Shown here: positions 1 to 64,000 of the stretch, piece by piece
Numbering within the stretch: the stretch's first letter is position 1
How the letters are laid out: the number at the start of each line of letters is the position of its first letter
Source: an uncultured euryarchaeote
GTDB taxonomy: Archaea; Thermoplasmatota; Poseidoniia; Poseidoniales; Poseidoniaceae
Length of the DNA: 64,000 bases
Reading direction: 5' to 3'
NCBI GenBank assembly: GCA_964001175.1
Contig: CAXFAS010000007.1
Location: 9,611-73,610 of the forward strand
Position numbers and translations under genes: made by a program
The notes under the pieces: generated by a model
What the model was told of the DNA's origin: nothing
The model's input: the letters and a program-made list of their open reading frames with translations, nothing else
Database searches by the model: none

Positions 1-508
1 CCATCTCTCCTACCCAACGAACTCTTGGGTCATCACTCAATAACTCAAAAGACTGAATTGTATTTTCTGGTAATCTGGCAACAAAAGATCCCCCGCTTAG
101 AAAATCAAGAACTGAAAAGTCGTAATCAGATTCTAAGTCTCTGATTAAGTTATTATCTAGACTTTGCAATTGAATGATTACTAAACCTGTCTGAAGAGGG
201 ATATGGCTTTTTGCAATAACAAAATCAGAATGCGGGATTTGATCAACCAACGGATCGAAAGAAAATGAATCTAAGTGAATAATACTTGATTTAGAATCTA
301 GCCCAAAGCCGGTAAATGCTTCAGAATTTGCTAGGTGCCAATTCTCCGAAGCCAATTCTAATTTCTGCTGTTCAGTAAAATCCGTGCTTGGATTTTCTTC
401 AAGATTCAACTCATTATTTTGAGAGTCAAACGCTTTCATAAAAGCAGGTGAAAGTGAAGTTAACACCAGTAACGCCAACATAAAGAAGACACGACGATGG
501 GTCAACAT
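1..508 (-). CDS. secreted protein, N-terminal fragment running off the window start; possibly a subtilase-type propeptide region
   Basis: Own reverse-strand reading: ATG at 508-506, and the frame stays open to nt 2 (no tta/cta/tca triplets in that frame). It is absent from the ORF track because no stop lies in the window. N-terminus MLTHRRVFFMLALLVLTSLSPAFM looks like a signal peptide. The function guess is weak. Confidence 0.55.
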   Translation of the reverse strand, partial: MLTHRRVFFMLALLVLTSLSPAFMKAFDSQNNELNLEENPSTDFTEQQKLELASENWHLANSEAFTGFGLDSKSSIIHLDSFSFDPLVDQIPHSDFVIAKSHIPLQTGLVIIQLQSLDNNLIRDLESDYDFSVLDFLSGGSFVARLPENTIQSFELLSDDPRVRWVGEM

Positions 509-568
509 ATCATACCGCACCCCTGTGGTGTTTTTCAAAACAACCCTATAATGTCCATCAAATGCTCG

Positions 569-1681
569 TTAAATATTATTGTATTTTGATATTGCAGCAT
601 CGGTTTTGGCAACAGACTTCTTCCAGTCGGACTCAACACCTAGTAATGCTCTAATCGCATCGACATTTTCAGGAATAACATCTGATTCTTGATGTATTGC
701 TTGGAAGTAATATAGTGTATTATGTTCAAGTTTTACACCATCTGTCCAAACAAATATTTCATGTAAATCTCCCCATTTTCTTCCTATGTCTCTCGCAAAT
801 TCCATTACTTCAGCAGTAGTTGTAATACCTGTTTCATTTCCATTCATTAGTAAAACTCTTGGCTGCTCTTCCCACATTGAAATAACTTTTTCAGTTGTTA
901 AGCCATGACCTTCAGGCAATGTTGCAACAATAACGTGTACATGCATGATGGTGGTAGGAACTGCCACAGCCATGGAGTTAATCGAAATTTCAGGCTTCAC
1001 AGTCATTACATCAGGACCATGATGAGATGGTACTTTCAAAACAGGTTTAATTGCGTTAATAGGACCTTTGCTTGAATCACCGGGATCTGCTGCCCTTCTT
1101 ATCATAGTGCACTCGACTTTAAGTTCTCCACAATGTTCGTAAAGAGGCACAAGAGTACGAGAAAGTCCGGTAGTATTGCAAGAAACTACCCTGGTACCTT
1201 GAGCATTCATATTTTGCTCATGATTAGCGGATGAAGTGTATGACAACTCGGTCATAGCATGCTTTTCTCCGCCCTGGAAAATCCATTTTATATCTGCAGA
1301 TTGATACTTCTCTTTATTTGACGCACCAACTTTACCAGGTGAGCAATCTACTACCACATCAGCGATTGACAACAGGTCGGATAGACCACCATGACATTCA
1401 TATCCTGCATTGGAAAAAGCAGCAATACGGTCTGGGTCATCAAAAGTACAGTAAATGGGATATCCTTTTCTTACTGCTAAGTCACAACCAAAAGATGGGC
1501 GTGTCTTTGTAACGCCAACTATTTCCATATCATCTTGAGCATCAACAGCATCAGCTACTCTCTTTCCTATAGTTCCATATCCATTAATTGCTACCTTGAC
1601 GGTCAATCTCTCACCGGTTGACTGTCTTTGAAGTCCCTCTATTAACAAATCGTTCAAAAATACTGATAAGAAATCACCCAT
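569..1681 (-). CDS. gap: glyceraldehyde-3-phosphate dehydrogenase, archaeal type II
   Basis: VKVAINGYGTIGKRVADAV Rossmann motif and a SCNTTGL catalytic-Cys motif, ~340 aa core. About 29 aa lie upstream of the Rossmann strand, so the true start may be internal. Confidence 0.85.
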   Translation of the reverse strand: MGDFLSVFLNDLLIEGLQRQSTGERLTVKVAINGYGTIGKRVADAVDAQDDMEIVGVTKTRPSFGCDLAVRKGYPIYCTFDDPDRIAAFSNAGYECHGGLSDLLSIADVVVDCSPGKVGASNKEKYQSADIKWIFQGGEKHAMTELSYTSSANHEQNMNAQGTRVVSCNTTGLSRTLVPLYEHCGELKVECTMIRRAADPGDSSKGPINAIKPVLKVPSHHGPDVMTVKPEISINSMAVAVPTTIMHVHVIVATLPEGHGLTTEKVISMWEEQPRVLLMNGNETGITTTAEVMEFARDIGRKWGDLHEIFVWTDGVKLEHNTLYYFQAIHQESDVIPENVDAIRALLGVESDWKKSVAKTDAAISKYNNI

Positions 1682-1734
1682 TATACTTGAAACTTCAAAG
1701 AAAGTATATGTTCAAGATACTCCGAGATTGACTC

Positions 1735-3315
1735 ATGGCGGACGCTTTTGACGTAGTTGAGCGCTCATTTAGTATCAACTCAAAACTCGGTTCTAGACTT
1801 GTGGCTGCCGCTGAACAAAATGCAACGTTAAGAATTGGTTGGACTAATTCTGGTGAACCGGTACCTAAGAATGGGGAATTAGGATTATGCCCTGGCCTTC
1901 CCAAAAAATCCAAGTTAAGGGCTTTAGGTGTTCTCGGTTCATGGGTTGCTGCATTTGGCAATGGTGGTTCTTTTACCATTCAAGGAGACTGTGGTTCTTT
2001 TCTTGGAGCAGGAAACGATGGAAATGTTATAATTTGTGAAAGGAGTTCGGGGAATTATTCTGGATTCGCAATGAAATCAGGAAAAATTTCGATTCTAGAT
2101 GGAACGGGTAACGATGCAGGATCGTGTATGAGTGGCGGTTTATTATCGATAAGAGGTAATGCTGGAAACCGTATTGGCGGTGGAATGACTGGTGGCTTAA
2201 TCGTTATTGATGGTGATGTCGGAAATGACCCCGGCGCTGGAATGACTGGTGGTAGAATAATCATCAATGGAAGATGTCCAAATCCACCAGAAGGTGTGTC
2301 TCTCCGCCCACTTACCGCTGCAGAGCAAAAAGAAATAAACAAACAACTAGATGATAAAGACTATGAAATTCCAAAGGATGCTATTTGCTTAGAATCAAGT
2401 GGTGTGAAAACCGAACAATTTAGAGAAAGTTTGGCCTCATTAGGCGATTTATCCGGTATTGGTTTAGTCCCCACAGATGAAATTAAGAAAATGCACTATG
2501 TTACTTGTGACACTGTTTCTTTGATTGGGGAAAGGGGAAATGAAAACACTCCAATCGCATTGCCTCTTCCGTTAATTCCAGTTATTGATGATGCTGAAAT
2601 TCTAACCCTACCGAAAGATACTGACACAGAGCTAGAACAGCACTTAACCAAGCAACCTTTCATGGTAAGAAGCAACCCTAGAAATAATGATTTTTTAATA
2701 ATCGATCAGTATAATCTTTCAGAGATTTCTAAATTCATAGTTGAGTCAGGCGGTTTTGTAGTCGACTTATCATCTCTTCCCAGTATGAATTCAGAGGAAA
2801 TTGATGGAATACTAGTTGCTCTACGTTCTCTTTGTGGAAAAGAAAAACCATTTGCTATGCTTAACGACATCGGTAGAGTTAATTCACTACATGTTAGAGC
2901 AGCATATCATAACGCTGATTTAGTAATTTGTAAAATCGAAGATGGCTCTGGAATCTCTGAAGCAGCATCACTTCCACTGATTGGTAGAAGCAGTAGAGAA
3001 AATCTATCTAGTAGCGATACTGATTCGGGAATTGTTCTTGGTTTTTCTGCTGATGCAAAAGATTTAGCCATACTTTCTGCTACAGGAATAAAGGTAGTAT
3101 GTTGTGAAGTGCCTATGGTAGATGCGATGGATTTAGCATTATGGCTTCAAGGTTTAAACCGAGGTTTATCTGATATTTTGAGGAATTTAGGGCTAGAATC
3201 CATCGATGGATTGGGTCGTCAAAATCTAAGAGCACTCGATTATGAAACAGCTGCAGTAAGTGGTCTAAGATTATCTGGATATGAACGTCCATTACCACAC
3301 TGGTTCGCGAGATGA
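1735..3315 (+). CDS. GXGXG-motif protein (glutamate synthase alpha-subunit C-terminal / FwdC-like beta-helix domain) with an uncharacterised ~300 aa C-terminal half
   Basis: Repeated G-x-G-x-G turns in aa ~85-190 (GNGGSFTIQGDCGSFLGAGNDGN ... GNAGNRIGGGMTGGLIVIDGDVGNDPGAGMTGGRIIING). I saw no GATase or FMN-domain motifs. Confidence 0.6.
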   Translation: MADAFDVVERSFSINSKLGSRLVAAAEQNATLRIGWTNSGEPVPKNGELGLCPGLPKKSKLRALGVLGSWVAAFGNGGSFTIQGDCGSFLGAGNDGNVIICERSSGNYSGFAMKSGKISILDGTGNDAGSCMSGGLLSIRGNAGNRIGGGMTGGLIVIDGDVGNDPGAGMTGGRIIINGRCPNPPEGVSLRPLTAAEQKEINKQLDDKDYEIPKDAICLESSGVKTEQFRESLASLGDLSGIGLVPTDEIKKMHYVTCDTVSLIGERGNENTPIALPLPLIPVIDDAEILTLPKDTDTELEQHLTKQPFMVRSNPRNNDFLIIDQYNLSEISKFIVESGGFVVDLSSLPSMNSEEIDGILVALRSLCGKEKPFAMLNDIGRVNSLHVRAAYHNADLVICKIEDGSGISEAASLPLIGRSSRENLSSSDTDSGIVLGFSADAKDLAILSATGIKVVCCEVPMVDAMDLALWLQGLNRGLSDILRNLGLESIDGLGRQNLRALDYETAAVSGLRLSGYERPLPHWFAR

Positions 3316-3324
3316 GGAGATATA

Positions 3325-5010
3325 ATGCCAACTATTTCAGTAGAACAAAGTCTGTTAAACCAGATTATGGAAAAACATGGTTTTGTTCATGACATTGGAG
3401 TTCTTGCAGACCAGTTGCCACTTCTAGGCACGGATATTGATTCATGTAATGAAACAGTTTTGGACATAGAAATTTTCCCAAATAGACCGGATTTATTATC
3501 TGGTGAAACTCTGGCAAGAGCGATTAGAAATTTCATCCATCACGAAGATGCGAAGCCAGATTTGGAAGTAGTTAAAGGGGAGATTTCTTTGACTGTGTCT
3601 CCTGAATTGCGTGACATAAGACCAGTGATTTTAGGTGCTGTTGTTCGAGGAGTTAAGTTAGATGAGGATGACATAGATTCATTCATCAAATCATTGATGG
3701 ACCACCAAGAAAAATTGCACTTCGCCCTAGGACGTGGAAGAAAAAGAGCCTCAATCGGAGTTCATGATTTGAGTAGCATAAAACCACCGTTTCATGTAAA
3801 GGCTGTATCAGGAAATACCAAATTTATTCCATTGGCTATGGATGAACCGATGTCGATAAATCAAATACTCGAAAACCACCCTAAGGGGATAGATTATGCA
3901 CATCTGCTGGATGGGTTTGACTTATTCCCGGTAATAGTTGACTCAAATGATTCTATTCTATCATTCCCCCCAATAATTAACGGAAGCCATACCACAGTGG
4001 GTAATGAAACTCGAGACTTTTTCATCGATGTCACAGGTTGGGATTTACGGTCCTGCGAGTCTAGTTTAATGCTAATAGCATCTCAACTTTCTGAACGCGG
4101 AGGAATTATTGAATCTGTAGAGGTTACCAGTCATGATGGAAATATAGGCAACTATCCAAATGGTAAGGCAGTTTCTCATAAATTACCGTGTGAAATTCTT
4201 GATGGTTTGCTAGGAAGAAAATTAACTGACGACGAAATATCAGTTGCAATAAATAGAATGGGAGGCAAGTTTATCTCCCGAAATGAAGGTGAAATTTCTT
4301 TAGAAATGCCAAGATGGAGATTTGATATCCTACATCATGTTGATTTGGTCGAAGAGATTGCTATTGGGCACGGATATGAAGATCTAGGAACTGATGTTCC
4401 TAAAGCCCCCATGACTTCAATTGCTAGAAGTGATGGAAACTTACGAAGAAGAATTCGTGACTCTATGCAAGGTCTTGGACTTATGCAGATTCAATCCTTG
4501 ACTCTATCAAATGATGATGATCAATTCAATTTTATGCGTTTCCAACCAGTGGGAGAGGTCACTAGAATTACCAATCCAATCACAATTGATCACACCCTGC
4601 TTCGACAGTATCTCACTCCAGGATTACTAAGATTATTATCGACTAATCAACACCATAATCTTCCGCAGAGTGTTTACGAGTTGGGAACTGTAGTTAGAGA
4701 CCATGAAAACAGTGACAGAGTGGCATTTTTAGTTGCTGAAAGGAGCGGGGGTTTTGCTGCAGTTAGAGGAAGAGTGCAAGCATTCATGCGAGACTTAGGT
4801 TCTAATGACTATGTAATTGAGAAGCTTCCTGACGGAGAAGGACCTTGGCTCGCAGGACGTTCAGCCAAAGTCTCAGTAGCAGGCTTACATGTTGGCTGCT
4901 TTGGGGAAATCGATCCATTTGTTGCTGAATGTTTTGACCTCAAAGTACCAATTAGTGGAGCTGAATTTTCTCTAACTAATTTGGAAACTGCAATTTCAGA
5001 TCCAGTTTAA
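3325..5010 (+). CDS. pheT: phenylalanine--tRNA ligase beta subunit, archaeal type
   Basis: 561 aa. N-terminal MPTISVEQSLL...LPLLGTDIDS...IEIFPNRPDLLS and the B3/4-B5 domain layout are typical of archaeal PheT. Confidence 0.85.
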   Translation: MPTISVEQSLLNQIMEKHGFVHDIGVLADQLPLLGTDIDSCNETVLDIEIFPNRPDLLSGETLARAIRNFIHHEDAKPDLEVVKGEISLTVSPELRDIRPVILGAVVRGVKLDEDDIDSFIKSLMDHQEKLHFALGRGRKRASIGVHDLSSIKPPFHVKAVSGNTKFIPLAMDEPMSINQILENHPKGIDYAHLLDGFDLFPVIVDSNDSILSFPPIINGSHTTVGNETRDFFIDVTGWDLRSCESSLMLIASQLSERGGIIESVEVTSHDGNIGNYPNGKAVSHKLPCEILDGLLGRKLTDDEISVAINRMGGKFISRNEGEISLEMPRWRFDILHHVDLVEEIAIGHGYEDLGTDVPKAPMTSIARSDGNLRRRIRDSMQGLGLMQIQSLTLSNDDDQFNFMRFQPVGEVTRITNPITIDHTLLRQYLTPGLLRLLSTNQHHNLPQSVYELGTVVRDHENSDRVAFLVAERSGGFAAVRGRVQAFMRDLGSNDYVIEKLPDGEGPWLAGRSAKVSVAGLHVGCFGEIDPFVAECFDLKVPISGAEFSLTNLETAISDPV

Positions 5011-5013
5011 TTA

Positions 5014-5018
5014 TTTTT
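5014..5018 (+). terminator. oligo-T tract directly after the pheT stop (candidate archaeal terminator)
   Basis: taa ttaTTTTTga: a T5 run 4 nt after the stop. Archaeal termination commonly uses oligo-T tracts. The call is weak because the spacer is only 56 nt. Confidence 0.2.
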
Positions 5019-5066
5019 GAATCAAAACATGCGAGTATTTCAAGAGATTAACTCGCTAGCGGGTAT

Positions 5067-7535
5067 ATGAGCAGGTTTCTAGTCCTACTACTAGTTATGA
5101 CAATCCTCTCACCTCTGAGTTTAGTATACGCTGAAAATAATCGAGATTCTAGCTTTGCAGGAGTAAACTCGCCTGAACAGATAATCATTCATAGAAGTGA
5201 ATCTCTTGAAATACCAATTACAATTCAAAATACCGAGCAATATACACAAACCTATTCTTTGAATCTAATTAGTGCTGAATCAAACCTCACCACAATTGGA
5301 CTACCAATTCAATATACTCTAGACTCAAACCAACTTAGGCAAGTTAAATTCACACTATCATGTGATTCTAATGCAGGTTATCAAACTAGTCAACTTAGTC
5401 TTAATTTGACCAATGATGTGAATTCTGATGAATACCTAGTAATAAATATTGAAATCATGGTATTGCCACAATCAGATCTTGATTTTGGAGTCGATGGTGT
5501 TTCTCAGTTTGTAGTAGACCCAAATGTTCAGACAAATCTTGCAGTAAATATAACCAATAATGGAGTTTATTCTGATGATGTTACTTACAGCCTCACAACC
5601 CAGTCATCATGGCAATGGGGATGGACTATGAATCAGACCAGTGGAGATGACGCATTTGAAACGCTAGTCTCAGGACAATTAGCCTATGTTTATCTGTGGG
5701 TCAAAGTTCCATCCGTAATAGATGGTTCGCCACTACTTAACACTGGACCAAGGTTTACATTAACAGCCACTTCGAGTTTGGATTATGTTCAATCCCAATG
5801 GTCTTTTGATTTATTGATGAGCGAGTTTAGAAATATTTCAATTGATTCAACTAGTGAAAATCTCACCTTAGATCCTTTAGCGAATGATAGATTAAGCGTT
5901 ACAGTAAGGAACGTTGGTAATTTAGATAATAAAATAGATATTACGCTTGAAGCAATAGATGAATTAGGTCAATCAATCATAGAGGTACCAGTTTCTGATA
6001 GAATAGAATTTAATGGATGGACTGTGGCCCTATTCGGTGCAAAAGAAAATATTGCATTACAACCAAATGAAGCACGAACTTTTGAGGTAGGTTTCCAAGC
6101 ACCGGATGAATATTTTGGCTCATTTGATGTTAGAATAAAGGCATATCCTATTGGAGCTGTTTCTAGAACTTATACTACTGATGTTAGTGCAGATATAGAG
6201 TGGATTCGTTCAGCCAATATTGAGTTGATCAATGAAGACTGTTTAGCACTTCTTCCAGGAGAAAATTGTCAATCATATTTCACGATAGAAAACCTAGGTA
6301 ATGCGAAAGATGTATTTGAAATTAAATCTAGTGATGTACCTAACTTCCTAACAACTGATTTAAGCGCTACAACTATTGAACTTCAGAAGGGTGAGGCTAA
6401 AACAACTGAAATGTTCAGTATTTCATCGAATCAAAATGTTCTAGCATTTGAAAATGGAAATGTTACATTTGATTTGATTTATGCGGACACTAAAGAAATT
6501 GTCCAACAGATATCTGTACCTGTAATCATCGCTCCAAAAATTAGTTGGAGTTTAGAAAGTATAGTTGAAGAAGTTGATGCTAATGGCAGACTTTCAATTG
6601 CAATGACTCTGCGTAATGATGGAAATGCTATTGACGGATTAATTGTTCAATTGGAATGTTCTCATTCTACTGAAATGGCATTTATTCCTCCGAATAATGC
6701 AATCTTAGAGGAGGGAATTGAGTTACCGCGTTCTTTTGAAATTAACGATCTCCCGCTCGGTTCCAACTTTACAATTAGAGCTTGGGCTGATTTACCACAA
6801 GATTTGTCAAGCAACGGAACTCTGTATCTAAATACCTCGATTCGTTCACGATTCGCCCCTGATATGCCTTTCATCTTTACATCTTCAGGAGACTATCTCG
6901 GTGAGAGTTGGGCGGTAGATGAGGAAAGTGATTCAGGTTTTGACATTATTGAGTTTGCATCAAATATACTTCAAATTACCAAATCTTGGTCACTAATTAT
7001 TTTATCAATTGTTATTTCAGGTGTGATATTGAATAAGTCTTTGCGAGATAGGAAAATTAGAAAAGAGGACGAAGCAATAAGGCAATCAATGTATCAAAAA
7101 GAGGCTCCAGAAAAGGTCCAAGATTGGATGGAAAAATTTAATCAAAAAAACACCAATGATGAGGAAGTGATTCAATCAAAGCAGATACCTGCTGACACTT
7201 TTCAGAATGCTTTTAGAGCAAAAGCAGGACTACCTCAACAAGCATCAAATCCAGTTGAAGAGCCACTTAGGAAAGCGGCCTCAATGGTATTAGACGTCCA
7301 TGATAAATCGATGGTTTTAGATACTGCAGATGAATTACTTGCAGAAATTAAAACAAAGGGAATTGCCAGACCTAATGTTAACAATCAATCTCTTGAAATG
7401 AAACCGGTTGAGACTAGCATTACGTCTCGTAAAGATCCAAAGAATATTATCCGTAAAAATGATAATTCCCTCCCTACTAATACTGAATCGGTACCTCTGC
7501 CTGTTACCGAAGATGATGATGATTTAGATTTTTGA
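5067..7535 (+). CDS. surface protein with signal peptide, repeated CARDB/NEW3-like beta-sandwich modules, C-terminal TM anchor and ~170 aa cytoplasmic tail
   Basis: MSRFLVLLLVMTILSPLSLVYA signal peptide. Recurrent module openers (LAVNITNNGVYSDDVTYSL, LSVTVRNVGNLDNKIDITLEA, FTIENLGNAKDVFEIKS, MTLRNDGNAIDGLIVQLE). TM segment WSLIILSIVISGVIL and an acidic end DDDDLDF. Confidence 0.75.
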   Translation: MSRFLVLLLVMTILSPLSLVYAENNRDSSFAGVNSPEQIIIHRSESLEIPITIQNTEQYTQTYSLNLISAESNLTTIGLPIQYTLDSNQLRQVKFTLSCDSNAGYQTSQLSLNLTNDVNSDEYLVINIEIMVLPQSDLDFGVDGVSQFVVDPNVQTNLAVNITNNGVYSDDVTYSLTTQSSWQWGWTMNQTSGDDAFETLVSGQLAYVYLWVKVPSVIDGSPLLNTGPRFTLTATSSLDYVQSQWSFDLLMSEFRNISIDSTSENLTLDPLANDRLSVTVRNVGNLDNKIDITLEAIDELGQSIIEVPVSDRIEFNGWTVALFGAKENIALQPNEARTFEVGFQAPDEYFGSFDVRIKAYPIGAVSRTYTTDVSADIEWIRSANIELINEDCLALLPGENCQSYFTIENLGNAKDVFEIKSSDVPNFLTTDLSATTIELQKGEAKTTEMFSISSNQNVLAFENGNVTFDLIYADTKEIVQQISVPVIIAPKISWSLESIVEEVDANGRLSIAMTLRNDGNAIDGLIVQLECSHSTEMAFIPPNNAILEEGIELPRSFEINDLPLGSNFTIRAWADLPQDLSSNGTLYLNTSIRSRFAPDMPFIFTSSGDYLGESWAVDEESDSGFDIIEFASNILQITKSWSLIILSIVISGVILNKSLRDRKIRKEDEAIRQSMYQKEAPEKVQDWMEKFNQKNTNDEEVIQSKQIPADTFQNAFRAKAGLPQQASNPVEEPLRKAASMVLDVHDKSMVLDTADELLAEIKTKGIARPNVNNQSLEMKPVETSITSRKDPKNIIRKNDNSLPTNTESVPLPVTEDDDDLDF

Positions 7536-7540
7536 TAGAT

Positions 7541-8260
7541 ATGTGGAAAATTGGTGTTGATGAAGCGGGCAGGGGCCCTGTTATTGGGCCATTGGTAGTT
7601 TGTGCCGTTGCAATACCACTTGATCAATATGATTTTTTGAAATCGGCAGGAGTTAAAGATTCCAAGTTTCTTACTAAAAAAAAGAGAAAAGAATTAGAAG
7701 AATGGTTTAAACAGAATTCCAAGACTAAGCAATGGCACTATAATTTGATAATTTGTCATCCAGAAAGAATCGACTCATCTTCGAAAAATCAAGGTTTAAA
7801 TGTACTTGAAACTGAATTATTTGCTGAAGCGATAAACGGCTTACCGGATGATGTTAAACAATCTGTCCAAATACTAAATGATGCTTGTGACGTAAAGCCA
7901 CAACGATTCACTGATAGAATCGCAAATCAATTGAAATCATGGCCATGGAAAGACTCTACTATCATTAGTGAACATAAGGCGGATGAGACTGACCCATTCG
8001 TTGGAATGGCAAGTATATTAGCCAAAGAAAAGCGTGACATGTGTGTCGAGGAAATTTCTGCAGAGGTGGGTTTTTCAGTAGGCTCAGGCTACCCTAGTGA
8101 CCCAAATACAAAGAACATATTACCTAAATTACTTGAAAATAATCCGCATCCACAGTTGAGATGGAGTTGGGTAACAGTCGAAAGGGAGTGGAAAAAAATT
8201 CATGATAAAGAATTACCAAAAAGAAATAGCCCCCCAAAAAATCAGTCTACTTTGTTCTAA
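7541..8260 (+). CDS. rnhB: ribonuclease HII
   Basis: MWKIGVDEAGRGPVIGPLVV catalytic DEAGRG motif. The track ORF starts at TTG 7532, overlapping the upstream stop. ATG 7541 gives the canonical N-terminus. Confidence 0.85.
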   Translation: MWKIGVDEAGRGPVIGPLVVCAVAIPLDQYDFLKSAGVKDSKFLTKKKRKELEEWFKQNSKTKQWHYNLIICHPERIDSSSKNQGLNVLETELFAEAINGLPDDVKQSVQILNDACDVKPQRFTDRIANQLKSWPWKDSTIISEHKADETDPFVGMASILAKEKRDMCVEEISAEVGFSVGSGYPSDPNTKNILPKLLENNPHPQLRWSWVTVEREWKKIHDKELPKRNSPPKNQSTLF

Positions 8261-8267
8261 AAATTCA

Positions 8268-8274
8268 TTTTTTT
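8268..8274 (+). terminator. T7 tract 8 nt after the rnhB stop (candidate archaeal terminator)
   Basis: taaaaattcaTTTTTTTcc seen directly. It ends a co-oriented gene run (1735-8260). Confidence 0.35.
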
Positions 8275-8318
8275 CCAAGCATTTGATGAAGTATTGGCAT
8301 TAGGGGTGTTTGAATCCC

Positions 8319-10031
8319 ATGTCATGGACACCTGATGATAAGACCCTTGACCTCATTAGACATACTGCTATTCAAAACGCAATAGAATATGAGGGTAAGG
8401 CGAATCCAGGCTCTGTAATAGGTAGAATAATGGGCATGAATACAGAATTGCGCCCGCATGGTAAACTGATTAGTCCCTTGATTGCAAAGGCTGTTAGTGA
8501 GGCTAATTCACTTGCACAGTCAGAAGGAATTGAACATCTTAGAGAAATACTCGATAATGAAGCACCACATTTACTTGAAAAGCGAGAAAAGAAGGAACGG
8601 CGAACTGGACTTCCTGAACTATCCAATGCTAAAAAAGGAAAGGTGGTCTTGAGATTTGCACCTAATCCAAATGGCCCTCTATCCTTCGGACATGCACGTG
8701 GTATCGTGATAAACGGTACATATGCTAAACAATTTGATGGAGAATTAATACTTCGGTTCGATGACACTGATACTTCTGTCAAACCACCCTTAATTGAAGC
8801 ATACAAAGAAATTCCTAATGAGGCTGAGTGGCTGCTAGGATTCAAGCCACATAGGATTGTCATTGCTAGCGATCGATTAGACAATTACTACGATTATGCT
8901 AAGCAGATGCTTGAGCAAGGGTTTGGGTATGTTTGTACCTGTAGTGCCGAGGAATTTCGTCAATTTAGAATCGATAAGATAAATTGCAATTGCAGAGGAC
9001 AAAGTGAAAATTTGAACATCGAAATGTGGGGTAAGATGCTTGATGGAACTTTCAAACCTGGAGATGCAGTTGTTCGGGTCAAGACAGGAATGGAACTAAA
9101 GAACCCTGCTTTAAGAGATTGGCCAGCACTTAGAATTCAAGACACTGAAAAAAATCCACATCCAAGAAAGGAAATTGGTTCCAAATATCGTGTTTGGCCA
9201 CTTCTTGATTTCCAAAGTGCTGTTGAAGACTACCTACAAGGCGTAACTCATATTATTAGAGGAAAGGATTTGATGGACTCTACTAGAAAGCAAACATTAC
9301 TGTACCAACATTTCAACTGGAAATATCCCGAAACAATGTATTGGGGTAGAGTTAAAGTCCACGAATGGGGCGGATTTTCAACTTCACAAATGCGAAAAGA
9401 TATAGAAAATGGGATGTTTGAAGGATGGGATGACCCAAGACTTCCAACAATATCTGCATTGAAGAAAAGGGGGATAAAAGCAGAAGCTCTTAGGCAATTT
9501 TGGATCGAACTAGGTGTGACTCAAAAGGATATTTCTGTCCCTCTAGCCACTCTTTATTCTCACAATACTAAGCAAATAGACGATTCAGCACCGAGGATTT
9601 CTTTCGTAAGAAATCCAAAAATGATTCAGCTCCAAGGAAATCATCCAAAATCTATTTCATTCCCAGTTCACCCAAATGTTGAATCTATGGGTGAAAGACA
9701 AATTAGTATTTCCAGTTCAAAAGTTTACATCGAAAATATGGACTTTGAGAAGAAGGAGATTAGACTTAAGGGATTTGCAGATTTTAATTTATCTGGAGAT
9801 TCCGCCAACTATATTTCAACCGAGCGTAGCGACAAAAGAGCAATAGTCCACTGGGTTTCAGAGGATGATAAACTTGAAGCAACTCTAATTTCTACCGAAG
9901 ATGGAACGTTAAATAGAATAAATGGATTGATAGAGAGACATGATTATGAAATCGGAACAATTGTTCAACTCGAAAGAATCGGTTATGGAATCATATTGGA
10001 TAAAGATACAATTTTGTTTACCCATCAGTAG
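8319..10031 (+). CDS. gltX: glutamate--tRNA ligase, archaeal/eukaryotic-type class I
   Basis: RFAPNPNGPLSFGHARG (HIGH-region variant), LRFDDTD and WPLLDFQSAVEDYLQGVTHIIRGKD motifs. The track start is TTG 8310, and ATG 8319 is an alternative. Confidence 0.85.
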   Translation: MSWTPDDKTLDLIRHTAIQNAIEYEGKANPGSVIGRIMGMNTELRPHGKLISPLIAKAVSEANSLAQSEGIEHLREILDNEAPHLLEKREKKERRTGLPELSNAKKGKVVLRFAPNPNGPLSFGHARGIVINGTYAKQFDGELILRFDDTDTSVKPPLIEAYKEIPNEAEWLLGFKPHRIVIASDRLDNYYDYAKQMLEQGFGYVCTCSAEEFRQFRIDKINCNCRGQSENLNIEMWGKMLDGTFKPGDAVVRVKTGMELKNPALRDWPALRIQDTEKNPHPRKEIGSKYRVWPLLDFQSAVEDYLQGVTHIIRGKDLMDSTRKQTLLYQHFNWKYPETMYWGRVKVHEWGGFSTSQMRKDIENGMFEGWDDPRLPTISALKKRGIKAEALRQFWIELGVTQKDISVPLATLYSHNTKQIDDSAPRISFVRNPKMIQLQGNHPKSISFPVHPNVESMGERQISISSSKVYIENMDFEKKEIRLKGFADFNLSGDSANYISTERSDKRAIVHWVSEDDKLEATLISTEDGTLNRINGLIERHDYEIGTIVQLERIGYGIILDKDTILFTHQ

Positions 10032-10052
10032 GGTAACTATCAAATCCAAGTT

Positions 10053-10487
10053 ATGTTAGCGTTAGTTATGACACAGCCAGTTAAGACCATATCAGAACTC
10101 AATCTAAATGATGAGCATATTACTGTCGGAGTAGATGATACTCTAAAAGAAGGTGCTAAGAGACTGCTTTCTGTACCAGGTGGCGTTTTGATTGTGCTAG
10201 ATGATGAATCGAGAGTGAAGGGTGTAATGGGTTACAAGCAATTTCTTCATGCCATAGATCAAGGAATGGATACTAATTCAGTTAAGTGTCGAGAATTGAT
10301 GGAAATGGATTTTATGGAAGTGAAAAATTCCGATAATCTGAAAGATGTTCTAAAATCGATTAAGAAAAGGAGTCCACAAGCAGTAGTTTCTGTTGATGAA
10401 AATGGAGAATTTTCAGGCTATTTCTCTCCTAGTGATTACAAAGAATCTAGAGCAATCGTGAAATCACTTAAATCATTAAAACTTTGA
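10053..10487 (+). CDS. CBS-domain pair protein
   Basis: 144 aa with two CBS-like units (VLIVLDDESRVKGVMG..., AVVSVDENGEFSGYFSPSDY). Confidence 0.65.
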   Translation: MLALVMTQPVKTISELNLNDEHITVGVDDTLKEGAKRLLSVPGGVLIVLDDESRVKGVMGYKQFLHAIDQGMDTNSVKCRELMEMDFMEVKNSDNLKDVLKSIKKRSPQAVVSVDENGEFSGYFSPSDYKESRAIVKSLKSLKL

Positions 10488-12533
10488 TTATCCAACAATT
10501 TTTATTGTTCTGCCACAACCTGTACATGCAATTCTTAGTGGCCTCTCATCACTTGTTACAACGTTTACAGTTTCACATGCAGGACAAGCGATGGTTGGTA
10601 GAGTAGTTTCTTTAAGTTGGGGCGTTTCTATTTCAGCAAACTTCCTCGGGCTTGCTATTGATGTCACAAGCCAAATTAATACAACTATTCCAGATCCTGC
10701 TCCAACAAACAACGGAGGGTAGGCGAAGTAGTATATGGCCATAACAAGAGGAATAAGAATTAATTCAAACATCAAAAATCTTCGATGCTTACTCTTTGTA
10801 ATACCGAGTGACATAAAGAAGCCCACTGAAAGTACAGCTCCAGCTATAGCAATCAAAGATACAGGGCCATAGAGAATATTTTTTGTTGGTTGTAAACTTA
10901 TGGTGAAATCCTCAGAAAGACTAATTTTTTCACCCTCGACAGTTATTTTCTCACCCCAAGGCATCCTTGAATGTCTAAATGAAAGATCATCAGATTCTAG
11001 TAACTCGGCGTCAGCAAATGAAGTTAGACCAGTAGATTTTGCCTCAATAAAAAGTGAATAATCTTGCCATAGAGGTGCTGATTGAGTTGATGTGAAGGTC
11101 CTCATTAAGTAAAACCGTTCATCTGAATCAACTGTTTGTAAAGATGAGAAAATAAGTTTTAGAGGATGATTTACCACCTTACTTTCACCCATTAAATCTA
11201 CAGAAATGGATATTGTATCGAAGTCACCTTGATTGCCAATTAACTCACCACTATCGATTTGCATTCCATTAATACCTGTCATATAGGTTCGAAATCGCTT
11301 AACCATTTCTCTTTGGAATTGTTCGATTTCTACTGATTCAATATTCCTACTGACTCGTTCTTCATCGCTTACTGAACCTGGGTTCCAGCCATATAACACA
11401 GATGTCGATGGGAGTGTGGTATCTCCGATATGGTCCATCCCCCACCGCATCCAAAATGCCATCTCACCATCAATTTCCATAGTAGTAGTTCGAGAAATTT
11501 TTAATTTACCTTTTGAGTCAGATAATTCTACAATTTGTTCTATTGAAAGAGGACTTCCTACACCACTGGTCCGTAATGGTTCATCTTGAGGATAGAAGGT
11601 TCCGGTTCCACCGCCACTGTCAAATGTCTCAATTTCAAAACTCGTCTGACCAAAGAGTGTTGGTCCTGAGGGTTGAATAGAAAGACTGACTGAAATTTGA
11701 ACTGTCTCTACCCCGCCTGATGCACCTTGCCATGTCCAAGTGACGATAATTGAATCACCATTTTTAGTCTCAACTGGGTTCCCTTCAACAACTACATTAT
11801 TTACTCGAAGTTCAATCGAATCTGAATATGCTAAAGCATCAAGTCCAAAAGGAGAATCGATTTTTACTGGTATGTAAATATCGGAGCCCTCAACAATAGG
11901 ATCTTCAATGATTAGATCAGCCAGAGGGATTTCTCCTGTTATTCTAGAATCATGCTCTTCTGAACCCCAAAATAATTCTAACTTTGCTCCACTTTCAGGG
12001 ACACTGAAAACTATATTTCTAGCCGTTAAAACTAATTCAACATCACTAGATGCTGACAAAGAGGTTGAATCTACGGGAATATCAAATGTGAGTTGACCTT
12101 CTCCTTGAGGAAGAACTGATGAACCGAAAGCAGTTGACGCAGAGAATGTAAGTGAACCAATATTGAGTGTGGCAGTAGCATTCACTTGGGCGCCGCCAGC
12201 ATCACTAACTTTGTAGTAAATAGTAAATGACCATGTGGACTCAGGAACCTGTCCTGGCCAAATTTGTCCCATATTCCAAGAACCTATTTCCTCTTGAGAT
12301 GTTATTGAATTAACGATTACAGCAGAGGAAGATTCTGTATCCAACTTCTGAGAAAAAGGTGACAAGTCACCGCTTGAACTCCCCAATAAAAATAAATCAA
12401 CGACTGAGGCGTTATCGCAACAGACTTGTACAGGCTCGGCTTCAACACTATCGAAAGCAGAAGAAAACGCGAAAATAGAGGAAATGAACAATACTGAAAG
12501 AATCAGTGTTGATGACCTATTATTGTCTACCAC
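10488..12533 (-). CDS. membrane protein: signal peptide, ~540 aa ectodomain, 3 TM helices and a C-terminal cytoplasmic CxxC...CxxC zinc ribbon
   Basis: GTG start. N-terminus STLILSVLFISSIFAFSSAFDSVEA. TM helices near aa 555-640. C-terminus CPACETVNVVTSDERPLRIACTGCGRTIKIVG. Confidence 0.75.
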   Translation of the reverse strand: MVDNNRSSTLILSVLFISSIFAFSSAFDSVEAEPVQVCCDNASVVDLFLLGSSSGDLSPFSQKLDTESSSAVIVNSITSQEEIGSWNMGQIWPGQVPESTWSFTIYYKVSDAGGAQVNATATLNIGSLTFSASTAFGSSVLPQGEGQLTFDIPVDSTSLSASSDVELVLTARNIVFSVPESGAKLELFWGSEEHDSRITGEIPLADLIIEDPIVEGSDIYIPVKIDSPFGLDALAYSDSIELRVNNVVVEGNPVETKNGDSIIVTWTWQGASGGVETVQISVSLSIQPSGPTLFGQTSFEIETFDSGGGTGTFYPQDEPLRTSGVGSPLSIEQIVELSDSKGKLKISRTTTMEIDGEMAFWMRWGMDHIGDTTLPSTSVLYGWNPGSVSDEERVSRNIESVEIEQFQREMVKRFRTYMTGINGMQIDSGELIGNQGDFDTISISVDLMGESKVVNHPLKLIFSSLQTVDSDERFYLMRTFTSTQSAPLWQDYSLFIEAKSTGLTSFADAELLESDDLSFRHSRMPWGEKITVEGEKISLSEDFTISLQPTKNILYGPVSLIAIAGAVLSVGFFMSLGITKSKHRRFLMFELILIPLVMAIYYFAYPPLFVGAGSGIVVLIWLVTSIASPRKFAEIETPQLKETTLPTIACPACETVNVVTSDERPLRIACTGCGRTIKIVG

Positions 12534-12620
12534 ATGCTAAACGGGACACTCATTCTTCATAATATACACTACTATATTTAATCAAAAAGCATCAAAAATT
12601 AACTAATTAGTGATAACCAA

Positions 12621-12971
12621 TCAAAGTGCCTTTTCTAGTAATGCTCCCAGTTCCTTTTCAAACAAGGAAACCAGTGCTTCTCCGACTTCACCTTGTAAGT
12701 CATCAGGGAGTAATCTTAATCCTAATCTTGTAGCAGCTCTAGTTGCTTTCAATTCAGCATATACTGTTCGAGCCTTTGTATGGAAATAATAAGCTACAGC
12801 CTCTTTTATTTCTTCCTTCAATTCGGGGTCTTGGTCGACCTTAGAACGTATGTGACTCTTCAATTCATCCTTGACAAGATCTCTAAAAGCATCAATTACT
12901 AAGTCTTCAGTAGACATCAATTCTTGAACTTGGTCACGGATACTTCCAGTCAACAGTCTCTCGATTGCCAT
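12621..12971 (-). CDS. small acidic all-helical hypothetical protein
   Basis: 116 aa ORF in the co-oriented run arcS-rps15-...; no recognisable motif. Confidence 0.55.
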   Translation of the reverse strand: MAIERLLTGSIRDQVQELMSTEDLVIDAFRDLVKDELKSHIRSKVDQDPELKEEIKEAVAYYFHTKARTVYAELKATRAATRLGLRLLPDDLQGEVGEALVSLFEKELGALLEKAL

Positions 12972-13011
12972 GACAAGCCGAGAAAGCGCTTAGGTTTGAA
13001 AGCATCGTATA

Positions 13012-13953
13012 CTAATCAACCAATTTTCCATTAGAAATTAGACTCTTGAGAATAGCCCCTGAATGTGACTTAGTTAAGTCTTCATCATTTGGCCAAACAA
13101 TCCTAGCTTCATTTATTTGACTGTAAATATCCATTTCTTGACCGCCAACAACTAATCGGTGCCAAAATAATTCTTCTAATCTTGGAGTAGATACAGATTT
13201 GTCTGTCAATGTAGGTAGAATTAATTCACCAATAGCTTGACTTCTAGAGTCATAGTCCATACTACCCCATCGTTTTTTCAATCGTCTTAACATAGTCTTG
13301 GAAAGATTGGGAATCATACCATCAGATGTAATACTGACTTCGGGTAAAGCAACTACTCTTACACTTCCCTCATCCCGAAGTACATCTCTAATCGATGAGT
13401 GAATGGGATCAAATGTATTGTCCAATGAATCTCTTAACCACTGTCCACCAACTGCAAAAGGTCTCAGTCTTCTAACTCTAGAACCATTTGGTGCAATCAT
13501 TGCAGCAATTGCAGAACACTGTGATACAACATCAAGAGCACCGTTACGTTTATTCTTATTTTTTCCTAATCTAATACTAACCGAAAGAGGAACTATCCTA
13601 ACGAAATCATCATTTTTAAGTTCAGTGAAATCCCAAGTATCTTCAAACGGTTCAATCATAATGGTAAGACCATCATTCTTTATCTCTAACTCTTCTTTTT
13701 CGCCATGCGGGATATGCTGCTTTGATTTAGTTAATCGTCGACTATACCTAATTCCTGAATCAATACATGATGCTTCAAGATTAGCAAGTGCCAAAACGCC
13801 TTCCAAATCAGATGGAGCTACAAGATAAACCATGCTTGCAGATGAAATTTTTTCACAAATCTGTTGAAGATGTACTCTTACATCTTCAAAAGGAGCAGTC
13901 GCAAGTAAATCATTCATTGGCTTCAATGAGACCACATGTGACTCATTATTCAA
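13012..13953 (-). CDS. hypothetical protein; possible catalytically degenerate DHH/RecJ(Cdc45)-like protein
   Basis: It sits immediately downstream of rps15, a neighbourhood I recall for archaeal RecJ/Cdc45 homologues. VYLVAPSDLEGVLALANLEA resembles DHH motifs I-II but with the acidic residues replaced. I saw no DHH triad. Low-confidence functional guess. Confidence 0.7.
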   Translation of the reverse strand: MNNESHVVSLKPMNDLLATAPFEDVRVHLQQICEKISSASMVYLVAPSDLEGVLALANLEASCIDSGIRYSRRLTKSKQHIPHGEKEELEIKNDGLTIMIEPFEDTWDFTELKNDDFVRIVPLSVSIRLGKNKNKRNGALDVVSQCSAIAAMIAPNGSRVRRLRPFAVGGQWLRDSLDNTFDPIHSSIRDVLRDEGSVRVVALPEVSITSDGMIPNLSKTMLRRLKKRWGSMDYDSRSQAIGELILPTLTDKSVSTPRLEELFWHRLVVGGQEMDIYSQINEARIVWPNDEDLTKSHSGAILKSLISNGKLVD

Positions 13954-13977
13954 TCTCTCCCAAAAAAGGAGAATAAA

Positions 13978-14436
13978 TCACTCGACCATCAAGCGTAGTT
14001 CATCACGCTTATATCGCCAATCAGAAGGCAACTTACCCTCCGAGATGTAATAATTTGATAATCTTCTTATTTTTGATTCAGTAATCTCTAGTGCTCTCTT
14101 ATTGTGAAGATCTTTATGATTTCCGCTTCCTAAGTGGTTAATTATACCGACTGCTTGTCTCATTAGATTCATCAAATCTTCAGGATAAGTTCCACCAATA
14201 TCATTTTCTGCCAAAACTGCCCCGATTCTTTTTCCAACAACTAATCTAGCATTAGGTACTGAATGTTGATCTCTTAGAATAATGCCAATTTCAGAGGTTG
14301 AATGACCGGCCTTTCCTAGTTCAACTATTAGAGAAGTAACCTCTTTCACATCTGTATTCGACCACTCTGGAGCCTCGGACACAAACGGTCTAGATGAACC
14401 ACTTTTTCCTCTTCTGGATTTGTACATACGAGCCAT
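13978..14436 (-). CDS. rps15: 30S ribosomal protein S15P (uS15/S13e)
   Basis: MARMYKSRRGKSGSSRP... and HDLHNKRALEITESKIRRLSNYY are typical of archaeal S15. The track ORF begins 3 codons earlier (14445). Confidence 0.9.
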   Translation of the reverse strand: MARMYKSRRGKSGSSRPFVSEAPEWSNTDVKEVTSLIVELGKAGHSTSEIGIILRDQHSVPNARLVVGKRIGAVLAENDIGGTYPEDLMNLMRQAVGIINHLGSGNHKDLHNKRALEITESKIRRLSNYYISEGKLPSDWRYKRDELRLMVE

Positions 14437-14522
14437 AATAACCACTCAAAGCAAGATGGCGACTTGTCCCCCCTTCTTAACCACTCCGCATGACTTGATG
14501 ATATCATTTAGCGGTGTTATTA

Positions 14523-16298
14523 CTACAACCTTTGATGAGTCTTGGCCAATCTACCACCTGTAATAGGCCATTCCCATGCCGGTGCAACTGCTCTAGCCAA
14601 TCCTACAGGCAAATCATCTTGGTAGACTAAAATATCATTTCCAGCCTTGATGTCTGAATCAAATGATTCAATATTTGAATAGAAAATATCGCCTTTGAGT
14701 TTAGGTCCAGTCTTGATGCAGACCTTAGATAAGGTATTATTTTGATGAAGAATTTCGATAGCCGATTTGGAAAAGGAAAATCCTCTTCTATCGATTGACC
14801 AAATGGCAACCTGAACATTATCTTTTTCCAATCTCCAAAACGGTGGTTTGCCTCGAATTGAAACTCCTTCCAACCATTTATCATTGTTTAATTGCTTTCT
14901 AGAAACACTTGCGAATGTATCCATTAGTAGATGGTTGTTCCTTCTTTTATTAACATTAAAACGTTGAATAGCTTCTTTAACCGATTCAGATAAATTATCT
15001 AATGCCTCGCCACTACCAGGAGAAAGTCCATTTCTTGTTTCAATTAACTCGACATCACCTGTTTTTAATTCCATGCTAGAATGATTTATGACCAAATTAT
15101 AACCATGTCTAGAAAGTAGTGAATCGAGCATTGTTTGCGTTCTAATTAGTTCATCATGACTCCAATCTCCTGTCACTGGAATATCATAATGAGAAGCCGG
15201 CCAAATTTCTTCTAAATCTCTTGGCACTAAGCCTAATGGAGAGGTAACCATTACTTCATGGCAGGAATTAGAATTTATTGCTCTAATGAATCTCCCATGA
15301 GATTTTGATAGTCGGTATGGTTTGCGTGCAGAACATGGAAGTAGAATTAACACATTGTCTAAACCATTTGGAGCTTTATATCGATTAGAAATAAAATCAC
15401 ACCACTCCTTTACAACTGGGTCATTGAGAGTATTTGGGCTACTACAATCTAGGATCTTCTCATTATCAACGTGACTAGATAACAGTCCTGGTTGCTCCGA
15501 GCAAATTTTGTCATGCGAGCGTAGATGCTCAACTAAATTCGGACTGTTCAAAGACTGTTTGTCAACCAAAGAACGAAGTGTGCCATTTTTGAGATTAGAC
15601 TTTATTGATGCAATTGATTGTTTCCAATGTTGTATTTGCACCTCCATAGTGGCTGCTTCACTCATTGAATCATCCGGCATCCTAGGACCATTTTCTGATA
15701 AAATTACTCCTGCTGAATTACACATTCTCGAACGTGATAAATCAAAAATATCAACACCAAACCAATTTAGAACCGCTGCATTATCTGGCCCTCCGATTCC
15801 TGGAGTCCAAAGCAATGAGCCTGGAAATTTATTCTTTAGTACATGAATTGCCTTGACTAGTTTACCTGGTTGAGCGGCTAATTGAACAGAGTCAACAAGC
15901 ACAATAATCGATGGATTCAAACTTGAATCTAGAAGATCCCTATCATGAGATAATCTTTGCCACGAGACGGGTAGCAATTGACCAGAACCAGCAGGTTCAC
16001 CAGCATTTGCTTCATCTAGAGATGGAGGTAAAACATGGCCAATGAATGACTCATAATTGGGCCCTTTATGACTGAAATCCGGAGGCGATAATGGAACTTT
16101 TGAACTAACCGATAATGTAGATGGGATATTGGAGTCGGTCTTAGAACTAAATGGGGAAAGAAACTCTTCCATCTCTGGGTCACCAGTTAACTGCATCAAA
16201 ATTGGAGTCTTACAAATAGGATTCTTTCGATCTCCTAGACTCCATGAACGCGCATATCGATCTCGGGTAAAAATAACCCTTCCCAATTCCTGCGCCAT
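14523..16298 (-). CDS. arcS: archaeosine synthase ArcS / TgtA2-type tRNA-guanine transglycosylase paralogue with C-terminal PUA domain
   Basis: 591 aa. TGT-like N-terminal half, a LLPCSARKPYRLSKSHGRF motif (DUF5591-type CSxxKPY) and a C-terminal PUA-like segment (GNDILVYQDDLPVGLARAV). Confidence 0.7.
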   Translation of the reverse strand: MAQELGRVIFTRDRYARSWSLGDRKNPICKTPILMQLTGDPEMEEFLSPFSSKTDSNIPSTLSVSSKVPLSPPDFSHKGPNYESFIGHVLPPSLDEANAGEPAGSGQLLPVSWQRLSHDRDLLDSSLNPSIIVLVDSVQLAAQPGKLVKAIHVLKNKFPGSLLWTPGIGGPDNAAVLNWFGVDIFDLSRSRMCNSAGVILSENGPRMPDDSMSEAATMEVQIQHWKQSIASIKSNLKNGTLRSLVDKQSLNSPNLVEHLRSHDKICSEQPGLLSSHVDNEKILDCSSPNTLNDPVVKEWCDFISNRYKAPNGLDNVLILLPCSARKPYRLSKSHGRFIRAINSNSCHEVMVTSPLGLVPRDLEEIWPASHYDIPVTGDWSHDELIRTQTMLDSLLSRHGYNLVINHSSMELKTGDVELIETRNGLSPGSGEALDNLSESVKEAIQRFNVNKRRNNHLLMDTFASVSRKQLNNDKWLEGVSIRGKPPFWRLEKDNVQVAIWSIDRRGFSFSKSAIEILHQNNTLSKVCIKTGPKLKGDIFYSNIESFDSDIKAGNDILVYQDDLPVGLARAVAPAWEWPITGGRLAKTHQRL

Positions 16299-16396
16299 GA
16301 TTAATCCTACAGAATCATATTATTGAAGAGTTTGAAGATTACAGGGCCTAAGTTCAAACATTACTTACATTTGGATTGTATGGGAGGAGTAATTAG

Positions 16397-18607
16397 ATGA
16401 GTAAGAAATTTCAATTTTTATCTCTACTTATCGTTACTTCTGTACTTGTGTCTTACTTACCACTTACAAGTGCCAATGATAGCGTTGAATTAATTTACAC
16501 CGACGGCCGAATCAGCGGGATCTATATTGAAGAAGACCAAACATTCACTGAATCCTGGTCAATCAAAAAGGATGAATGGTATAGCGTAATAATGGATTGT
16601 CAATCATGTGTTGGAACCATCTCACTCGACGGAACAATTATCGATACTTCCAGTAGTGATTTAACCGGGCAATCTACAGATGATGGTACTATTCAGTTGA
16701 CTATCGAATCATCACTAAATGAACAAATAGGATTATCAATAATTCATAATGTAACTGATGAATATTATTCATTACGTCCATCGCCCAACCAACAAGTTAG
16801 TTTCGTAGATAGTAAAGTATGTACAGAACTTGATTATTGTCAAAATTACTCTAGAGGAAATATAAATTCAATTCCCAATGGCGAATTATCAAGTCCTTCC
16901 TTTATTAGAGGAATTATTGATAGTGGACAAAACGAATTCTTTGCGATCAATGTCTCTGAAGGAGACACGCTAGAGCTCTCTCTGTCGCATTATTCTTCCA
17001 ACATACGAGTCGAGGTTTTTTTCCAAAACTTGTCATCTGAAGTATTGCTCGATGGAAATTTATCGCAAAGCAATAAGATGGCGGCTAATCAACAAACACA
17101 ACCCAAGTTTTGGTATTTTGAGGATGATGGAAGAGCAGTGGTCAAAGTACAATCTTCAACCTTAAACACTGTTTGGTCTCTGCAAAGTACTGTTTTCAAA
17201 TCTCACGACATTACAACTATTTCTGAATTAAATTCCGTTGACATTTACGGACATCATGAAAAAATCATAATTATTGAAGCTGAAACTGCTGAAAGAATAA
17301 ACTTATTTTCGCCGTTGGAAAACATTACAATTGATTGTTTTCAATTAATTGATGGTAATTGGTCATTATCCGATAATATAGATTTACAAAGTAATGCTAA
17401 ATCAAAAATTTATGTTTATCCAAATGTCGAAATTATAAGATTAAAAATAACTGGTATTGCTTTCTTTATTGAGGTTTCTTCAGAAGATTATTCAGATACA
17501 GAACAGGGAATTGAAGCACCTTCTTTAACCCCGATTTTCAAAGCAACAGACAATTCAAGTTGGCCTACTATTAATATTGGTGAAAATTCGATAAGTGGAC
17601 AGTTCACTTTACCTATTTTCGATTATTCAGATGTATATAAATTTGAAATTACTGCATGGGAAGACTCAATTCATTTTGTCAAATTTACAGTTGAAGGAGA
17701 TATTGCTGACTGTGAAGTTGAACTAATCGAGAAGAATCAAGAAACATGGGAAAATAAAGAAACCAAAGTAAGAACCTTGTCATCTGGAAAAATTGAAGTT
17801 GCTTTAGAGGTAGAAAGAGGAACTCACTTTTTGAGAATTAGTATAATCAATTCGTCTACATTCAATCATTCTTGGGGTGAAGAAATTGATTCAAAAAACT
17901 ATACTATTTCAACCTACTATGAACTAGTAGACGAAGGCGAAGAGCCTTGGTTCCCACCAGATGATAATGCCAAGAAATGGGGGGAATTAGCTCGCTGGTT
18001 TATGGGTCTACTATTCTTAGTTCCGGCATTAATTGTATTTGTGATGTACAGGAAAAATTCACAATTTGCCGCATCATTACTTGAGAAAAAAATGCGACTA
18101 AATTGGCTTAAATCAAGACTCGATTCTGGCACTACAACCCCGAAAGAAGGTAGGAGATTCTTAAGGAAAGCGCTCAATTCTTTATCAACTTTGGAGTGGG
18201 AGGAAGCATGCCAAATATGGGGAGAATATGACATTCAATACCGTACTGAAGGGGTTGCATTAGTTGCATGGAAACTAGATGAAAGAATTAGTGAAAAGAC
18301 TGGTTCATGGCCAATAATTATCGGGATAAATATTCTACAAGGAAACTGGGAATTAGCGGCATTAAGATTGGATTCACCAGAAGGTGAAGCATGGAATATC
18401 ACAAACGTTCACCCCAAATTCTTAGCAAATGGTGAGGAAATATTCTTGGATTCGATGGTTGAAGGAAATATGACTTTTCTCACTATTGAATTAGAAGGAA
18501 ATTCAAAATCTGTAGATATTGAAATTAATGGACGGGTAGACGGAAAACCATATGCCGCAAGAATCCCTTCTACATTATGGAGACAAGAAATAGATTCAGA
18601 AGAATGA
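16397..18607 (+). CDS. type I membrane protein: signal peptide, ectodomain with PPC-like (pre-peptidase C-terminal) modules, one TM and a ~190 aa cytoplasmic domain
   Basis: MSKKFQFLSLLIVTSVLVSYLPLTSA signal peptide. FFAINVSEGDTLELSLSHYSSNIRVEVFF and DVYKFEITAWEDSIHFVKFTV resemble PPC modules. TM segment WFMGLLFLVPALIVFVMY. Confidence 0.75.
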   Translation: MSKKFQFLSLLIVTSVLVSYLPLTSANDSVELIYTDGRISGIYIEEDQTFTESWSIKKDEWYSVIMDCQSCVGTISLDGTIIDTSSSDLTGQSTDDGTIQLTIESSLNEQIGLSIIHNVTDEYYSLRPSPNQQVSFVDSKVCTELDYCQNYSRGNINSIPNGELSSPSFIRGIIDSGQNEFFAINVSEGDTLELSLSHYSSNIRVEVFFQNLSSEVLLDGNLSQSNKMAANQQTQPKFWYFEDDGRAVVKVQSSTLNTVWSLQSTVFKSHDITTISELNSVDIYGHHEKIIIIEAETAERINLFSPLENITIDCFQLIDGNWSLSDNIDLQSNAKSKIYVYPNVEIIRLKITGIAFFIEVSSEDYSDTEQGIEAPSLTPIFKATDNSSWPTINIGENSISGQFTLPIFDYSDVYKFEITAWEDSIHFVKFTVEGDIADCEVELIEKNQETWENKETKVRTLSSGKIEVALEVERGTHFLRISIINSSTFNHSWGEEIDSKNYTISTYYELVDEGEEPWFPPDDNAKKWGELARWFMGLLFLVPALIVFVMYRKNSQFAASLLEKKMRLNWLKSRLDSGTTTPKEGRRFLRKALNSLSTLEWEEACQIWGEYDIQYRTEGVALVAWKLDERISEKTGSWPIIIGINILQGNWELAALRLDSPEGEAWNITNVHPKFLANGEEIFLDSMVEGNMTFLTIELEGNSKSVDIEINGRVDGKPYAARIPSTLWRQEIDSEE

Positions 18608-19738
18608 CTAATCTCTTCTGTCTTTTGCATCCTCTTTGACACTAGAAGTTACGTCATCTGGTGATACTTTATCGCGTATTTCATCGAGCTTCTTTTTGAC
18701 ATCTTTACTGACTTTCCTAGGCATATATAACTTAACCAAAACAACAACATCCCCTCTTCCAGAACCTCGTGTCCTAGGCAAGCCACGCTTCCTGATCTCT
18801 ATTGTATCCCCAGAATTGGTCATTGCTGGAATTTTTATCACCAACTCCTGGCCATCTATGTGCGGTAATGTTACTTTTGTACCAAGAATCAAGTCCGAGT
18901 AACCGAGTGGTAGTGACATGATTAAATCAGCATTAGAACGCTCAAACCAAGGGTGCTGCTCGATTTCTAATTCAATAAATAAATCACCATTTTGACCATT
19001 AGCCTGTGAAGATGGTTCACCCTTTCCACGCATACGTAACCTAGTTCCATTTTCAGCACCAAGAGGTACATTAAATCTCAACTTAGTCTCTTCCTGTATT
19101 GTGCCAATACCCTTACAAGTCTTACATTTGGATTTGATTATTTTACCACTGCCATTACATGACGAACAATCTCGAACTACATCTTGGACAAAAGGGCCAA
19201 TTTGTTGCCTGGCTCTAATTCTCCCTTGACCGCCACAATCGCTACAAGTTTGAGTTTCGCCGTTTTCACCACCTGTACCATTACAATCGGAGCAACTAAC
19301 CGGTAGTTCAATTTCCATTTCTTCAGACGAACCATTCAAAATAGATTCTAAATTAATACTATGTCTAATTAGAATATCATTGCCCCGACTTCTAGATTGA
19401 CGCCTTGAACCTCCACCAAAGAAGCTTGAGAAAAAGTCTCCTCCAAGTATGTCTTCAAGATTTATGTTAAATCCACCTCCTCCAAAGCCTCCAAATGGAG
19501 ATCCTGAAGGACCATTATGTCCAAATCGATCATACATCTGACGCTTTTCACTATCGGATAAAACAGCGTATGCTTCTTGAATTTCTTTAAATTTATTTTC
19601 AGCATCTTCCTCTGAACTTCTATCGGGATGATATTTTCTTGCTAAACTTCGAAATGCGTTTTTCAAATCTTTTTCGGTAGCATCTTTTGAGACTCCTAAT
19701 ACTTCATAGTAGTCTCGCTTGTCCGACATAATATCCAC
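18608..19738 (-). CDS. dnaJ: molecular chaperone DnaJ (type I: J domain, G/F region, four CxxCxGxG zinc-finger repeats)
   Basis: DYYEVLGV...KYHPDR (HPD motif), a GGFGGGGF region, then CSDCNGTG / CSDCGGQG / CSSCNGSG / CKTCKGIG. Confidence 0.9.
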   Translation of the reverse strand: MDIMSDKRDYYEVLGVSKDATEKDLKNAFRSLARKYHPDRSSEEDAENKFKEIQEAYAVLSDSEKRQMYDRFGHNGPSGSPFGGFGGGGFNINLEDILGGDFFSSFFGGGSRRQSRSRGNDILIRHSINLESILNGSSEEMEIELPVSCSDCNGTGGENGETQTCSDCGGQGRIRARQQIGPFVQDVVRDCSSCNGSGKIIKSKCKTCKGIGTIQEETKLRFNVPLGAENGTRLRMRGKGEPSSQANGQNGDLFIELEIEQHPWFERSNADLIMSLPLGYSDLILGTKVTLPHIDGQELVIKIPAMTNSGDTIEIRKRGLPRTRGSGRGDVVVLVKLYMPRKVSKDVKKKLDEIRDKVSPDDVTSSVKEDAKDRRD

Positions 19739-19796
19739 CGAGTAAAACGACGGGGGACCTAATGCCCTTTGAATATCACTGATTTAATCGGGTATT

Positions 19797-20798
19797 TTAG
19801 GGTAAAATATCAAGTCCACAGTTTAAGCAAAAGCGCTCATTTTCTGGTGTCACATAACCACAACCTCGACAGGTTTTCTGCCCTTTATTAGTTATATTGG
19901 GTATTACGGAATCAACTTGTCCAGGAATCATTGCCATAGATTCAATACTTTCTGTATTACTCGCTTCCATACCACTGTCCCAAGAATATGCATCTTGGTT
20001 TTGAGGGTAGCTGACTGGTGTTTGTTGCTCAAAATCTGCGGATTGACCTTCATTGCCATTGGAAACTAAGAAATCTTCCTGCTCGCCTTGGTCGGTCATC
20101 GAAGTTGCCTTCAAAGTTGAATCTACCTCTCTCCTAGTTGTTTGAAGAGGAGTATTCGGTCGTGAAACAGAAACAGGCGCAGCCTTTGATGCAGCTTTTA
20201 GAGCACTCATTCTATTTTCCTCTCGAACTAATCCTGAGTCTTTACGGCCAAACAAACTCGCTATACTGTCAAGAAATTTATCCATGGGACTAGATTTCCT
20301 TGTAGCTCCAATGGTTGATTTGATCTCGATTTCTTCATAATTCGACTCTCCAGTAACTCTCCTTGTAGCCTCGACAATGCGACTTGATTCGTTCAAAAAT
20401 TGTACTTCGACTTTTTGCTCGTTATCTATCTCCATCTCTGGAGATTCTTGATTTATATCTCCAATTTTTTGTTGCAATTTGGCTTTACCAACATCAGAAA
20501 ATTCTGAATCAATAGAAGCATTAGACTGCCAAACACCTGCTTCTTCGGCATCGTATACTTTCTTCATTTTTTTCATTACATTAGAACGCCTATATTCATA
20601 GTCTTTGACGATGAATGTTTTCCTATAAATTATAATCCCAATTAAGATACCAAATCCATACCATGGTATGAGAAATAATGGTTCAATGCTAAAAATTTCT
20701 CTTAGCGGAGTTACAAAAACATGAATGAAAATCATAATTAGAAGGGGTAATAATGCCACACTCCGAGAACTGAGAGAATCACTAGCCATCTTATTCAA
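19797..20798 (-). CDS. membrane protein with 2 N-terminal TM helices, a long polar region and a C-terminal zinc ribbon
   Basis: VALLPLLIMIFIHVFV and FLIPWYGFGILIGIIIY TM helices. C-terminus CRGCGYVTPENERFCLNCGLDI (zinc_ribbon_2-type). Confidence 0.7.
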   Translation of the reverse strand: MNKMASDSLSSRSVALLPLLIMIFIHVFVTPLREIFSIEPLFLIPWYGFGILIGIIIYRKTFIVKDYEYRRSNVMKKMKKVYDAEEAGVWQSNASIDSEFSDVGKAKLQQKIGDINQESPEMEIDNEQKVEVQFLNESSRIVEATRRVTGESNYEEIEIKSTIGATRKSSPMDKFLDSIASLFGRKDSGLVREENRMSALKAASKAAPVSVSRPNTPLQTTRREVDSTLKATSMTDQGEQEDFLVSNGNEGQSADFEQQTPVSYPQNQDAYSWDSGMEASNTESIESMAMIPGQVDSVIPNITNKGQKTCRGCGYVTPENERFCLNCGLDILP

Positions 20799-20849
20799 CC
20801 CCTACTAATCCACTTTACTCAAGTAAGTTTTCACCTAATGTTTGGAATA

Positions 20850-21884
20850 TCACCGATCATTTGATGCTCTACCCTTTCTAAAATAACCCATTAAAAGCCC
20901 TAAAGAAAAGCTAGCATGCAAGGACACCAAGGATAATGGTAGTCCGAAAATTAGTGAAAATTTTTGCCATTTAATCGAAAAGGAAATTCCCTCTAATAAC
21001 AATACAAAACCATACATCGCTAAAGGGATATACCAAAATGGCTGTCCAAAAATGATTAAGCCAAAGGTCATCAGAAGACCTAACCATGGCAGAAATTCCC
21101 TCTTACTTGTCCTAGTACTGTGTTTTTTGATTATTTTTGTTCGCCAAAATCCATAACGATATCCCATCTTCAACCAACTAATGTAACTAGAACGCTTAAC
21201 CATATTGACACATGTTTGATCAGTTCGATATAATTCAAAACCCTCTTTGATAAGTCTCATTGATAAATCGCTATCTTGACTAGTGATAAATTCACTATCC
21301 CAGCCACCAACTGAATCAATTGCTTTCCGAGAATGCATACAAAATGCAGGTACTTTTGTTGTTGAAGTACCTGAAAAATTATCAAATTGTCCAGAACCAC
21401 TTCCTAGCTTAGATGACAATGCAGATTCAATCCATGTTTCCACCATATTCTTATTCTCAGAACTTGGCAAGACCTTGACACCCAAAGCAGCAATTTTTTC
21501 ATTAGAATTTTTGGTTAAATCATTCCATACCTCGAGTCTTTTTTCAAGATGATTTTCAGGTATAGTGCAATGACCGATTAGTTCAATCATTAATGAAATA
21601 CTGCTTGGCAATTCTTTTAGAGCAATGTTTCGAGCCTCGGCGACATATCTACCAGGATTGTCTAAAAGAATAATTTCAGGGCCATCAGCTTCTTTTGACT
21701 TCCCAATATAGGAATTTACAATTTGGATAGTGTTATCGGTTGAACCACCATCTAAAATCATAATAATGTGTTTGGAAGAATCGAGTGATTGATTAATTAA
21801 AGAATTTAAGCAAGATGCAATGTGTTTTTCTTCATTTAAAATGGGAATTACAGAGGCTAAAATCGGCTGTTTACCCCCTACCAT
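20850..21884 (-). CDS. family 2 glycosyltransferase with C-terminal TM helices
   Basis: ASVIPILNEEKHIASCLNSLINQ ... IIMILDGGSTDNT (GT-A fold with a DxD-type motif), plus 3-4 hydrophobic helices at the C-terminus. Confidence 0.8.
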   Translation of the reverse strand: MVGGKQPILASVIPILNEEKHIASCLNSLINQSLDSSKHIIMILDGGSTDNTIQIVNSYIGKSKEADGPEIILLDNPGRYVAEARNIALKELPSSISLMIELIGHCTIPENHLEKRLEVWNDLTKNSNEKIAALGVKVLPSSENKNMVETWIESALSSKLGSGSGQFDNFSGTSTTKVPAFCMHSRKAIDSVGGWDSEFITSQDSDLSMRLIKEGFELYRTDQTCVNMVKRSSYISWLKMGYRYGFWRTKIIKKHSTRTSKREFLPWLGLLMTFGLIIFGQPFWYIPLAMYGFVLLLEGISFSIKWQKFSLIFGLPLSLVSLHASFSLGLLMGYFRKGRASNDR

Positions 21885-21954
21885 GACCTTAGAACTGAAT
21901 ATTGGATTTGATACTTCGCATAAAATTTAGTAAAAAAGACAGATTCAAGAATGG

Positions 21955-22488
21955 ATGTTACTACGCCGAAACATGACTGGCCCAATGTTGAAGCTTAACG
22001 GCAGAGATGAAGGGATTACAGTTAGCCTCGAAACTAAATTATCGGGTGCAGATTTACCAGAAAAAGTCCTTACAAGTATAACTAATCTTTTTCCTAATTT
22101 CCCAATAGATGATGATTTATTAAATCCGGAACTAGGAAATGCAAAAGATCAGTTAATTCATTCATCAAACCTTGCTATTGATATTTTCTTACAACAACTT
22201 CACAAGCAGAAAATTCTAGATACTGCACTTGATTCTATGAGTCTTAATCTAGATTCGGAAGAATGCTATTTCTATATTTCTAGACAAGCGGCACTTTCTG
22301 GAAAAGTCTCGTTTATCATACCTGGTGAATTTCCACTTGGAGGAACTATCAAAATTACCTTGCGAGGTAGTAATCTGAAAGACTGGATTGAAGCGGCAAC
22401 TTGGCATAGTGGTCGAGATAGTATGCCACGTTCAATTAATGATGAAAGGTCAATGAGCAAATCTGGAGAGGCAAGTACTTGGATCTAA
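21955..22488 (+). CDS. hypothetical protein; possibly a UPF0201/COG1931-like RNA-binding protein
   Basis: ITVSLETKLSGADLPEKVLTSITNLFPNF resembles the N-terminal strand-helix of the UPF0201 family. Recognition is weak and the start is uncertain. Confidence 0.6.
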   Translation: MLLRRNMTGPMLKLNGRDEGITVSLETKLSGADLPEKVLTSITNLFPNFPIDDDLLNPELGNAKDQLIHSSNLAIDIFLQQLHKQKILDTALDSMSLNLDSEECYFYISRQAALSGKVSFIIPGEFPLGGTIKITLRGSNLKDWIEAATWHSGRDSMPRSINDERSMSKSGEASTWI

Positions 22489-23498
22489 ATCAACTTAGAA
22501 ACCACTTTTGCAACTTCCTCATCACTCCCTACATATGGACCAACTTCAGAATAATTGCGAACCCATTTGATTCGGTCATGTGAAGTCCATTTTTCTTTGT
22601 TCTGAAAGTCAGGTAACTCTCCATCAAACTTGCATCTTTGAACATTCAATTCAATATCACAGTCATCTCCAAAGTGAAACCAATTCCCCAAGTGTTCAAC
22701 ACTCACAACATCCCAGTCAAATTCCTCTTTTAATTCCCTTACAATTGCCTGAGAAGCATTTTCTCTAAAATTAAGTTTACCACCCGGGAACTCCCAATGC
22801 CCACTATGTGATTTGTCATTCCTTCTAGCAACCAACATCATGGAATCATGAATAATAACACCTGCCGCAACCTCCATGACAGGCTTAAATGAGATTCTGC
22901 CCATGAGTTCTGAAAGTAGAATTCTGCAACTGTCAAGAGTGATATTATCATAACTTGGCAAATGTAAAAACAAACATGGAATTCTAGAATTAGTTGCTTT
23001 ATTGGCAAGGGCTTGTAAAGTATAGAAATATGTTTCATTACAAATGTAATTTCCTGCATCTGTGGACAACTCAAATACTTGGTCAGCCGACTTTGAAAAG
23101 ATAATTTCATGTTTTACTGTTGTCTTTTGATCTATTTCACCAATCTTAGTATCTTTCTCTAATCTTCCTAAGTTATCAGGAATTTTCATATCCAATATAT
23201 TACTTGCCACCAGTTCGACTCTGGGTATAAGGCAAGATTCACATAATCCTAAATGGATTATTGCATCCCAAGATTCTCCTGAGTCAATCCTTTTTGAGAT
23301 TCTATTGGAACCATTAAAATCCACAGTTAAAATTTCTTTTTCGAGTTCGATTTCTTGGCTTTCTAGATTATAAGATCTATATTCCTTCCAAGGGTCGTCA
23401 ATCAAAATTTTTTCTGGAAGCGCTAAAATCAAGTCTTGTGATATGTTACTAGAATGGTTAGAAAAGACTTCAAATCCTGTGACTAAAATTCTTCTCAT
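22485..23498 (-). CDS. fusion protein: pyroglutamyl peptidase I-like (C15) N-terminal domain + NUDIX hydrolase (MutT-like) C-terminal domain
   Basis: N-terminal half: MRRILVTGFEVF, IPRVELVASN (Glu), AGNYICNETYFY (Cys) and CLFLHLP (His) in Pcp order. C-terminal half: a full NUDIX box GGKLNFRENASQAIVRELKEEF (Gx5Ex7REx2EE). Confidence 0.75.
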   Translation of the reverse strand: MRRILVTGFEVFSNHSSNISQDLILALPEKILIDDPWKEYRSYNLESQEIELEKEILTVDFNGSNRISKRIDSGESWDAIIHLGLCESCLIPRVELVASNILDMKIPDNLGRLEKDTKIGEIDQKTTVKHEIIFSKSADQVFELSTDAGNYICNETYFYTLQALANKATNSRIPCLFLHLPSYDNITLDSCRILLSELMGRISFKPVMEVAAGVIIHDSMMLVARRNDKSHSGHWEFPGGKLNFRENASQAIVRELKEEFDWDVVSVEHLGNWFHFGDDCDIELNVQRCKFDGELPDFQNKEKWTSHDRIKWVRNYSEVGPYVGSDEEVAKVVSKLI

Positions 23499-23576
23499 GA
23501 GATTATACTAAATGAACAAGTTATTGATATTCATGTATGCAAAAAGGGGTTATCTTGACAAACTGAAACCCAAAGC

Positions 23577-23933
23577 GTGTATCCGGGCGGTTTAATGTCA
23601 ACGGTTGATTCTCAGTTTGTTTCACCTAATTTGCCCTCCAAATCTAAACCAGGGATTTTATCAGTTGTAAAACAAATTTGGAAAGAAATGACTCTTGGAG
23701 TGGGCTTTTGGGGCGCACTAAGGCCTATTTTTGCTGCACTTCTGGCAGCGATTCCATTCTTGTTCCTAGGCCAACACTTCAATAAAAAGCATAGAAAGGC
23801 CACAGATTGGACATTACTACAAATCCCATTAGCACTAACTGTTATTCTTTGGTTTGCATTATGGTTTTTTTCAATATTTGATGCATGGAGAGATGGAACA
23901 AAACTAGTATCAGAAAATAGTTTGAATAATTAA
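23577..23933 (+). CDS. small membrane protein (2-3 TM)
   Basis: 118 aa from a GTG start (ATG alternative at 23595). Hydrophobic helices ALRPIFAALLAAIPFLFL and LQIPLALTVILWFALWFFSIF. Confidence 0.6.
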   Translation: MYPGGLMSTVDSQFVSPNLPSKSKPGILSVVKQIWKEMTLGVGFWGALRPIFAALLAAIPFLFLGQHFNKKHRKATDWTLLQIPLALTVILWFALWFFSIFDAWRDGTKLVSENSLNN

Positions 23934-24778
23934 GGTAACCAAAGTTGTTTTTCGACTTCAATTGTTCCCGCTTCCAAACCTGCTAAGTCATCCAAATCAT
24001 CTTGATCAAATTCGTCTGGTAATTGTCCGGTAATTATACTCGAAATATCACTTGATTCTACTGCCCAGTACATTACTGAATCTTCATTATTTGAGTGACC
24101 TGGATGGTCAGGGTCTTCATGATCAACGGGAGATTGATAGACTAAATTCACCAAACCCAAAAGATGTCCAAATTCATGGACTAAAACACAATTTTCAATT
24201 TCTTCTGATGAAGGTCTATTGAATATTGGACCCTCGGCTTCATCTACCGTCTCTCCAAAAATTGCAATTGTAGATGCATCTACTGCAACACCTAATACTC
24301 CGTCGTTTTCATATTCACCTGAAGGAAATATTGCCTGCCAGTAAAGTGTGGAACCAGATTGGGGGTCATTTGACTTTGCATCCGAGCCCTTATCTCTTAC
24401 ATCATCTGCAGACCACGAACCACTATGTTGAAAATCGGTTTCAGTCAATAAAATCTCAATGCCACCAGGTTTGTCACAAACCTGTTCCATTCTTTCCTTC
24501 AATAAATCTGTAGAACTAGTTTCAGGCTCGTATCCAGGTTCGAAGTCAATCTCTAATATCATAGAAGTGTACTTTTGAGAACTTAAACATGCCATCGTAA
24601 GACTTCCCGGAATTCCAGTACCCAAATATTCATCATCAGAGAAGCTGAAATCTAAATCATCACCAAAACAACCTGAAAGTCCAGAGAAAAGCATTAACAT
24701 GACCAGTAGAGATGCTACTCCTAAATTCCGTCCCATATTATCACCCATACCTTCGATTATTACAAAGTTGACTACCAC
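23930..24778 (-). CDS. secreted or lipid-anchored zinc metallopeptidase (HEXXH zincin, metzincin-like)
   Basis: LLVMLMLFSGLSGC lipobox-like signal. HEFGHLLGL zinc motif followed by a His-rich stretch (DHEDPDHPGHS) and a Met-turn-like SVMY. The track start is GTG 24778, with ATG alternatives at 24748 and 24736. Confidence 0.75.
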   Translation of the reverse strand: MVVNFVIIEGMGDNMGRNLGVASLLVMLMLFSGLSGCFGDDLDFSFSDDEYLGTGIPGSLTMACLSSQKYTSMILEIDFEPGYEPETSSTDLLKERMEQVCDKPGGIEILLTETDFQHSGSWSADDVRDKGSDAKSNDPQSGSTLYWQAIFPSGEYENDGVLGVAVDASTIAIFGETVDEAEGPIFNRPSSEEIENCVLVHEFGHLLGLVNLVYQSPVDHEDPDHPGHSNNEDSVMYWAVESSDISSIITGQLPDEFDQDDLDDLAGLEAGTIEVEKQLWLP

Positions 24779-25230
24779 TCCTCTGGCATAACCAATGGAG
24801 AAAATAACTGCCCGGGAGATGTTGCAGCAGCCAACTGACTTCTAGCAAGATGCTCCCACATCCTGAGAGCAAGTAATGCTTCAGATAAGTCCAGTTCTGT
24901 CTCGATTAAGGTTACTCTTATCAATGTAGCAAGAATATCCATGCGATCATTGTCAACAATCGATAGAATCTTATCTAATTCCATTGTAATTTGAGAATTT
25001 GTGTCATTATCCATATTTAATTCCCATGGACTTGTGACCTTGTCAGGAAAAAGGACACCGGACTCTGATGAATATTCATTCAATGATTTCATCAGTTGCT
25101 TAATGTGGTTGCCTATAACCATACTTGTTTCAATAAGTGGCATTTGAAGTTGCTTAATCAGATTTACCATACGCTCTTGTAAGGTAACTAAAGCATCAAC
25201 TGATTGACTCTCTTCATTCATAGATTTCAC
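24772..25230 (-). CDS. small acidic helical cytosolic hypothetical protein, start abutting the stop of the upstream giant gene
   Basis: 152 aa with no TM or signal peptide. Its ATG at 25230 lies directly next to the stop of the 1808-codon gene (25231-25233). Confidence 0.65.
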   Translation of the reverse strand: MKSMNEESQSVDALVTLQERMVNLIKQLQMPLIETSMVIGNHIKQLMKSLNEYSSESGVLFPDKVTSPWELNMDNDTNSQITMELDKILSIVDNDRMDILATLIRVTLIETELDLSEALLALRMWEHLARSQLAAATSPGQLFSPLVMPEEW

Positions 25231-28200
25231 TCACTTAGTCAATGCTTCGATATATTTCCATCCAAAATGTTCCCACTGTTCCATGGTCCAACCGGCAGGA
25301 AGGCCAGTAGGTGGCAAAGGTGCAATATTTGGTTTATTATTTTCAGTAGTAAGCATCGATGCTTGAGGCATAGTTGTTGTTGTCGGAAGAGGAGCCATAA
25401 GTGAAGGATTTGGTAGCGCTTGAGGTATCATTTGAGTTGTTTGTTGAGTCTCGATTGAAGGGAATTGTTTAGTCTCAAATTCTTGTTGCTCAACTTCAAC
25501 AGTTTGATCAGCCGGGTCATCGGAAATTTGACTCTCCAATTTCATTCTTCTAGAAACTACCAACATCCACAAACCAAATGACAATGAAACCAGTGCAATC
25601 AAAAATAGAGTTACTCCAAATAGTTCATCTCCAGCTTGTTTAGCAAGAGCCTCGCCATCTCGAATCACTTCTTCCTTCACTAATAGAGGTTCGATAGTAA
25701 TGCGATCCATCTCTACATCCCCAAGGTATACTAGAATTCTAAACTCGATAGTACCGGAATCTGTATCTAAAACATTATAGTTCATAGAGGAGTAAAAAAT
25801 AGATTCAGGATTTACTATAATGGATAAATTGGAAACTTCAAACCAGTTATTTGACGAATCTAGACTTTCTAGAATAAACGTCACATTACCTTTTGAACCT
25901 TGATTCAATGCTTGAATATTTAATGATAATTCGTCACCAATATTTGGGCTTGGATCGCTCCACTTAATGAGAGTTTGATTATGAGAAAATTCAATATTGG
26001 GACCGATGAGTGCTAAATCCCAAGTACCAAACGGGTTAGTCGGTGAATTGATGTTGGAATCAAATGAATTACCTGCAGAATCTGAGCCAGTAAACCAAAT
26101 ATCTACTTGATAGGTTGGAAGAAGATTTGTAGCGCCAAAATCAGTGAAATCTATATCGCCAGTCCAGAAAAACTTTCCATCAAAGATTATGTAGGAATCA
26201 ATATTCATACTTCCTCTAGAAATTTCTGATTCACCAGCCCTTATCCTATAGTGAACAATAATTTCTGAAGAGCCAAAACCATAGTAATCGTATGTCTCAA
26301 CAAGTAAACTAGCTTGATTGAGTTTAGATATAGAAACTTCACCGCCACTAAGAACATTATCTAACTTCACACTGACTATTTCGGGACTCTCACTATCAAC
26401 TGCTAATCTTAACCTTGGTGTCTCTTCAGTTTCATCACTGGATAGTCCAGGCATATCCGACATTACAAGCGAAAAATCAAGATGGCCGGATGGTGAAGCA
26501 GGGACAAGGAAATCCATACTAAAGTAACCATCTTCACGTATTGAGGTTTGCCATTGATTGTCATAATCAATTATTTGAATATCAAAAATACCAGCAGGAG
26601 CAGGTGTTTCATCTTCAGAAAATAGAACACGCCCATCCAATCTCAACGCCTGTCCAACACCAATACTAGTTTCATCAAAATCTACATTATAATGATTCAT
26701 TCCATTCCGTAATTGTACAGCAGTGATATGGCCTGGCATGGTGTCAAATCTGAAGTCATTATCTAGACTCCAGGCATTACTAGATAAAACGAAGTTCTCA
26801 ACATTACAAGGCACTTCTAAATCTATTGAACATGATTTATCAGAAACTGATATTTGGGGCAAGAAAAATATCTCTCCATCAGTATCATAACTCTCAGGAA
26901 ATTGCCATGTCAGCTGAAATTTAATACTAAAAATTATCTTGGTTTGTTCAAGATTTCCAAATTCAAAACTGGAATAAATATTTGATACAGCAATAAATGG
27001 AGAACTGGATTCAACATGAATTTTTGGCTCTTCTTGGTCAGAATCAATTGTAACAAAAATAGAAGTTGATAAGTCGGATAATGAACCATCGAGGGAGATT
27101 TGTACACTTTGAATATCATCCCAGCCATTTCCATCAGTAATCGCAATTTGAGCCGTATATGGCACACCTGGATGCAATGGTTGTTCGTCACTATGTCCTA
27201 TTAATGAGGAGTTACTCGAATCAAATTCCGGAATGAATTCTTCTCTTATCACATATGTAGAGAGATCGTTTGACCAATCCGGAGTTGCCCCATTAGAAGT
27301 TCCATCGCAAGGAATAGTGCTCTGAGGACATACCGGGCCTCCACCCATTGCAATCAGATTATTCTGTCCATCACTTCCAGAAACATAGAATGAAACTTTC
27401 TGTCCATGAGTTAGCATTGAATCATCAATTAGACCTTGAAATACATTCATACCACCGGTTTTTATTTCCGGAGAGGAGAGAGTTTTTGTTTGATATTCAT
27501 CGTGATTAGGTAAGTTATCGAAATTATAATCATTGCATGCTGTATTAACTGTTGAACGACAACCAAGCCAATAGTGAAGCGTAACAAGTGTTGGGGGATC
27601 AACTGAATCTTGAATAGTTAAAGAAATTGGTTGACCCGCTGGAGCAGGTAATGATGCATGAAGTTCATCACCATTGTTTGGAGAAACAGAAATTACTAAA
27701 GGAGAATTACCATCAAGAATTAGTCTAATATTATTATAACTTGGATTGACAAATTCTGAACCATTGACCAAATTAACCGCTTGAACATAGAATACCATTC
27801 CACCAGGAGTTGACTCCATCGGGGTTTGGAATGTCAAATTATAGTTACCAAAGCCAGGATTTTGCGACTCTATTAAAATAACCTCATCTCCGACAGGTTG
27901 ACCGGAATTACTTACATTTTGACCAACAACTCTAAGCAAAAATTGACCTGGTAAAGGTGTTAGTTGAGAGCCTTCAAAATTTATCATTCCGGTAAAGGAA
28001 ATATTTGTACCTCCCCTTAACCATTCAAAATTTGTTAACTGTCTACCATTTTCATCAAATACATTCATGCCATTAAGTTGGATATCATTTTCAACTTTTA
28101 GATCCATAGAATCTGTTTGCCATGATGGAACTGCTATTCCAGTTTCATCCTCAACTGTAACTAATGCTTGCGTTGCTTGTTCATCATCCCAAAGCCATGT

Positions 28201-30657
28201 GGTTCTCATAGGCATTGAGATTTCTAAAATCCCATCACTACCGACAAAAGATGTACAATTATTAACATCAAATAATGCGATCATTTGACTATTTGTTGAA
28301 GAAGAACAAGAATCCCCAAATTCCCAAATAAAACTTGGATTATTCCCGTTTGAATTAATCAATTCTACAATGGTTTTAGTTACTCTTTCGACATCATCTC
28401 CTGCTGCAGCCTTGACTGTTAACATTCTTTTAATCCCATCAGGAACTGCTACATCACCGTCAAAATAAACACCAATTGCTCTAGTCTTCATATTATATTC
28501 AACATCCAAATCAGTGACTTTAATTCGACCAGGTGACTCAGCTTTGAATGATAAGAAAATTGTATCATCGCCTTCGCCGTTAGATGAAATCTCTTGATTA
28601 ATTGCAGAAACTAATGTTGGAGAGTTTAACACCTCAGTTCCAACAATAGAGGAATCACTGACAGAGATACTGGATTCATTTAGAAACTGTAATGACTCCC
28701 AATCCCAATCTCCAATTCCGTTAATATTAATCGATGGCATATCTGGATAACCTTCTTCATACCACAGTCTAAATAATTCAACAGATGGAGATAAATCTCT
28801 ACTTTGAGAATTCATAGTAATCTCGAATCTTAAGGAATTTCCTGCATTTAGAGATGGGAAACTTACCTCTTGATTATTTTGCGCAGTCAACCAATTAGTA
28901 CCATTATCATTGGAAACCCTTACTTCAACAGTTGTACCTAATGGGTTATTTTCAACCCATTCAGGTCTAACTTTTCCTACATTAGTCCCAGTTGGAAAGT
29001 AATCAGAAACCCAAGCCCCATTAGACGAATAGGATGTATAATAATCAATATTCACCCACCAAGAAACGGCTGAAGAACCAATCAATTGTGCCTTCCAGAT
29101 CAACTGATTTCCCGGATATGAAAAGTGAATTGTTGATAGCGAAGTAACTGATTCCCAATGGGTTCCATTGTCCGCAGATACCCAGTAATCAACTCTATCT
29201 CCAATTGTTGGCGCATCCCAATATGTCTCCATATTGACTGAAAGTACTGGTTTTGAAGTGTAAATGGTATCCCCATACCAAGTAGTTGTTCCAGGCGCTG
29301 GGATTGTTTCATAACTCCAACCTGTTCCATATTCTCGATAATTGAGAGTTACAGATGAGAATGAAGAATAACTACAATCAACAGTGATGAATCTCTTTCC
29401 GTCAAACTGTAATCCATATCCTAAAACATTAATCTGTTTTGTATTGGACTGGGGAACAAGTGTTTCAGAAGCACCAGAGATTTTCCAAGCCTCCAATACA
29501 TCCTTATTTTGACTTCCTGAACTACCTTTTTGACAACGCATAAAAAATGTAGACTCGCTAACTTCTAAACCTCTAACTTGTTGACCTGTTTTTCCACATT
29601 CATATGAGGAACCAGAAGATGAAAAATAAGTATAAATTGTCGATCCTCGAGTATATGAACCAGTCTGCATTTCATCAAATTCATAGGAAACTATCCGTCT
29701 TTGAGAATTATGTAAAACCCATACCACATCTCTTGATGCATCATATGCAATACCTGTATAATCATTATATTGAGGGGATATATCATAGGAATCTAAGCAA
29801 GTCCAAACATCGTCTTTGGATATATCAAATTCTAGGACTCTGTGATTAGCTGCTGGTGCAGAAGATGAATAGTGATAACGGTAAGTAGATAGTATTCCAA
29901 AAAGTCTCTCATCATCTGTTACTGTCCAATCCCTAAAGCCATAATATGAGTAATAACTAGAAGAAGGTTGTTGAGGCAATGTACAAGAGGCTTGTTCTAA
30001 AAGAATTGTTGATTCGACAGTTGCATTATTTGGATATAATCTCTTTACCACATTACTAAATTGCTTAGAAGACCATGTAGATAAAAATAACCAATCATGA
30101 TGTTTTAGTATCGCACCTTGGCTCTGAGCTATTAATGCGGATGATGATTTCTGAACTTGCATAGAAAACAAATTTTCACTAGCATTCGAGGTATGAGGTT
30201 GCCTTACCGAGAAGGTACCATTATCATACCAAGCATCAGATTCCTCACTAATATTTTCATCTAGAGAATGAGTGATGTAAGAATTATTGTTCTCAGTTGG
30301 AGAAAGTGTCAATGTATCACTTCTGGAATCTGTCATAGCAGCAGAACCTTCCATCCAATCACTTCTTGTCTCAACTAGTTCACTAGACCAACCAGTTGCT
30401 GATGCACCAGATAGAGTCATAGAAATATCACTAACTTCAGCACCCTTCGGTATTGAAATTTCAGCTCCATCATCTGTTCTACCATTTTGATAAAGAGCAA
30501 TATATTCAGTTGAACCATCGCTAAACTGATAGATGTGTCTTGAGACACTACTTGCTGATGCATCTTCAACAAACAAATCTGAAATAGGAGTCATTGGCGT
30601 AAAAGCCATCAAGAATGCAAGGAAGATTGCAATCCCAAAAGTTGAATTTTTACGCAT
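25231..30657 (-). CDS. giant surface protein (1808 aa): signal peptide, beta-rich ectodomain, C-terminal TM and Q/P/T-rich cytoplasmic tail ending in a Trp-rich motif
   Basis: MRKNSTFGIAIFLAFLMAFTPMTP signal peptide. TM segment LFGVTLFLIALVSLSFGLWMLVV. Tail ...EQQEFETKQ...LPAGWTMEQWEHFGWKYIEALTK. Uninterrupted 5.4 kb ORF. Confidence 0.85.
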   Translation of the reverse strand: MRKNSTFGIAIFLAFLMAFTPMTPISDLFVEDASASSVSRHIYQFSDGSTEYIALYQNGRTDDGAEISIPKGAEVSDISMTLSGASATGWSSELVETRSDWMEGSAAMTDSRSDTLTLSPTENNNSYITHSLDENISEESDAWYDNGTFSVRQPHTSNASENLFSMQVQKSSSALIAQSQGAILKHHDWLFLSTWSSKQFSNVVKRLYPNNATVESTILLEQASCTLPQQPSSSYYSYYGFRDWTVTDDERLFGILSTYRYHYSSSAPAANHRVLEFDISKDDVWTCLDSYDISPQYNDYTGIAYDASRDVVWVLHNSQRRIVSYEFDEMQTGSYTRGSTIYTYFSSSGSSYECGKTGQQVRGLEVSESTFFMRCQKGSSGSQNKDVLEAWKISGASETLVPQSNTKQINVLGYGLQFDGKRFITVDCSYSSFSSVTLNYREYGTGWSYETIPAPGTTTWYGDTIYTSKPVLSVNMETYWDAPTIGDRVDYWVSADNGTHWESVTSLSTIHFSYPGNQLIWKAQLIGSSAVSWWVNIDYYTSYSSNGAWVSDYFPTGTNVGKVRPEWVENNPLGTTVEVRVSNDNGTNWLTAQNNQEVSFPSLNAGNSLRFEITMNSQSRDLSPSVELFRLWYEEGYPDMPSININGIGDWDWESLQFLNESSISVSDSSIVGTEVLNSPTLVSAINQEISSNGEGDDTIFLSFKAESPGRIKVTDLDVEYNMKTRAIGVYFDGDVAVPDGIKRMLTVKAAAGDDVERVTKTIVELINSNGNNPSFIWEFGDSCSSSTNSQMIALFDVNNCTSFVGSDGILEISMPMRTTWLWDDEQATQALVTVEDETGIAVPSWQTDSMDLKVENDIQLNGMNVFDENGRQLTNFEWLRGGTNISFTGMINFEGSQLTPLPGQFLLRVVGQNVSNSGQPVGDEVILIESQNPGFGNYNLTFQTPMESTPGGMVFYVQAVNLVNGSEFVNPSYNNIRLILDGNSPLVISVSPNNGDELHASLPAPAGQPISLTIQDSVDPPTLVTLHYWLGCRSTVNTACNDYNFDNLPNHDEYQTKTLSSPEIKTGGMNVFQGLIDDSMLTHGQKVSFYVSGSDGQNNLIAMGGGPVCPQSTIPCDGTSNGATPDWSNDLSTYVIREEFIPEFDSSNSSLIGHSDEQPLHPGVPYTAQIAITDGNGWDDIQSVQISLDGSLSDLSTSIFVTIDSDQEEPKIHVESSSPFIAVSNIYSSFEFGNLEQTKIIFSIKFQLTWQFPESYDTDGEIFFLPQISVSDKSCSIDLEVPCNVENFVLSSNAWSLDNDFRFDTMPGHITAVQLRNGMNHYNVDFDETSIGVGQALRLDGRVLFSEDETPAPAGIFDIQIIDYDNQWQTSIREDGYFSMDFLVPASPSGHLDFSLVMSDMPGLSSDETEETPRLRLAVDSESPEIVSVKLDNVLSGGEVSISKLNQASLLVETYDYYGFGSSEIIVHYRIRAGESEISRGSMNIDSYIIFDGKFFWTGDIDFTDFGATNLLPTYQVDIWFTGSDSAGNSFDSNINSPTNPFGTWDLALIGPNIEFSHNQTLIKWSDPSPNIGDELSLNIQALNQGSKGNVTFILESLDSSNNWFEVSNLSIIVNPESIFYSSMNYNVLDTDSGTIEFRILVYLGDVEMDRITIEPLLVKEEVIRDGEALAKQAGDELFGVTLFLIALVSLSFGLWMLVVSRRMKLESQISDDPADQTVEVEQQEFETKQFPSIETQQTTQMIPQALPNPSLMAPLPTTTTMPQASMLTTENNKPNIAPLPPTGLPAGWTMEQWEHFGWKYIEALTK

Positions 30658-30701
30658 GTCAATTCACCTATTTTATGCAATAATATTAGTTGTATAATTA
30701 T

Positions 30702-33700
30702 CTAACCAGTCTGTCTAGAGTCATATCGGAGTGGTGATGAATCGCCTCTAACACCATCTTCCTCGTCATCAAATACTTCAAACCAGTCTACTATCCAATC
30801 GCCATCTGTATCCCAATGCATTGGGTTGGTACCTTCAGCGATATGATCATCGTCTAAATCAAGAGCATACCAACCATATTCATGTTCGCCAACAATTCTG
30901 ACTGGAGCCGTTTGAGGTGAACTGGTGTAGTATATATCCCATTGATCTGTCCAAGCTCCTGAAGTAGTGATTATGTCATCAGCATTATTTAAAATCAGGA
31001 AATCAACATCTTGATCGTCAACAATCAAAACATATCGGAAATCTATTGAGGATTGCTTATCCATCTTTAGATAATTCTGAGTTGCTTCATTACTCGTACC
31101 TAGTCCTAACAGGAATCCTCTGAATTGCCACCACTCTTCTACCGGTTGTCCTTGATAGACCAATGGACTCAAACGAACCGCATTAGGTGAAGTCAAATCA
31201 ATATCGGAAATAGTAAAGAATTCCTGGAAATTAGTATAAGGCGTGTATGAACATCCTGCACCTGAACAATCCCAATTCCCATCCATATCTGGATCTAAGT
31301 TAGCATCTACTGCATTAGCCGGATCTAAAGTGAACCAAGTATATTCTAAATCAGGTCTTGAAAGGACTCCGTTACTAAAAGATAGTGGGAGGCATGAAGT
31401 GGTTGAAGTATCACATTCCGAGCCTGTTTCACCATCTATCCATTGCACTTTTATCTGAAGCCAGGAACTGAAATTATCATTTGATTCATTCCACCCATGA
31501 GCATATTCATACCAATCAGGTAACATGTCACCATCAGTATCATTATCCATTGGATTTATTCCATATTTGAACACTTCACGGCCGTCTGATAGATTGTAAT
31601 CAATTTGATGTGAAATAACTTGATTTCCAGATAATACGGTATTGAATGTTACTGAATCTCCATCGGAATCATTTAGATCTGGACGTGTTTGATTATTCCA
31701 TTCCATTAGATTTGTGAAAGGTAAGTCTCCTGGTCCCTGTGCAATTGAAAAAGAATATGGGGTGAAAACTCTATTATTCCATTCTCCTTGTTGTGCAGGA
31801 ATATCGAAAGGAATTCCAGCATCCGGATTGGTAATACTATTTCTATCATACCAGCCATCATGGTCACCATCGTAAGAGACATCGAATGGATTGAGTGGGT
31901 TTGCTGCCCATCGGTCTTCCGTAGTTATATCGGGCATTCCATAAATTGCATAACAGTATTCCCAACCATCCGGAATTGTATCTCCGTCAGAATCAGTACT
32001 GGTAGGATCTGCAACACCGATCAAAGTTCGGTTGAAGTTATCAGGATCTTGTTCGTTTATTTTCTGCATTCGATTGAAACTTTCTTGGTCTTTTTCAATG
32101 AAGTCTGTATAAACACCATTCTGCGCTTGGAAGTAGTTGTAACCCATCTCTTCCATGTAAGCATCAATAGCATCATCTCCAAAACTGTAGATTCCAACGT
32201 CTTGAGGAACATTAGTTCGTTCAGAATATTTACCCCATGTCCTAGATTCCCATTCTCTTAAGTTAGAGAATCGTTCTTCAGAAGAGATAATTCCATCGCC
32301 GTCACAATCAAAACTGTCCCCATCGGAATCTAGATCAACATCACCATCAATCAATGGATTTATTCCCCACAAATTTTCTTCCAAATTCCATTCAGCAAAC
32401 CAATATTCGAATCCATCGGACATACCATCGCCGTCAGTATCAGGGTTGGTAGGATCAGTTATGCCCATAATAACTGAAATGAATATATTCGCTGGCTCTC
32501 CATTTTGCCAATCATTGAAATCATCTAACAGTCTCTTACCTCTGGTATCTTTTGTTATTAGAATATTGAATATTCTTTGTGTTTTTTCAGTAGGCTGAAG
32601 TAAATCTCCATCTATATGCATCAATGGAGCATCTTCTGGATGATCAATGCCATTATCGGGACTTGAAAATGCCAATGCGAATTCTTGCAAGTCATTAATT
32701 CCATCTTCATCAGAATCGAAATATCCATCATCAGCAACAAGAGGATTTAGAGTCCATTTTTGTGCAGAAATGTTCCACTGGGTAAATAGTAGTTCTAAAC
32801 CATCAATAATTCCATCACCGTCTGTATCAATATTATTTGGGTCAGCTGTTCTTCCCGTCAAATTAATCTGAGTATCATTAATGAATGAGCCAAATGATGT
32901 ATCGGTAAGTACTCCTGCCCATGCTTGGAATGCATAAGCACTACCGATTGTTGTAACAAACCATTTTGGCGAAGTTCTATTTTTATCAGTCTCAGAATAA
33001 TCTGGAGAAATTGAATTATACTCTTCCCAATTAGTCATTCCATCATCATCAGCATCTTCCCAACGATCACTCGGCTGAAGTGGATTCAATGTCCAATCAT
33101 CATCTAGTAAATTCCATCTTGCAAACCAGATTTCCCATCCGTCTGGCATTCCATCATCATCAGTGTCGGTATCCAATGGATCGCAGGAGCCTGAACTAAT
33201 TTTCAACTGAGACGAAAGTATAGATCCTGCGGCTCTATCAGCAAAAGTTGCTTGAGGTACACCAAGGAAACTAATATTTTCAAAAAGGTCAGTAGTGAAT
33301 CCATCTGGTAAACTAACACCATCAAAAGTCTCATTGAAATTAAATAAATCTGTTCTAACATGGAATTCTAGCCAATTAACAAATGCCTCATTCTGTTGAA
33401 TTTCACCATCGTGATTTATATCATAACCATCACCATCTGGATTCTTAAAAGCATCAGAACCATTTAACGGATTAATACCTACTCTAGAAGAGTCCCATGA
33501 ACAAGAATATATTGCTTCCCAGCCATCTGGTAATGAATCACCATCAGAATCAATATTGTTTGGGTCTGCAACAGTCCAGTTCTCAGCATACGATGGGGCT
33601 TCTCCATGTGATTCAAGCAGTAAACCTTCGATGGCTTGTAACCTAACTAATGACCACTTGTACTCACATAAATTGAGCAAGCCATCTTGGTCTGCATCCC

Positions 33701-36476
33701 AATTAGCGTCTTCTGGTCTATTTGGGTCTAAACTCCAGTTATTCCCGCCAGTGAAAGTAGATCCTATCCATCTTCGATTCTCAATCTCCCACCCATCAGG
33801 CATACCATCTCCATCTGAATCATGGTTTGTAGGATCTGTACCTAAATCTACACTTGAGACTGCTAGATAGGTTGCGTTAGCAGACTGACCTGCAGCATCA
33901 TTACAGATGTATTCCATTTGTATGTTATAATGGCACCACAAATTGGAACTTTCATAGAAAAATCCGAAGTATTCTTCTCCATCTCCTAATCCATCTCCAT
34001 CAGTATCTCCCACTTGTGGATTTGTTGAATTATAACCTTCAGGAGTTATTGCTTGATACTGATATTCATCGATATTTGTCCACAATCGTTCCAAAATGCC
34101 ATCACCAGACTGGTCTAAATCTATACCATCTATATCGAAGTCAAGAAGTGAATCCCATGGGTCTGTTGGGTCCATGCCATTACCTAATTCCCAACCATCT
34201 GGAATTCCATCGCCATCCGAATCATTTGATCCAGGATCCATTAATTGAAGGTTAGAATATTGTCCAGGAGTTGAAGAACCAAATATAGTCTTATTTCCAT
34301 TAACATACATTACACCTAATTCAGTAATTTGGCCAGGGATGGATTCATCCTGTAAAATTTGATACACATTTGAATAATCACCGGATAAAGTCCAAGTTCC
34401 ATGAATCGAGCCAACAATTATTTCTTCTCCAGTAGAATATATTGAATGAATATCATTCAATTCACGTGCAGGAACTGTATCTGAGCCTGGGTTTTCTAAC
34501 AATCCGCTGTGAATAATGACATTATCATTTAATCTAAGTTGATGTAATCCAGAAGGTGTGCCAAACCACAATACTTGAGGTGTTGAGGGGGTTGGGCCAT
34601 CCAAAAGAATTTGCCTAATTGCTGCAGGATTTGATGTAGAACCAGCTGGAAGCGACCTAATTTCACTGATAGAATTCTCGATACTGGTATTTTCAATAGA
34701 GAAAAATACTCTCCATTCAGGAGTTGTTACATCTCTAGCAGAGTCCGTTTTAACTATCATTAAACCGACATTTGTACCTACAAATAGTGTCAATTCCCCA
34801 TCCATGAGCCCATGTTCAACGTCAGTAACTGAAGCATTAGCCTGTTGAAGAGAATTAGTTATCGATTCACTAATGGAGTGAGTCACAACTATGCTGCCTG
34901 TATTACTAATTTCGAAAATATGCCCTGAACCATTATCGCCTAAACCTAAAATATGTTCATTAGAACTGGAAATCTGTAATGAAGTAATTGAATGTATTTC
35001 ATCAGAATATGACCAGTCCCAAGTACTCAAAGAATCCGGAAACCCATCAACCTGAATTCTAGCAACTCCTAAACCGATATCTGATGCAAGTGAAATTGCA
35101 TAAAGTTGGTCGCCATCAAAAATTAACTTTGAGTCATGTAATTCTACACCTTGTGGCATCCAAATATCTTCACTAGTCATTGTCTGGAAATCCAAAATTG
35201 TTAGGCCGTATTTTGTTGTCACATATACAATTGATTCTACAACTTCGATACTTCTAACATCATGATGAATAATACTGTAGTCTTCATTTGGGTTGGCGAA
35301 TGTGATAGGATAATGCTCTAGAGATGATTCACTAACAGTTCCGTTAGTAACCGATTTTAGTCCTGCCATAACATTATTTCCATCATCATCATAGATTAGA
35401 TACTCTTGAAGATTGGATAATTGTTCTCCCAATTCCAATGCAGTCGGAGTTCTACTTACATCCGGCGATAAGACTCCGTCTCGATTAGAATCCCAACCAT
35501 CATTATCACCATCGAATAATGCACTACTTCTGTTTAGTGGGTCTAAACCAAAATGAACTTCCCATCCATCCGGTATTCCATCTCCAAATGAAGGATAAGT
35601 ATTTCTTAAAACAAATCCATCCCAATTGTAGCGATCTGAATCTTCTAGTAGTGGGTCTGTACCAAGCCACATATCTTCACCAATCTCACTTGTTGAGTTA
35701 GTAGCGCAGGCTGAAATCAAGTTTTGGAATGTAGCATTAGAACCTGTTGGTATGTATGGCCAATTTGTCAAAATTGAACCATCGGGTGGAGTGCCGATAC
35801 ACCATAAGCCATCTAATTCATTTGTATGATTATGAGGAGCTCCATACAGGTACTCTTCTGACGAGGTATAAAGTTCAGTAGTCGAAAGAATACCATCTCT
35901 ATTAACATCAAATCCGTCATTATCTGGATCTTCATTCAAATCTGTTGCATTTAGTGGATCGAAATCTCTGCATTTAAATTTCTGTGAAGACGAATCGAAA
36001 CCACCTATTCTAAGGCACATGTAAGCCTCGAAACCATCAGGCATTCCATCTCCATCCGTATCAGATTTTCGAGGGTCAAGATAACTTCTCAATCCTTCTC
36101 CATCAACAACTCCTGTTAATCCCCTAAAGAAACCAGGGTCTGTACAACTAGCAGGATAAGGCCAGCAATATTCTTCTGTGGCATTCAATCCATCTTTATC
36201 GTTATCTTCAGTAGCATCTCCTGAGAAATTTTTGTCCATTCCAGGCATCGATACACTTCTTCCATCAACTGCAGTGAAGTTTATGTCTTCCCTAAAGAGG
36301 TCTTCATGTAAATTTGGAATACCATCACCATCGGCATCTGTGAGAGGTGGTTCCTCGAAATTTGTCGTATCTGGGTGGACGTTTGTAACTGGGGAAATAA
36401 CTGGGAATTGTGACATAAATAGTAAACTAACTACTACGGCAACTGTGGTCAACAAGGTTGATTGGCTTCTACGCAT
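30702..36476 (-). CDS. giant secreted protein (~1924 aa) with more than 20 thrombospondin type 3-like Ca-binding repeats and a central ~7-bladed beta-propeller-like region; no TM anchor
   Basis: ATG 36476 gives MRRSQSTLLTTVAVVVSLLFMSQ (the track TTG start at 36494 adds 6 aa). Repeats of the type DSDGDGIPDGWE / DTDGDGMPDGFE / DTDDDGMPDGWE. Propeller-like blades VYVTTKYGLTILD, LFVGTNVGLMIV and VLWFGTPSGLHQL. Confidence 0.85.
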   Translation of the reverse strand: MRRSQSTLLTTVAVVVSLLFMSQFPVISPVTNVHPDTTNFEEPPLTDADGDGIPNLHEDLFREDINFTAVDGRSVSMPGMDKNFSGDATEDNDKDGLNATEEYCWPYPASCTDPGFFRGLTGVVDGEGLRSYLDPRKSDTDGDGMPDGFEAYMCLRIGGFDSSSQKFKCRDFDPLNATDLNEDPDNDGFDVNRDGILSTTELYTSSEEYLYGAPHNHTNELDGLWCIGTPPDGSILTNWPYIPTGSNATFQNLISACATNSTSEIGEDMWLGTDPLLEDSDRYNWDGFVLRNTYPSFGDGIPDGWEVHFGLDPLNRSSALFDGDNDGWDSNRDGVLSPDVSRTPTALELGEQLSNLQEYLIYDDDGNNVMAGLKSVTNGTVSESSLEHYPITFANPNEDYSIIHHDVRSIEVVESIVYVTTKYGLTILDFQTMTSEDIWMPQGVELHDSKLIFDGDQLYAISLASDIGLGVARIQVDGFPDSLSTWDWSYSDEIHSITSLQISSSNEHILGLGDNGSGHIFEISNTGSIVVTHSISESITNSLQQANASVTDVEHGLMDGELTLFVGTNVGLMIVKTDSARDVTTPEWRVFFSIENTSIENSISEIRSLPAGSTSNPAAIRQILLDGPTPSTPQVLWFGTPSGLHQLRLNDNVIIHSGLLENPGSDTVPARELNDIHSIYSTGEEIIVGSIHGTWTLSGDYSNVYQILQDESIPGQITELGVMYVNGNKTIFGSSTPGQYSNLQLMDPGSNDSDGDGIPDGWELGNGMDPTDPWDSLLDFDIDGIDLDQSGDGILERLWTNIDEYQYQAITPEGYNSTNPQVGDTDGDGLGDGEEYFGFFYESSNLWCHYNIQMEYICNDAAGQSANATYLAVSSVDLGTDPTNHDSDGDGMPDGWEIENRRWIGSTFTGGNNWSLDPNRPEDANWDADQDGLLNLCEYKWSLVRLQAIEGLLLESHGEAPSYAENWTVADPNNIDSDGDSLPDGWEAIYSCSWDSSRVGINPLNGSDAFKNPDGDGYDINHDGEIQQNEAFVNWLEFHVRTDLFNFNETFDGVSLPDGFTTDLFENISFLGVPQATFADRAAGSILSSQLKISSGSCDPLDTDTDDDGMPDGWEIWFARWNLLDDDWTLNPLQPSDRWEDADDDGMTNWEEYNSISPDYSETDKNRTSPKWFVTTIGSAYAFQAWAGVLTDTSFGSFINDTQINLTGRTADPNNIDTDGDGIIDGLELLFTQWNISAQKWTLNPLVADDGYFDSDEDGINDLQEFALAFSSPDNGIDHPEDAPLMHIDGDLLQPTEKTQRIFNILITKDTRGKRLLDDFNDWQNGEPANIFISVIMGITDPTNPDTDGDGMSDGFEYWFAEWNLEENLWGINPLIDGDVDLDSDGDSFDCDGDGIISSEERFSNLREWESRTWGKYSERTNVPQDVGIYSFGDDAIDAYMEEMGYNYFQAQNGVYTDFIEKDQESFNRMQKINEQDPDNFNRTLIGVADPTSTDSDGDTIPDGWEYCYAIYGMPDITTEDRWAANPLNPFDVSYDGDHDGWYDRNSITNPDAGIPFDIPAQQGEWNNRVFTPYSFSIAQGPGDLPFTNLMEWNNQTRPDLNDSDGDSVTFNTVLSGNQVISHQIDYNLSDGREVFKYGINPMDNDTDGDMLPDWYEYAHGWNESNDNFSSWLQIKVQWIDGETGSECDTSTTSCLPLSFSNGVLSRPDLEYTWFTLDPANAVDANLDPDMDGNWDCSGAGCSYTPYTNFQEFFTISDIDLTSPNAVRLSPLVYQGQPVEEWWQFRGFLLGLGTSNEATQNYLKMDKQSSIDFRYVLIVDDQDVDFLILNNADDIITTSGAWTDQWDIYYTSSPQTAPVRIVGEHEYGWYALDLDDDHIAEGTNPMHWDTDGDWIVDWFEVFDDEEDGVRGDSSPLRYDSRQTG

Positions 36477-36494
36477 TTTTATTCCACACTGCAA

Positions 36495-36677
36495 AGTATA
36501 GGCTTCGCTATTGCAGTTGTCTTATCCTACACTTATGAGTATGATGGAACGATGTTCCGACAATGCTCGTATTAATTTGATTATATTTGGTGCCGAATAA
36601 AAAATTAAGGTAGCAAAAATATTATTTTTTAAGAAAATATATCGGTTCATTCAAGACCCGTACGCGATGGGAGTAAT
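36495..36677. promoter_or_regulatory. largest intergenic spacer in the window; divergent promoter region (giant TSP3 gene leftward, MBL/pilin-like genes rightward)
   Basis: AT-rich block aaaaaattaaggtagcaaaaatattattttttaagaaaatatatc (~36600-36645), with TATA-like elements ~35-45 nt before the rightward start. No transcript data. Confidence 0.3.
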
Positions 36678-36686
36678 TTGACCGCT

Positions 36687-37493
36687 ATGACGATGCGCAT
36701 CACTCATCTTGGAACTGGAAGTCGCGGTAATTCGACACTTCTAGAAGTTGGCGATGTTAGAGTTCTTTTGGACCAAGGATTCAGTGGCGCTCAATTGGAG
36801 AAAAGACTCAATCGAATGAAACTAAAACCTGAGGATGTTGATTGCATATTAGTTAGTCATCATCACGGAGATCATGGAGGGGGTGTAGCCATTGCTCAGC
36901 GAAAATGGAAAATCCCAGTTTTAGCAAATGAGAGAACAGCGATGGAGCTTAATCTAGACCCTATGTTAACCAACTACTTTGGTTCATTAGACTTGATTCG
37001 AGTGGGAGATGATCTATCAATTTTGACTGTCCCCGTCCCGCATAGCGGTTCGGATAATGTAGCATTTGTCGCAAACTATCGGGGGGAAAGAGCGGCAATA
37101 ATAACCGACTTAGGCTCTTGGACTGATGAGTTGGTAAAGCATGTTCATGGTTGTCAGCATATTTCCATAGAAGCAAATTACGATGATAAATTATTGGACC
37201 AAGGCCCATATCCATTTTCTCTAAAAGAACGAATTAGAGGGCGGGGCGGCCACCTATCGAACAAACAAACAGGGGAATTTTTAGCCGAAGTTTGCACAGA
37301 AAAAACCAGAACAATAGTCTTAACACACCTAAGTGAAAAAAATAATTCACCTCACCTAGCTGAATCTACAATCCTATACCACATCGGGGATTTTTTCACC
37401 GGAGACATTGATATTTCACTTCAAGATGGTCCTGAAAAAACCCATTATCTAAATTCTAGTGAATCATTAAATGAGAAATTGATTAATTTGTAA
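36687..37493 (+). CDS. metallo-beta-lactamase fold hydrolase (YycJ/PhnP-like)
   Basis: MRITHLGTGSRGNSTLL..., HxHxDH motif LVSHHHGDHGGG, downstream PHSGSDN and THLS. The track start is TTG 36678, with ATGs at 36687 and 36693. Confidence 0.8.
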   Translation: MTMRITHLGTGSRGNSTLLEVGDVRVLLDQGFSGAQLEKRLNRMKLKPEDVDCILVSHHHGDHGGGVAIAQRKWKIPVLANERTAMELNLDPMLTNYFGSLDLIRVGDDLSILTVPVPHSGSDNVAFVANYRGERAAIITDLGSWTDELVKHVHGCQHISIEANYDDKLLDQGPYPFSLKERIRGRGGHLSNKQTGEFLAEVCTEKTRTIVLTHLSEKNNSPHLAESTILYHIGDFFTGDIDISLQDGPEKTHYLNSSESLNEKLINL

Positions 37494-37560
37494 ATGATTT
37501 GAATTATTAAGATTAGTCGAATATTACATTGATTTTGCGACTATGAAGGTCAATACCTAA

Positions 37561-38646
37561 ATGATACCGAATCATGAGAGTAGCGTGTCAAGTATTCGCA
37601 GGACTAGAAATCACACTAAGTTCACTACAGATGAACGTGGTGTGAGTGAGGTTTTGGGTGTAATAATGATGCTGGCAATGGTAATTAGTATCATGGGTGG
37701 AGTTTGGGTATTTTTAAATCCGTACATCTCTGATTTTGAAGATAATACTAATTGGAATAATGCAACTGGAATCGCTGATAGATTAGAGGATCGAATAGAT
37801 GTTGTTGGAGATTCACCTAATGGTACTGGAGTAAGGCATAAACTCAGCATGCAAAAATCAATCTTACAACAGGTTTCGAATGCTGAATTCTGGACAATCT
37901 CTGCTGATCTAGTTGCTTATGATGCAATTACGCTTAGAAGTGTTAGCGATTATTCTGTAGGAATTACTTCTATGAATGAAACTGCACGTAAAATTTCTAT
38001 TGAAACAATCTCACAATATTGGGAGTTAACATTCCCAGCCACTGATGGTGAGGTAATTGCTCAACATGATTTAACACTGAATAGTTGGTATATAATTACA
38101 ATTTATGATAGTGAAGATTTGCCGATTCACAGAACTATTTCCTATCCTATTTCGGGCTTGAAGATATTAACGACTATAGCCTCTGGAGAGCATGAAATAA
38201 ACCTAGTCAATAATGCTCGGATAGAACATTTCTACGACTCATCATGGGAAATTAGTGACTATCCAAGTGTGATTTTTGAGAAGTTGGCAACACAAGGATA
38301 CCGATGTTCTATTTTACTAACAAACATCGAGGTCAATGGAAGTCTAGGAGTTTCAAATTCTTATGGCTTGGACATTTTATCATCAGGCACTATAACTCCA
38401 TTTTCTGGTGAGTCATACAATCTTAGATTCTCCATGGAGAGTACCTTGGCAGCTGTAATAACTCCACAATATAACGAACTTTGGTTATCAGAATATTATC
38501 TAAATAGGGCCTCTGGAACATTAGATACTTTTTCGGGACTGGCACCTTATGAGAGGTTGAGTGGCATAGATGGAATCACAGTTGAAACAAATGGAGAACC
38601 TCTATTTTTAGATGTAAGTATTCAACAGGTGGTGATTGAGAGATGA
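37561..38646 (+). CDS. archaeal type IV pilin-like protein (class III signal peptide), 361 aa
   Basis: N-terminus ...TTDERG|VSEVLGVIMMLAMVISIMGGVWVF matches the archaeal pilin N-terminal pattern (charged residue-G, then VSEVxGVxxxxA plus a hydrophobic helix). Confidence 0.75.
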   Translation: MIPNHESSVSSIRRTRNHTKFTTDERGVSEVLGVIMMLAMVISIMGGVWVFLNPYISDFEDNTNWNNATGIADRLEDRIDVVGDSPNGTGVRHKLSMQKSILQQVSNAEFWTISADLVAYDAITLRSVSDYSVGITSMNETARKISIETISQYWELTFPATDGEVIAQHDLTLNSWYIITIYDSEDLPIHRTISYPISGLKILTTIASGEHEINLVNNARIEHFYDSSWEISDYPSVIFEKLATQGYRCSILLTNIEVNGSLGVSNSYGLDILSSGTITPFSGESYNLRFSMESTLAAVITPQYNELWLSEYYLNRASGTLDTFSGLAPYERLSGIDGITVETNGEPLFLDVSIQQVVIER

Positions 38647-40865
38647 GAGTCAACTCAAAACGAAATGAGGAGGCTGTTTCTGCTGCTGTTGCTACTGTGC
38701 TTTTATTCGGTGGTGTTGTTTCAATTATTGGTTTAATGCTAGTCTCCATGGTCCCAATTATCGAAGAATTAGAAGGTTCGATAGAAAGAAGTGATATGTC
38801 CTCGCAAATGATGATTTTGGCTCAGCAGACTGAATCTCTAAGCGAAAGTGGAATGCCAGGAGATTCAACAAGTGTTGAATTGATTCCCATCGATGGAAAT
38901 ATCGATTGGGACTTGACTAGAGGTGGAATGTGGTATTCTTCAACCTGGCAAAACGAATCTTCATTCAGAATGAAAGGTGTCATGGATTTTGACAATAGCA
39001 TAGAGATCAAACACCCTGAAACATTTACAACTGCAGTATGTTTTGATGATTTGCGTCTTGGACCTTCAAGGCCATTTATCTATACCGCACCCACTTGGGC
39101 AGACACTGCACAAATTGCAATCTCTACTGGTTTGGCAATACCCCTTGGACCTGTTGAAGTGAAGGTATACCAACAAGAACAATTATCTGAAACCTTAGAT
39201 CTACAAATATTCGACACAGAAGTTGTCGATTTATCTACTGGTGTTTCTAAATTTGAATCTAGCCATGAATTAGTAATTTTCTATTCAAAGGGAACTGGTG
39301 GAGCGACTCTTGTTTCACCTTCTGATTCCAATCCAAAAGATAATACTGGCAGAAATTGGATAATTCCTATGGATAGTGGAGATAGTAGAATTCACATAAT
39401 GAGCAAGGATTCTAATCAAATCAATATTGAAACTTCTAATGATAACAGTAATTATTTTGCTATTTACCAAGACGAGTTTAGGGCTGGTGTTTCATTTACA
39501 AAAGAAATTACAATTAGTCAACCCGATGTTGTTAGAATCTCAACCAGTTCTGATTCTCATTTGATTTTACAAACTGATTTAGATAATAATAGTGGATCAA
39601 CATCATTATTGAGTTTTGATGGAAACTATCTGGGTAATGAGTTTATCTCGCCTTCCCTAGAAGGAGAAATGCTATTCACTAATCCCGGAGAAAATAGTGT
39701 TACAGTGACGTGGAGAGGAGGTGGTACATCGATACCAGCTGCTGGAAGTACTAGTGTATCTTGGCCTCCAGCTAGTGTTGAAGGAGCACCACTTTTGGAT
39801 GCTGATGGTGATATATTTGTAACTTGGAAAGTGACTAATGAAGTAAGTTCGCCAGGAGGAATTCACTTAATTGCAGCCTCTGATACTGGTGCGTCATCAG
39901 GTAAAATTCACAGATTGTTGATAGACAATGATGGTAATTCAAATTCTATTTCGATTTCAAGGGCGGGTATTTCTAGTACATGGAATATTAGTGGCGACTC
40001 AAATATTGATGGAGAAATTAGTAATCAATTACAAAATCAAATCCAAGTTATCAACTCTGGAAATTATGATTTCAATGTAGTTGAAGGTCACCCTGTTAAA
40101 ATCCACTTAGTCAATGGAAACAATGGATTGGTTGAAGCCAAGCATGATGGAGTTGAGAGGTGTAGTGCTGTAAATATGATGGCTAGTGGTTGGATTTCCG
40201 TAGATTTGCCTTGGTTATCTCTTGCTGGCCAAGAAAATTTAGCGATTAAACAATCATGGAAGAGTGGAGATTTTCCTTCGAGTATGAAGATTACACTGAT
40301 TGGCCATAATGGAGCATCTACACACTCCAATCTCGCAACATCTTGGGTTTTCCATCTTTCACGTCTAACCTACTCTTTTGCCTCTTCAATAACTGGTATG
40401 GAAGTTGCCTATTCTGGTGGTGCAATTGTAACTAATCACCCTGAGTTCACTCCAACAATAATACGGGAGCCTGTAGATCGTGCGGGCCCAGGGCCACGGT
40501 TTGCTGCAACAATTCCTTCAATGCACCCTGCAACCGATGGAATAAGTGGTGGAGGTAGATTAACACTTGATATCGAATTATCTTCTAGACAAACATTAGC
40601 ATCTGAGGTTGCTTATGAAGTAAGGCGAGGCTGGGCCGAACCTTATGGTGTTGCAATCGCAAATGAGGCATCAGATGGATTAGATCTAAGTGAAGATTGG
40701 ACAATTTATCCAGGAAGACTCGATTTATTGAATGACTACGTTGGATGGGTGCCGGATCCTAGTATTGGAACTTCTGAAGCTGTATGGCACACAAACGGTG
40801 AGCCGATTCAATTTTCATTACAACTATCATCATTAGATGTCCTTATGCGGGAGGCGATTGGATGA
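38643..40865 (+). CDS. large pilin-like protein (class III-type N-terminus), 740 aa
   Basis: ATGA overlap with the upstream gene. N-terminus MRVNSKRNEEAVSAAVATVLLFGGVVSIIGLMLV, and the remainder is a Ser/Thr/Asn-rich beta-type ectodomain. Confidence 0.7.
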   Translation: MRVNSKRNEEAVSAAVATVLLFGGVVSIIGLMLVSMVPIIEELEGSIERSDMSSQMMILAQQTESLSESGMPGDSTSVELIPIDGNIDWDLTRGGMWYSSTWQNESSFRMKGVMDFDNSIEIKHPETFTTAVCFDDLRLGPSRPFIYTAPTWADTAQIAISTGLAIPLGPVEVKVYQQEQLSETLDLQIFDTEVVDLSTGVSKFESSHELVIFYSKGTGGATLVSPSDSNPKDNTGRNWIIPMDSGDSRIHIMSKDSNQINIETSNDNSNYFAIYQDEFRAGVSFTKEITISQPDVVRISTSSDSHLILQTDLDNNSGSTSLLSFDGNYLGNEFISPSLEGEMLFTNPGENSVTVTWRGGGTSIPAAGSTSVSWPPASVEGAPLLDADGDIFVTWKVTNEVSSPGGIHLIAASDTGASSGKIHRLLIDNDGNSNSISISRAGISSTWNISGDSNIDGEISNQLQNQIQVINSGNYDFNVVEGHPVKIHLVNGNNGLVEAKHDGVERCSAVNMMASGWISVDLPWLSLAGQENLAIKQSWKSGDFPSSMKITLIGHNGASTHSNLATSWVFHLSRLTYSFASSITGMEVAYSGGAIVTNHPEFTPTIIREPVDRAGPGPRFAATIPSMHPATDGISGGGRLTLDIELSSRQTLASEVAYEVRRGWAEPYGVAIANEASDGLDLSEDWTIYPGRLDLLNDYVGWVPDPSIGTSEAVWHTNGEPIQFSLQLSSLDVLMREAIG

Positions 40866-41329
40866 GAAATACAACAATGAGTAAGGATACAAATGGTGCA
40901 GCCACTGAACTTGGCTACATCTTCACCTTCTTACTTGGAGTACTATTACTATCAATGTTCAGTATGTGGGCTTGGGATATCGAAACCGCTACAAGGGAAA
41001 GATGGAATCAAGAGGCAATTCAAGCAAACATGGATGATATTGCTTCAGCGGTGGAAAGGGCCGACCAAGCTAGTAGGATGGGTGATATCGAATATTCCGA
41101 GTCAATCTATTGGCGTGCAACTGAGGCTGATGAAAATCAGTTCACTTTGACTCTTAGTAATGAATTATTATCGCTTCAAGATGGTGGCGGTACTCTAGAC
41201 ATGGAAGTTTCCATCTCGGGAGCCGGTAGTGGAGAACATACTGGGACAATTGAATTATCAGGCATTAGTACAATCTGGGTAGTTCATTCAGATGGAGTTA
41301 CAAGTTTACAACTGTACAGGCCTCAGTAA
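40862..41329 (+). CDS. small pilin-like protein (class III-type N-terminus), 155 aa
   Basis: ATGA overlap with the upstream gene. N-terminus MSKDTNGAATELGYIFTFLLGVLLLSMFSMW resembles the haloarchaeal minor-pilin-like DUF families (xxLGYVLTLGI pattern). Confidence 0.65.
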   Translation: MRNTTMSKDTNGAATELGYIFTFLLGVLLLSMFSMWAWDIETATRERWNQEAIQANMDDIASAVERADQASRMGDIEYSESIYWRATEADENQFTLTLSNELLSLQDGGGTLDMEVSISGAGSGEHTGTIELSGISTIWVVHSDGVTSLQLYRPQ

Positions 41330-43885
41330 TTATATCCCCATTACTGCATTATGAACTTGTGTCTGAACTTCCCTCATTCTTGATTTTGCACCAAGTTCTC
41401 TAAAGACAGATAGAGCCCTTTGAAGATATTCCATCCTGCGAGATTTGTCTGATGCGACTGTTCCTAAACGAGTCAATAACTCTCCAATTTGCATTCTCAA
41501 GTCATTCGCTTCAGCAATAACAAGAGCTTCCCGGAAGTGTTCCATTGCTTCGTCACTTCTTCCTGCATCTTGAAGAACTTCACCGAGAAGAATAGTAATA
41601 TCCACCATTGATAGAATATCCCCTTCCTCACCCATTGCCTCAAGAGCATTTGTATAATGATGAGAAGCGACATCTAAATCACCTACTTTGGCATGGTATC
41701 TTCCTAAAACTGCTTGAGCACGAGCATGAATTTGTTGATTCTCAGAATTATCAGACTTCTCAAAAGCATTCATAGCATGTTTTCTTGCTCGTTCGACTTC
41801 ACCCAAGTCTAGGAAAGAACGAGCTAAAATCAGTTGTGCCGAAATTAATTCAATATCATCATTCTGTTCAAGAATTGTCTCTACCTCTCCGTACGATTCG
41901 AGAGCCTTGGAGCGATCATTCTTACGCCTCAAAAGGTAGCCCATATTGTTGTAACATCTAGCAGCGCCTTGTGCGTCTCCTAACTCTATGAAATTCTTTA
42001 ATGCCTCATTATGCATCGAAAGTGCATCATCAAGATTTCCTTGCTTTAGCGAAATATCTGCTTGTGCAGAAAGTACTTCTGCCTTAATTGAAATATTCTT
42101 CAATTTCTTAGCACCGTCTTCCGCCTCTAGGAAAACAACCTTTGCCTCTTCAAAACGGCCGAGAAGTGCTAAAATTTCTCCTTGAAGTTGCTTTATTCTT
42201 GTTTTTGAATCAATTTCAACTTCTTTAAGATCTATATTTTCGATTAAACCTAGTAATTCCATGTAACCTAATGAAACAAGATTTCTACCATCCTCAACGA
42301 TTATTTTTGCGGCTTCATCATTTAGATCAGAACTGATGTAATGATAAATGAGTTCGATAGTAAAACCAGGTGTTTGTTTTGCTTTTGAATACCATTCTGC
42401 ACACTTAATATGGGACTCAATCTTAACTTTTTCATCTAAACTTCTAAGTAAAAATTCTCGAATTAAATCGTGAACATCGTAAATCTCAGATTCAACCTGT
42501 CGAGCCAATCCTTGTTCAACTAATGAATCAAGTTCATCAATGTCTAGACTTTGTTCACTTAGAGCATCAATTGGGATTGGCTCTCGGTATATTGATAGTG
42601 CAGAAAGTAATCTCTTCTGTTCGCCACTTAACTTAGAAAATATTTCTACTGTGACATAGTTTTCTAATGTTTCATGGAAAGCACCGGCTGATGCACCACG
42701 GTTGATTAATTCCAAAACAAGAGGATGTCCTCTCGAAATTCCATGGATATACAACCACTGCTCTTCTTCAAGATTATCGAAACTACTGAGTAACTTTCTA
42801 CCAGAATCTGAATCGAGTCCATCAAGTGGAAGAACTAAACTAGCAATCCTACCTTCAGCATCCTTGGCAGGAACTACCGGTTTGAAAGAACGTGAGAATA
42901 ATATCAACCCAATTTCTTCCTCACTGCCCAAAAGCCCGAGAGCCATCGCTTGGAATGTCTGATGGAGAGTTGTATCAGATATTTTATGGAAATCATCGAT
43001 TACAATAAGGGATGGTGAACCACCTAGAGCATCGATAAGTAGTCTTGCCGAATCTGCTGGTTTTGGAACGGGTGTTGTAGCGATATAATCAGCAAAATTT
43101 GAGTCTCCGATATTTGCCAACCAATCTGCAATAGATTCAAAGAAAGATCTAGAACCTTCCCAATCTTGACATCTATGATAAAACAGATTCCTTCTATGCA
43201 TGAACCTTTCAATTAATTTCGAGGCCATGGTAGTTTTACCAATTCCTGCAATACCAGGAACCATTAGAGTAGTTGCTCTTGCATCTAATAAATTACACAT
43301 GTTATCAAGTTCTTTTTCTCTTCCATAAAAGTGTCTTAATCTTGGTAAATCACCCAAGGCAGTAACAAGTTGCTTCTCAACATGCTTCGATAAATCTCTT
43401 TCAATTAAATCAGCAGAGAGCATTCTAATATCTAAAATGCAATTTTCATCCATGTACCTGATAATATCTACTGATCGCATGCTGAACGGTAGTACAGAAT
43501 TAATTTCACCAAGATTAGTATTAACTATTTGACCATCTTCAAGAATACACCGCAATTGAAAATTTCTAAGTTCATTCCATGTTTCTTCAGCAATATTCAT
43601 GCCAGAATCTGTCAAGAAGTAGGCCTTTCTTTTACGTGACACACCTTTTACGTGGGCTTGTCTTTCAATTAGTAATCCTTGATCTTTCAGTCCTGCAATC
43701 GCCCTAGGAACGTTTGAACGAGCAATTGCCACAGCATTAGCAATTCCCATTTGAGAAAGAGAGAAAGGAACTTCTACACTACTTTTGTAATCCGAATAAT
43801 CTAACAAATGTAAGAGAATTCTCTCTTGAACGCCAGGTTTAGCATTAGTAGCTATAGTATCACCCCGATTATTGATTGTGAACAT
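41330..43885 (-). CDS. STAND-type regulator: N-terminal winged-HTH + P-loop NTPase (Arch_ATPase/AAA_16-like) + C-terminal TPR array
   Basis: wHTH segment LSQMGIANAVAIARSNVPRAIAGLKDQGLLIE...RKRKAYFLTDSG. FYGREKELDNM, Walker A VPGIAGIGKTT and Walker B LIVIDDFHKI. About 300 aa of TPR-like repeats (ARCYNNMGYLL..., LGRYHAKVGDLDVA...). Confidence 0.8.
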   Translation of the reverse strand: MFTINNRGDTIATNAKPGVQERILLHLLDYSDYKSSVEVPFSLSQMGIANAVAIARSNVPRAIAGLKDQGLLIERQAHVKGVSRKRKAYFLTDSGMNIAEETWNELRNFQLRCILEDGQIVNTNLGEINSVLPFSMRSVDIIRYMDENCILDIRMLSADLIERDLSKHVEKQLVTALGDLPRLRHFYGREKELDNMCNLLDARATTLMVPGIAGIGKTTMASKLIERFMHRRNLFYHRCQDWEGSRSFFESIADWLANIGDSNFADYIATTPVPKPADSARLLIDALGGSPSLIVIDDFHKISDTTLHQTFQAMALGLLGSEEEIGLILFSRSFKPVVPAKDAEGRIASLVLPLDGLDSDSGRKLLSSFDNLEEEQWLYIHGISRGHPLVLELINRGASAGAFHETLENYVTVEIFSKLSGEQKRLLSALSIYREPIPIDALSEQSLDIDELDSLVEQGLARQVESEIYDVHDLIREFLLRSLDEKVKIESHIKCAEWYSKAKQTPGFTIELIYHYISSDLNDEAAKIIVEDGRNLVSLGYMELLGLIENIDLKEVEIDSKTRIKQLQGEILALLGRFEEAKVVFLEAEDGAKKLKNISIKAEVLSAQADISLKQGNLDDALSMHNEALKNFIELGDAQGAARCYNNMGYLLRRKNDRSKALESYGEVETILEQNDDIELISAQLILARSFLDLGEVERARKHAMNAFEKSDNSENQQIHARAQAVLGRYHAKVGDLDVASHHYTNALEAMGEEGDILSMVDITILLGEVLQDAGRSDEAMEHFREALVIAEANDLRMQIGELLTRLGTVASDKSRRMEYLQRALSVFRELGAKSRMREVQTQVHNAVMGI

Positions 43886-46800
43886 AATCAGGATCTGGGA
43901 CCCATTGGTTCGTTTCTACGTCCCAAATCCATCCAGGATGTTGAGAACTTGTTGTCTGTTGTTGAACTTGCTGTTGAACCTGTTGGACCTGTTGGACCTG
44001 TTGGACTTGCTGGACTGGTTGTTGTGGAGTAATCTCTGGAACGGTTTTTTGTTTTGCCCACGCATATGGATCAACATTCTGTTGCTGTTCATTCGTTTCG
44101 AAATATTCCTCTTCTAATTCGTCTTCAAAGGTAAAGAAAAATGCTCCGACTCCAACCAAAACTGCCAATGCAACCACTATGATTATGATGATTAAAAGTA
44201 GATTAGAGCTCTCGTCTTCAGCAACCATCGATAATTTAAATTCTGTATTTTCTTCATTACTATTGGAACTGAATAACTGTCCATCCATCTCAAATACTAC
44301 AGTTCTGGAATCTGCTGAACCTAGTTGGCTTGTAGTTACAAACATTTGCCAAGTACCATCAGAAAGAACACGTGTAGAATTGATTTCTTGACCAGAGCCT
44401 GAATCAAATCTCGCTTTAACTAAACTGTTAGGTAGGCCAACTCCTGAAAAGGATGCAGGCTCAGAAGTCGTAATAACTGAATTTGTATCATCTCGAATTA
44501 CTGTGAACTTAATTGCTTCAATAGTTATGTCTACCGAACGGGAAAGAGTAGATAACTCACTATTGTCAGTAGCTTTGAATTTGACGTTTTCAAGTGACCA
44601 GCCACCTATATTGTCAGAACGAGTAGCTGATGGATTGTAAGTAGCAATACCATCTATTGAAATCGAGAAATATGAATCATAAAAGTTATCCAATTCAGTA
44701 CTAGGATCATCATATACTTCATAAATCAAAATAGCACCTTCTGGGTCATTGAAGAATTCATTCAAATTGAATACTGCGCCTATTCCACATCTGTTCAAGT
44801 TTCTCGATTCTTCATCGCAGTATACTTTGACAGTATTTGCCCACCCTGAAGGATCAAATGATGGAGGTAAATTATCTACTGAATTATCAATTGTTATGAA
44901 TACTGAAACCTCATCCGAGAAATCTTCACCATCAAAAGAGCGCATTACAATTTCGTAAACTGAATTATGAGGTAGAGTGTTAGTCTTCCAAATGTTAGTT
45001 AAATCCCATGATGTATTGAAAATACCATTATCGATTTGATCTTGTCTAATGATAATATTTGTAGGAGAATTACCAGTTGATCTTCCTCCCTGATAAATAT
45101 CAATTTCAACACGAGTTACAATTCCATCATTATCCCAAACATATCCTGATATCGAAGTTGATTCACTTCCTCTAATCACTTCAGTATCATATATACTCTC
45201 TAGGACAATTCCTGGCTCTGCATTGTCATTTTCAATATTCACTTGAATTGATTTTGCATCACAGGTTTCAGCATTGTAATCATTTTTACAGAAATCACTA
45301 TCCGCAGCCCAAATCGTGAATGTATAAGTTCCAGTTTGATATATGGAATAGTCCCAGTCGTAAGACCATGCAGTTAGAGATTGACCGACTTCTGAATTAA
45401 CTCCAAACTTAGAAGTTTGGCCATTTGCCTCATTTCTAATTTCAAACCATATGGTTTGGATATCACTACCTAAAATCCCAAAGTATGCGTCAGAAGCTGT
45501 TCCACTGAATGTAACAATAGAACCTTTGGCTGAACTAGGTGTATGAGTTTGACCATTCGATGGAGTATTGATCACAACATCAGGAGCTTCCAAATTCAAT
45601 TTGAATTTTCTAATTGTGATTGGAGAATACTCTAGTCCATCATATGAACGGACCTTGAATGAAACATCACCTTCTCCTTCCGAATATGACGACATATCCC
45701 AATTAAAAGTCCAAGTACTGAAAGGATAAATTTCCTTTGTGATTACTCCTCCTGAATTTGAAGTATCAGTTGCAGAATACCACTGACTAGATCCGGGTGG
45801 TTGGATTTGAACATCTTCGACATAACCTGATTGTTTCTGCATAGAAATTATATCAGTTGCATAAGGAGGTGCAAGTCCATCCCAAGCAGTTCCACTGAGT
45901 GAAACAATACGGGCAAATGAAGTAAATTCAGGTTGAGTCAAAGTCACACTAGGTGGCATATTCTCGAGACTGATTATATCGTCGATAGGCCCTGTTAGAT
46001 TAAAATCAGATTGAAAGATACCTTTGCCAAACTTGTATGCTTCAACGCTGTAAGACGGAATTTCCCTTCCTGTAGCACAGTCAGGATCATCGTCATCGGT
46101 CAATGTATCTCCATCGTTATCATAGCCATCCGAACATGTATTTTCATCCATGACAGTGGTTATCGCAGGAGGTCCAGGGTCTAGTACAACTGTAACTCCT
46201 TGCTCACCGACTTGATTATTCCAATTACGGTCCAAGTAGAAATTGCTGGGAAGAGTTACTTCAGGTGTATATCCAAACTGGTCTGTAGTCAATGAATAAA
46301 GTGGGAAACCAGTGGAATTTTTGATTACCACTGTTGCACCATCAACATCGCTATTCAATGCCTTTACTTGGAACCTAACCAGTTCACCTTCACGAACTTG
46401 TGTACCCCATGGAGTGTTTTGATTTTTAACATGTATCTTAGAGGTGTCAAAGTTTTGAAGTCCAGCATACGATAATACCGTTGAGTTGTTTACCAATTCC
46501 AAAGACATAGGCATACCTGCAGGAGGCATTTCATCGGTATTTGGGACATTAAGACACTCATTTTGTACAGCAGGGCACTGTGCTCCAAGCCATCTTAACT
46601 GTATTGGGAATATTTCATCTCCGCCTGCATCAGGTATATATTCAGACTGAATAGTAACTCTTGATTCTGTTATATTGTAAACTTGCGTTGCATTTGTGAA
46701 TGTATTTTCGGAAAAATAGCCTATTGAACCGTACTTGTTTCCGTAATTATCATCATGGTGAGAAATATTCACTCCGAAACTTTGAGTTTCCATAGTATTT

Positions 46801-48278
46801 CCTTGAACATTCACGATACCACCTTTTATTCTCAATGCATCACCGACACTGTTCGTGATTGTATTATTGTACAGAGTCGCAGAAGTTCGGAAAATATGTA
46901 TTGCAGGGCATTGGAAATCTCCGCCATACATAGACTGAGAATTACAAGTTCCAGAATTATTGGAGATTATATTTCCTTCCATATACAATCTTGATTTTGT
47001 CGGTTGAACAGAAGGCCAACCCTGATCTCTGTAGTGATATTCTCCGTGAACTACTGGCTCTCTAGCAGTATCTGTGATAGTATTACCAATCGCGACTACC
47101 TCTGATGATCCATAAATCCATATCCCATTATAGCCACCAATAGGGCCGATGATATTGTTATATAGCGAAGCAGTAGATGAACGAATAGCAACTCCTGAAC
47201 TATCTTCTACACCCGATATGGTATTATCTGAGGCTGAGATTTTTGCCCCGTCATATGCAGTAATTCCTGCGCGACTAGCGGTTACTATTGTATTATTATT
47301 AATTTCAAAAGTGTGCCTAATATCCCCAGTCTGTTTCAAACCTTTAGTATCAACAGCTGCACAATTGACGTTGATGGTAGAGCCAGTGAGTTCACCCGAA
47401 GACTGAGTGAAAAATGTTCCAAAACCATTATCCGAAATATCGATATTTGTTAGCGAAGCATAACTGTTTTCAACCCAAATCATGGAAATACCATTACCGT
47501 TGTTACCGCAAGTTGCTTCAGAATTACCAGTAAATGTTGATCCTGATACATAAAAAGGACTTGCACTACCTGAACCTGCACCATAAGCTGCTATGGCAGA
47601 GCGACCACCCAAAGAGTATGCATCAGAACCTAAGGTAAATTCCGAATTAGAAATCGTTGGATTGGCAAGATCTACAAGGAGAATGTTAGATGAATTAACA
47701 TTAGTGAATTTGAGTCCATTAGCAAATGTATTAGGTCCATCAAATACTAATGCACCATATTTCGCATCTAAGCCGTTGATGGTATCGACTCCTATTTCAA
47801 ATCCAAAAGCATTTTCAAACTCTACGAAATTGAGGCCTGTCTTAGATTCATCAATCGTATTTCTAATGACCATTCCAGAACCACATGCAGCGTCAATACT
47901 TATCACGCAGTGGCCTCTAACAGTGTAGTCAGTAGGTAAATCCCAGGAGAATGTAGTCATTGAAGAACTAGAACCATCGGTTGAACCCCCACAAGTTTTG
48001 GACGCTACACAAATTGCACCTTGTACATCGATATATTTCCCAAATGGGATATTAATCGTAGCACCTGCACTAACTACTAAAGTAGCACCTGCAGCTATTG
48101 TTACATTATCAGTTAAAGTGTGGGTTCCTGACCATGTTTCTTGCCCATTGAGAGTACCAGAAGTTGTTTGATTGATACCCGCAGCAGTTGAAGAAGGGAT
48201 AACTAACATTGTAGTTAGAGTTGAGAAAATTAGTAGTGCAACTAAAGATATACTTTTACCTGTTTTATTATCTGACAT
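43869..48278 (-). CDS. giant surface protein (1469 aa): signal peptide, right-handed parallel beta-helix (PbH1) repeats, acidic Cys-flanked D-rich motif, Ig-like modules, TM and Q-rich cytoplasmic tail with terminal Trp motif
   Basis: KSISLVALLIFSTLTTMLVIPSSTAAG signal peptide. PbH1-type NNTIVTASRAGITAY...DNTISG...NNIIG...GNTITD. CSDGYDNDGDTLTDDDDPDC motif. TM segment LLLIIIIIVVALAVLVGVGAFFF. Tail ...QQPVQQVQQVQQVQQVQQQ...HPGWIWDVETNQWVPDPDYVHNQ. Confidence 0.85.
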   Translation of the reverse strand: MSDNKTGKSISLVALLIFSTLTTMLVIPSSTAAGINQTTSGTLNGQETWSGTHTLTDNVTIAAGATLVVSAGATINIPFGKYIDVQGAICVASKTCGGSTDGSSSSMTTFSWDLPTDYTVRGHCVISIDAACGSGMVIRNTIDESKTGLNFVEFENAFGFEIGVDTINGLDAKYGALVFDGPNTFANGLKFTNVNSSNILLVDLANPTISNSEFTLGSDAYSLGGRSAIAAYGAGSGSASPFYVSGSTFTGNSEATCGNNGNGISMIWVENSYASLTNIDISDNGFGTFFTQSSGELTGSTINVNCAAVDTKGLKQTGDIRHTFEINNNTIVTASRAGITAYDGAKISASDNTISGVEDSSGVAIRSSTASLYNNIIGPIGGYNGIWIYGSSEVVAIGNTITDTAREPVVHGEYHYRDQGWPSVQPTKSRLYMEGNIISNNSGTCNSQSMYGGDFQCPAIHIFRTSATLYNNTITNSVGDALRIKGGIVNVQGNTMETQSFGVNISHHDDNYGNKYGSIGYFSENTFTNATQVYNITESRVTIQSEYIPDAGGDEIFPIQLRWLGAQCPAVQNECLNVPNTDEMPPAGMPMSLELVNNSTVLSYAGLQNFDTSKIHVKNQNTPWGTQVREGELVRFQVKALNSDVDGATVVIKNSTGFPLYSLTTDQFGYTPEVTLPSNFYLDRNWNNQVGEQGVTVVLDPGPPAITTVMDENTCSDGYDNDGDTLTDDDDPDCATGREIPSYSVEAYKFGKGIFQSDFNLTGPIDDIISLENMPPSVTLTQPEFTSFARIVSLSGTAWDGLAPPYATDIISMQKQSGYVEDVQIQPPGSSQWYSATDTSNSGGVITKEIYPFSTWTFNWDMSSYSEGEGDVSFKVRSYDGLEYSPITIRKFKLNLEAPDVVINTPSNGQTHTPSSAKGSIVTFSGTASDAYFGILGSDIQTIWFEIRNEANGQTSKFGVNSEVGQSLTAWSYDWDYSIYQTGTYTFTIWAADSDFCKNDYNAETCDAKSIQVNIENDNAEPGIVLESIYDTEVIRGSESTSISGYVWDNDGIVTRVEIDIYQGGRSTGNSPTNIIIRQDQIDNGIFNTSWDLTNIWKTNTLPHNSVYEIVMRSFDGEDFSDEVSVFITIDNSVDNLPPSFDPSGWANTVKVYCDEESRNLNRCGIGAVFNLNEFFNDPEGAILIYEVYDDPSTELDNFYDSYFSISIDGIATYNPSATRSDNIGGWSLENVKFKATDNSELSTLSRSVDITIEAIKFTVIRDDTNSVITTSEPASFSGVGLPNSLVKARFDSGSGQEINSTRVLSDGTWQMFVTTSQLGSADSRTVVFEMDGQLFSSNSNEENTEFKLSMVAEDESSNLLLIIIIIVVALAVLVGVGAFFFTFEDELEEEYFETNEQQQNVDPYAWAKQKTVPEITPQQPVQQVQQVQQVQQVQQQVQQQTTSSQHPGWIWDVETNQWVPDPDYVHNQ
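43961..44023 (-). repeat. in-frame 9-nt tandem repeat (3 perfect + ~4 degenerate units) encoding (QQV)n in the cytoplasmic tail of the 1469-aa protein
   Basis: Plus strand: gttgaactt gctgttgaa CCTGTTGGA CCTGTTGGA CCTGTTGGA cttgctgga ctggttgtt. The perfect core is 43979-44005. Confidence 0.9.
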
Positions 48279-48344
48279 ATTCGGGCCTCTAGTTTGGCAT
48301 CGTAGACTGGATTATAACACTGTTCACTGAAAGTCTCCATAAAA

Positions 48345-48411
48345 ATATCAATTTGGATTTTGTGTATCACAAAAAACTGCACAAGAGTATCAATATCATG
48401 TTAAAGTATCA
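48345..48411. promoter_or_regulatory. array of five RTATCA (minus strand TGATAY) hexamers in the spacer upstream of the beta-helix giant / STAND operon
   Basis: Plus-strand copies at 48345 (atatca), 48364 (gtatca), 48387 (gtatca), 48393 (atatca) and 48406 (gtatca). On the minus strand, TATA-like gttataat and a GAGG lie between the array and the ATG at 48278. Confidence 0.3.
48371..48376 (-). terminator. oligo-T (T6 on the minus strand) ~55 nt downstream of the subtilase stop
   Basis: Plus strand aaaaaa at 48371-48376, which reads gcagTTTTTTgtg on the minus strand. Candidate archaeal terminator; not validated. Confidence 0.25.
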
Positions 48412-48428
48412 AATTTAACTAGGTTTTT

Positions 48429-49430
48429 TCAGCAATTTGGCATTGTTCTAACTTGCTCTAACCAAGCACTAGCGTCCAAATTCCCATATCCAAGTAAATC
48501 ATCATGTTCAATTATAGAATTTGAAGCACTTATCCGAAGTGCCTGTTTAACTTCGCCGATACAGGAGTTATCCAACGTTGCTGATGGTCTCAATTGTGGC
48601 TGGTCTTGTAGAATAAGTGCTAGAGCACCTGTAACAAATACTGTAGAGTCTGAGGTCCCACTACTAGAATACCACTGTCCGTCAGATCCAGTACTGACAA
48701 TTCTAACCCCTGGTGCAATAATTTCGGGTTTTTGGTTAGGATGAACTCTCTGTTCACCAGATATAGTAACCTGACTTCCTTTAGAACTATTTTCCCAAAC
48801 TTCGCCACCCTGAGATGATGCACCAACAGAAATTACCAGTGGAACATTACTTGGGACAGAAACACGACCATCATCACCATTTCCTCCATCATTTCCTGCA
48901 GCAGCCACAACAAAAATGCCTCGATCAAGAGCTTTTCTTACAGAAGAAACACTAGGTCCTTCTCGGGTCATTGATTCACTTTGGGTTCCACCTAAAGAGA
49001 GGGAAATTATGTCTGCCGAAAAACTGTCCATGCACCATTCAATTGCATCAGAAATCTTTTGCTCATCTGCAGTATTAACACCAGTTCCATCGTCACTAAG
49101 TGCAGCTACTACTCCTAAATCGACATTAGGAGAGACACCGTACTGATGCTCTTGTGACACAAGTATACCCGCCATTAGAGTACCGTGAGCTGTTGCTCCA
49201 TAATCCACAGGACTATTCGAGTTGGAAATCATGTCCTTAAAGACAAGATTTGTATTCTTAAAAGAAGGATGCGAAATATCAATACCAGTATCAACTATAC
49301 AGACTCTAATACCTTCTCCTGTTAAGCCATCAAATACCTCTTCATCAAAACCAGCTTCTTCGAAGGCCCACTCCGATTTTGCCGGAGGTAGTTCCACAAA
49401 CATGTAACCTGATTGCCAAACCCATAGCAT
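48429..49430 (-). CDS. subtilisin-like serine protease (peptidase S8); the frame is open upstream to 49652 and encodes a TM/signal anchor there
   Basis: Asp VCIVDTGID, His HGTLMAGIL, Asn AAAGNDG and Ser GTSDSTVFVTGA in D-H-S order. See the finding on the start codon. Confidence 0.85.
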   Translation of the reverse strand: MLWVWQSGYMFVELPPAKSEWAFEEAGFDEEVFDGLTGEGIRVCIVDTGIDISHPSFKNTNLVFKDMISNSNSPVDYGATAHGTLMAGILVSQEHQYGVSPNVDLGVVAALSDDGTGVNTADEQKISDAIEWCMDSFSADIISLSLGGTQSESMTREGPSVSSVRKALDRGIFVVAAAGNDGGNGDDGRVSVPSNVPLVISVGASSQGGEVWENSSKGSQVTISGEQRVHPNQKPEIIAPGVRIVSTGSDGQWYSSSGTSDSTVFVTGALALILQDQPQLRPSATLDNSCIGEVKQALRISASNSIIEHDDLLGYGNLDASAWLEQVRTMPNC

Positions 49431-49696
49431 TAGAGATGCGAATATTGCAAAAAGAACAAGATTTGTCAGCAGAAATTTCTTCTTTCGAACTCTGTGAATC
49501 GGTTTTGCAATTTGAGGGAACCACCCGGTAACTTCGGACCTCCACTCATCTTGGAAACCAACTACAGATGGGTCAATGGCTGAAAGAATTCTCTCATCGT
49601 CGGGTTCTGGAAGTAATTCTACACTATCTAGACTAGTCAGTACGCCACCACCCTAGCATTCACTGTGAGGTGAAGCATTTAATGGCTTGTCTAAAA

Positions 49697-52600
49697 TCAG
49701 AATCTTGTAGAAGATTTGTTTCTAGCGACCTTTAGACCACCATATGCAACAAGAATCGCCAAAACAAATATGATAACCATCAACCATGCTGAATCCTCTT
49801 CAATTGTTTCTAAGGTGACTGGAACTATGAAGTCAAATGGCTCAATGTCTCCACCATCAGCAACAAACGTTGAATCATCACCTATTTCCACAGTCACTAG
49901 GAATCTAGGTTCCTTGATTGATGTTTCATTAATATCAAAGGTTGCCTCAACAGTTTGTCCCGAACCAACTGATATTGTTTGTGTACCATATGTTTCCAAA
50001 ACATTACCAGTATTATCAGTCATCTGCGCTGTAACATTAACTATTCCTGCAGAACGATATCCTGTATTTTCAACTGGAATGACCAATTGACCACCACCTA
50101 CTTCGTAAATGTAAGATTTCTCATTTATTGATGATTTATCAATACTTAGATCAATTCTTGCAGATTTGATATCGACTTCGACAGTAGTATTTGTAATTCC
50201 ATCTTCACTGGCGACTGTTATCCAAGCCTCTATCTCTCCTGATGTGAAATCAGAAGGTGCAAAGACTGTGAATTGCTGGTTTCTTGAATCTCCTTTAGAA
50301 ATCGTAACAGTAGAACTGCTTGGGGTAATTTGCCAGCCTTCAGGTATTTCATTAGATAATTCAACATTGAAAGTATCGTCTCCGTTACCGGTATTGGTTA
50401 ACATGAATGAGAACGTTGCAGTACTTCCTGGAGATACACCCGTTTCTTCAACTGCATCGGTAATCTCTAGTCCATATGTTTGAGGTATAGCTACATTCAT
50501 GAACATTGTACTTGAAACACCACCTTCATTCTCTAGATTAATAGTGATATCATGTCCTCTGTCAAAGCTCCATGAGGAACTGGTATTAGGCATCAAAATT
50601 CTAGTCTTGATAGTGCTTGAATTTGACACAGAATCATCAATATCCGATTCGCCGATTCCCATAGTTACATCAATTGAACTCTGCCATTCAGTTCCATTAT
50701 AGAACTCAACAGACCAAAGGCTAGAATCTTGACTTATGTCAATAATTCCAGAAACTGTAAATTGATCTGAACTTTCAGTTCCTTGATAAACTGAATCGAG
50801 TTCAAATTCTATTACTTTGTATTCCTCGCCATCCACCATTGCAGTCAATTCTTCCGGATTACCAATGTTGAATGTTGCGTTTGTTACAGAAGATTCATCT
50901 ATTGAAATTGATGTTTTTGAGTTTATTTTTCTTGAATAATCGATCTCTACATCCAAAATACCTTGCTCAACTGTTCGCATAGTAGTAAAGGAATAAGGCA
51001 TTGTAAGATTTCTCTGAAGAGTGTTGAATTGTGATTGCATTTCAACATCTCCAACAGGCATCAGTACACGGATTTCTCCGTCTTGGTCAACAGTGTAATT
51101 CCATTCTGCACCCAGTAATAAGTCGAATGAGATTTCAACCTCAGATTCAATCATCGAATAGCCAGAGTCAGAAGAACCAGTATGATGGTCTAAGAGGCTG
51201 ATATCTTGCCAATTGGTAGATATTTCAACCCAACCACCTGCAACCATTTCCATTTCCAATACTGCGCCTTCATTGATTGTAGCATCGAGATAGGATATTG
51301 CAATTCCTCCACCATTGTCGTCCAAATTACTACTTTCGACTACAACAATCCAATCACCAGGAACAATAACTTCGCTCCATGAAAGAGTTCCGTCAGAGTA
51401 TGTTCCATCAATGCTGATTGGGTCTCTATCATAACTTGAACTAGAGTATAGAGTTATAGAAGATCCATTTAATTGCAAATCCGGATTTGGCAGAGAAGTA
51501 GTTACTATACCACTTACGGCTACATTATTTGCATCAATTTCGATATCCTCAACAACAGTTACATCATTGACAACAAATCCGGAAACATTGTTACTAGAAT
51601 AATAAACCGTTTCATATCCGTCTTTGGATATTGATATATTGTAAACGTCTCTAATTGGAACGAATAAATTCCAATTACCATCAATATCTGTAGTAACTGT
51701 TTGGTTAATTTCAGAATTATTATTCCCGACTATAGTTACATTAACTCCTTCAATCCATTCACCTAGGTCTGAGACATTATCATCATTGAAGTCCCAAAAT
51801 ACATTTCCACCGATAAACACTTCTAGGTTAGCATATTGAATACCAAGGTCAATCGTATCGTTAACCACGCCAATTGTATTGAATGGAGCTTCCGAGGTAT
51901 TCAAGTACCAACTATCTGTTGAATTTGAAGATTCTAGGAATAAACTCCAACTTCCAGGCATTAGAATATCTGAAATATGTCCAGTATCATTAGAACCAGA
52001 CATTGTGATATTTCCATAACCATCTTGGCTCACAGCTATAACTCTAGCATTTACAATAGGTTCTTCAGTCAGAGACTCGAGTAATTGTAATGAAATTTCA
52101 GTAGCATTTACCATTTGTAAGTTAAGTCCTGTTCTCAAACTTGAATCTGCTCCAACAGTAAGTTCTTGACGTAGAATTGTAGTATTATCACCATCAACTA
52201 TCGGTGCAACAATTACAATCCAATCTCCAACAGGAACGTAGGCCGAAAAGTTTCCAAAGTCGTCTGAAGTAATACTAAACCAGTCATTTTCTTCTTCATT
52301 ATATAGTAAGAATTCTTTACCTACAGGTAGGCCAGAATCATCACTCAGCACACCATTGACTAACCTTTCATTACCTAGGAAGAAGTTTACAACTTGTGTT
52401 TCTGAGCTTTCAATCTCTACATAAATCTGTTCTGAGATATAGAAACTATTGAAATCAGTAGCATTTTCATCACTTGCAGAAGTCGAATTGAATGAAACAA
52501 TGTACTTACCCGGATTTAGGTTTAAAGTAATATTTCCAGTAGAATCATAATCATCAAAGCTGACATTGGTGACATCATTAGTTTCGCTAATTGAAGTTAG

Positions 52601-55600
52601 AGAAAATTCAGTAGAAACTAGAATACCAGTATCTACTGATTGATTTCCTGAAACATCTAGGTATACATTGAATTCTACATCATTAGACTCTGGATTTGCC
52701 ACCAATTCAATGAAATGAGTTGTAGCATTTTCTGTAATAGAGTGATCTGTCAAACCTGTAACATTTAATTCAGTCTGTTCAACTGTGAAACTGTATTGTC
52801 CATCCGGCAAAGTGAATCCAAATTGTCCGTTATCTGTAACAGGTCCAAGCCATTCAACACCCTTATCATCTTCAGCTATTATCATAGGCAGATAATTTTC
52901 AAAAGAGAAACCATTCCATGTAGTGTTATTGTCATATAAGAAAAGACCACCGCTGATATATCTTAGTTGAGTTAAGAATAAATCTTCAACCTCATAGGTC
53001 GAAGAATTGTTCAATGAGAAATAATGGCTTGTACCAAAATTACCGGTACTCTGGGCAATCAATTGGAATTCTAGATCCCCTGGTAATGTGATTTCATATT
53101 TTCCTTCTATGTCAGTTATGACTGTAAATTCTAAATCGTTAGATGTAGAAGTTAATAGAACTTCAACATTAGATGCTGGTGATGTTGAAGCATTTGCATC
53201 ACCTGTCTCACAATCTGCTAAATTCGAGGAAGTACATACCTTCATGTATCCGGATACTAAGGTTGCAATGGAATATTCTACTGCGAAATTCAAGTCTTCT
53301 TCCAAGTTAAAAGAATTAAACAATACGTAATCATCTGAATTGGAATCGCTTAATTGATATGAACCAGGAGTTAATTCAGCATTTATTATACCATTTTCAT
53401 CGGTTGTGAAGGAAACAGAAGTTGAAGAATTAGTTGAACTAATTTCAATCGTTCTATTGACTGTAGAGAACAACGGTTCGGATGTACTCGAATTCAAAGG
53501 AGAATTCAGTTGTATTGAAACATCAAACTTTTCAGGAATTATTGAAATCGGTTCGAATGAACCTGCTTCACTGCCTACCGAAAGGGTACTATTAATTTCA
53601 TAGAATCCATCCGAATCAACATCTATTCTAAATTGATATTCACCAGTAGAGACTGGTCCGTAGTAATACCCACCAGTTGAATTGGTTTCGACCTGAATTG
53701 AACTGGAGTCGTCAAGTAATAAGTCAGTAAGTTCAAAGGAAGAATTAGAGATATTGTCACCTGATAGATCAGTGATATTTCCTCGTAGAACTGAACCAGG
53801 AATTGACAATGATAAATCATAACTTGGCACTAATCCAACTGAGATAACATCAGGAAGCATTACTTCTCTACCATTTTCAAACATAGCATAAACTTCGTAA
53901 TCACCAGGGACAAGTCCGGTCTGATAAAATGAACCAGGACTTACCATTTCACCTGAGAAATCACCAATACCCGTGAATAATCCAGTTCCATTGAATGTCC
54001 CTGTTCCTTCAAAAGTACCTATACCTTCAAATGTTGATAATTCATGATTTTGCGATAAAACCGATACACCTGTTGAGGTAAATCTTCCATCTGCATCATA
54101 TTCGCCATCGATCATGTAAATCGGTAAATCACCAGAATCATCCATCAAACAAATTGTTTGATTAACAGGCATGGAAATGTTTTCACTATCATTAGAATCA
54201 ACAGTACAAGCAGTAATCTGGGAAGTATCTGCATCTATCCAAGTTGCTTTAATTGATCCAGAACCGTTCCATGTACCATTAGCAACGAAAGTTCGTCCAT
54301 CGTTGATAGTTCTAGTAAAAGTTCCAGTGAAATCAATTGCTGATGCGATACCATTGCTTACAAATGTACCGTTCTCAGTGAACTTAACTTCACCCTCACC
54401 TTGTAATATTCTAGTTTCATCTGTGGTAAATGAACCGTTAGTAGTTCTAATATTTACATCATCTGAAATCCCAAAAGTGCTCTTCAAAACAATGTCAGTG
54501 TCGACAAGAGCTTCGCCATCGAATAATTCATCTCCACTCCAAGCAATCGAACCTGAGATGCCGGAACTTGAAACTTGAATATCCATAGTTTGAGTAACTA
54601 GTTCAGTTCTGTTTGCTTGTTCTCCTGTAACATTGAGTTGAACTTCACCTAACCAAGTCATATTAGCAACATTTCCTAGTACGGCTGTAATTTCATTGAT
54701 TGTTCTATCTTCATTAACATCAACTAGTACATCGTTCAAGTTTTGAGCAAATGATCCATCTTGAATAGCATTCTGTGCAACGGTTAGATTCATGTTTCCT
54801 GTGAATGCACTAACTCTAATCTTTCCGGCAGGTGCCGTAAACGACCATTGTCCGTTTTCATCAGCATCTGTAAAGCCAATAGGAATCCAATATGTGTCAT
54901 TATCAAGATCTTCAGCACCTTCTCCGGAGAAAGCATCTCTTTCAACAAGTAATCTAACTCCTGAAAGGGGACTATCAGTATCTTCCATTGTTACTTGACC
55001 TGAGACCTCAGCTCCTGAGTAATACTTTAGAATCTTTACATATGTATTTGCTTGTCCGAATGAAAAGTTATTATCTTCATTATACCAATTGGCAATGACG
55101 AAATGATTCATCATTGCACCAGGCATAGGAAGTGCCTGTTGTAGATAGCTACCAGGGGTTCCCGACTGCCCAAAGTGTTGTGATGGTTGAGGGTTGCTCC
55201 ACGCTGTGGAAGTTTCAGCATTTACTCCTAATGATGATGCCCCATAACCGACATAAGCACGTGAGAGCATTGTATCAAAGAATGCTGGATTATGATCTAC
55301 TCTTACATCTTCTACTTGTAGAGGGTCAATGTCCAAACCTGCTTGTTGGTCAAGGAAGTCATCCGTCATCGCTTCATCGACTTGTTCCCTAGTCATTTCT
55401 TGAGGAATTCCGCCTCGGGTTGTTTCGTAGACTTCATTCATAAATGTAGATACATCTTGACCACTGAGAATTGTTGGAGCCCCAAAGATACCCATTGGTT
55501 GACCTTGGTTGTAATTGAAATCTGCTGTATATTTACCAGCTCTTGGGTAAAGTCTGTTATCGATTGCAAAATATCTAATTTCGTGATCTCTATCGATTGT

Positions 55601-58600
55601 TTCTCCTGGCAGACCTTCATAGTCTTGGACAGAATAATATTTCTCCATACCTATCAAATCATCGTAAAGATTTGTGATGCCATCCGAATCTAAACTATCA
55701 GATAATAATTGAACTGCAAGTGCAAGACGGGTGTTCTTTCTGTGTATGTGTGTTGAAACAGAAGAAAACTCCTCTTTTAGATCACTTGTGTACCAATACT
55801 CACCGAATATGTAATGAGTTGTGTCATAAGTTGATTCCTGACCTGAACGGACTTCGCTGTTGAAGGTTAAATTCGCATCATCAAAATTAGACCAGTCTCC
55901 ATCAACACAAGATGTTGAAACAATAGGGTCGCAAATTAATCTTTGACTATTTTGATAAATTCTCCAAAAATCATTAGACGTATCTGCTATTCCATCAATT
56001 CTATGGTGTCCTTCAGCCATGACAATGTCACGATTTGTCTGAATTACCTTGAACGAATAATCATCTATCATATCTTCCATTTTATCGAAGTCATCTTCTT
56101 CTTGCGAGGTCTTGAATAAAGCGAACTGTTCGTCACCTAGATGACTATCAACAATATTTTCAAATCCATTAGTTAATTCATAACCATCCCCATTAGAACT
56201 GGAGTAACTTAAATCGCCTTGAGCAAGTTGCCAGATAAACATTGAAATCAAATCATCTTGACTTCTAGCAAGAAGCATGTTACCAGATGCTGGAATTCCA
56301 GACTGGAAGTTATCAGAAACTGAAGGGTGTTCACCAGTATCTAGTGCTTGGAAACCATAATCCCACCATGATATGAAAGCAGGTCTTTCTGAAAATTTAT
56401 CTTGAGCATCTTGATTAGCAAGCCATTCATAGGCGCCATTCCATCCTTGATCATTAAATCCAGAACCAAAGGAACCAAGATACCAATTACCTGAGTAAGA
56501 ACTACTGTCTAATATGGAAAATCCAGCCAACTCCCATCTTAAAGCATCAGGTATAAGATTGAAAATTGTTTCATCAAGTTCATCTTCAGCCTCAACTGAA
56601 CTAGGTATAGCCGCATCTAGTCCATAAGTGAACTGTTGCCCGCCCAAAAGAACGAAAATCAATAGAATAGCTGAGAATGAGGGTGTTCTCCAAACAGCTT
56701 TCCTAGCACCTGTAATTCTGTCGGCTGGTGTTCTAATACCAAATTTCTTCCAGGTCTTTAGAAGGCCTTCCCAATTTGCTCTTCGCCAAAGTGAGGTAAT
56801 TCCCCAAGCACCAAGAACAGCAACTGCAGGAGTTGCATTGAACATAAATCTAGCAGCAGTCCAAGCCATGTAAGTTGCAGCGAAAATCCAAATTCCAAAT
56901 ACTAAGTGTGTTTGGTTTCTGTTTCTCAAAGCAGACCATAAACTGTAGAATCCCATGGTAAGAGCCAACACTAGTACAATTGGCCCTAATTGAGCAAATA
57001 GTTGACCTCTATCAGGAGCATTTGCTTCAGCAACAGTACCGAAAATCTTAGTCTTGGTGAAATAACCGCTACCGGTGAACAAAACATCCCATGCATTAGA
57101 TAAGTCAAATTGCTTTAGTGTCCATAATAGTACAAAGAAGATTGTCGCAATGACTGTCAGAGTTCCTAGGACTAACAGCCAAGGCTTATCTCTAAATCCA
57201 GTGGTAACATAAGAGATTACCAATGAAAATCCTAGTACAAACAGGAACGGTTGGAGACCTGTTCCGTCAAAGATTAAATCTAATTGTGGATGACCATAGA
57301 ATGGTAATGCCATTAATAGATTAACTCCAAGCATTGTCAAAAACAGTGCATTAATGGACGTAGAATCTCTTCTTCTAAACATATTCAATGCTACTTGAGC
57401 GAAATATGCCAAGAACAGAATACTCGGTCCGACTACGAAACCTTTCCAACCAAGAGATGCGACTCCAAAGGAGACACCTGCAAGAATTGCAAATGACATA
57501 GCAGCTTTTCTTTCTCGAGCTACAACACCAAACGATGCGAAAATATCAGACAATCTAGGAGAAGAATTTCTAGTTAGTCTTTCTGAACCAGAGAACTTCA
57601 CTGCTTTCATCCAATACATGAAACCTAGAGATATGAATAGCATCACAAAAGCATCGTGGTCAGCTAAAGCCCAAGTAGAGTGGCTAACGTGAGCAGGCAT
57701 GAATGAGATTAACCATGCAGCAACAACACTTGCAGACTTTCCGAAGTGATCTTTAGCAATTGTTGCTATTGGGAATATAGTTAGAGCACCATAAACTGCA
57801 GGAAGACCTAGCATTGCGTACCAAACTGCATCATCACCTAACATAGGTTCTAAGAGCATCGAAACTATAGCGATTGACCAAGTGAATAATGGAGGTCTTG
57901 GATTGACTCCACCTAATGGATATGCACGGTCAGCATCTACAATCAAATGTGCTTCGTTGGCAATAATATAGTCGACTACACGCTTCATGTACCAAGGGTC
58001 AGAACCACCAGTCATGTCCCAATTTCCAGTTCCATAAGCATTCATTGAAGGAACTACAAACCATTGCATACGGATTACAAGTCCAAAGAAGAACGCCATT
58101 CCAACCATTATACTGGCCCAATGAGCATTCCAGAATTTTCTAGCCCCGCTAATTTCGTGGTCTTCTCTGTTAGACCATCCACCCCACTTCTCGTGTGTTG
58201 AAATCATATAAATTCCAACACAAATGAAGAAAGTAATACCTAGCCAAATCAAAGCACCCCAGGTGCCATCAAGTTGATCAGCTTGCCACATTCCTCTTTC
58301 ATACCAAGAAGATACTTGATAAAGAGCCCACATTGAACCTGTTAGCATTGCTCTGGTATACCATCTCTCAGCAACCATTCCAGCAACAATAAATGCAATC
58401 ATACCAGTGAAGAATGCTGCCCAGAATCCAAAGTGACCATGGTAACCCTCAACGCTGGTAATTCCTAATTTATCTGCCATGGAGACAGAATCAAAGTGCC
58501 ACAAACTTCCGATGTGTGCTAAAATCCAAACCAATAAAGCGATTTGCAAAGGAAGGGTTGACTTATTCCATGCTGATTGTGAAGATTTGATGTTACTGAA

Positions 58601-59275
58601 CCAACCCTCTTCGGATTCAGCGTTCAGTATGCCTCTTGTCAAAACAGCAACTAATAGGCCAAGCAATACAAATATCATCATGTAACTGAAGAATATGTAA
58701 CCTAAAGCCTGTCTTTGTAAATTTAGGGTTGAAACAAAACCACCATCTGCTCTTTCAAAAATTGTATCCAATTCTGGATTATAGAACAGTGCTGCTATCA
58801 TTCCTAAGTTTATACCAACTGCAGCAAATACCGTTACTGTAGACCATTCAAATCTGCCTCTTGAGTCAAAGAAGTATACTAAAAATGTAACTACAAGGAA
58901 CTGTAAAGCAGTGAATGCACTCAAGTCAGTAAGGTGAATGATTGCTTGGTGCCCAACCAATGCAACACCAAGTGCTGCGAGGGAAATGGTTGCGGAACCG
59001 TAAGGAATCAAATCATTGTTCTTTAGGATACGTGGTACAGTACCCAAAATTCCAGCGATGACGATGACTAGCATCGGCATCAAGTTGTCTTGATTCAAGT
59101 CGAAGTCTATGCCTACGACTTTGATGGCTGCGATAGCAAGCAAGACTGCTAGGGGGGCAATAAGCCATCCCAGCAGTGGTGCCGGCGCGGTTCGCGGACT
59201 ACCTATTTTTTCTTCCATTTTCTTTCCCTCTGTGTTGTTTTCGCGACAGCCTAAAGGCTGAAGCGTCTTCGCCAC
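49697..59275 (-). CDS. aglB: giant oligosaccharyltransferase AglB/STT3 fusion (3192 codons): extra N-terminal multi-TM module + STT3 core + ~2,200 aa repetitive ectodomain + C-terminal TM
   Basis: GSDPWYMKR encoded at ~57989-58006, ALADHDAF, GTVAEANAP, WWDYG encoded at 56354-56368, and SDNFQSG. CarboxypepD_reg-like and NEW3/CARDB-like modules. C-terminus WLMVIIFVLAILVAYGGLKVARNKSSTRF. The track start is GTG 59275, and ATG 59218 preceded by gagggaaagaaa is a plausible alternative. Confidence 0.85.
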   Translation of the reverse strand: MAKTLQPLGCRENNTEGKKMEEKIGSPRTAPAPLLGWLIAPLAVLLAIAAIKVVGIDFDLNQDNLMPMLVIVIAGILGTVPRILKNNDLIPYGSATISLAALGVALVGHQAIIHLTDLSAFTALQFLVVTFLVYFFDSRGRFEWSTVTVFAAVGINLGMIAALFYNPELDTIFERADGGFVSTLNLQRQALGYIFFSYMMIFVLLGLLVAVLTRGILNAESEEGWFSNIKSSQSAWNKSTLPLQIALLVWILAHIGSLWHFDSVSMADKLGITSVEGYHGHFGFWAAFFTGMIAFIVAGMVAERWYTRAMLTGSMWALYQVSSWYERGMWQADQLDGTWGALIWLGITFFICVGIYMISTHEKWGGWSNREDHEISGARKFWNAHWASIMVGMAFFFGLVIRMQWFVVPSMNAYGTGNWDMTGGSDPWYMKRVVDYIIANEAHLIVDADRAYPLGGVNPRPPLFTWSIAIVSMLLEPMLGDDAVWYAMLGLPAVYGALTIFPIATIAKDHFGKSASVVAAWLISFMPAHVSHSTWALADHDAFVMLFISLGFMYWMKAVKFSGSERLTRNSSPRLSDIFASFGVVARERKAAMSFAILAGVSFGVASLGWKGFVVGPSILFLAYFAQVALNMFRRRDSTSINALFLTMLGVNLLMALPFYGHPQLDLIFDGTGLQPFLFVLGFSLVISYVTTGFRDKPWLLVLGTLTVIATIFFVLLWTLKQFDLSNAWDVLFTGSGYFTKTKIFGTVAEANAPDRGQLFAQLGPIVLVLALTMGFYSLWSALRNRNQTHLVFGIWIFAATYMAWTAARFMFNATPAVAVLGAWGITSLWRRANWEGLLKTWKKFGIRTPADRITGARKAVWRTPSFSAILLIFVLLGGQQFTYGLDAAIPSSVEAEDELDETIFNLIPDALRWELAGFSILDSSSYSGNWYLGSFGSGFNDQGWNGAYEWLANQDAQDKFSERPAFISWWDYGFQALDTGEHPSVSDNFQSGIPASGNMLLARSQDDLISMFIWQLAQGDLSYSSSNGDGYELTNGFENIVDSHLGDEQFALFKTSQEEDDFDKMEDMIDDYSFKVIQTNRDIVMAEGHHRIDGIADTSNDFWRIYQNSQRLICDPIVSTSCVDGDWSNFDDANLTFNSEVRSGQESTYDTTHYIFGEYWYTSDLKEEFSSVSTHIHRKNTRLALAVQLLSDSLDSDGITNLYDDLIGMEKYYSVQDYEGLPGETIDRDHEIRYFAIDNRLYPRAGKYTADFNYNQGQPMGIFGAPTILSGQDVSTFMNEVYETTRGGIPQEMTREQVDEAMTDDFLDQQAGLDIDPLQVEDVRVDHNPAFFDTMLSRAYVGYGASSLGVNAETSTAWSNPQPSQHFGQSGTPGSYLQQALPMPGAMMNHFVIANWYNEDNNFSFGQANTYVKILKYYSGAEVSGQVTMEDTDSPLSGVRLLVERDAFSGEGAEDLDNDTYWIPIGFTDADENGQWSFTAPAGKIRVSAFTGNMNLTVAQNAIQDGSFAQNLNDVLVDVNEDRTINEITAVLGNVANMTWLGEVQLNVTGEQANRTELVTQTMDIQVSSSGISGSIAWSGDELFDGEALVDTDIVLKSTFGISDDVNIRTTNGSFTTDETRILQGEGEVKFTENGTFVSNGIASAIDFTGTFTRTINDGRTFVANGTWNGSGSIKATWIDADTSQITACTVDSNDSENISMPVNQTICLMDDSGDLPIYMIDGEYDADGRFTSTGVSVLSQNHELSTFEGIGTFEGTGTFNGTGLFTGIGDFSGEMVSPGSFYQTGLVPGDYEVYAMFENGREVMLPDVISVGLVPSYDLSLSIPGSVLRGNITDLSGDNISNSSFELTDLLLDDSSSIQVETNSTGGYYYGPVSTGEYQFRIDVDSDGFYEINSTLSVGSEAGSFEPISIIPEKFDVSIQLNSPLNSSTSEPLFSTVNRTIEISSTNSSTSVSFTTDENGIINAELTPGSYQLSDSNSDDYVLFNSFNLEEDLNFAVEYSIATLVSGYMKVCTSSNLADCETGDANASTSPASNVEVLLTSTSNDLEFTVITDIEGKYEITLPGDLEFQLIAQSTGNFGTSHYFSLNNSSTYEVEDLFLTQLRYISGGLFLYDNNTTWNGFSFENYLPMIIAEDDKGVEWLGPVTDNGQFGFTLPDGQYSFTVEQTELNVTGLTDHSITENATTHFIELVANPESNDVEFNVYLDVSGNQSVDTGILVSTEFSLTSISETNDVTNVSFDDYDSTGNITLNLNPGKYIVSFNSTSASDENATDFNSFYISEQIYVEIESSETQVVNFFLGNERLVNGVLSDDSGLPVGKEFLLYNEEENDWFSITSDDFGNFSAYVPVGDWIVIVAPIVDGDNTTILRQELTVGADSSLRTGLNLQMVNATEISLQLLESLTEEPIVNARVIAVSQDGYGNITMSGSNDTGHISDILMPGSWSLFLESSNSTDSWYLNTSEAPFNTIGVVNDTIDLGIQYANLEVFIGGNVFWDFNDDNVSDLGEWIEGVNVTIVGNNNSEINQTVTTDIDGNWNLFVPIRDVYNISISKDGYETVYYSSNNVSGFVVNDVTVVEDIEIDANNVAVSGIVTTSLPNPDLQLNGSSITLYSSSSYDRDPISIDGTYSDGTLSWSEVIVPGDWIVVVESSNLDDNGGGIAISYLDATINEGAVLEMEMVAGGWVEISTNWQDISLLDHHTGSSDSGYSMIESEVEISFDLLLGAEWNYTVDQDGEIRVLMPVGDVEMQSQFNTLQRNLTMPYSFTTMRTVEQGILDVEIDYSRKINSKTSISIDESSVTNATFNIGNPEELTAMVDGEEYKVIEFELDSVYQGTESSDQFTVSGIIDISQDSSLWSVEFYNGTEWQSSIDVTMGIGESDIDDSVSNSSTIKTRILMPNTSSSWSFDRGHDITINLENEGGVSSTMFMNVAIPQTYGLEITDAVEETGVSPGSTATFSFMLTNTGNGDDTFNVELSNEIPEGWQITPSSSTVTISKGDSRNQQFTVFAPSDFTSGEIEAWITVASEDGITNTTVEVDIKSARIDLSIDKSSINEKSYIYEVGGGQLVIPVENTGYRSAGIVNVTAQMTDNTGNVLETYGTQTISVGSGQTVEATFDINETSIKEPRFLVTVEIGDDSTFVADGGDIEPFDFIVPVTLETIEEDSAWLMVIIFVLAILVAYGGLKVARNKSSTRF

Positions 59276-59293
59276 TTTAGAACCTCTTTTAAT

Positions 59294-59313
59294 GGTGACG
59301 CTATAGTGTCACC
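59294..59313. promoter_or_regulatory. near-perfect 20-bp palindrome / hairpin between purD and aglB
   Basis: GGTGACGC tata GTGTCACC: an 8-bp stem with one G-T pair and a 4-nt loop. It lies 19-38 nt upstream of GTG 59275, or 76-95 nt upstream of ATG 59218. Confidence 0.3.
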
Positions 59314-59389
59314 CTGATTATTAGCGCAGTGCTTTGATTTTAAGTATTTTTAATTGTATTTTTCAATAGTGAAATGCTCGCCGAATCAA

Positions 59390-60652
59390 TTACAAAGCTC
59401 TGTAACCGATATCCTTTCTAAAATGTGAGCCTTCAAGTGTTATGCTATCCATTAACTGATATGCCTGAATTGCGGCTTCAAAAACTGAATCGCCAATTGC
59501 ACTACAAGAGAGTACTCTTCCGCCTGTAGAAATAATATTTCCTTCACCATCACGTCCAGTTCCTGCGTGATTAATCCAACAATCACTAGAATTTAATTCA
59601 CTTAATCCAAGAATTGGACGTCCTTTGACTGGTTTAGAAGGATATCCTTCAGCAGCTAAAACAACTGTCAAGGCATACTTATCATGAAATTCTACCTGCA
59701 TGTTAGATAAATCATCAGTTGAAGCAGAATACAGAATATCGAATAAGTCTGATTTAATCAAGGGCAATGTAATTTGACATTCGGGGTCTCCAAATCTAAC
59801 ATTGAATTCTACAACATTTGGATCTCCTGATTCGGTAATCATAAGTCCGACATAAAGAACTCCTCTGTAAGGAATATCAAGATTAGAAAGATAATCATGC
59901 ATTGGTTTTACTATACGTTTGATCGCCTTTTGTTTAACATCAGAAGTTACGACTGGAGCAGGACAGTATGCACCCATTCCCCCAGTGTTTGGCCCTTCAT
60001 CTCCATCAAATGCTCTTTTATGGTCTTGGCTAGCAGGTAAGCAGACAAAACCCGAACCATCCATGACTACAAGCATACTAGCTTCCTCACCTGGTAAAAA
60101 TGCCTCAAGAAGGACCTTGCCATCACTGGCTATTGAGTGAGTTATGAAATCTTTAGCTTCTTGCCTATTTGATGTCACTACGACGCCTTTACCTCCTGCC
60201 AGAACATCACGCTTAACCACCCAAGGATTAGCGGAAAAATCATCTAATGCTGATTCAATATCTGATTCCTCTGAAAGAACATGATAACCCGCAGTTGGAA
60301 CGCCAACTTTACTCATTATTTCTTTAGCGAAAAGTTTGGAACCTTCTAAATTTGCTAATTTTGAATGGGGTCCAAAACAAGGAATACCCGTTTCAGAAAG
60401 CCTTTCAGCCAAACCATCACAAAGAGGCGCCTCTGGGCCAACAACTACTAAATCAATTCCAAGTTCAACTGATAACTTTACTACGGCTTCAACATTTGAG
60501 GCTTGGACATTATGATTAGTAGCAATACTTTCTGTACCAGCATTCCCTGGACAACAGTGAACATTGGCTACTTTATTTGATTGTGAAAGTTTCATACATA
60601 GAGCATGTTCTCTTCCTCCACCACCAACTACCAAAACCGACTTGTCCGCCAT
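59390..60652 (-). CDS. purD: phosphoribosylamine--glycine ligase
   Basis: 420 aa. VLVVGGGGREHAL, VVVGPEAPL and the ATP-grasp core are typical of PurD. Confidence 0.9.
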   Translation of the reverse strand: MADKSVLVVGGGGREHALCMKLSQSNKVANVHCCPGNAGTESIATNHNVQASNVEAVVKLSVELGIDLVVVGPEAPLCDGLAERLSETGIPCFGPHSKLANLEGSKLFAKEIMSKVGVPTAGYHVLSEESDIESALDDFSANPWVVKRDVLAGGKGVVVTSNRQEAKDFITHSIASDGKVLLEAFLPGEEASMLVVMDGSGFVCLPASQDHKRAFDGDEGPNTGGMGAYCPAPVVTSDVKQKAIKRIVKPMHDYLSNLDIPYRGVLYVGLMITESGDPNVVEFNVRFGDPECQITLPLIKSDLFDILYSASTDDLSNMQVEFHDKYALTVVLAAEGYPSKPVKGRPILGLSELNSSDCWINHAGTGRDGEGNIISTGGRVLSCSAIGDSVFEAAIQAYQLMDSITLEGSHFRKDIGYRAL

Positions 60653-60723
60653 ATTACTTCTTCATAGCATCCACTTGATAATCTATGCGCGGCAATAAAG
60701 TTACAAAATTCGTCAAATGTTAA

Positions 60724-61425
60724 ATGCCGTCCAATGTAGGAGTGATTATGGATAATGTCAATGATGTTGCCCTGGACTTAGGAATTCTATCACTCAGCCT
60801 AATGACATTATGGCTATATCTCCCTGGTTTCTTAGCAAATACATTTGCGATGATGTGGGGTAAGTGGCTTCCAAAAACCGGCTATGGGCCCTGGCCAATT
60901 GATGGAGGAAAGAACTGGAAAGACGGAAATAGAATGCTGGGGGATGGTAAAACATGGAACGGTTTGATAGGAGGTTCAATCACATCCGGATTACTATGTA
61001 CTCTTATTGTCGCACTTATGGGTGATGCCCCCTCCTCTAGTGACATAGAATCAAGTATTTTTGCACACCCACTTACAGGTTCTGAAAATTCCTGGTTTAA
61101 TATTGGTAATGATCTTATTTCAGCATTTATCCTTGGTACGTTTCTAGGTTTTGCTTGTCTAGTTGGAGATAGCACTGGGTCATTCATTAAAAGAAGACGT
61201 GGATTGAAGAGAGAAGGTGAAATATCCTCAAAGGCCCCGCTATTGGATACATTACCGTTTGCGGTCATGGTGTTCTTATGGGGATTATTATTCCTTGGAG
61301 ATTCTTTAATTTCATCATTTGATTTACTTATTCCGATGCTGATTATTATAATAATAACCCCGATACTTCATCGCTCTTTTAATCTCATTGGATATGCTAT
61401 TGGGTGGAAGGACGTCCCTTACTAA
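60724..61425 (+). CDS. carS: CDP-archaeol synthase (CDP-2,3-bis-O-geranylgeranyl-sn-glycerol synthase, DUF46 family)
   Basis: LWLYLPGFLANTFAMMWG..., PIDGGKNWKDGNRMLGDGKTWNGLIGG, GDSTGSFIKRR and APLLDTLPF match the CarS pattern. It is longer than typical because of N-terminal and internal insertions. Confidence 0.75.
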   Translation: MPSNVGVIMDNVNDVALDLGILSLSLMTLWLYLPGFLANTFAMMWGKWLPKTGYGPWPIDGGKNWKDGNRMLGDGKTWNGLIGGSITSGLLCTLIVALMGDAPSSSDIESSIFAHPLTGSENSWFNIGNDLISAFILGTFLGFACLVGDSTGSFIKRRRGLKREGEISSKAPLLDTLPFAVMVFLWGLLFLGDSLISSFDLLIPMLIIIIITPILHRSFNLIGYAIGWKDVPY

Positions 61426-61485
61426 TCACTAGTTTTACATTCATGTAAGAGAAGCATTGATGAATAGGTGCTTGAAGTAACTTGC

Positions 61486-63174
61486 ATGCGAAGAGTATTG
61501 TTTATCACTATCTTATTGATTATGACTAGCCTTTCTAGTTTGAGTATGAGTTCAGCAAATCCCCAAAACGATGGGTCGACAAATACAATTACAGTTAGTG
61601 AAACTTGGTCCACAGATAGTTCACTAGATGGTGATGTCATAGTATCCAATGGTGCTACTTTGACAGTAAATGGTGACATTACCATTTCTGATGGTTCATC
61701 AATAACCGTACAAGAAGGTGGGGTCTTGGATTTGTACGGTGGTTTGAATGGGGAAAATCTCAATGCTGCACTAAGAGTTGATAATGGTAGTATTATTCAT
61801 GCTGATTTTGGTAGTTTAAGTGGTTCTGGTGAATTAATAATAAATTTCGATTTATACACAACTCAAAATTGTAATGTAACAATAAATGGAGTGGTGACAA
61901 ATGTTTCAAACCAACAACAAGTAGAAATTGATATGACTTTTGACGGAAATCCTTTCGATATAGTCTTTGAGATATACTCGTTTATTTTGCCTGAGATTTC
62001 ATCAATTCAAACGCGAGATGTCAATGGTGTAATACAATCTATACATGCAGACGGGATAAACCAAACCGGTTCGAGTCTTTCTTGGAAGGGAGATGCATCA
62101 TTTGAACTTTCGATTGATGGAACATTTAATTCCATGGATGGGCAATTAGAAGGGGCGGATTTAAGTTGCTCAGGTGCCTGTAATATTATGAATAGTACAT
62201 TGATTGGAAGCGCACCAATCAATATCGAGAACGGGACCTCTCTAACCATCGAGACCAGTTCAATATTAGGAAGTAGAACCGATGAGGATATTATTGTTCA
62301 CGATTCTGCAACCATCTCATATGATACCGCATCTATGACTGGAACTGGTGGCACAACCGATGCTTGGATTAGACTGTTATCTCAACGAGTTATTCAAACT
62401 AATCTGATGGATGCTGGAGCCACTGTGCACTATGAAGGATTAGGTTATAGTGGAGATATTGGAGATAACATTCTAGATGAAACAGGAAAAATAGACTTAG
62501 GTGTTTCAGAATCTAGAAGAATTGTTGAATGGGTCAATGGAGACGGTGTTTACTCATCTGAAGATTCTGATATCCTAATAACGCTAAATGGTGGAACTAC
62601 TACATGGAACCATGGTTATGATATCAAAATAGACCCTGCTCCAATGAGTCCTTACCATGAAGTATCAATTGATCTTCCATACGTTTCAATAGATTCAGTA
62701 GTACCTGAAGATACTACTGGGACAGCCAATAAAGGTCTAGGAGTAATGGTAACTGTAAGTAATACTGGCGATGCTTCAGTCACTACTAATATTCGATGCT
62801 ATGAAGGTGATGATCTAGCAGATACCACGACATTGCTAATAACTCTCGAAGTTGATGAAACAAAGAAGATTCCAACTACCTGGTGGGCTAATGCTTCAGG
62901 CAATAAGGCGTTGACTTGTAAGGCACTAATTCCTACAGGCTTCAATTCATTAGCTGATTCTTTGACCAGTGCTTCTGGAGCAACATCAACTGAAATATCC
63001 TTCAAAGATGCTGAAGATACTGAAGATGCTCCAATAATCATTTATGCAACTATTATGATAATAATCATAATAGGTACTATCACATTCAATAGAAGGAATG
63101 CTAGAAACTATGAAACAACAGAAACTGTAGAGAAAGATTTCGAAGAGGAAATCATTGAGCAATCAGAAGATTAG
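61486..63174 (+). CDS. surface protein: signal peptide, beta-helix-like N-terminal region, CARDB-like module, C-terminal TM and short acidic tail
   Basis: ATG 61486 gives MRRVLFITILLIMTSLSSLSMSSA (the track GTG start at 61468 adds 6 aa). GLGVMVTVSNTGDASVTTNIRCYEGDD module. TM segment IIIYATIMIIIIIGTITF. Confidence 0.75.
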   Translation: MRRVLFITILLIMTSLSSLSMSSANPQNDGSTNTITVSETWSTDSSLDGDVIVSNGATLTVNGDITISDGSSITVQEGGVLDLYGGLNGENLNAALRVDNGSIIHADFGSLSGSGELIINFDLYTTQNCNVTINGVVTNVSNQQQVEIDMTFDGNPFDIVFEIYSFILPEISSIQTRDVNGVIQSIHADGINQTGSSLSWKGDASFELSIDGTFNSMDGQLEGADLSCSGACNIMNSTLIGSAPINIENGTSLTIETSSILGSRTDEDIIVHDSATISYDTASMTGTGGTTDAWIRLLSQRVIQTNLMDAGATVHYEGLGYSGDIGDNILDETGKIDLGVSESRRIVEWVNGDGVYSSEDSDILITLNGGTTTWNHGYDIKIDPAPMSPYHEVSIDLPYVSIDSVVPEDTTGTANKGLGVMVTVSNTGDASVTTNIRCYEGDDLADTTTLLITLEVDETKKIPTTWWANASGNKALTCKALIPTGFNSLADSLTSASGATSTEISFKDAEDTEDAPIIIYATIMIIIIIGTITFNRRNARNYETTETVEKDFEEEIIEQSED

Positions 63175-63191
63175 ATTCAATATTATTGACT

Positions 63192-64000
63192 TCAGCAAGT
63201 AGTCATTTCGCCATTATCGCCTGAATCGGTTTCACTCCAATCAAGGTTCCATGAATCTGAAGAAGTTACTGTTGTGCTTCCTCCAGTAGGTACAAAGGTA
63301 TTGGTTACAGTTATCTCGAAGGTATAGCAACCATCTCCATCATAGAAATCATCTCTTTGAAGATATTCGGTATTAAGTGCGTTCTGAGCAGTACCCGGCA
63401 TTCCAAGCCATCCACTTGTTTTACCACTTTGTGAGCCACTCATTGAACTTGACCAGGTTGCGTCCAAGCCATCTACTGAAATTGTATTCATGGTATACTT
63501 AACTGAACTGCCTTTCTTAACTTTTAGTTGGAAAGTATAGTCCGAAGAAACTGGGATTAGAGCTAGGTTTGAAACACTGTGCTCACCATCATCTTGTGCT
63601 TCTTCATTAGGTGAAAATAAGCCAACTATTGCTTCAACAGTTATACCATCAGTAGTAGTCTGTGTACCACCTGCATTGGTCTTAAGGACTTCAGTAATTC
63701 TTGCAGCAGAGTTTAGAACTTCTCTAGTCATCATATCATTGTCAATAGGAATTGATTTTTCTTGACCATCAGAAGATGATACTGTGATTGTATACGCCTT
63801 GACTTGTTGTGCTCGATAGTCTAACGCATTTCCATCAAATATTGTTGAGATCGGCACCTTGAATCTAGCAACATCATTATCCATGTCTTTATCACCTGAC
63901 CACACTGAAGTGCCATCAACATATATCTCAGCGGATGCTTCAGCGAAACTTCCTCTAACTAAGAAAGAGATTTCATCGTCATTCTCGTTAATTGTCAGTT
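63192..64000 (-). CDS. C-terminal part of a larger beta-rich (probably secreted) protein; the ORF continues past the window end
   Basis: The track lists 63192-63905 from a GTG. My reading shows the same frame open through 64000 (...LTINENDDEISFLVRGSFAEASAEIYVDGTSV-WSGDKD...). Confidence 0.65.
   Translation of the reverse strand, partial: LTINENDDEISFLVRGSFAEASAEIYVDGTSVWSGDKDMDNDVARFKVPISTIFDGNALDYRAQQVKAYTITVSSSDGQEKSIPIDNDMMTREVLNSAARITEVLKTNAGGTQTTTDGITVEAIVGLFSPNEEAQDDGEHSVSNLALIPVSSDYTFQLKVKKGSSVKYTMNTISVDGLDATWSSSMSGSQSGKTSGWLGMPGTAQNALNTEYLQRDDFYDGDGCYTFEITVTNTFVPTGGSTTVTSSDSWNLDWSETDSGDNGEMTTC

Follow-up and report, generated by a model that had tools for sequence, protein, structure and literature searches.

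The structurally characterised AglB oligosaccharyltransferase (OST) of Archaeoglobus fulgidus (AfAglB-L; PDB 3WAJ, 3WAK, 5GMY and 7E9S) is a protein of ~870 residues that starts at the first transmembrane (TM) helix of a 13-TM GT-C domain and carries an external domain with the WWDYG motif. Eukaryotic OST comprises STT3 together with ribophorin I/Ost1, OST48/Wbp1, ribophorin II/Swp1, Ost3/6, DAD1 and others, and in structures of the 6EZN and 6S7O class STT3 sits amid extra TM helices and luminal β-sandwich domains held on C-terminal TM anchors. Rods of tandem transthyretin-like β-sandwiches with a single C-terminal TM helix are found in NOMO (BOS complex) and other CarboxypepD_reg proteins. 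Archaeal S-layer glycoproteins, for example that of Haloferax volcanii, are acidic, N-glycosylation-rich extracellular proteins. They carry a signal peptide and end in a hydrophobic anchor with a basic tail, and no enzyme is joined to them.

Here we describe a giant AglB encoded in a 64,000-nucleotide stretch of DNA (hereafter the window) from an archaeon of the Poseidoniaceae (marine group IIa). The predicted protein shares with AfAglB-L the 13-TM GT-C domain, the external WWDYG domain and a DxH/DxD motif, with GGSDPWY for GGNDPWY and TVAE for TIAE, at ~16% identity over the fold alignment. By contrast with AfAglB-L, it has ~357 residues (10 TM helices) ahead of TM1, a ~250-residue domain inserted after WWDYG, and ~1,770 residues past the catalytic domain that form a string of β-sandwiches, a TM anchor and a tail (Table 1). 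Everything is on one polypeptide, whereas eukaryotic OST uses separate subunits. We consider it probable that the protein works as an AglB and stays permanently attached to a glycosylated surface stalk of its own.

Table 1 Features of the giant AglB gene and its downstream neighbours, in window coordinates.
Feature	Residues	Nucleotides	Strand	Basis or detail
5′ leader/promoter block, sequence-conserved		59219..59305	-	13 loci aligned
Whole open reading frame		49697..59275	-	3192 codons from GTG; stop at 49697-49699
Probable coding sequence		49697-59218	-	3,173 aa from ATG
N-module, 10 predicted TM, N terminus cytoplasmic	20-376	58148..59218	-	AF2, positive-inside count, HMM distribution
STT3/AglB GT-C membrane domain, 13 TM	~377-888	56612..58147	-	Profile matches, invariant columns, AF2, Foldseek
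External catalytic/globular region	~889-1420	55016..56611	-	Contains WWDYG, insertion and IRYFAIDNRLYPRAGKY block
Acidic, sequon-rich ectodomain	~1421-3160	49796..55015	-	Pfam, repeat motif, sequon count
C-terminal TM anchor and predicted cytoplasmic tail KVARNKSSTRF	Anchor 3163-3181	49700..49789	-	Hydropathy, ortholog conservation
Membrane-anchored subtilisin-like (S8) protease, syntenic downstream gene		48429..49659	-	58-66 loci, median gap 34 nt
Secreted beta-helix protein, syntenic downstream gene	1,469 aa	43869..48278	-	62 loci

Integrity of the gene and its catalytic core

The gene is a single unbroken reading frame, as the original prediction, made from the letters of the window, had held. 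The listed frame opens at a GTG, 19 codons before a conserved ATG (codon 20, nt 59218, 'MEEKIGSPR') at which orthologs start. Because orthologs begin at this ATG and the 19 upstream codons sit in a DNA-conserved leader, translation most likely starts at 59218. The leader includes a TATA-like TTAAAAG, a CAGCC..GGCTG hairpin and an SD-like GAGGGA, and its conservation as DNA explains the apparent conservation of codons 1–19. An RNA structure in the leader (8 predicted pairs, −5.1 kcal/mol) was considered and rejected, as the 13 loci show neither covariation nor compensatory change; we treat the block as a putative, sequence-conserved promoter/leader only. Rfam and tRNA scans of the window returned no match.

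The upstream GTG is the sole anomaly that would speak for an artefact, be it a chimeric join, a missed stop or frameshift, or N-terminal helices that are a miscounted canonical STT3 bundle. We regard the chance of this as negligible, and the tests run refute it. An identical 3192-aa protein is present on an independent ENA contig, and full-length colinear orthologs occur in numerous independent assemblies drawn from several sources (ENA, NCBI, JGI, Tara and Logan). Synteny is kept across loci, GC content is uniform over the gene (0.36–0.41), STT3 homology begins only at residue ~389, and of 1,000 residues in the model Foldseek aligns only ~650–695 with STT3 structures.

Residues ~377–1420 are an STT3/AglB core, which bears out the enzyme identity first proposed. 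In a profile search along the protein, of the kind the prediction had suggested, Pfam STT3 (PF02516) matched residues 414–819 (E = 6.6e-13; score 49.4 bits, cutoff 24.5). The best NCBIfam model was TIGR04154, 'archaeo_STT3' of the archaeosortase A system (residues 389–1005, E = 5.9e-44). Its score, 150.6 bits, lies far under the subfamily cutoff of 450, with the match reaching only model position 572 of 831, and the protein is therefore a divergent AglB outside that subfamily. AfAglB-L is the best sequence match: residues 31–443 of 3WAJ align to residues 409–826 (E = 3e-09), and WWDYG is aligned to AfAglB 550–554.

The motifs listed in the original prediction all lie where it had placed them. 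The helix HWASIMVG... (residues 385–406) is followed by GGSDPWY (423–429, with the acidic residue D426), ALADHDAF (536–543, with D539-H540-D541 in ADHD), GTVAEANAP (746–754, with T747..E750 in TVAE), WWDYG (970–974, nt 56354–56368) and SDNFQSG (987–993). Among proteins of at least 3,000 residues and relatives of 2,000–2,800 residues (18–72 sequences), D426, E750 and WWDYG are invariant, and D539-H540-D541 is invariant or at least 90% conserved. A further conserved block, IRYFAIDNRLYPRAGKY (1233–1249), is a candidate DK-type motif resembling the D...GK[FY] form of AfAglB; it lies ~260 residues past WWDYG, beyond the residues covered by a confident model or structure alignment.

An AF2 model of residues 20–1019, for which the alignment was built from database proteins and short fragments, reached a pLDDT of 82.7 and a pTM of 0.83. 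Its top Foldseek match was AfAglB (7e9s_A, E = 7e-14), followed by strong matches to human and yeast STT3 chains and by PglB, each over ~650–695 columns, with TM-scores normalised to the target of 0.46–0.61 for AglB, STT3 and PglB. In this model the core has the GT-C fold of GT66 OSTs, with 13 TM helices superposable on solved OSTs. An earlier AlphaFold run on residues 20–1219, which used a shallow alignment (33 sequences, ≥59% identity), was discarded (pLDDT 58.5, pTM 0.36); Foldseek gave only a weak AfAglB match, and its model residues 990–1190 were confidently folded (pLDDT 80–92). The folded ~250-residue insertion after WWDYG spans residues ~1010–1210.

Judging from this conservation of motifs and fold, catalysis would proceed as in characterised AglB. 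The divalent metal would be held by D426 in external loop 1, D539/D541 of ADHD and E750 of TVAE in EL5, WWDYG would bind the +2 Ser/Thr of the sequon, and the glycan would pass from a dolichol-phosphate carrier to Asn at the outer face of the membrane.

A ten-helix module ahead of TM1

The membrane module that the original prediction had recognised ahead of STT3 TM1 (hereafter the N-module) is indeed additional. Its count of roughly nine helices agrees with ~9 hydropathy peaks but not with AlphaFold, which gives 10 (pLDDT 71–93). An even number is required because STT3 TM1 runs from inside to outside and the positive-inside rule must hold; predicted inside loops carry a mean of 9.0 K+R and outside loops 1.25 (24 orthologs). 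Homology to AglB and TIGR04154 begins at residues ~389–409, and relatives of 2,000–2,800 residues begin at query residue ~380 with only short or charged cytoplasmic N-tails. As all of these start at ~380 or beyond, the N-module is not the canonical bundle. Nor is it a copy of it: compared with the STT3 TM region by hhalign, it scored a probability of 0.1%, and duplication was rejected.

An N-module HMM matched 136 proteins of at least 3,000 residues and seven fragments, and none of 150 others. Pfam searches with the window copy and 24 orthologs (E up to 5), a profile search of PDB sequences and Foldseek against the PDB found no relative. By these searches the N-module is an orphan family confined to proteins of at least 3,000 residues. 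Near AglBs of 2,000–2,800 residues, the HMM found no separate N-module gene within ±10 kb at two loci, and the called genes of two further loci contained no candidate.

In the predicted topology, the most conserved N-module motifs face the cytoplasm. The module and the STT3 bundle were modelled as one body, and pTM and pLDDT suggest that they pack together. The original prediction had suggested that the module may handle the lipid carrier or be a partner subunit. We propose for the N-module the role of a docking or accessory domain, and not that of a second enzyme; its partners may be the lineage-specific C-terminal anchor and tail or the co-encoded membrane subtilase.

The co-occurrence of conserved cytoplasmic N-module motifs with a conserved C-terminal tail would also suit an alternative that treats N-module, stalk and C-terminal helix as 'subunits' without catalytic function, joined in cis to the enzyme, and not as a component of the coat. 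Such parts, comparable in function to the membrane and luminal accessory subunits of eukaryotic OST or to a rod like that of NOMO, would set the enzyme's place with respect to translocon or envelope, or would catch and retain nascent substrates. The 24 TM helices (10+13+1) and the luminal-type β-sandwich domains with a C-terminal TM helix fit this arrangement, and a strict length of ~3,150–3,230 residues, held down to ~40% identity, suggests a ruler or scaffold constraint. Against it, neither the N-module nor the stalk has detectable homology to OST accessory subunits in PDB sequences, Foldseek or Pfam; the likeness to eukaryotic OST is one of analogy only. Together with the stalk evidence below, this leads us to rate the alternative as improbable.

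The ectodomain, its anchor and the neighbouring protease

The membrane core is followed by ~2,200 residues of ectodomain that end in a TM helix and a short basic tail, as had been read from the sequence. The 'repetitive beta-type modules' noted there correspond to ~11–12 transthyretin/CarboxypepD_reg-like repeats at a spacing of ~90–100 residues and to NPCBM_assoc/CARDB/DUF11-like Ig domains at residues ~2920–3120, a count that rests on Pfam matches and a repeat motif. PDB sequence relatives were found for neither residues 1001–1700 nor residues 1701–3192. The tandem β-sandwiches with one C-terminal TM helix recall NOMO, and only two of the NOMO domains gave matches, at about threshold, NOMO_5th (28.9 bits, with no single stretch passing) and NOMO1-like_9th (27.7 bits). 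These could be taken to favour accessory subunits fused in cis, but both lie under stronger generic CarboxypepD_reg matches and reflect a shared fold; orthology to NOMO or a BOS-like complex is unsupported.

Residues ~1421–3160 are strongly acidic (275 D+E against 51 K+R) and contain 57 N-X-S/T sequons where 27.4±4.5 are expected (z = 6.5; 0 of 500 shuffles reach 57). Similar enrichment is found in 10 of 12 ectodomains of proteins of at least 3,000 residues (z > 5) and in all 10 tested ectodomains of AglBs of 2,000–2,800 residues (z = 4.5–14.8). This supports the ectodomain itself being a surface glycoprotein, an explanation more natural than one in which the stalk is an accessory subunit. In its predicted acidity, sequon content, C-terminal anchor and basic tail the stalk resembles archaeal S-layer glycoproteins; it differs in being fused to an enzyme and in lacking the PGF-CTERM motif. 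No PGF precedes its C-terminal helix (the C terminus is ...EEDSAWLMVIIFVLAILVAYGGLKVARNKSSTRF), which places it outside PGF-CTERM, whereas some relatives of 2,000–2,800 residues have a PGF-CTERM-like end (a PGF- or PSF-like motif, TM helix and basic tail). The anchor and tail carry a motif, W..LV.YGG.K.AR....[RK]F, conserved in 137 proteins of the family of at least 3,000 residues.

In ~58–66 loci AglB follows purD and is itself followed, in this order, by the subtilase, beta-helix and STAND/TPR genes. The beta-helix protein has a C-terminal TM anchor in addition to its signal peptide, and the subtilase has a conserved ~60-residue cytoplasmic N-domain followed by a TM helix. In the window, the ATG used by subtilase orthologs (49657–49659) is out of frame owing to an extra G at ~49651–49653.

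This synteny raises the question of a precursor. The giant would be a pro-protein cut outside the cell by the downstream-encoded membrane subtilase into a normal-sized AglB and a ~1,700-residue, C-terminally anchored, N-glycosylated S-layer-like protein, so that the enzyme and its main substrate would be made as one chain. The subtilase is adjacent and on the same strand in 58–66 of ~65 informative loci, its TM anchor would put the S8 domain outside the cell, and the features of the ectodomain that recall surface glycoproteins suit such a product. Conservation falls from 0.7–0.8 to ~0.4–0.5 past residue ~1900, also as a precursor might predict. However, no junction shows a cleavage motif or a conservation break, and residues 1200–1800 are well conserved and run on from the catalytic domain without interruption. 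Three loci of AglBs of 2,000–2,800 residues with the same ectodomain lack a neighbouring subtilase, the start codon of the window subtilase is displaced, and adjacency alone is no proof of a substrate relationship. We therefore hold processing of this kind to be unlikely.

We instead favour permanent tethering. The 13-TM core would continue covalently into ~1,740 residues of acidic β-sandwich domains, and this stalk would return to the membrane through the C-terminal TM helix, leaving the basic tail in the cytoplasm. Given its sequon enrichment, the stalk would itself be an N-glycoprotein, one that its own enzyme very probably glycosylates, and would form part of the cell-surface coat while tethered at both ends. 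The original prediction had suggested that glycan transfer may be coupled to surface-layer assembly. Enzyme and coat protein would be made one to one, an unusual ratio for a stalk that served as a major structural component.

The readings could also be joined. The N-module, the C-terminal anchor and tail and the subtilase N-domain would then assemble at the cytoplasmic face, so that the stalk would arch above the active site as a closed loop, or gantry, and the subtilase-processed stalk would be the principal envelope glycoprotein of a single-chain 'OST holo-machine'. We consider this combination doubtful. If true, a single gene product would physically link the transfer of glycans, self-glycosylation and the building of the envelope, and would be an archaeal and convergent counterpart of multi-subunit eukaryotic OST.

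Distribution and significance

The original prediction had seen a singular new fusion, and had proposed a search of related genomes for fused and split forms. That search found the fused form at no fewer than 80 GTDB species-level loci, mostly labelled Poseidoniales (marine group II), at 42–86% identity; most cover query residues 1–3173 and the remainder are cut by contig ends. Together with these genome loci, more than 130 database proteins share the architecture of ~3,150–3,230 residues at 42–100% identity. Among the matches listed, at least 120 clusters (90% identity) have lengths of 3,109–3,227 residues, 48–100% identity and 97–100% coverage, with the exception of one truncated cluster (2,829 residues, 89% coverage). 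As predicted from these genes, the full architecture is the rule in the Poseidoniales lineage and not a one-off.

The giant ectodomain and C-terminal anchor, also thought to be new, are common to ~87 further clusters (50% identity) of AglBs of 2,000–2,800 residues from other Thermoplasmatota, 80 of which have the C-terminal TM helix and basic tail. These proteins (for example, MFA5772382.1 and MCL4356568.1) are 28–37% identical to the giant in the STT3 core and share its post-catalytic blocks, CarboxypepD_reg-type repeats and sequon enrichment, but lack the N-module, the YGG..AR..[RK]F tail and the subtilase and beta-helix neighbours. Because other Thermoplasmatota AglBs have the ectodomain without the N-module, the giant ectodomain is ancestral and widespread and the 10-TM module a Poseidoniales addition ahead of TM1. 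The N-module, the C-terminal anchor and tail and the cytoplasmic N-domain of the subtilase are all three specific to the Poseidoniales lineage.

The sequences of the family are already public, with automatically assigned database names such as hypothetical, STT3 domain-containing and GT39. Our literature search found no paper describing the giant AglB architecture, and none that brings AglB or STT3 together in this way with marine group II or Poseidoniales. An 'oligosaccharyltransferase' is among the genes enriched when an MGIIb genus is active, as judged by metatranscriptome (PMC9723583). The giant AglB might not be the housekeeping OST but a specialised paralog.

Poseidoniales are uncultured and among the most abundant planktonic archaea of the surface ocean, and we know of no experimental work on their envelope or protein glycosylation. 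If the giant is their main or only OST, the N-glycosylation enzyme of a globally important lineage would be very unlike every characterised AglB, STT3 and PglB, as it would count 24 TM helices, include an orphan membrane module and bear a covalent glycoprotein stalk. As a dominant surface antigen or a receptor for viruses, the protein is a concrete candidate. In evolutionary terms, the family offers a natural example of accessory modules accreting on STT3 independently of the eukaryotic OST complex. The shorter Thermoplasmatota relatives show 'giant AglB' to be a large branch of the family that has been overlooked, with its members currently labelled 'hypothetical', 'GT39' or 'carboxypeptidase regulatory-like'.

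The giant AglB gene and its orthologs

The single uninterrupted ORF proposed by the original prediction is borne out, at 49697..59275 on the minus strand. It comprises 3,192 codons from a GTG, with a uniform GC content of 0.36–0.41, and every motif that had been assigned to the protein was found at its predicted position in the translated ORF. Because the orthologs start at an ATG at codon 20 (nt 59218, MEEK...) and the 19 codons upstream belong to a DNA-conserved leader, the protein is most likely 3,173 aa long; the seeming conservation of codons 1–19 is an effect of their lying inside this leader. The leader block, about 85 nt directly upstream of the ATG, has the layout CATTAAAAGAGG.TCTAAAGTGGCGAAGACGCTTCAGCCTT..GCTGTCGCG.AAACACC..GAGGGAAAAAAA-ATG and includes a TATA-like box and an SD-like GAGGGA, together with a short hairpin whose loop varies. 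Its DNA sequence is conserved across 13 Poseidoniales loci with protein identities of just 43–88%. For these 13 loci RNAalifold predicts no more than 8 pairs and shows no compensatory changes. The block could be a conserved promoter or leader with a regulatory role.

Positions of features in the giant AglB protein (aa) and in the window (nt)
Feature	Position	Strand	Located in
TM helix HWASIMVG...	aa 385-406		giant AglB
GGSDPWY	aa 423-429		giant AglB
ALADHDAF	aa 536-543		giant AglB
GTVAEANAP	aa 746-754		giant AglB
WWDYG	aa 970-974 (nt 56354-56368)		giant AglB
SDNFQSG	aa 987-993		giant AglB
Terminal TM helix	aa 3163-3181		giant AglB
Tail KVARNKSSTRF	aa 3182-3192		giant AglB
Leader block	59219-59305	minus	window
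Subtilase (Peptidase_S8) gene	48429-49659	minus	window
Beta-helix protein gene	43869-48278	minus	window
1,930 aa ORF	30702-36494	minus	window
1,808 aa ORF	25231-30657	minus	window
First DUF7289 gene	37561-38646	plus	window
Second DUF7289 gene	38643-40865	plus	window
GT2-family glycosyltransferase gene	20850-21884	minus	window

The 5.8 billion proteins searched include an identical 3,192 aa protein on an independent ENA contig and at least 120 clusters (90% identity level) that match at 48–100% identity. The listed clusters, drawn from ENA, NCBI, JGI, Tara and Logan assemblies, are 3,109–3,227 aa long with 97–100% coverage in all but one (P0005; 2,829 aa, 89% coverage). A locus scan with one genome per GTDB species identified 587 related loci; the best 80 of these 587 are 42–86% identical to giant AglB and most cover residues 1–3173, contig ends cutting the remainder. 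The MAGs behind nearly all of these 80 have titles naming Poseidoniales, Poseidoniaceae or Poseidonia, or bear generic labels (‘Methanobacteriota’, ‘Euryarchaeota’, ‘uncultured euryarchaeote’ or ‘Thermoplasmatota’). One full-length ortholog (L045, contig CAXRAI010000019.1; 45% identity) comes from a MAG that bears the name of a bacterial genus (Salinimicrobium sp.); most likely an archaeal contig was mis-binned there.

Gene order is also conserved: purD, giant AglB, subtilase, the 1,469 aa beta-helix protein and a STAND/TPR ATPase follow one another in about 58–66 of the ~65 loci with sufficient flank. Archaeal housekeeping genes surround giant AglB (GAPDH, PheRS-beta, RNase HII, GluRS and ribosomal protein S15), and DnaJ, purD and CDP-archaeol synthase are further such neighbours in the window. 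An artefact or chimera, in which the giant ORF would not be a genuine gene, is ruled out by the orthologs in independent assemblies and the retained synteny, and we give it next to no credence.

The enzyme core and the N-terminal membrane module

Giant AglB matches Pfam STT3 over aa 414–819 (E 6.6e-13) and NCBIfam TIGR04154 over aa 389–1005 (E 5.9e-44); the latter score of 150.6 bits is far under the subfamily cutoff of 450 bits. Residues 31–443 of AfAglB-L (3WAJ) align to aa 409–826, and its WWDYG region to aa 963–997. An AlphaFold model of aa 20–1019, built from a diverse 46-row alignment that includes distant relatives, has a mean pLDDT of 82.7 and a pTM of 0.83. Its top Foldseek match in the PDB is AfAglB (7e9s_A, E 7e-14), followed by human and yeast STT3 and PglB, each aligned over ~650–695 columns; weaker matches are to the other GT-C enzymes Pmt4 and ArnT, and no significant PDB match beyond OST and GT-C enzymes was returned. 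Alignments reaching relatives at ~22–25% identity show no variation at D426, E750 or WWDYG; D539/H540/D541 are either unvaried too or conserved to at least 90%. These are the metal-binding and sequon-binding residues of the AglB, PglB and STT3 mechanisms and, from their conservation and known roles, we infer that giant AglB is a catalytically competent enzyme. A domain of ~250 aa (pLDDT 80–92 in a separate, earlier AlphaFold run) is inserted between WWDYG and the conserved block IRYFAIDNRLYPRAGKY (aa 1233–1249). Apart from this block, a candidate DK-type motif, every sequence and fold comparison places the protein within the STT3/AglB family.

The extra multi-TM module that was predicted to precede STT3 TM1 is confirmed: homology to known STT3 proteins begins at aa ~389–409, and just ~650–695 of the 1,000 modelled residues align to STT3 structures. 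An HMM of aa 20–385 matches 136 proteins that are 3,000 aa or longer plus seven obvious fragments, and none of the 150 other relatives. Even up to E 5, Pfam gave no match to the module, whether in the window copy or in the 24 orthologs scanned, and a profile search found no PDB-sequence relatives of it. The possibility that the module is a copy of the STT3 TM region was rejected (hhalign probability 0.1%). AlphaFold predicts ten helices (pLDDT 71–93). An even helix count and a cytoplasmic N-terminus are required because STT3 TM1 has to cross the membrane from inside to outside, and the positive-inside count agrees with this topology (mean K+R 9.0 in inside loops versus 1.25 in outside loops; 24 orthologs). 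The invariant polar motifs RGRHEW, RG...GWF, AERWxTRAM and GGWxNRExHEPSxAR are located on or close to the predicted cytoplasmic face; the outside loops vary and contain indels. The high pTM suggests that the module and the STT3 bundle pack together. In a built-in holoenzyme model, which we consider unlikely, the extra parts of the protein would behave like eukaryotic OST accessory subunits.

The ectodomain, C-terminal anchor and neighbouring genes

From aa ~1421 onward, the protein shows repeated matches to CarboxypepD_reg and transthyretin-like models, overlapped by marginal NOMO, SpaA and SdrD_B matches; NPCBM_assoc, CARDB, DUF11 and ‘choice-of-anchor T’ type Ig-domain matches occur near the ectodomain end. 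Apart from the common domain fold, giant AglB is not a NOMO homolog. A ...G.F...P.G.Y... motif marks ~11–12 repeats spaced ~90–100 aa apart. The ectodomain is strongly acidic (D+E 275 versus K+R 51) and contains 57 N-X-S/T sequons, where its own composition predicts 27.4±4.5 (z = 6.5), a count equalled in 0 of 500 shuffles. Sequon enrichment exceeds z = 5 in 10 of the 12 tier-1 orthologs tested (those with the full architecture), being weaker in the remaining two, and reaches z 4.5–14.8 in all ten distant relatives tested. Because sequons are enriched over composition in the window copy and its relatives, the stalk appears to be under selection for N-glycosylation. Conservation per 100 aa window is 0.7–0.8 in the core, 0.6–0.78 over aa 1200–1800 and 0.37–0.53 beyond; total length is kept at ~3,150–3,230 aa down to ~40% identity. 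The C-terminal helix and tail pattern W..LV.YGG.K.AR....[RK]F is conserved in 137 proteins, and a PGF-CTERM motif is absent from the giant AglB C-terminus.

Downstream lies the subtilase gene, whose frame is open to 49655. Its orthologs share a conserved cytoplasmic N-domain of ~60 aa and a TM anchor. At ~49651–49653 the window reads GGG versus GG in three orthologs, and this extra G puts the ortholog ATG (49657–49659) out of the subtilase frame; it may reflect an error in sequencing, a genuine frameshift or an alternative start. The 1,469 aa beta-helix protein has a signal peptide, a right-handed beta-helix region, a C-terminal TM and a Q-rich cytoplasmic tail (VQQ repeat). In 62 loci its gene is found in synteny with those of giant AglB and the subtilase, suggesting that the three form a conserved surface-protein gene cluster.

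Two more very large ORFs are present in the window (1,808 and 1,930 aa). Neither has a Pfam match at E<=0.001, and BLASTP found neither in the ±10 kb flanks of related loci; the 1,930 aa ORF is sequon-rich (32 versus 19.3±3.9 expected). Two adjacent genes with N-terminal DUF7289 matches are followed by a 155 aa ORF, and the 740 aa member of the pair and this ORF are kept ~8–9 kb downstream of giant AglB in 58–59 loci. A GT2-family gene ~28 kb from giant AglB (Glycos_transf_2 and Glyco_trans_2_3, hydrophobic C-terminus) possibly encodes a dolichol-phosphate glycosyltransferase of the N-glycosylation pathway.

Shorter relatives and proposed function

With aa 1–1100 as the query, an exhaustive HMMER search of 1.84 billion cluster representatives gave 653 hits (E <= 0.001), and two tiers stand out in the best 150 of these. 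In tier 1 (~3,150–3,230 aa, identity down to 40%) the alignment starts in the N-module; in tier 2 (~87 proteins, 2,000–2,775 aa, 28–37% identity) the N-terminus of the protein itself corresponds to query aa ~380. Where tier-2 members carry a name, it is ‘Thermoplasmata archaeon’ or ‘Candidatus Thermoplasmatota archaeon’. Both tiers share the post-catalytic conserved blocks, the repeat type, ectodomain sequon enrichment and a C-terminal TM with basic tail (80 of the 87 tier-2 proteins). By contrast, tier-2 N-tails are short or charged, and cytoplasmic, and neither an N-module gene nor a subtilase neighbour was found at the tier-2 loci examined. From these shared and differing features, the giant doubly anchored AglB appears to be an ancestral and widespread form in this part of the Thermoplasmatota, with the N-module, conserved tail motif and subtilase/beta-helix linkage as probable Poseidoniales-specific additions.

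Several tier-2 relatives of 2,200–2,500 aa from other Thermoplasmatota (P0145, P0152, P0154, P0158, P0168 and P0169) have a PGF/PSF-like tripeptide ahead of a C-terminal TM helix with an Arg-rich tail. These C-termini look like the PGF-CTERM archaeosortase signal; if so, the C-terminal anchor of the tier-2 enzyme may be processed and lipid-modified.

The neighbouring membrane subtilase could release the stalk as an envelope protein, giant AglB being its precursor; this too we hold to be unlikely, if slightly less so than the holoenzyme. We favour, with moderate confidence, a working AglB with a tethered, self-glycosylated stalk and an accessory N-module. The C-terminal continuation would be a permanently tethered, acidic β-sandwich stalk, glycosylated by its own enzyme, that adds to the cell-surface coat and is brought back to the membrane by the last helix; the N-module would serve as an accessory membrane domain peculiar to the lineage, its cytoplasmic face being conserved.

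Characterised OST catalytic subunits (~600–1,000 aa) have 13 TM helices plus a single soluble domain, and giant AglB is unlike all of them in architecture. Its sequences are already public under automatic database names, and no published description of these proteins was found in the literature searched. The sole mention there is of an ‘oligosaccharyltransferase’ in a set of genes whose enrichment accompanies transcriptional activity of an MGIIb genus (PMC9723583). The catalytic identity of giant AglB is ordinary and the roles of its added parts are those that we infer; the protein itself is real, abundant, unusual and testable.
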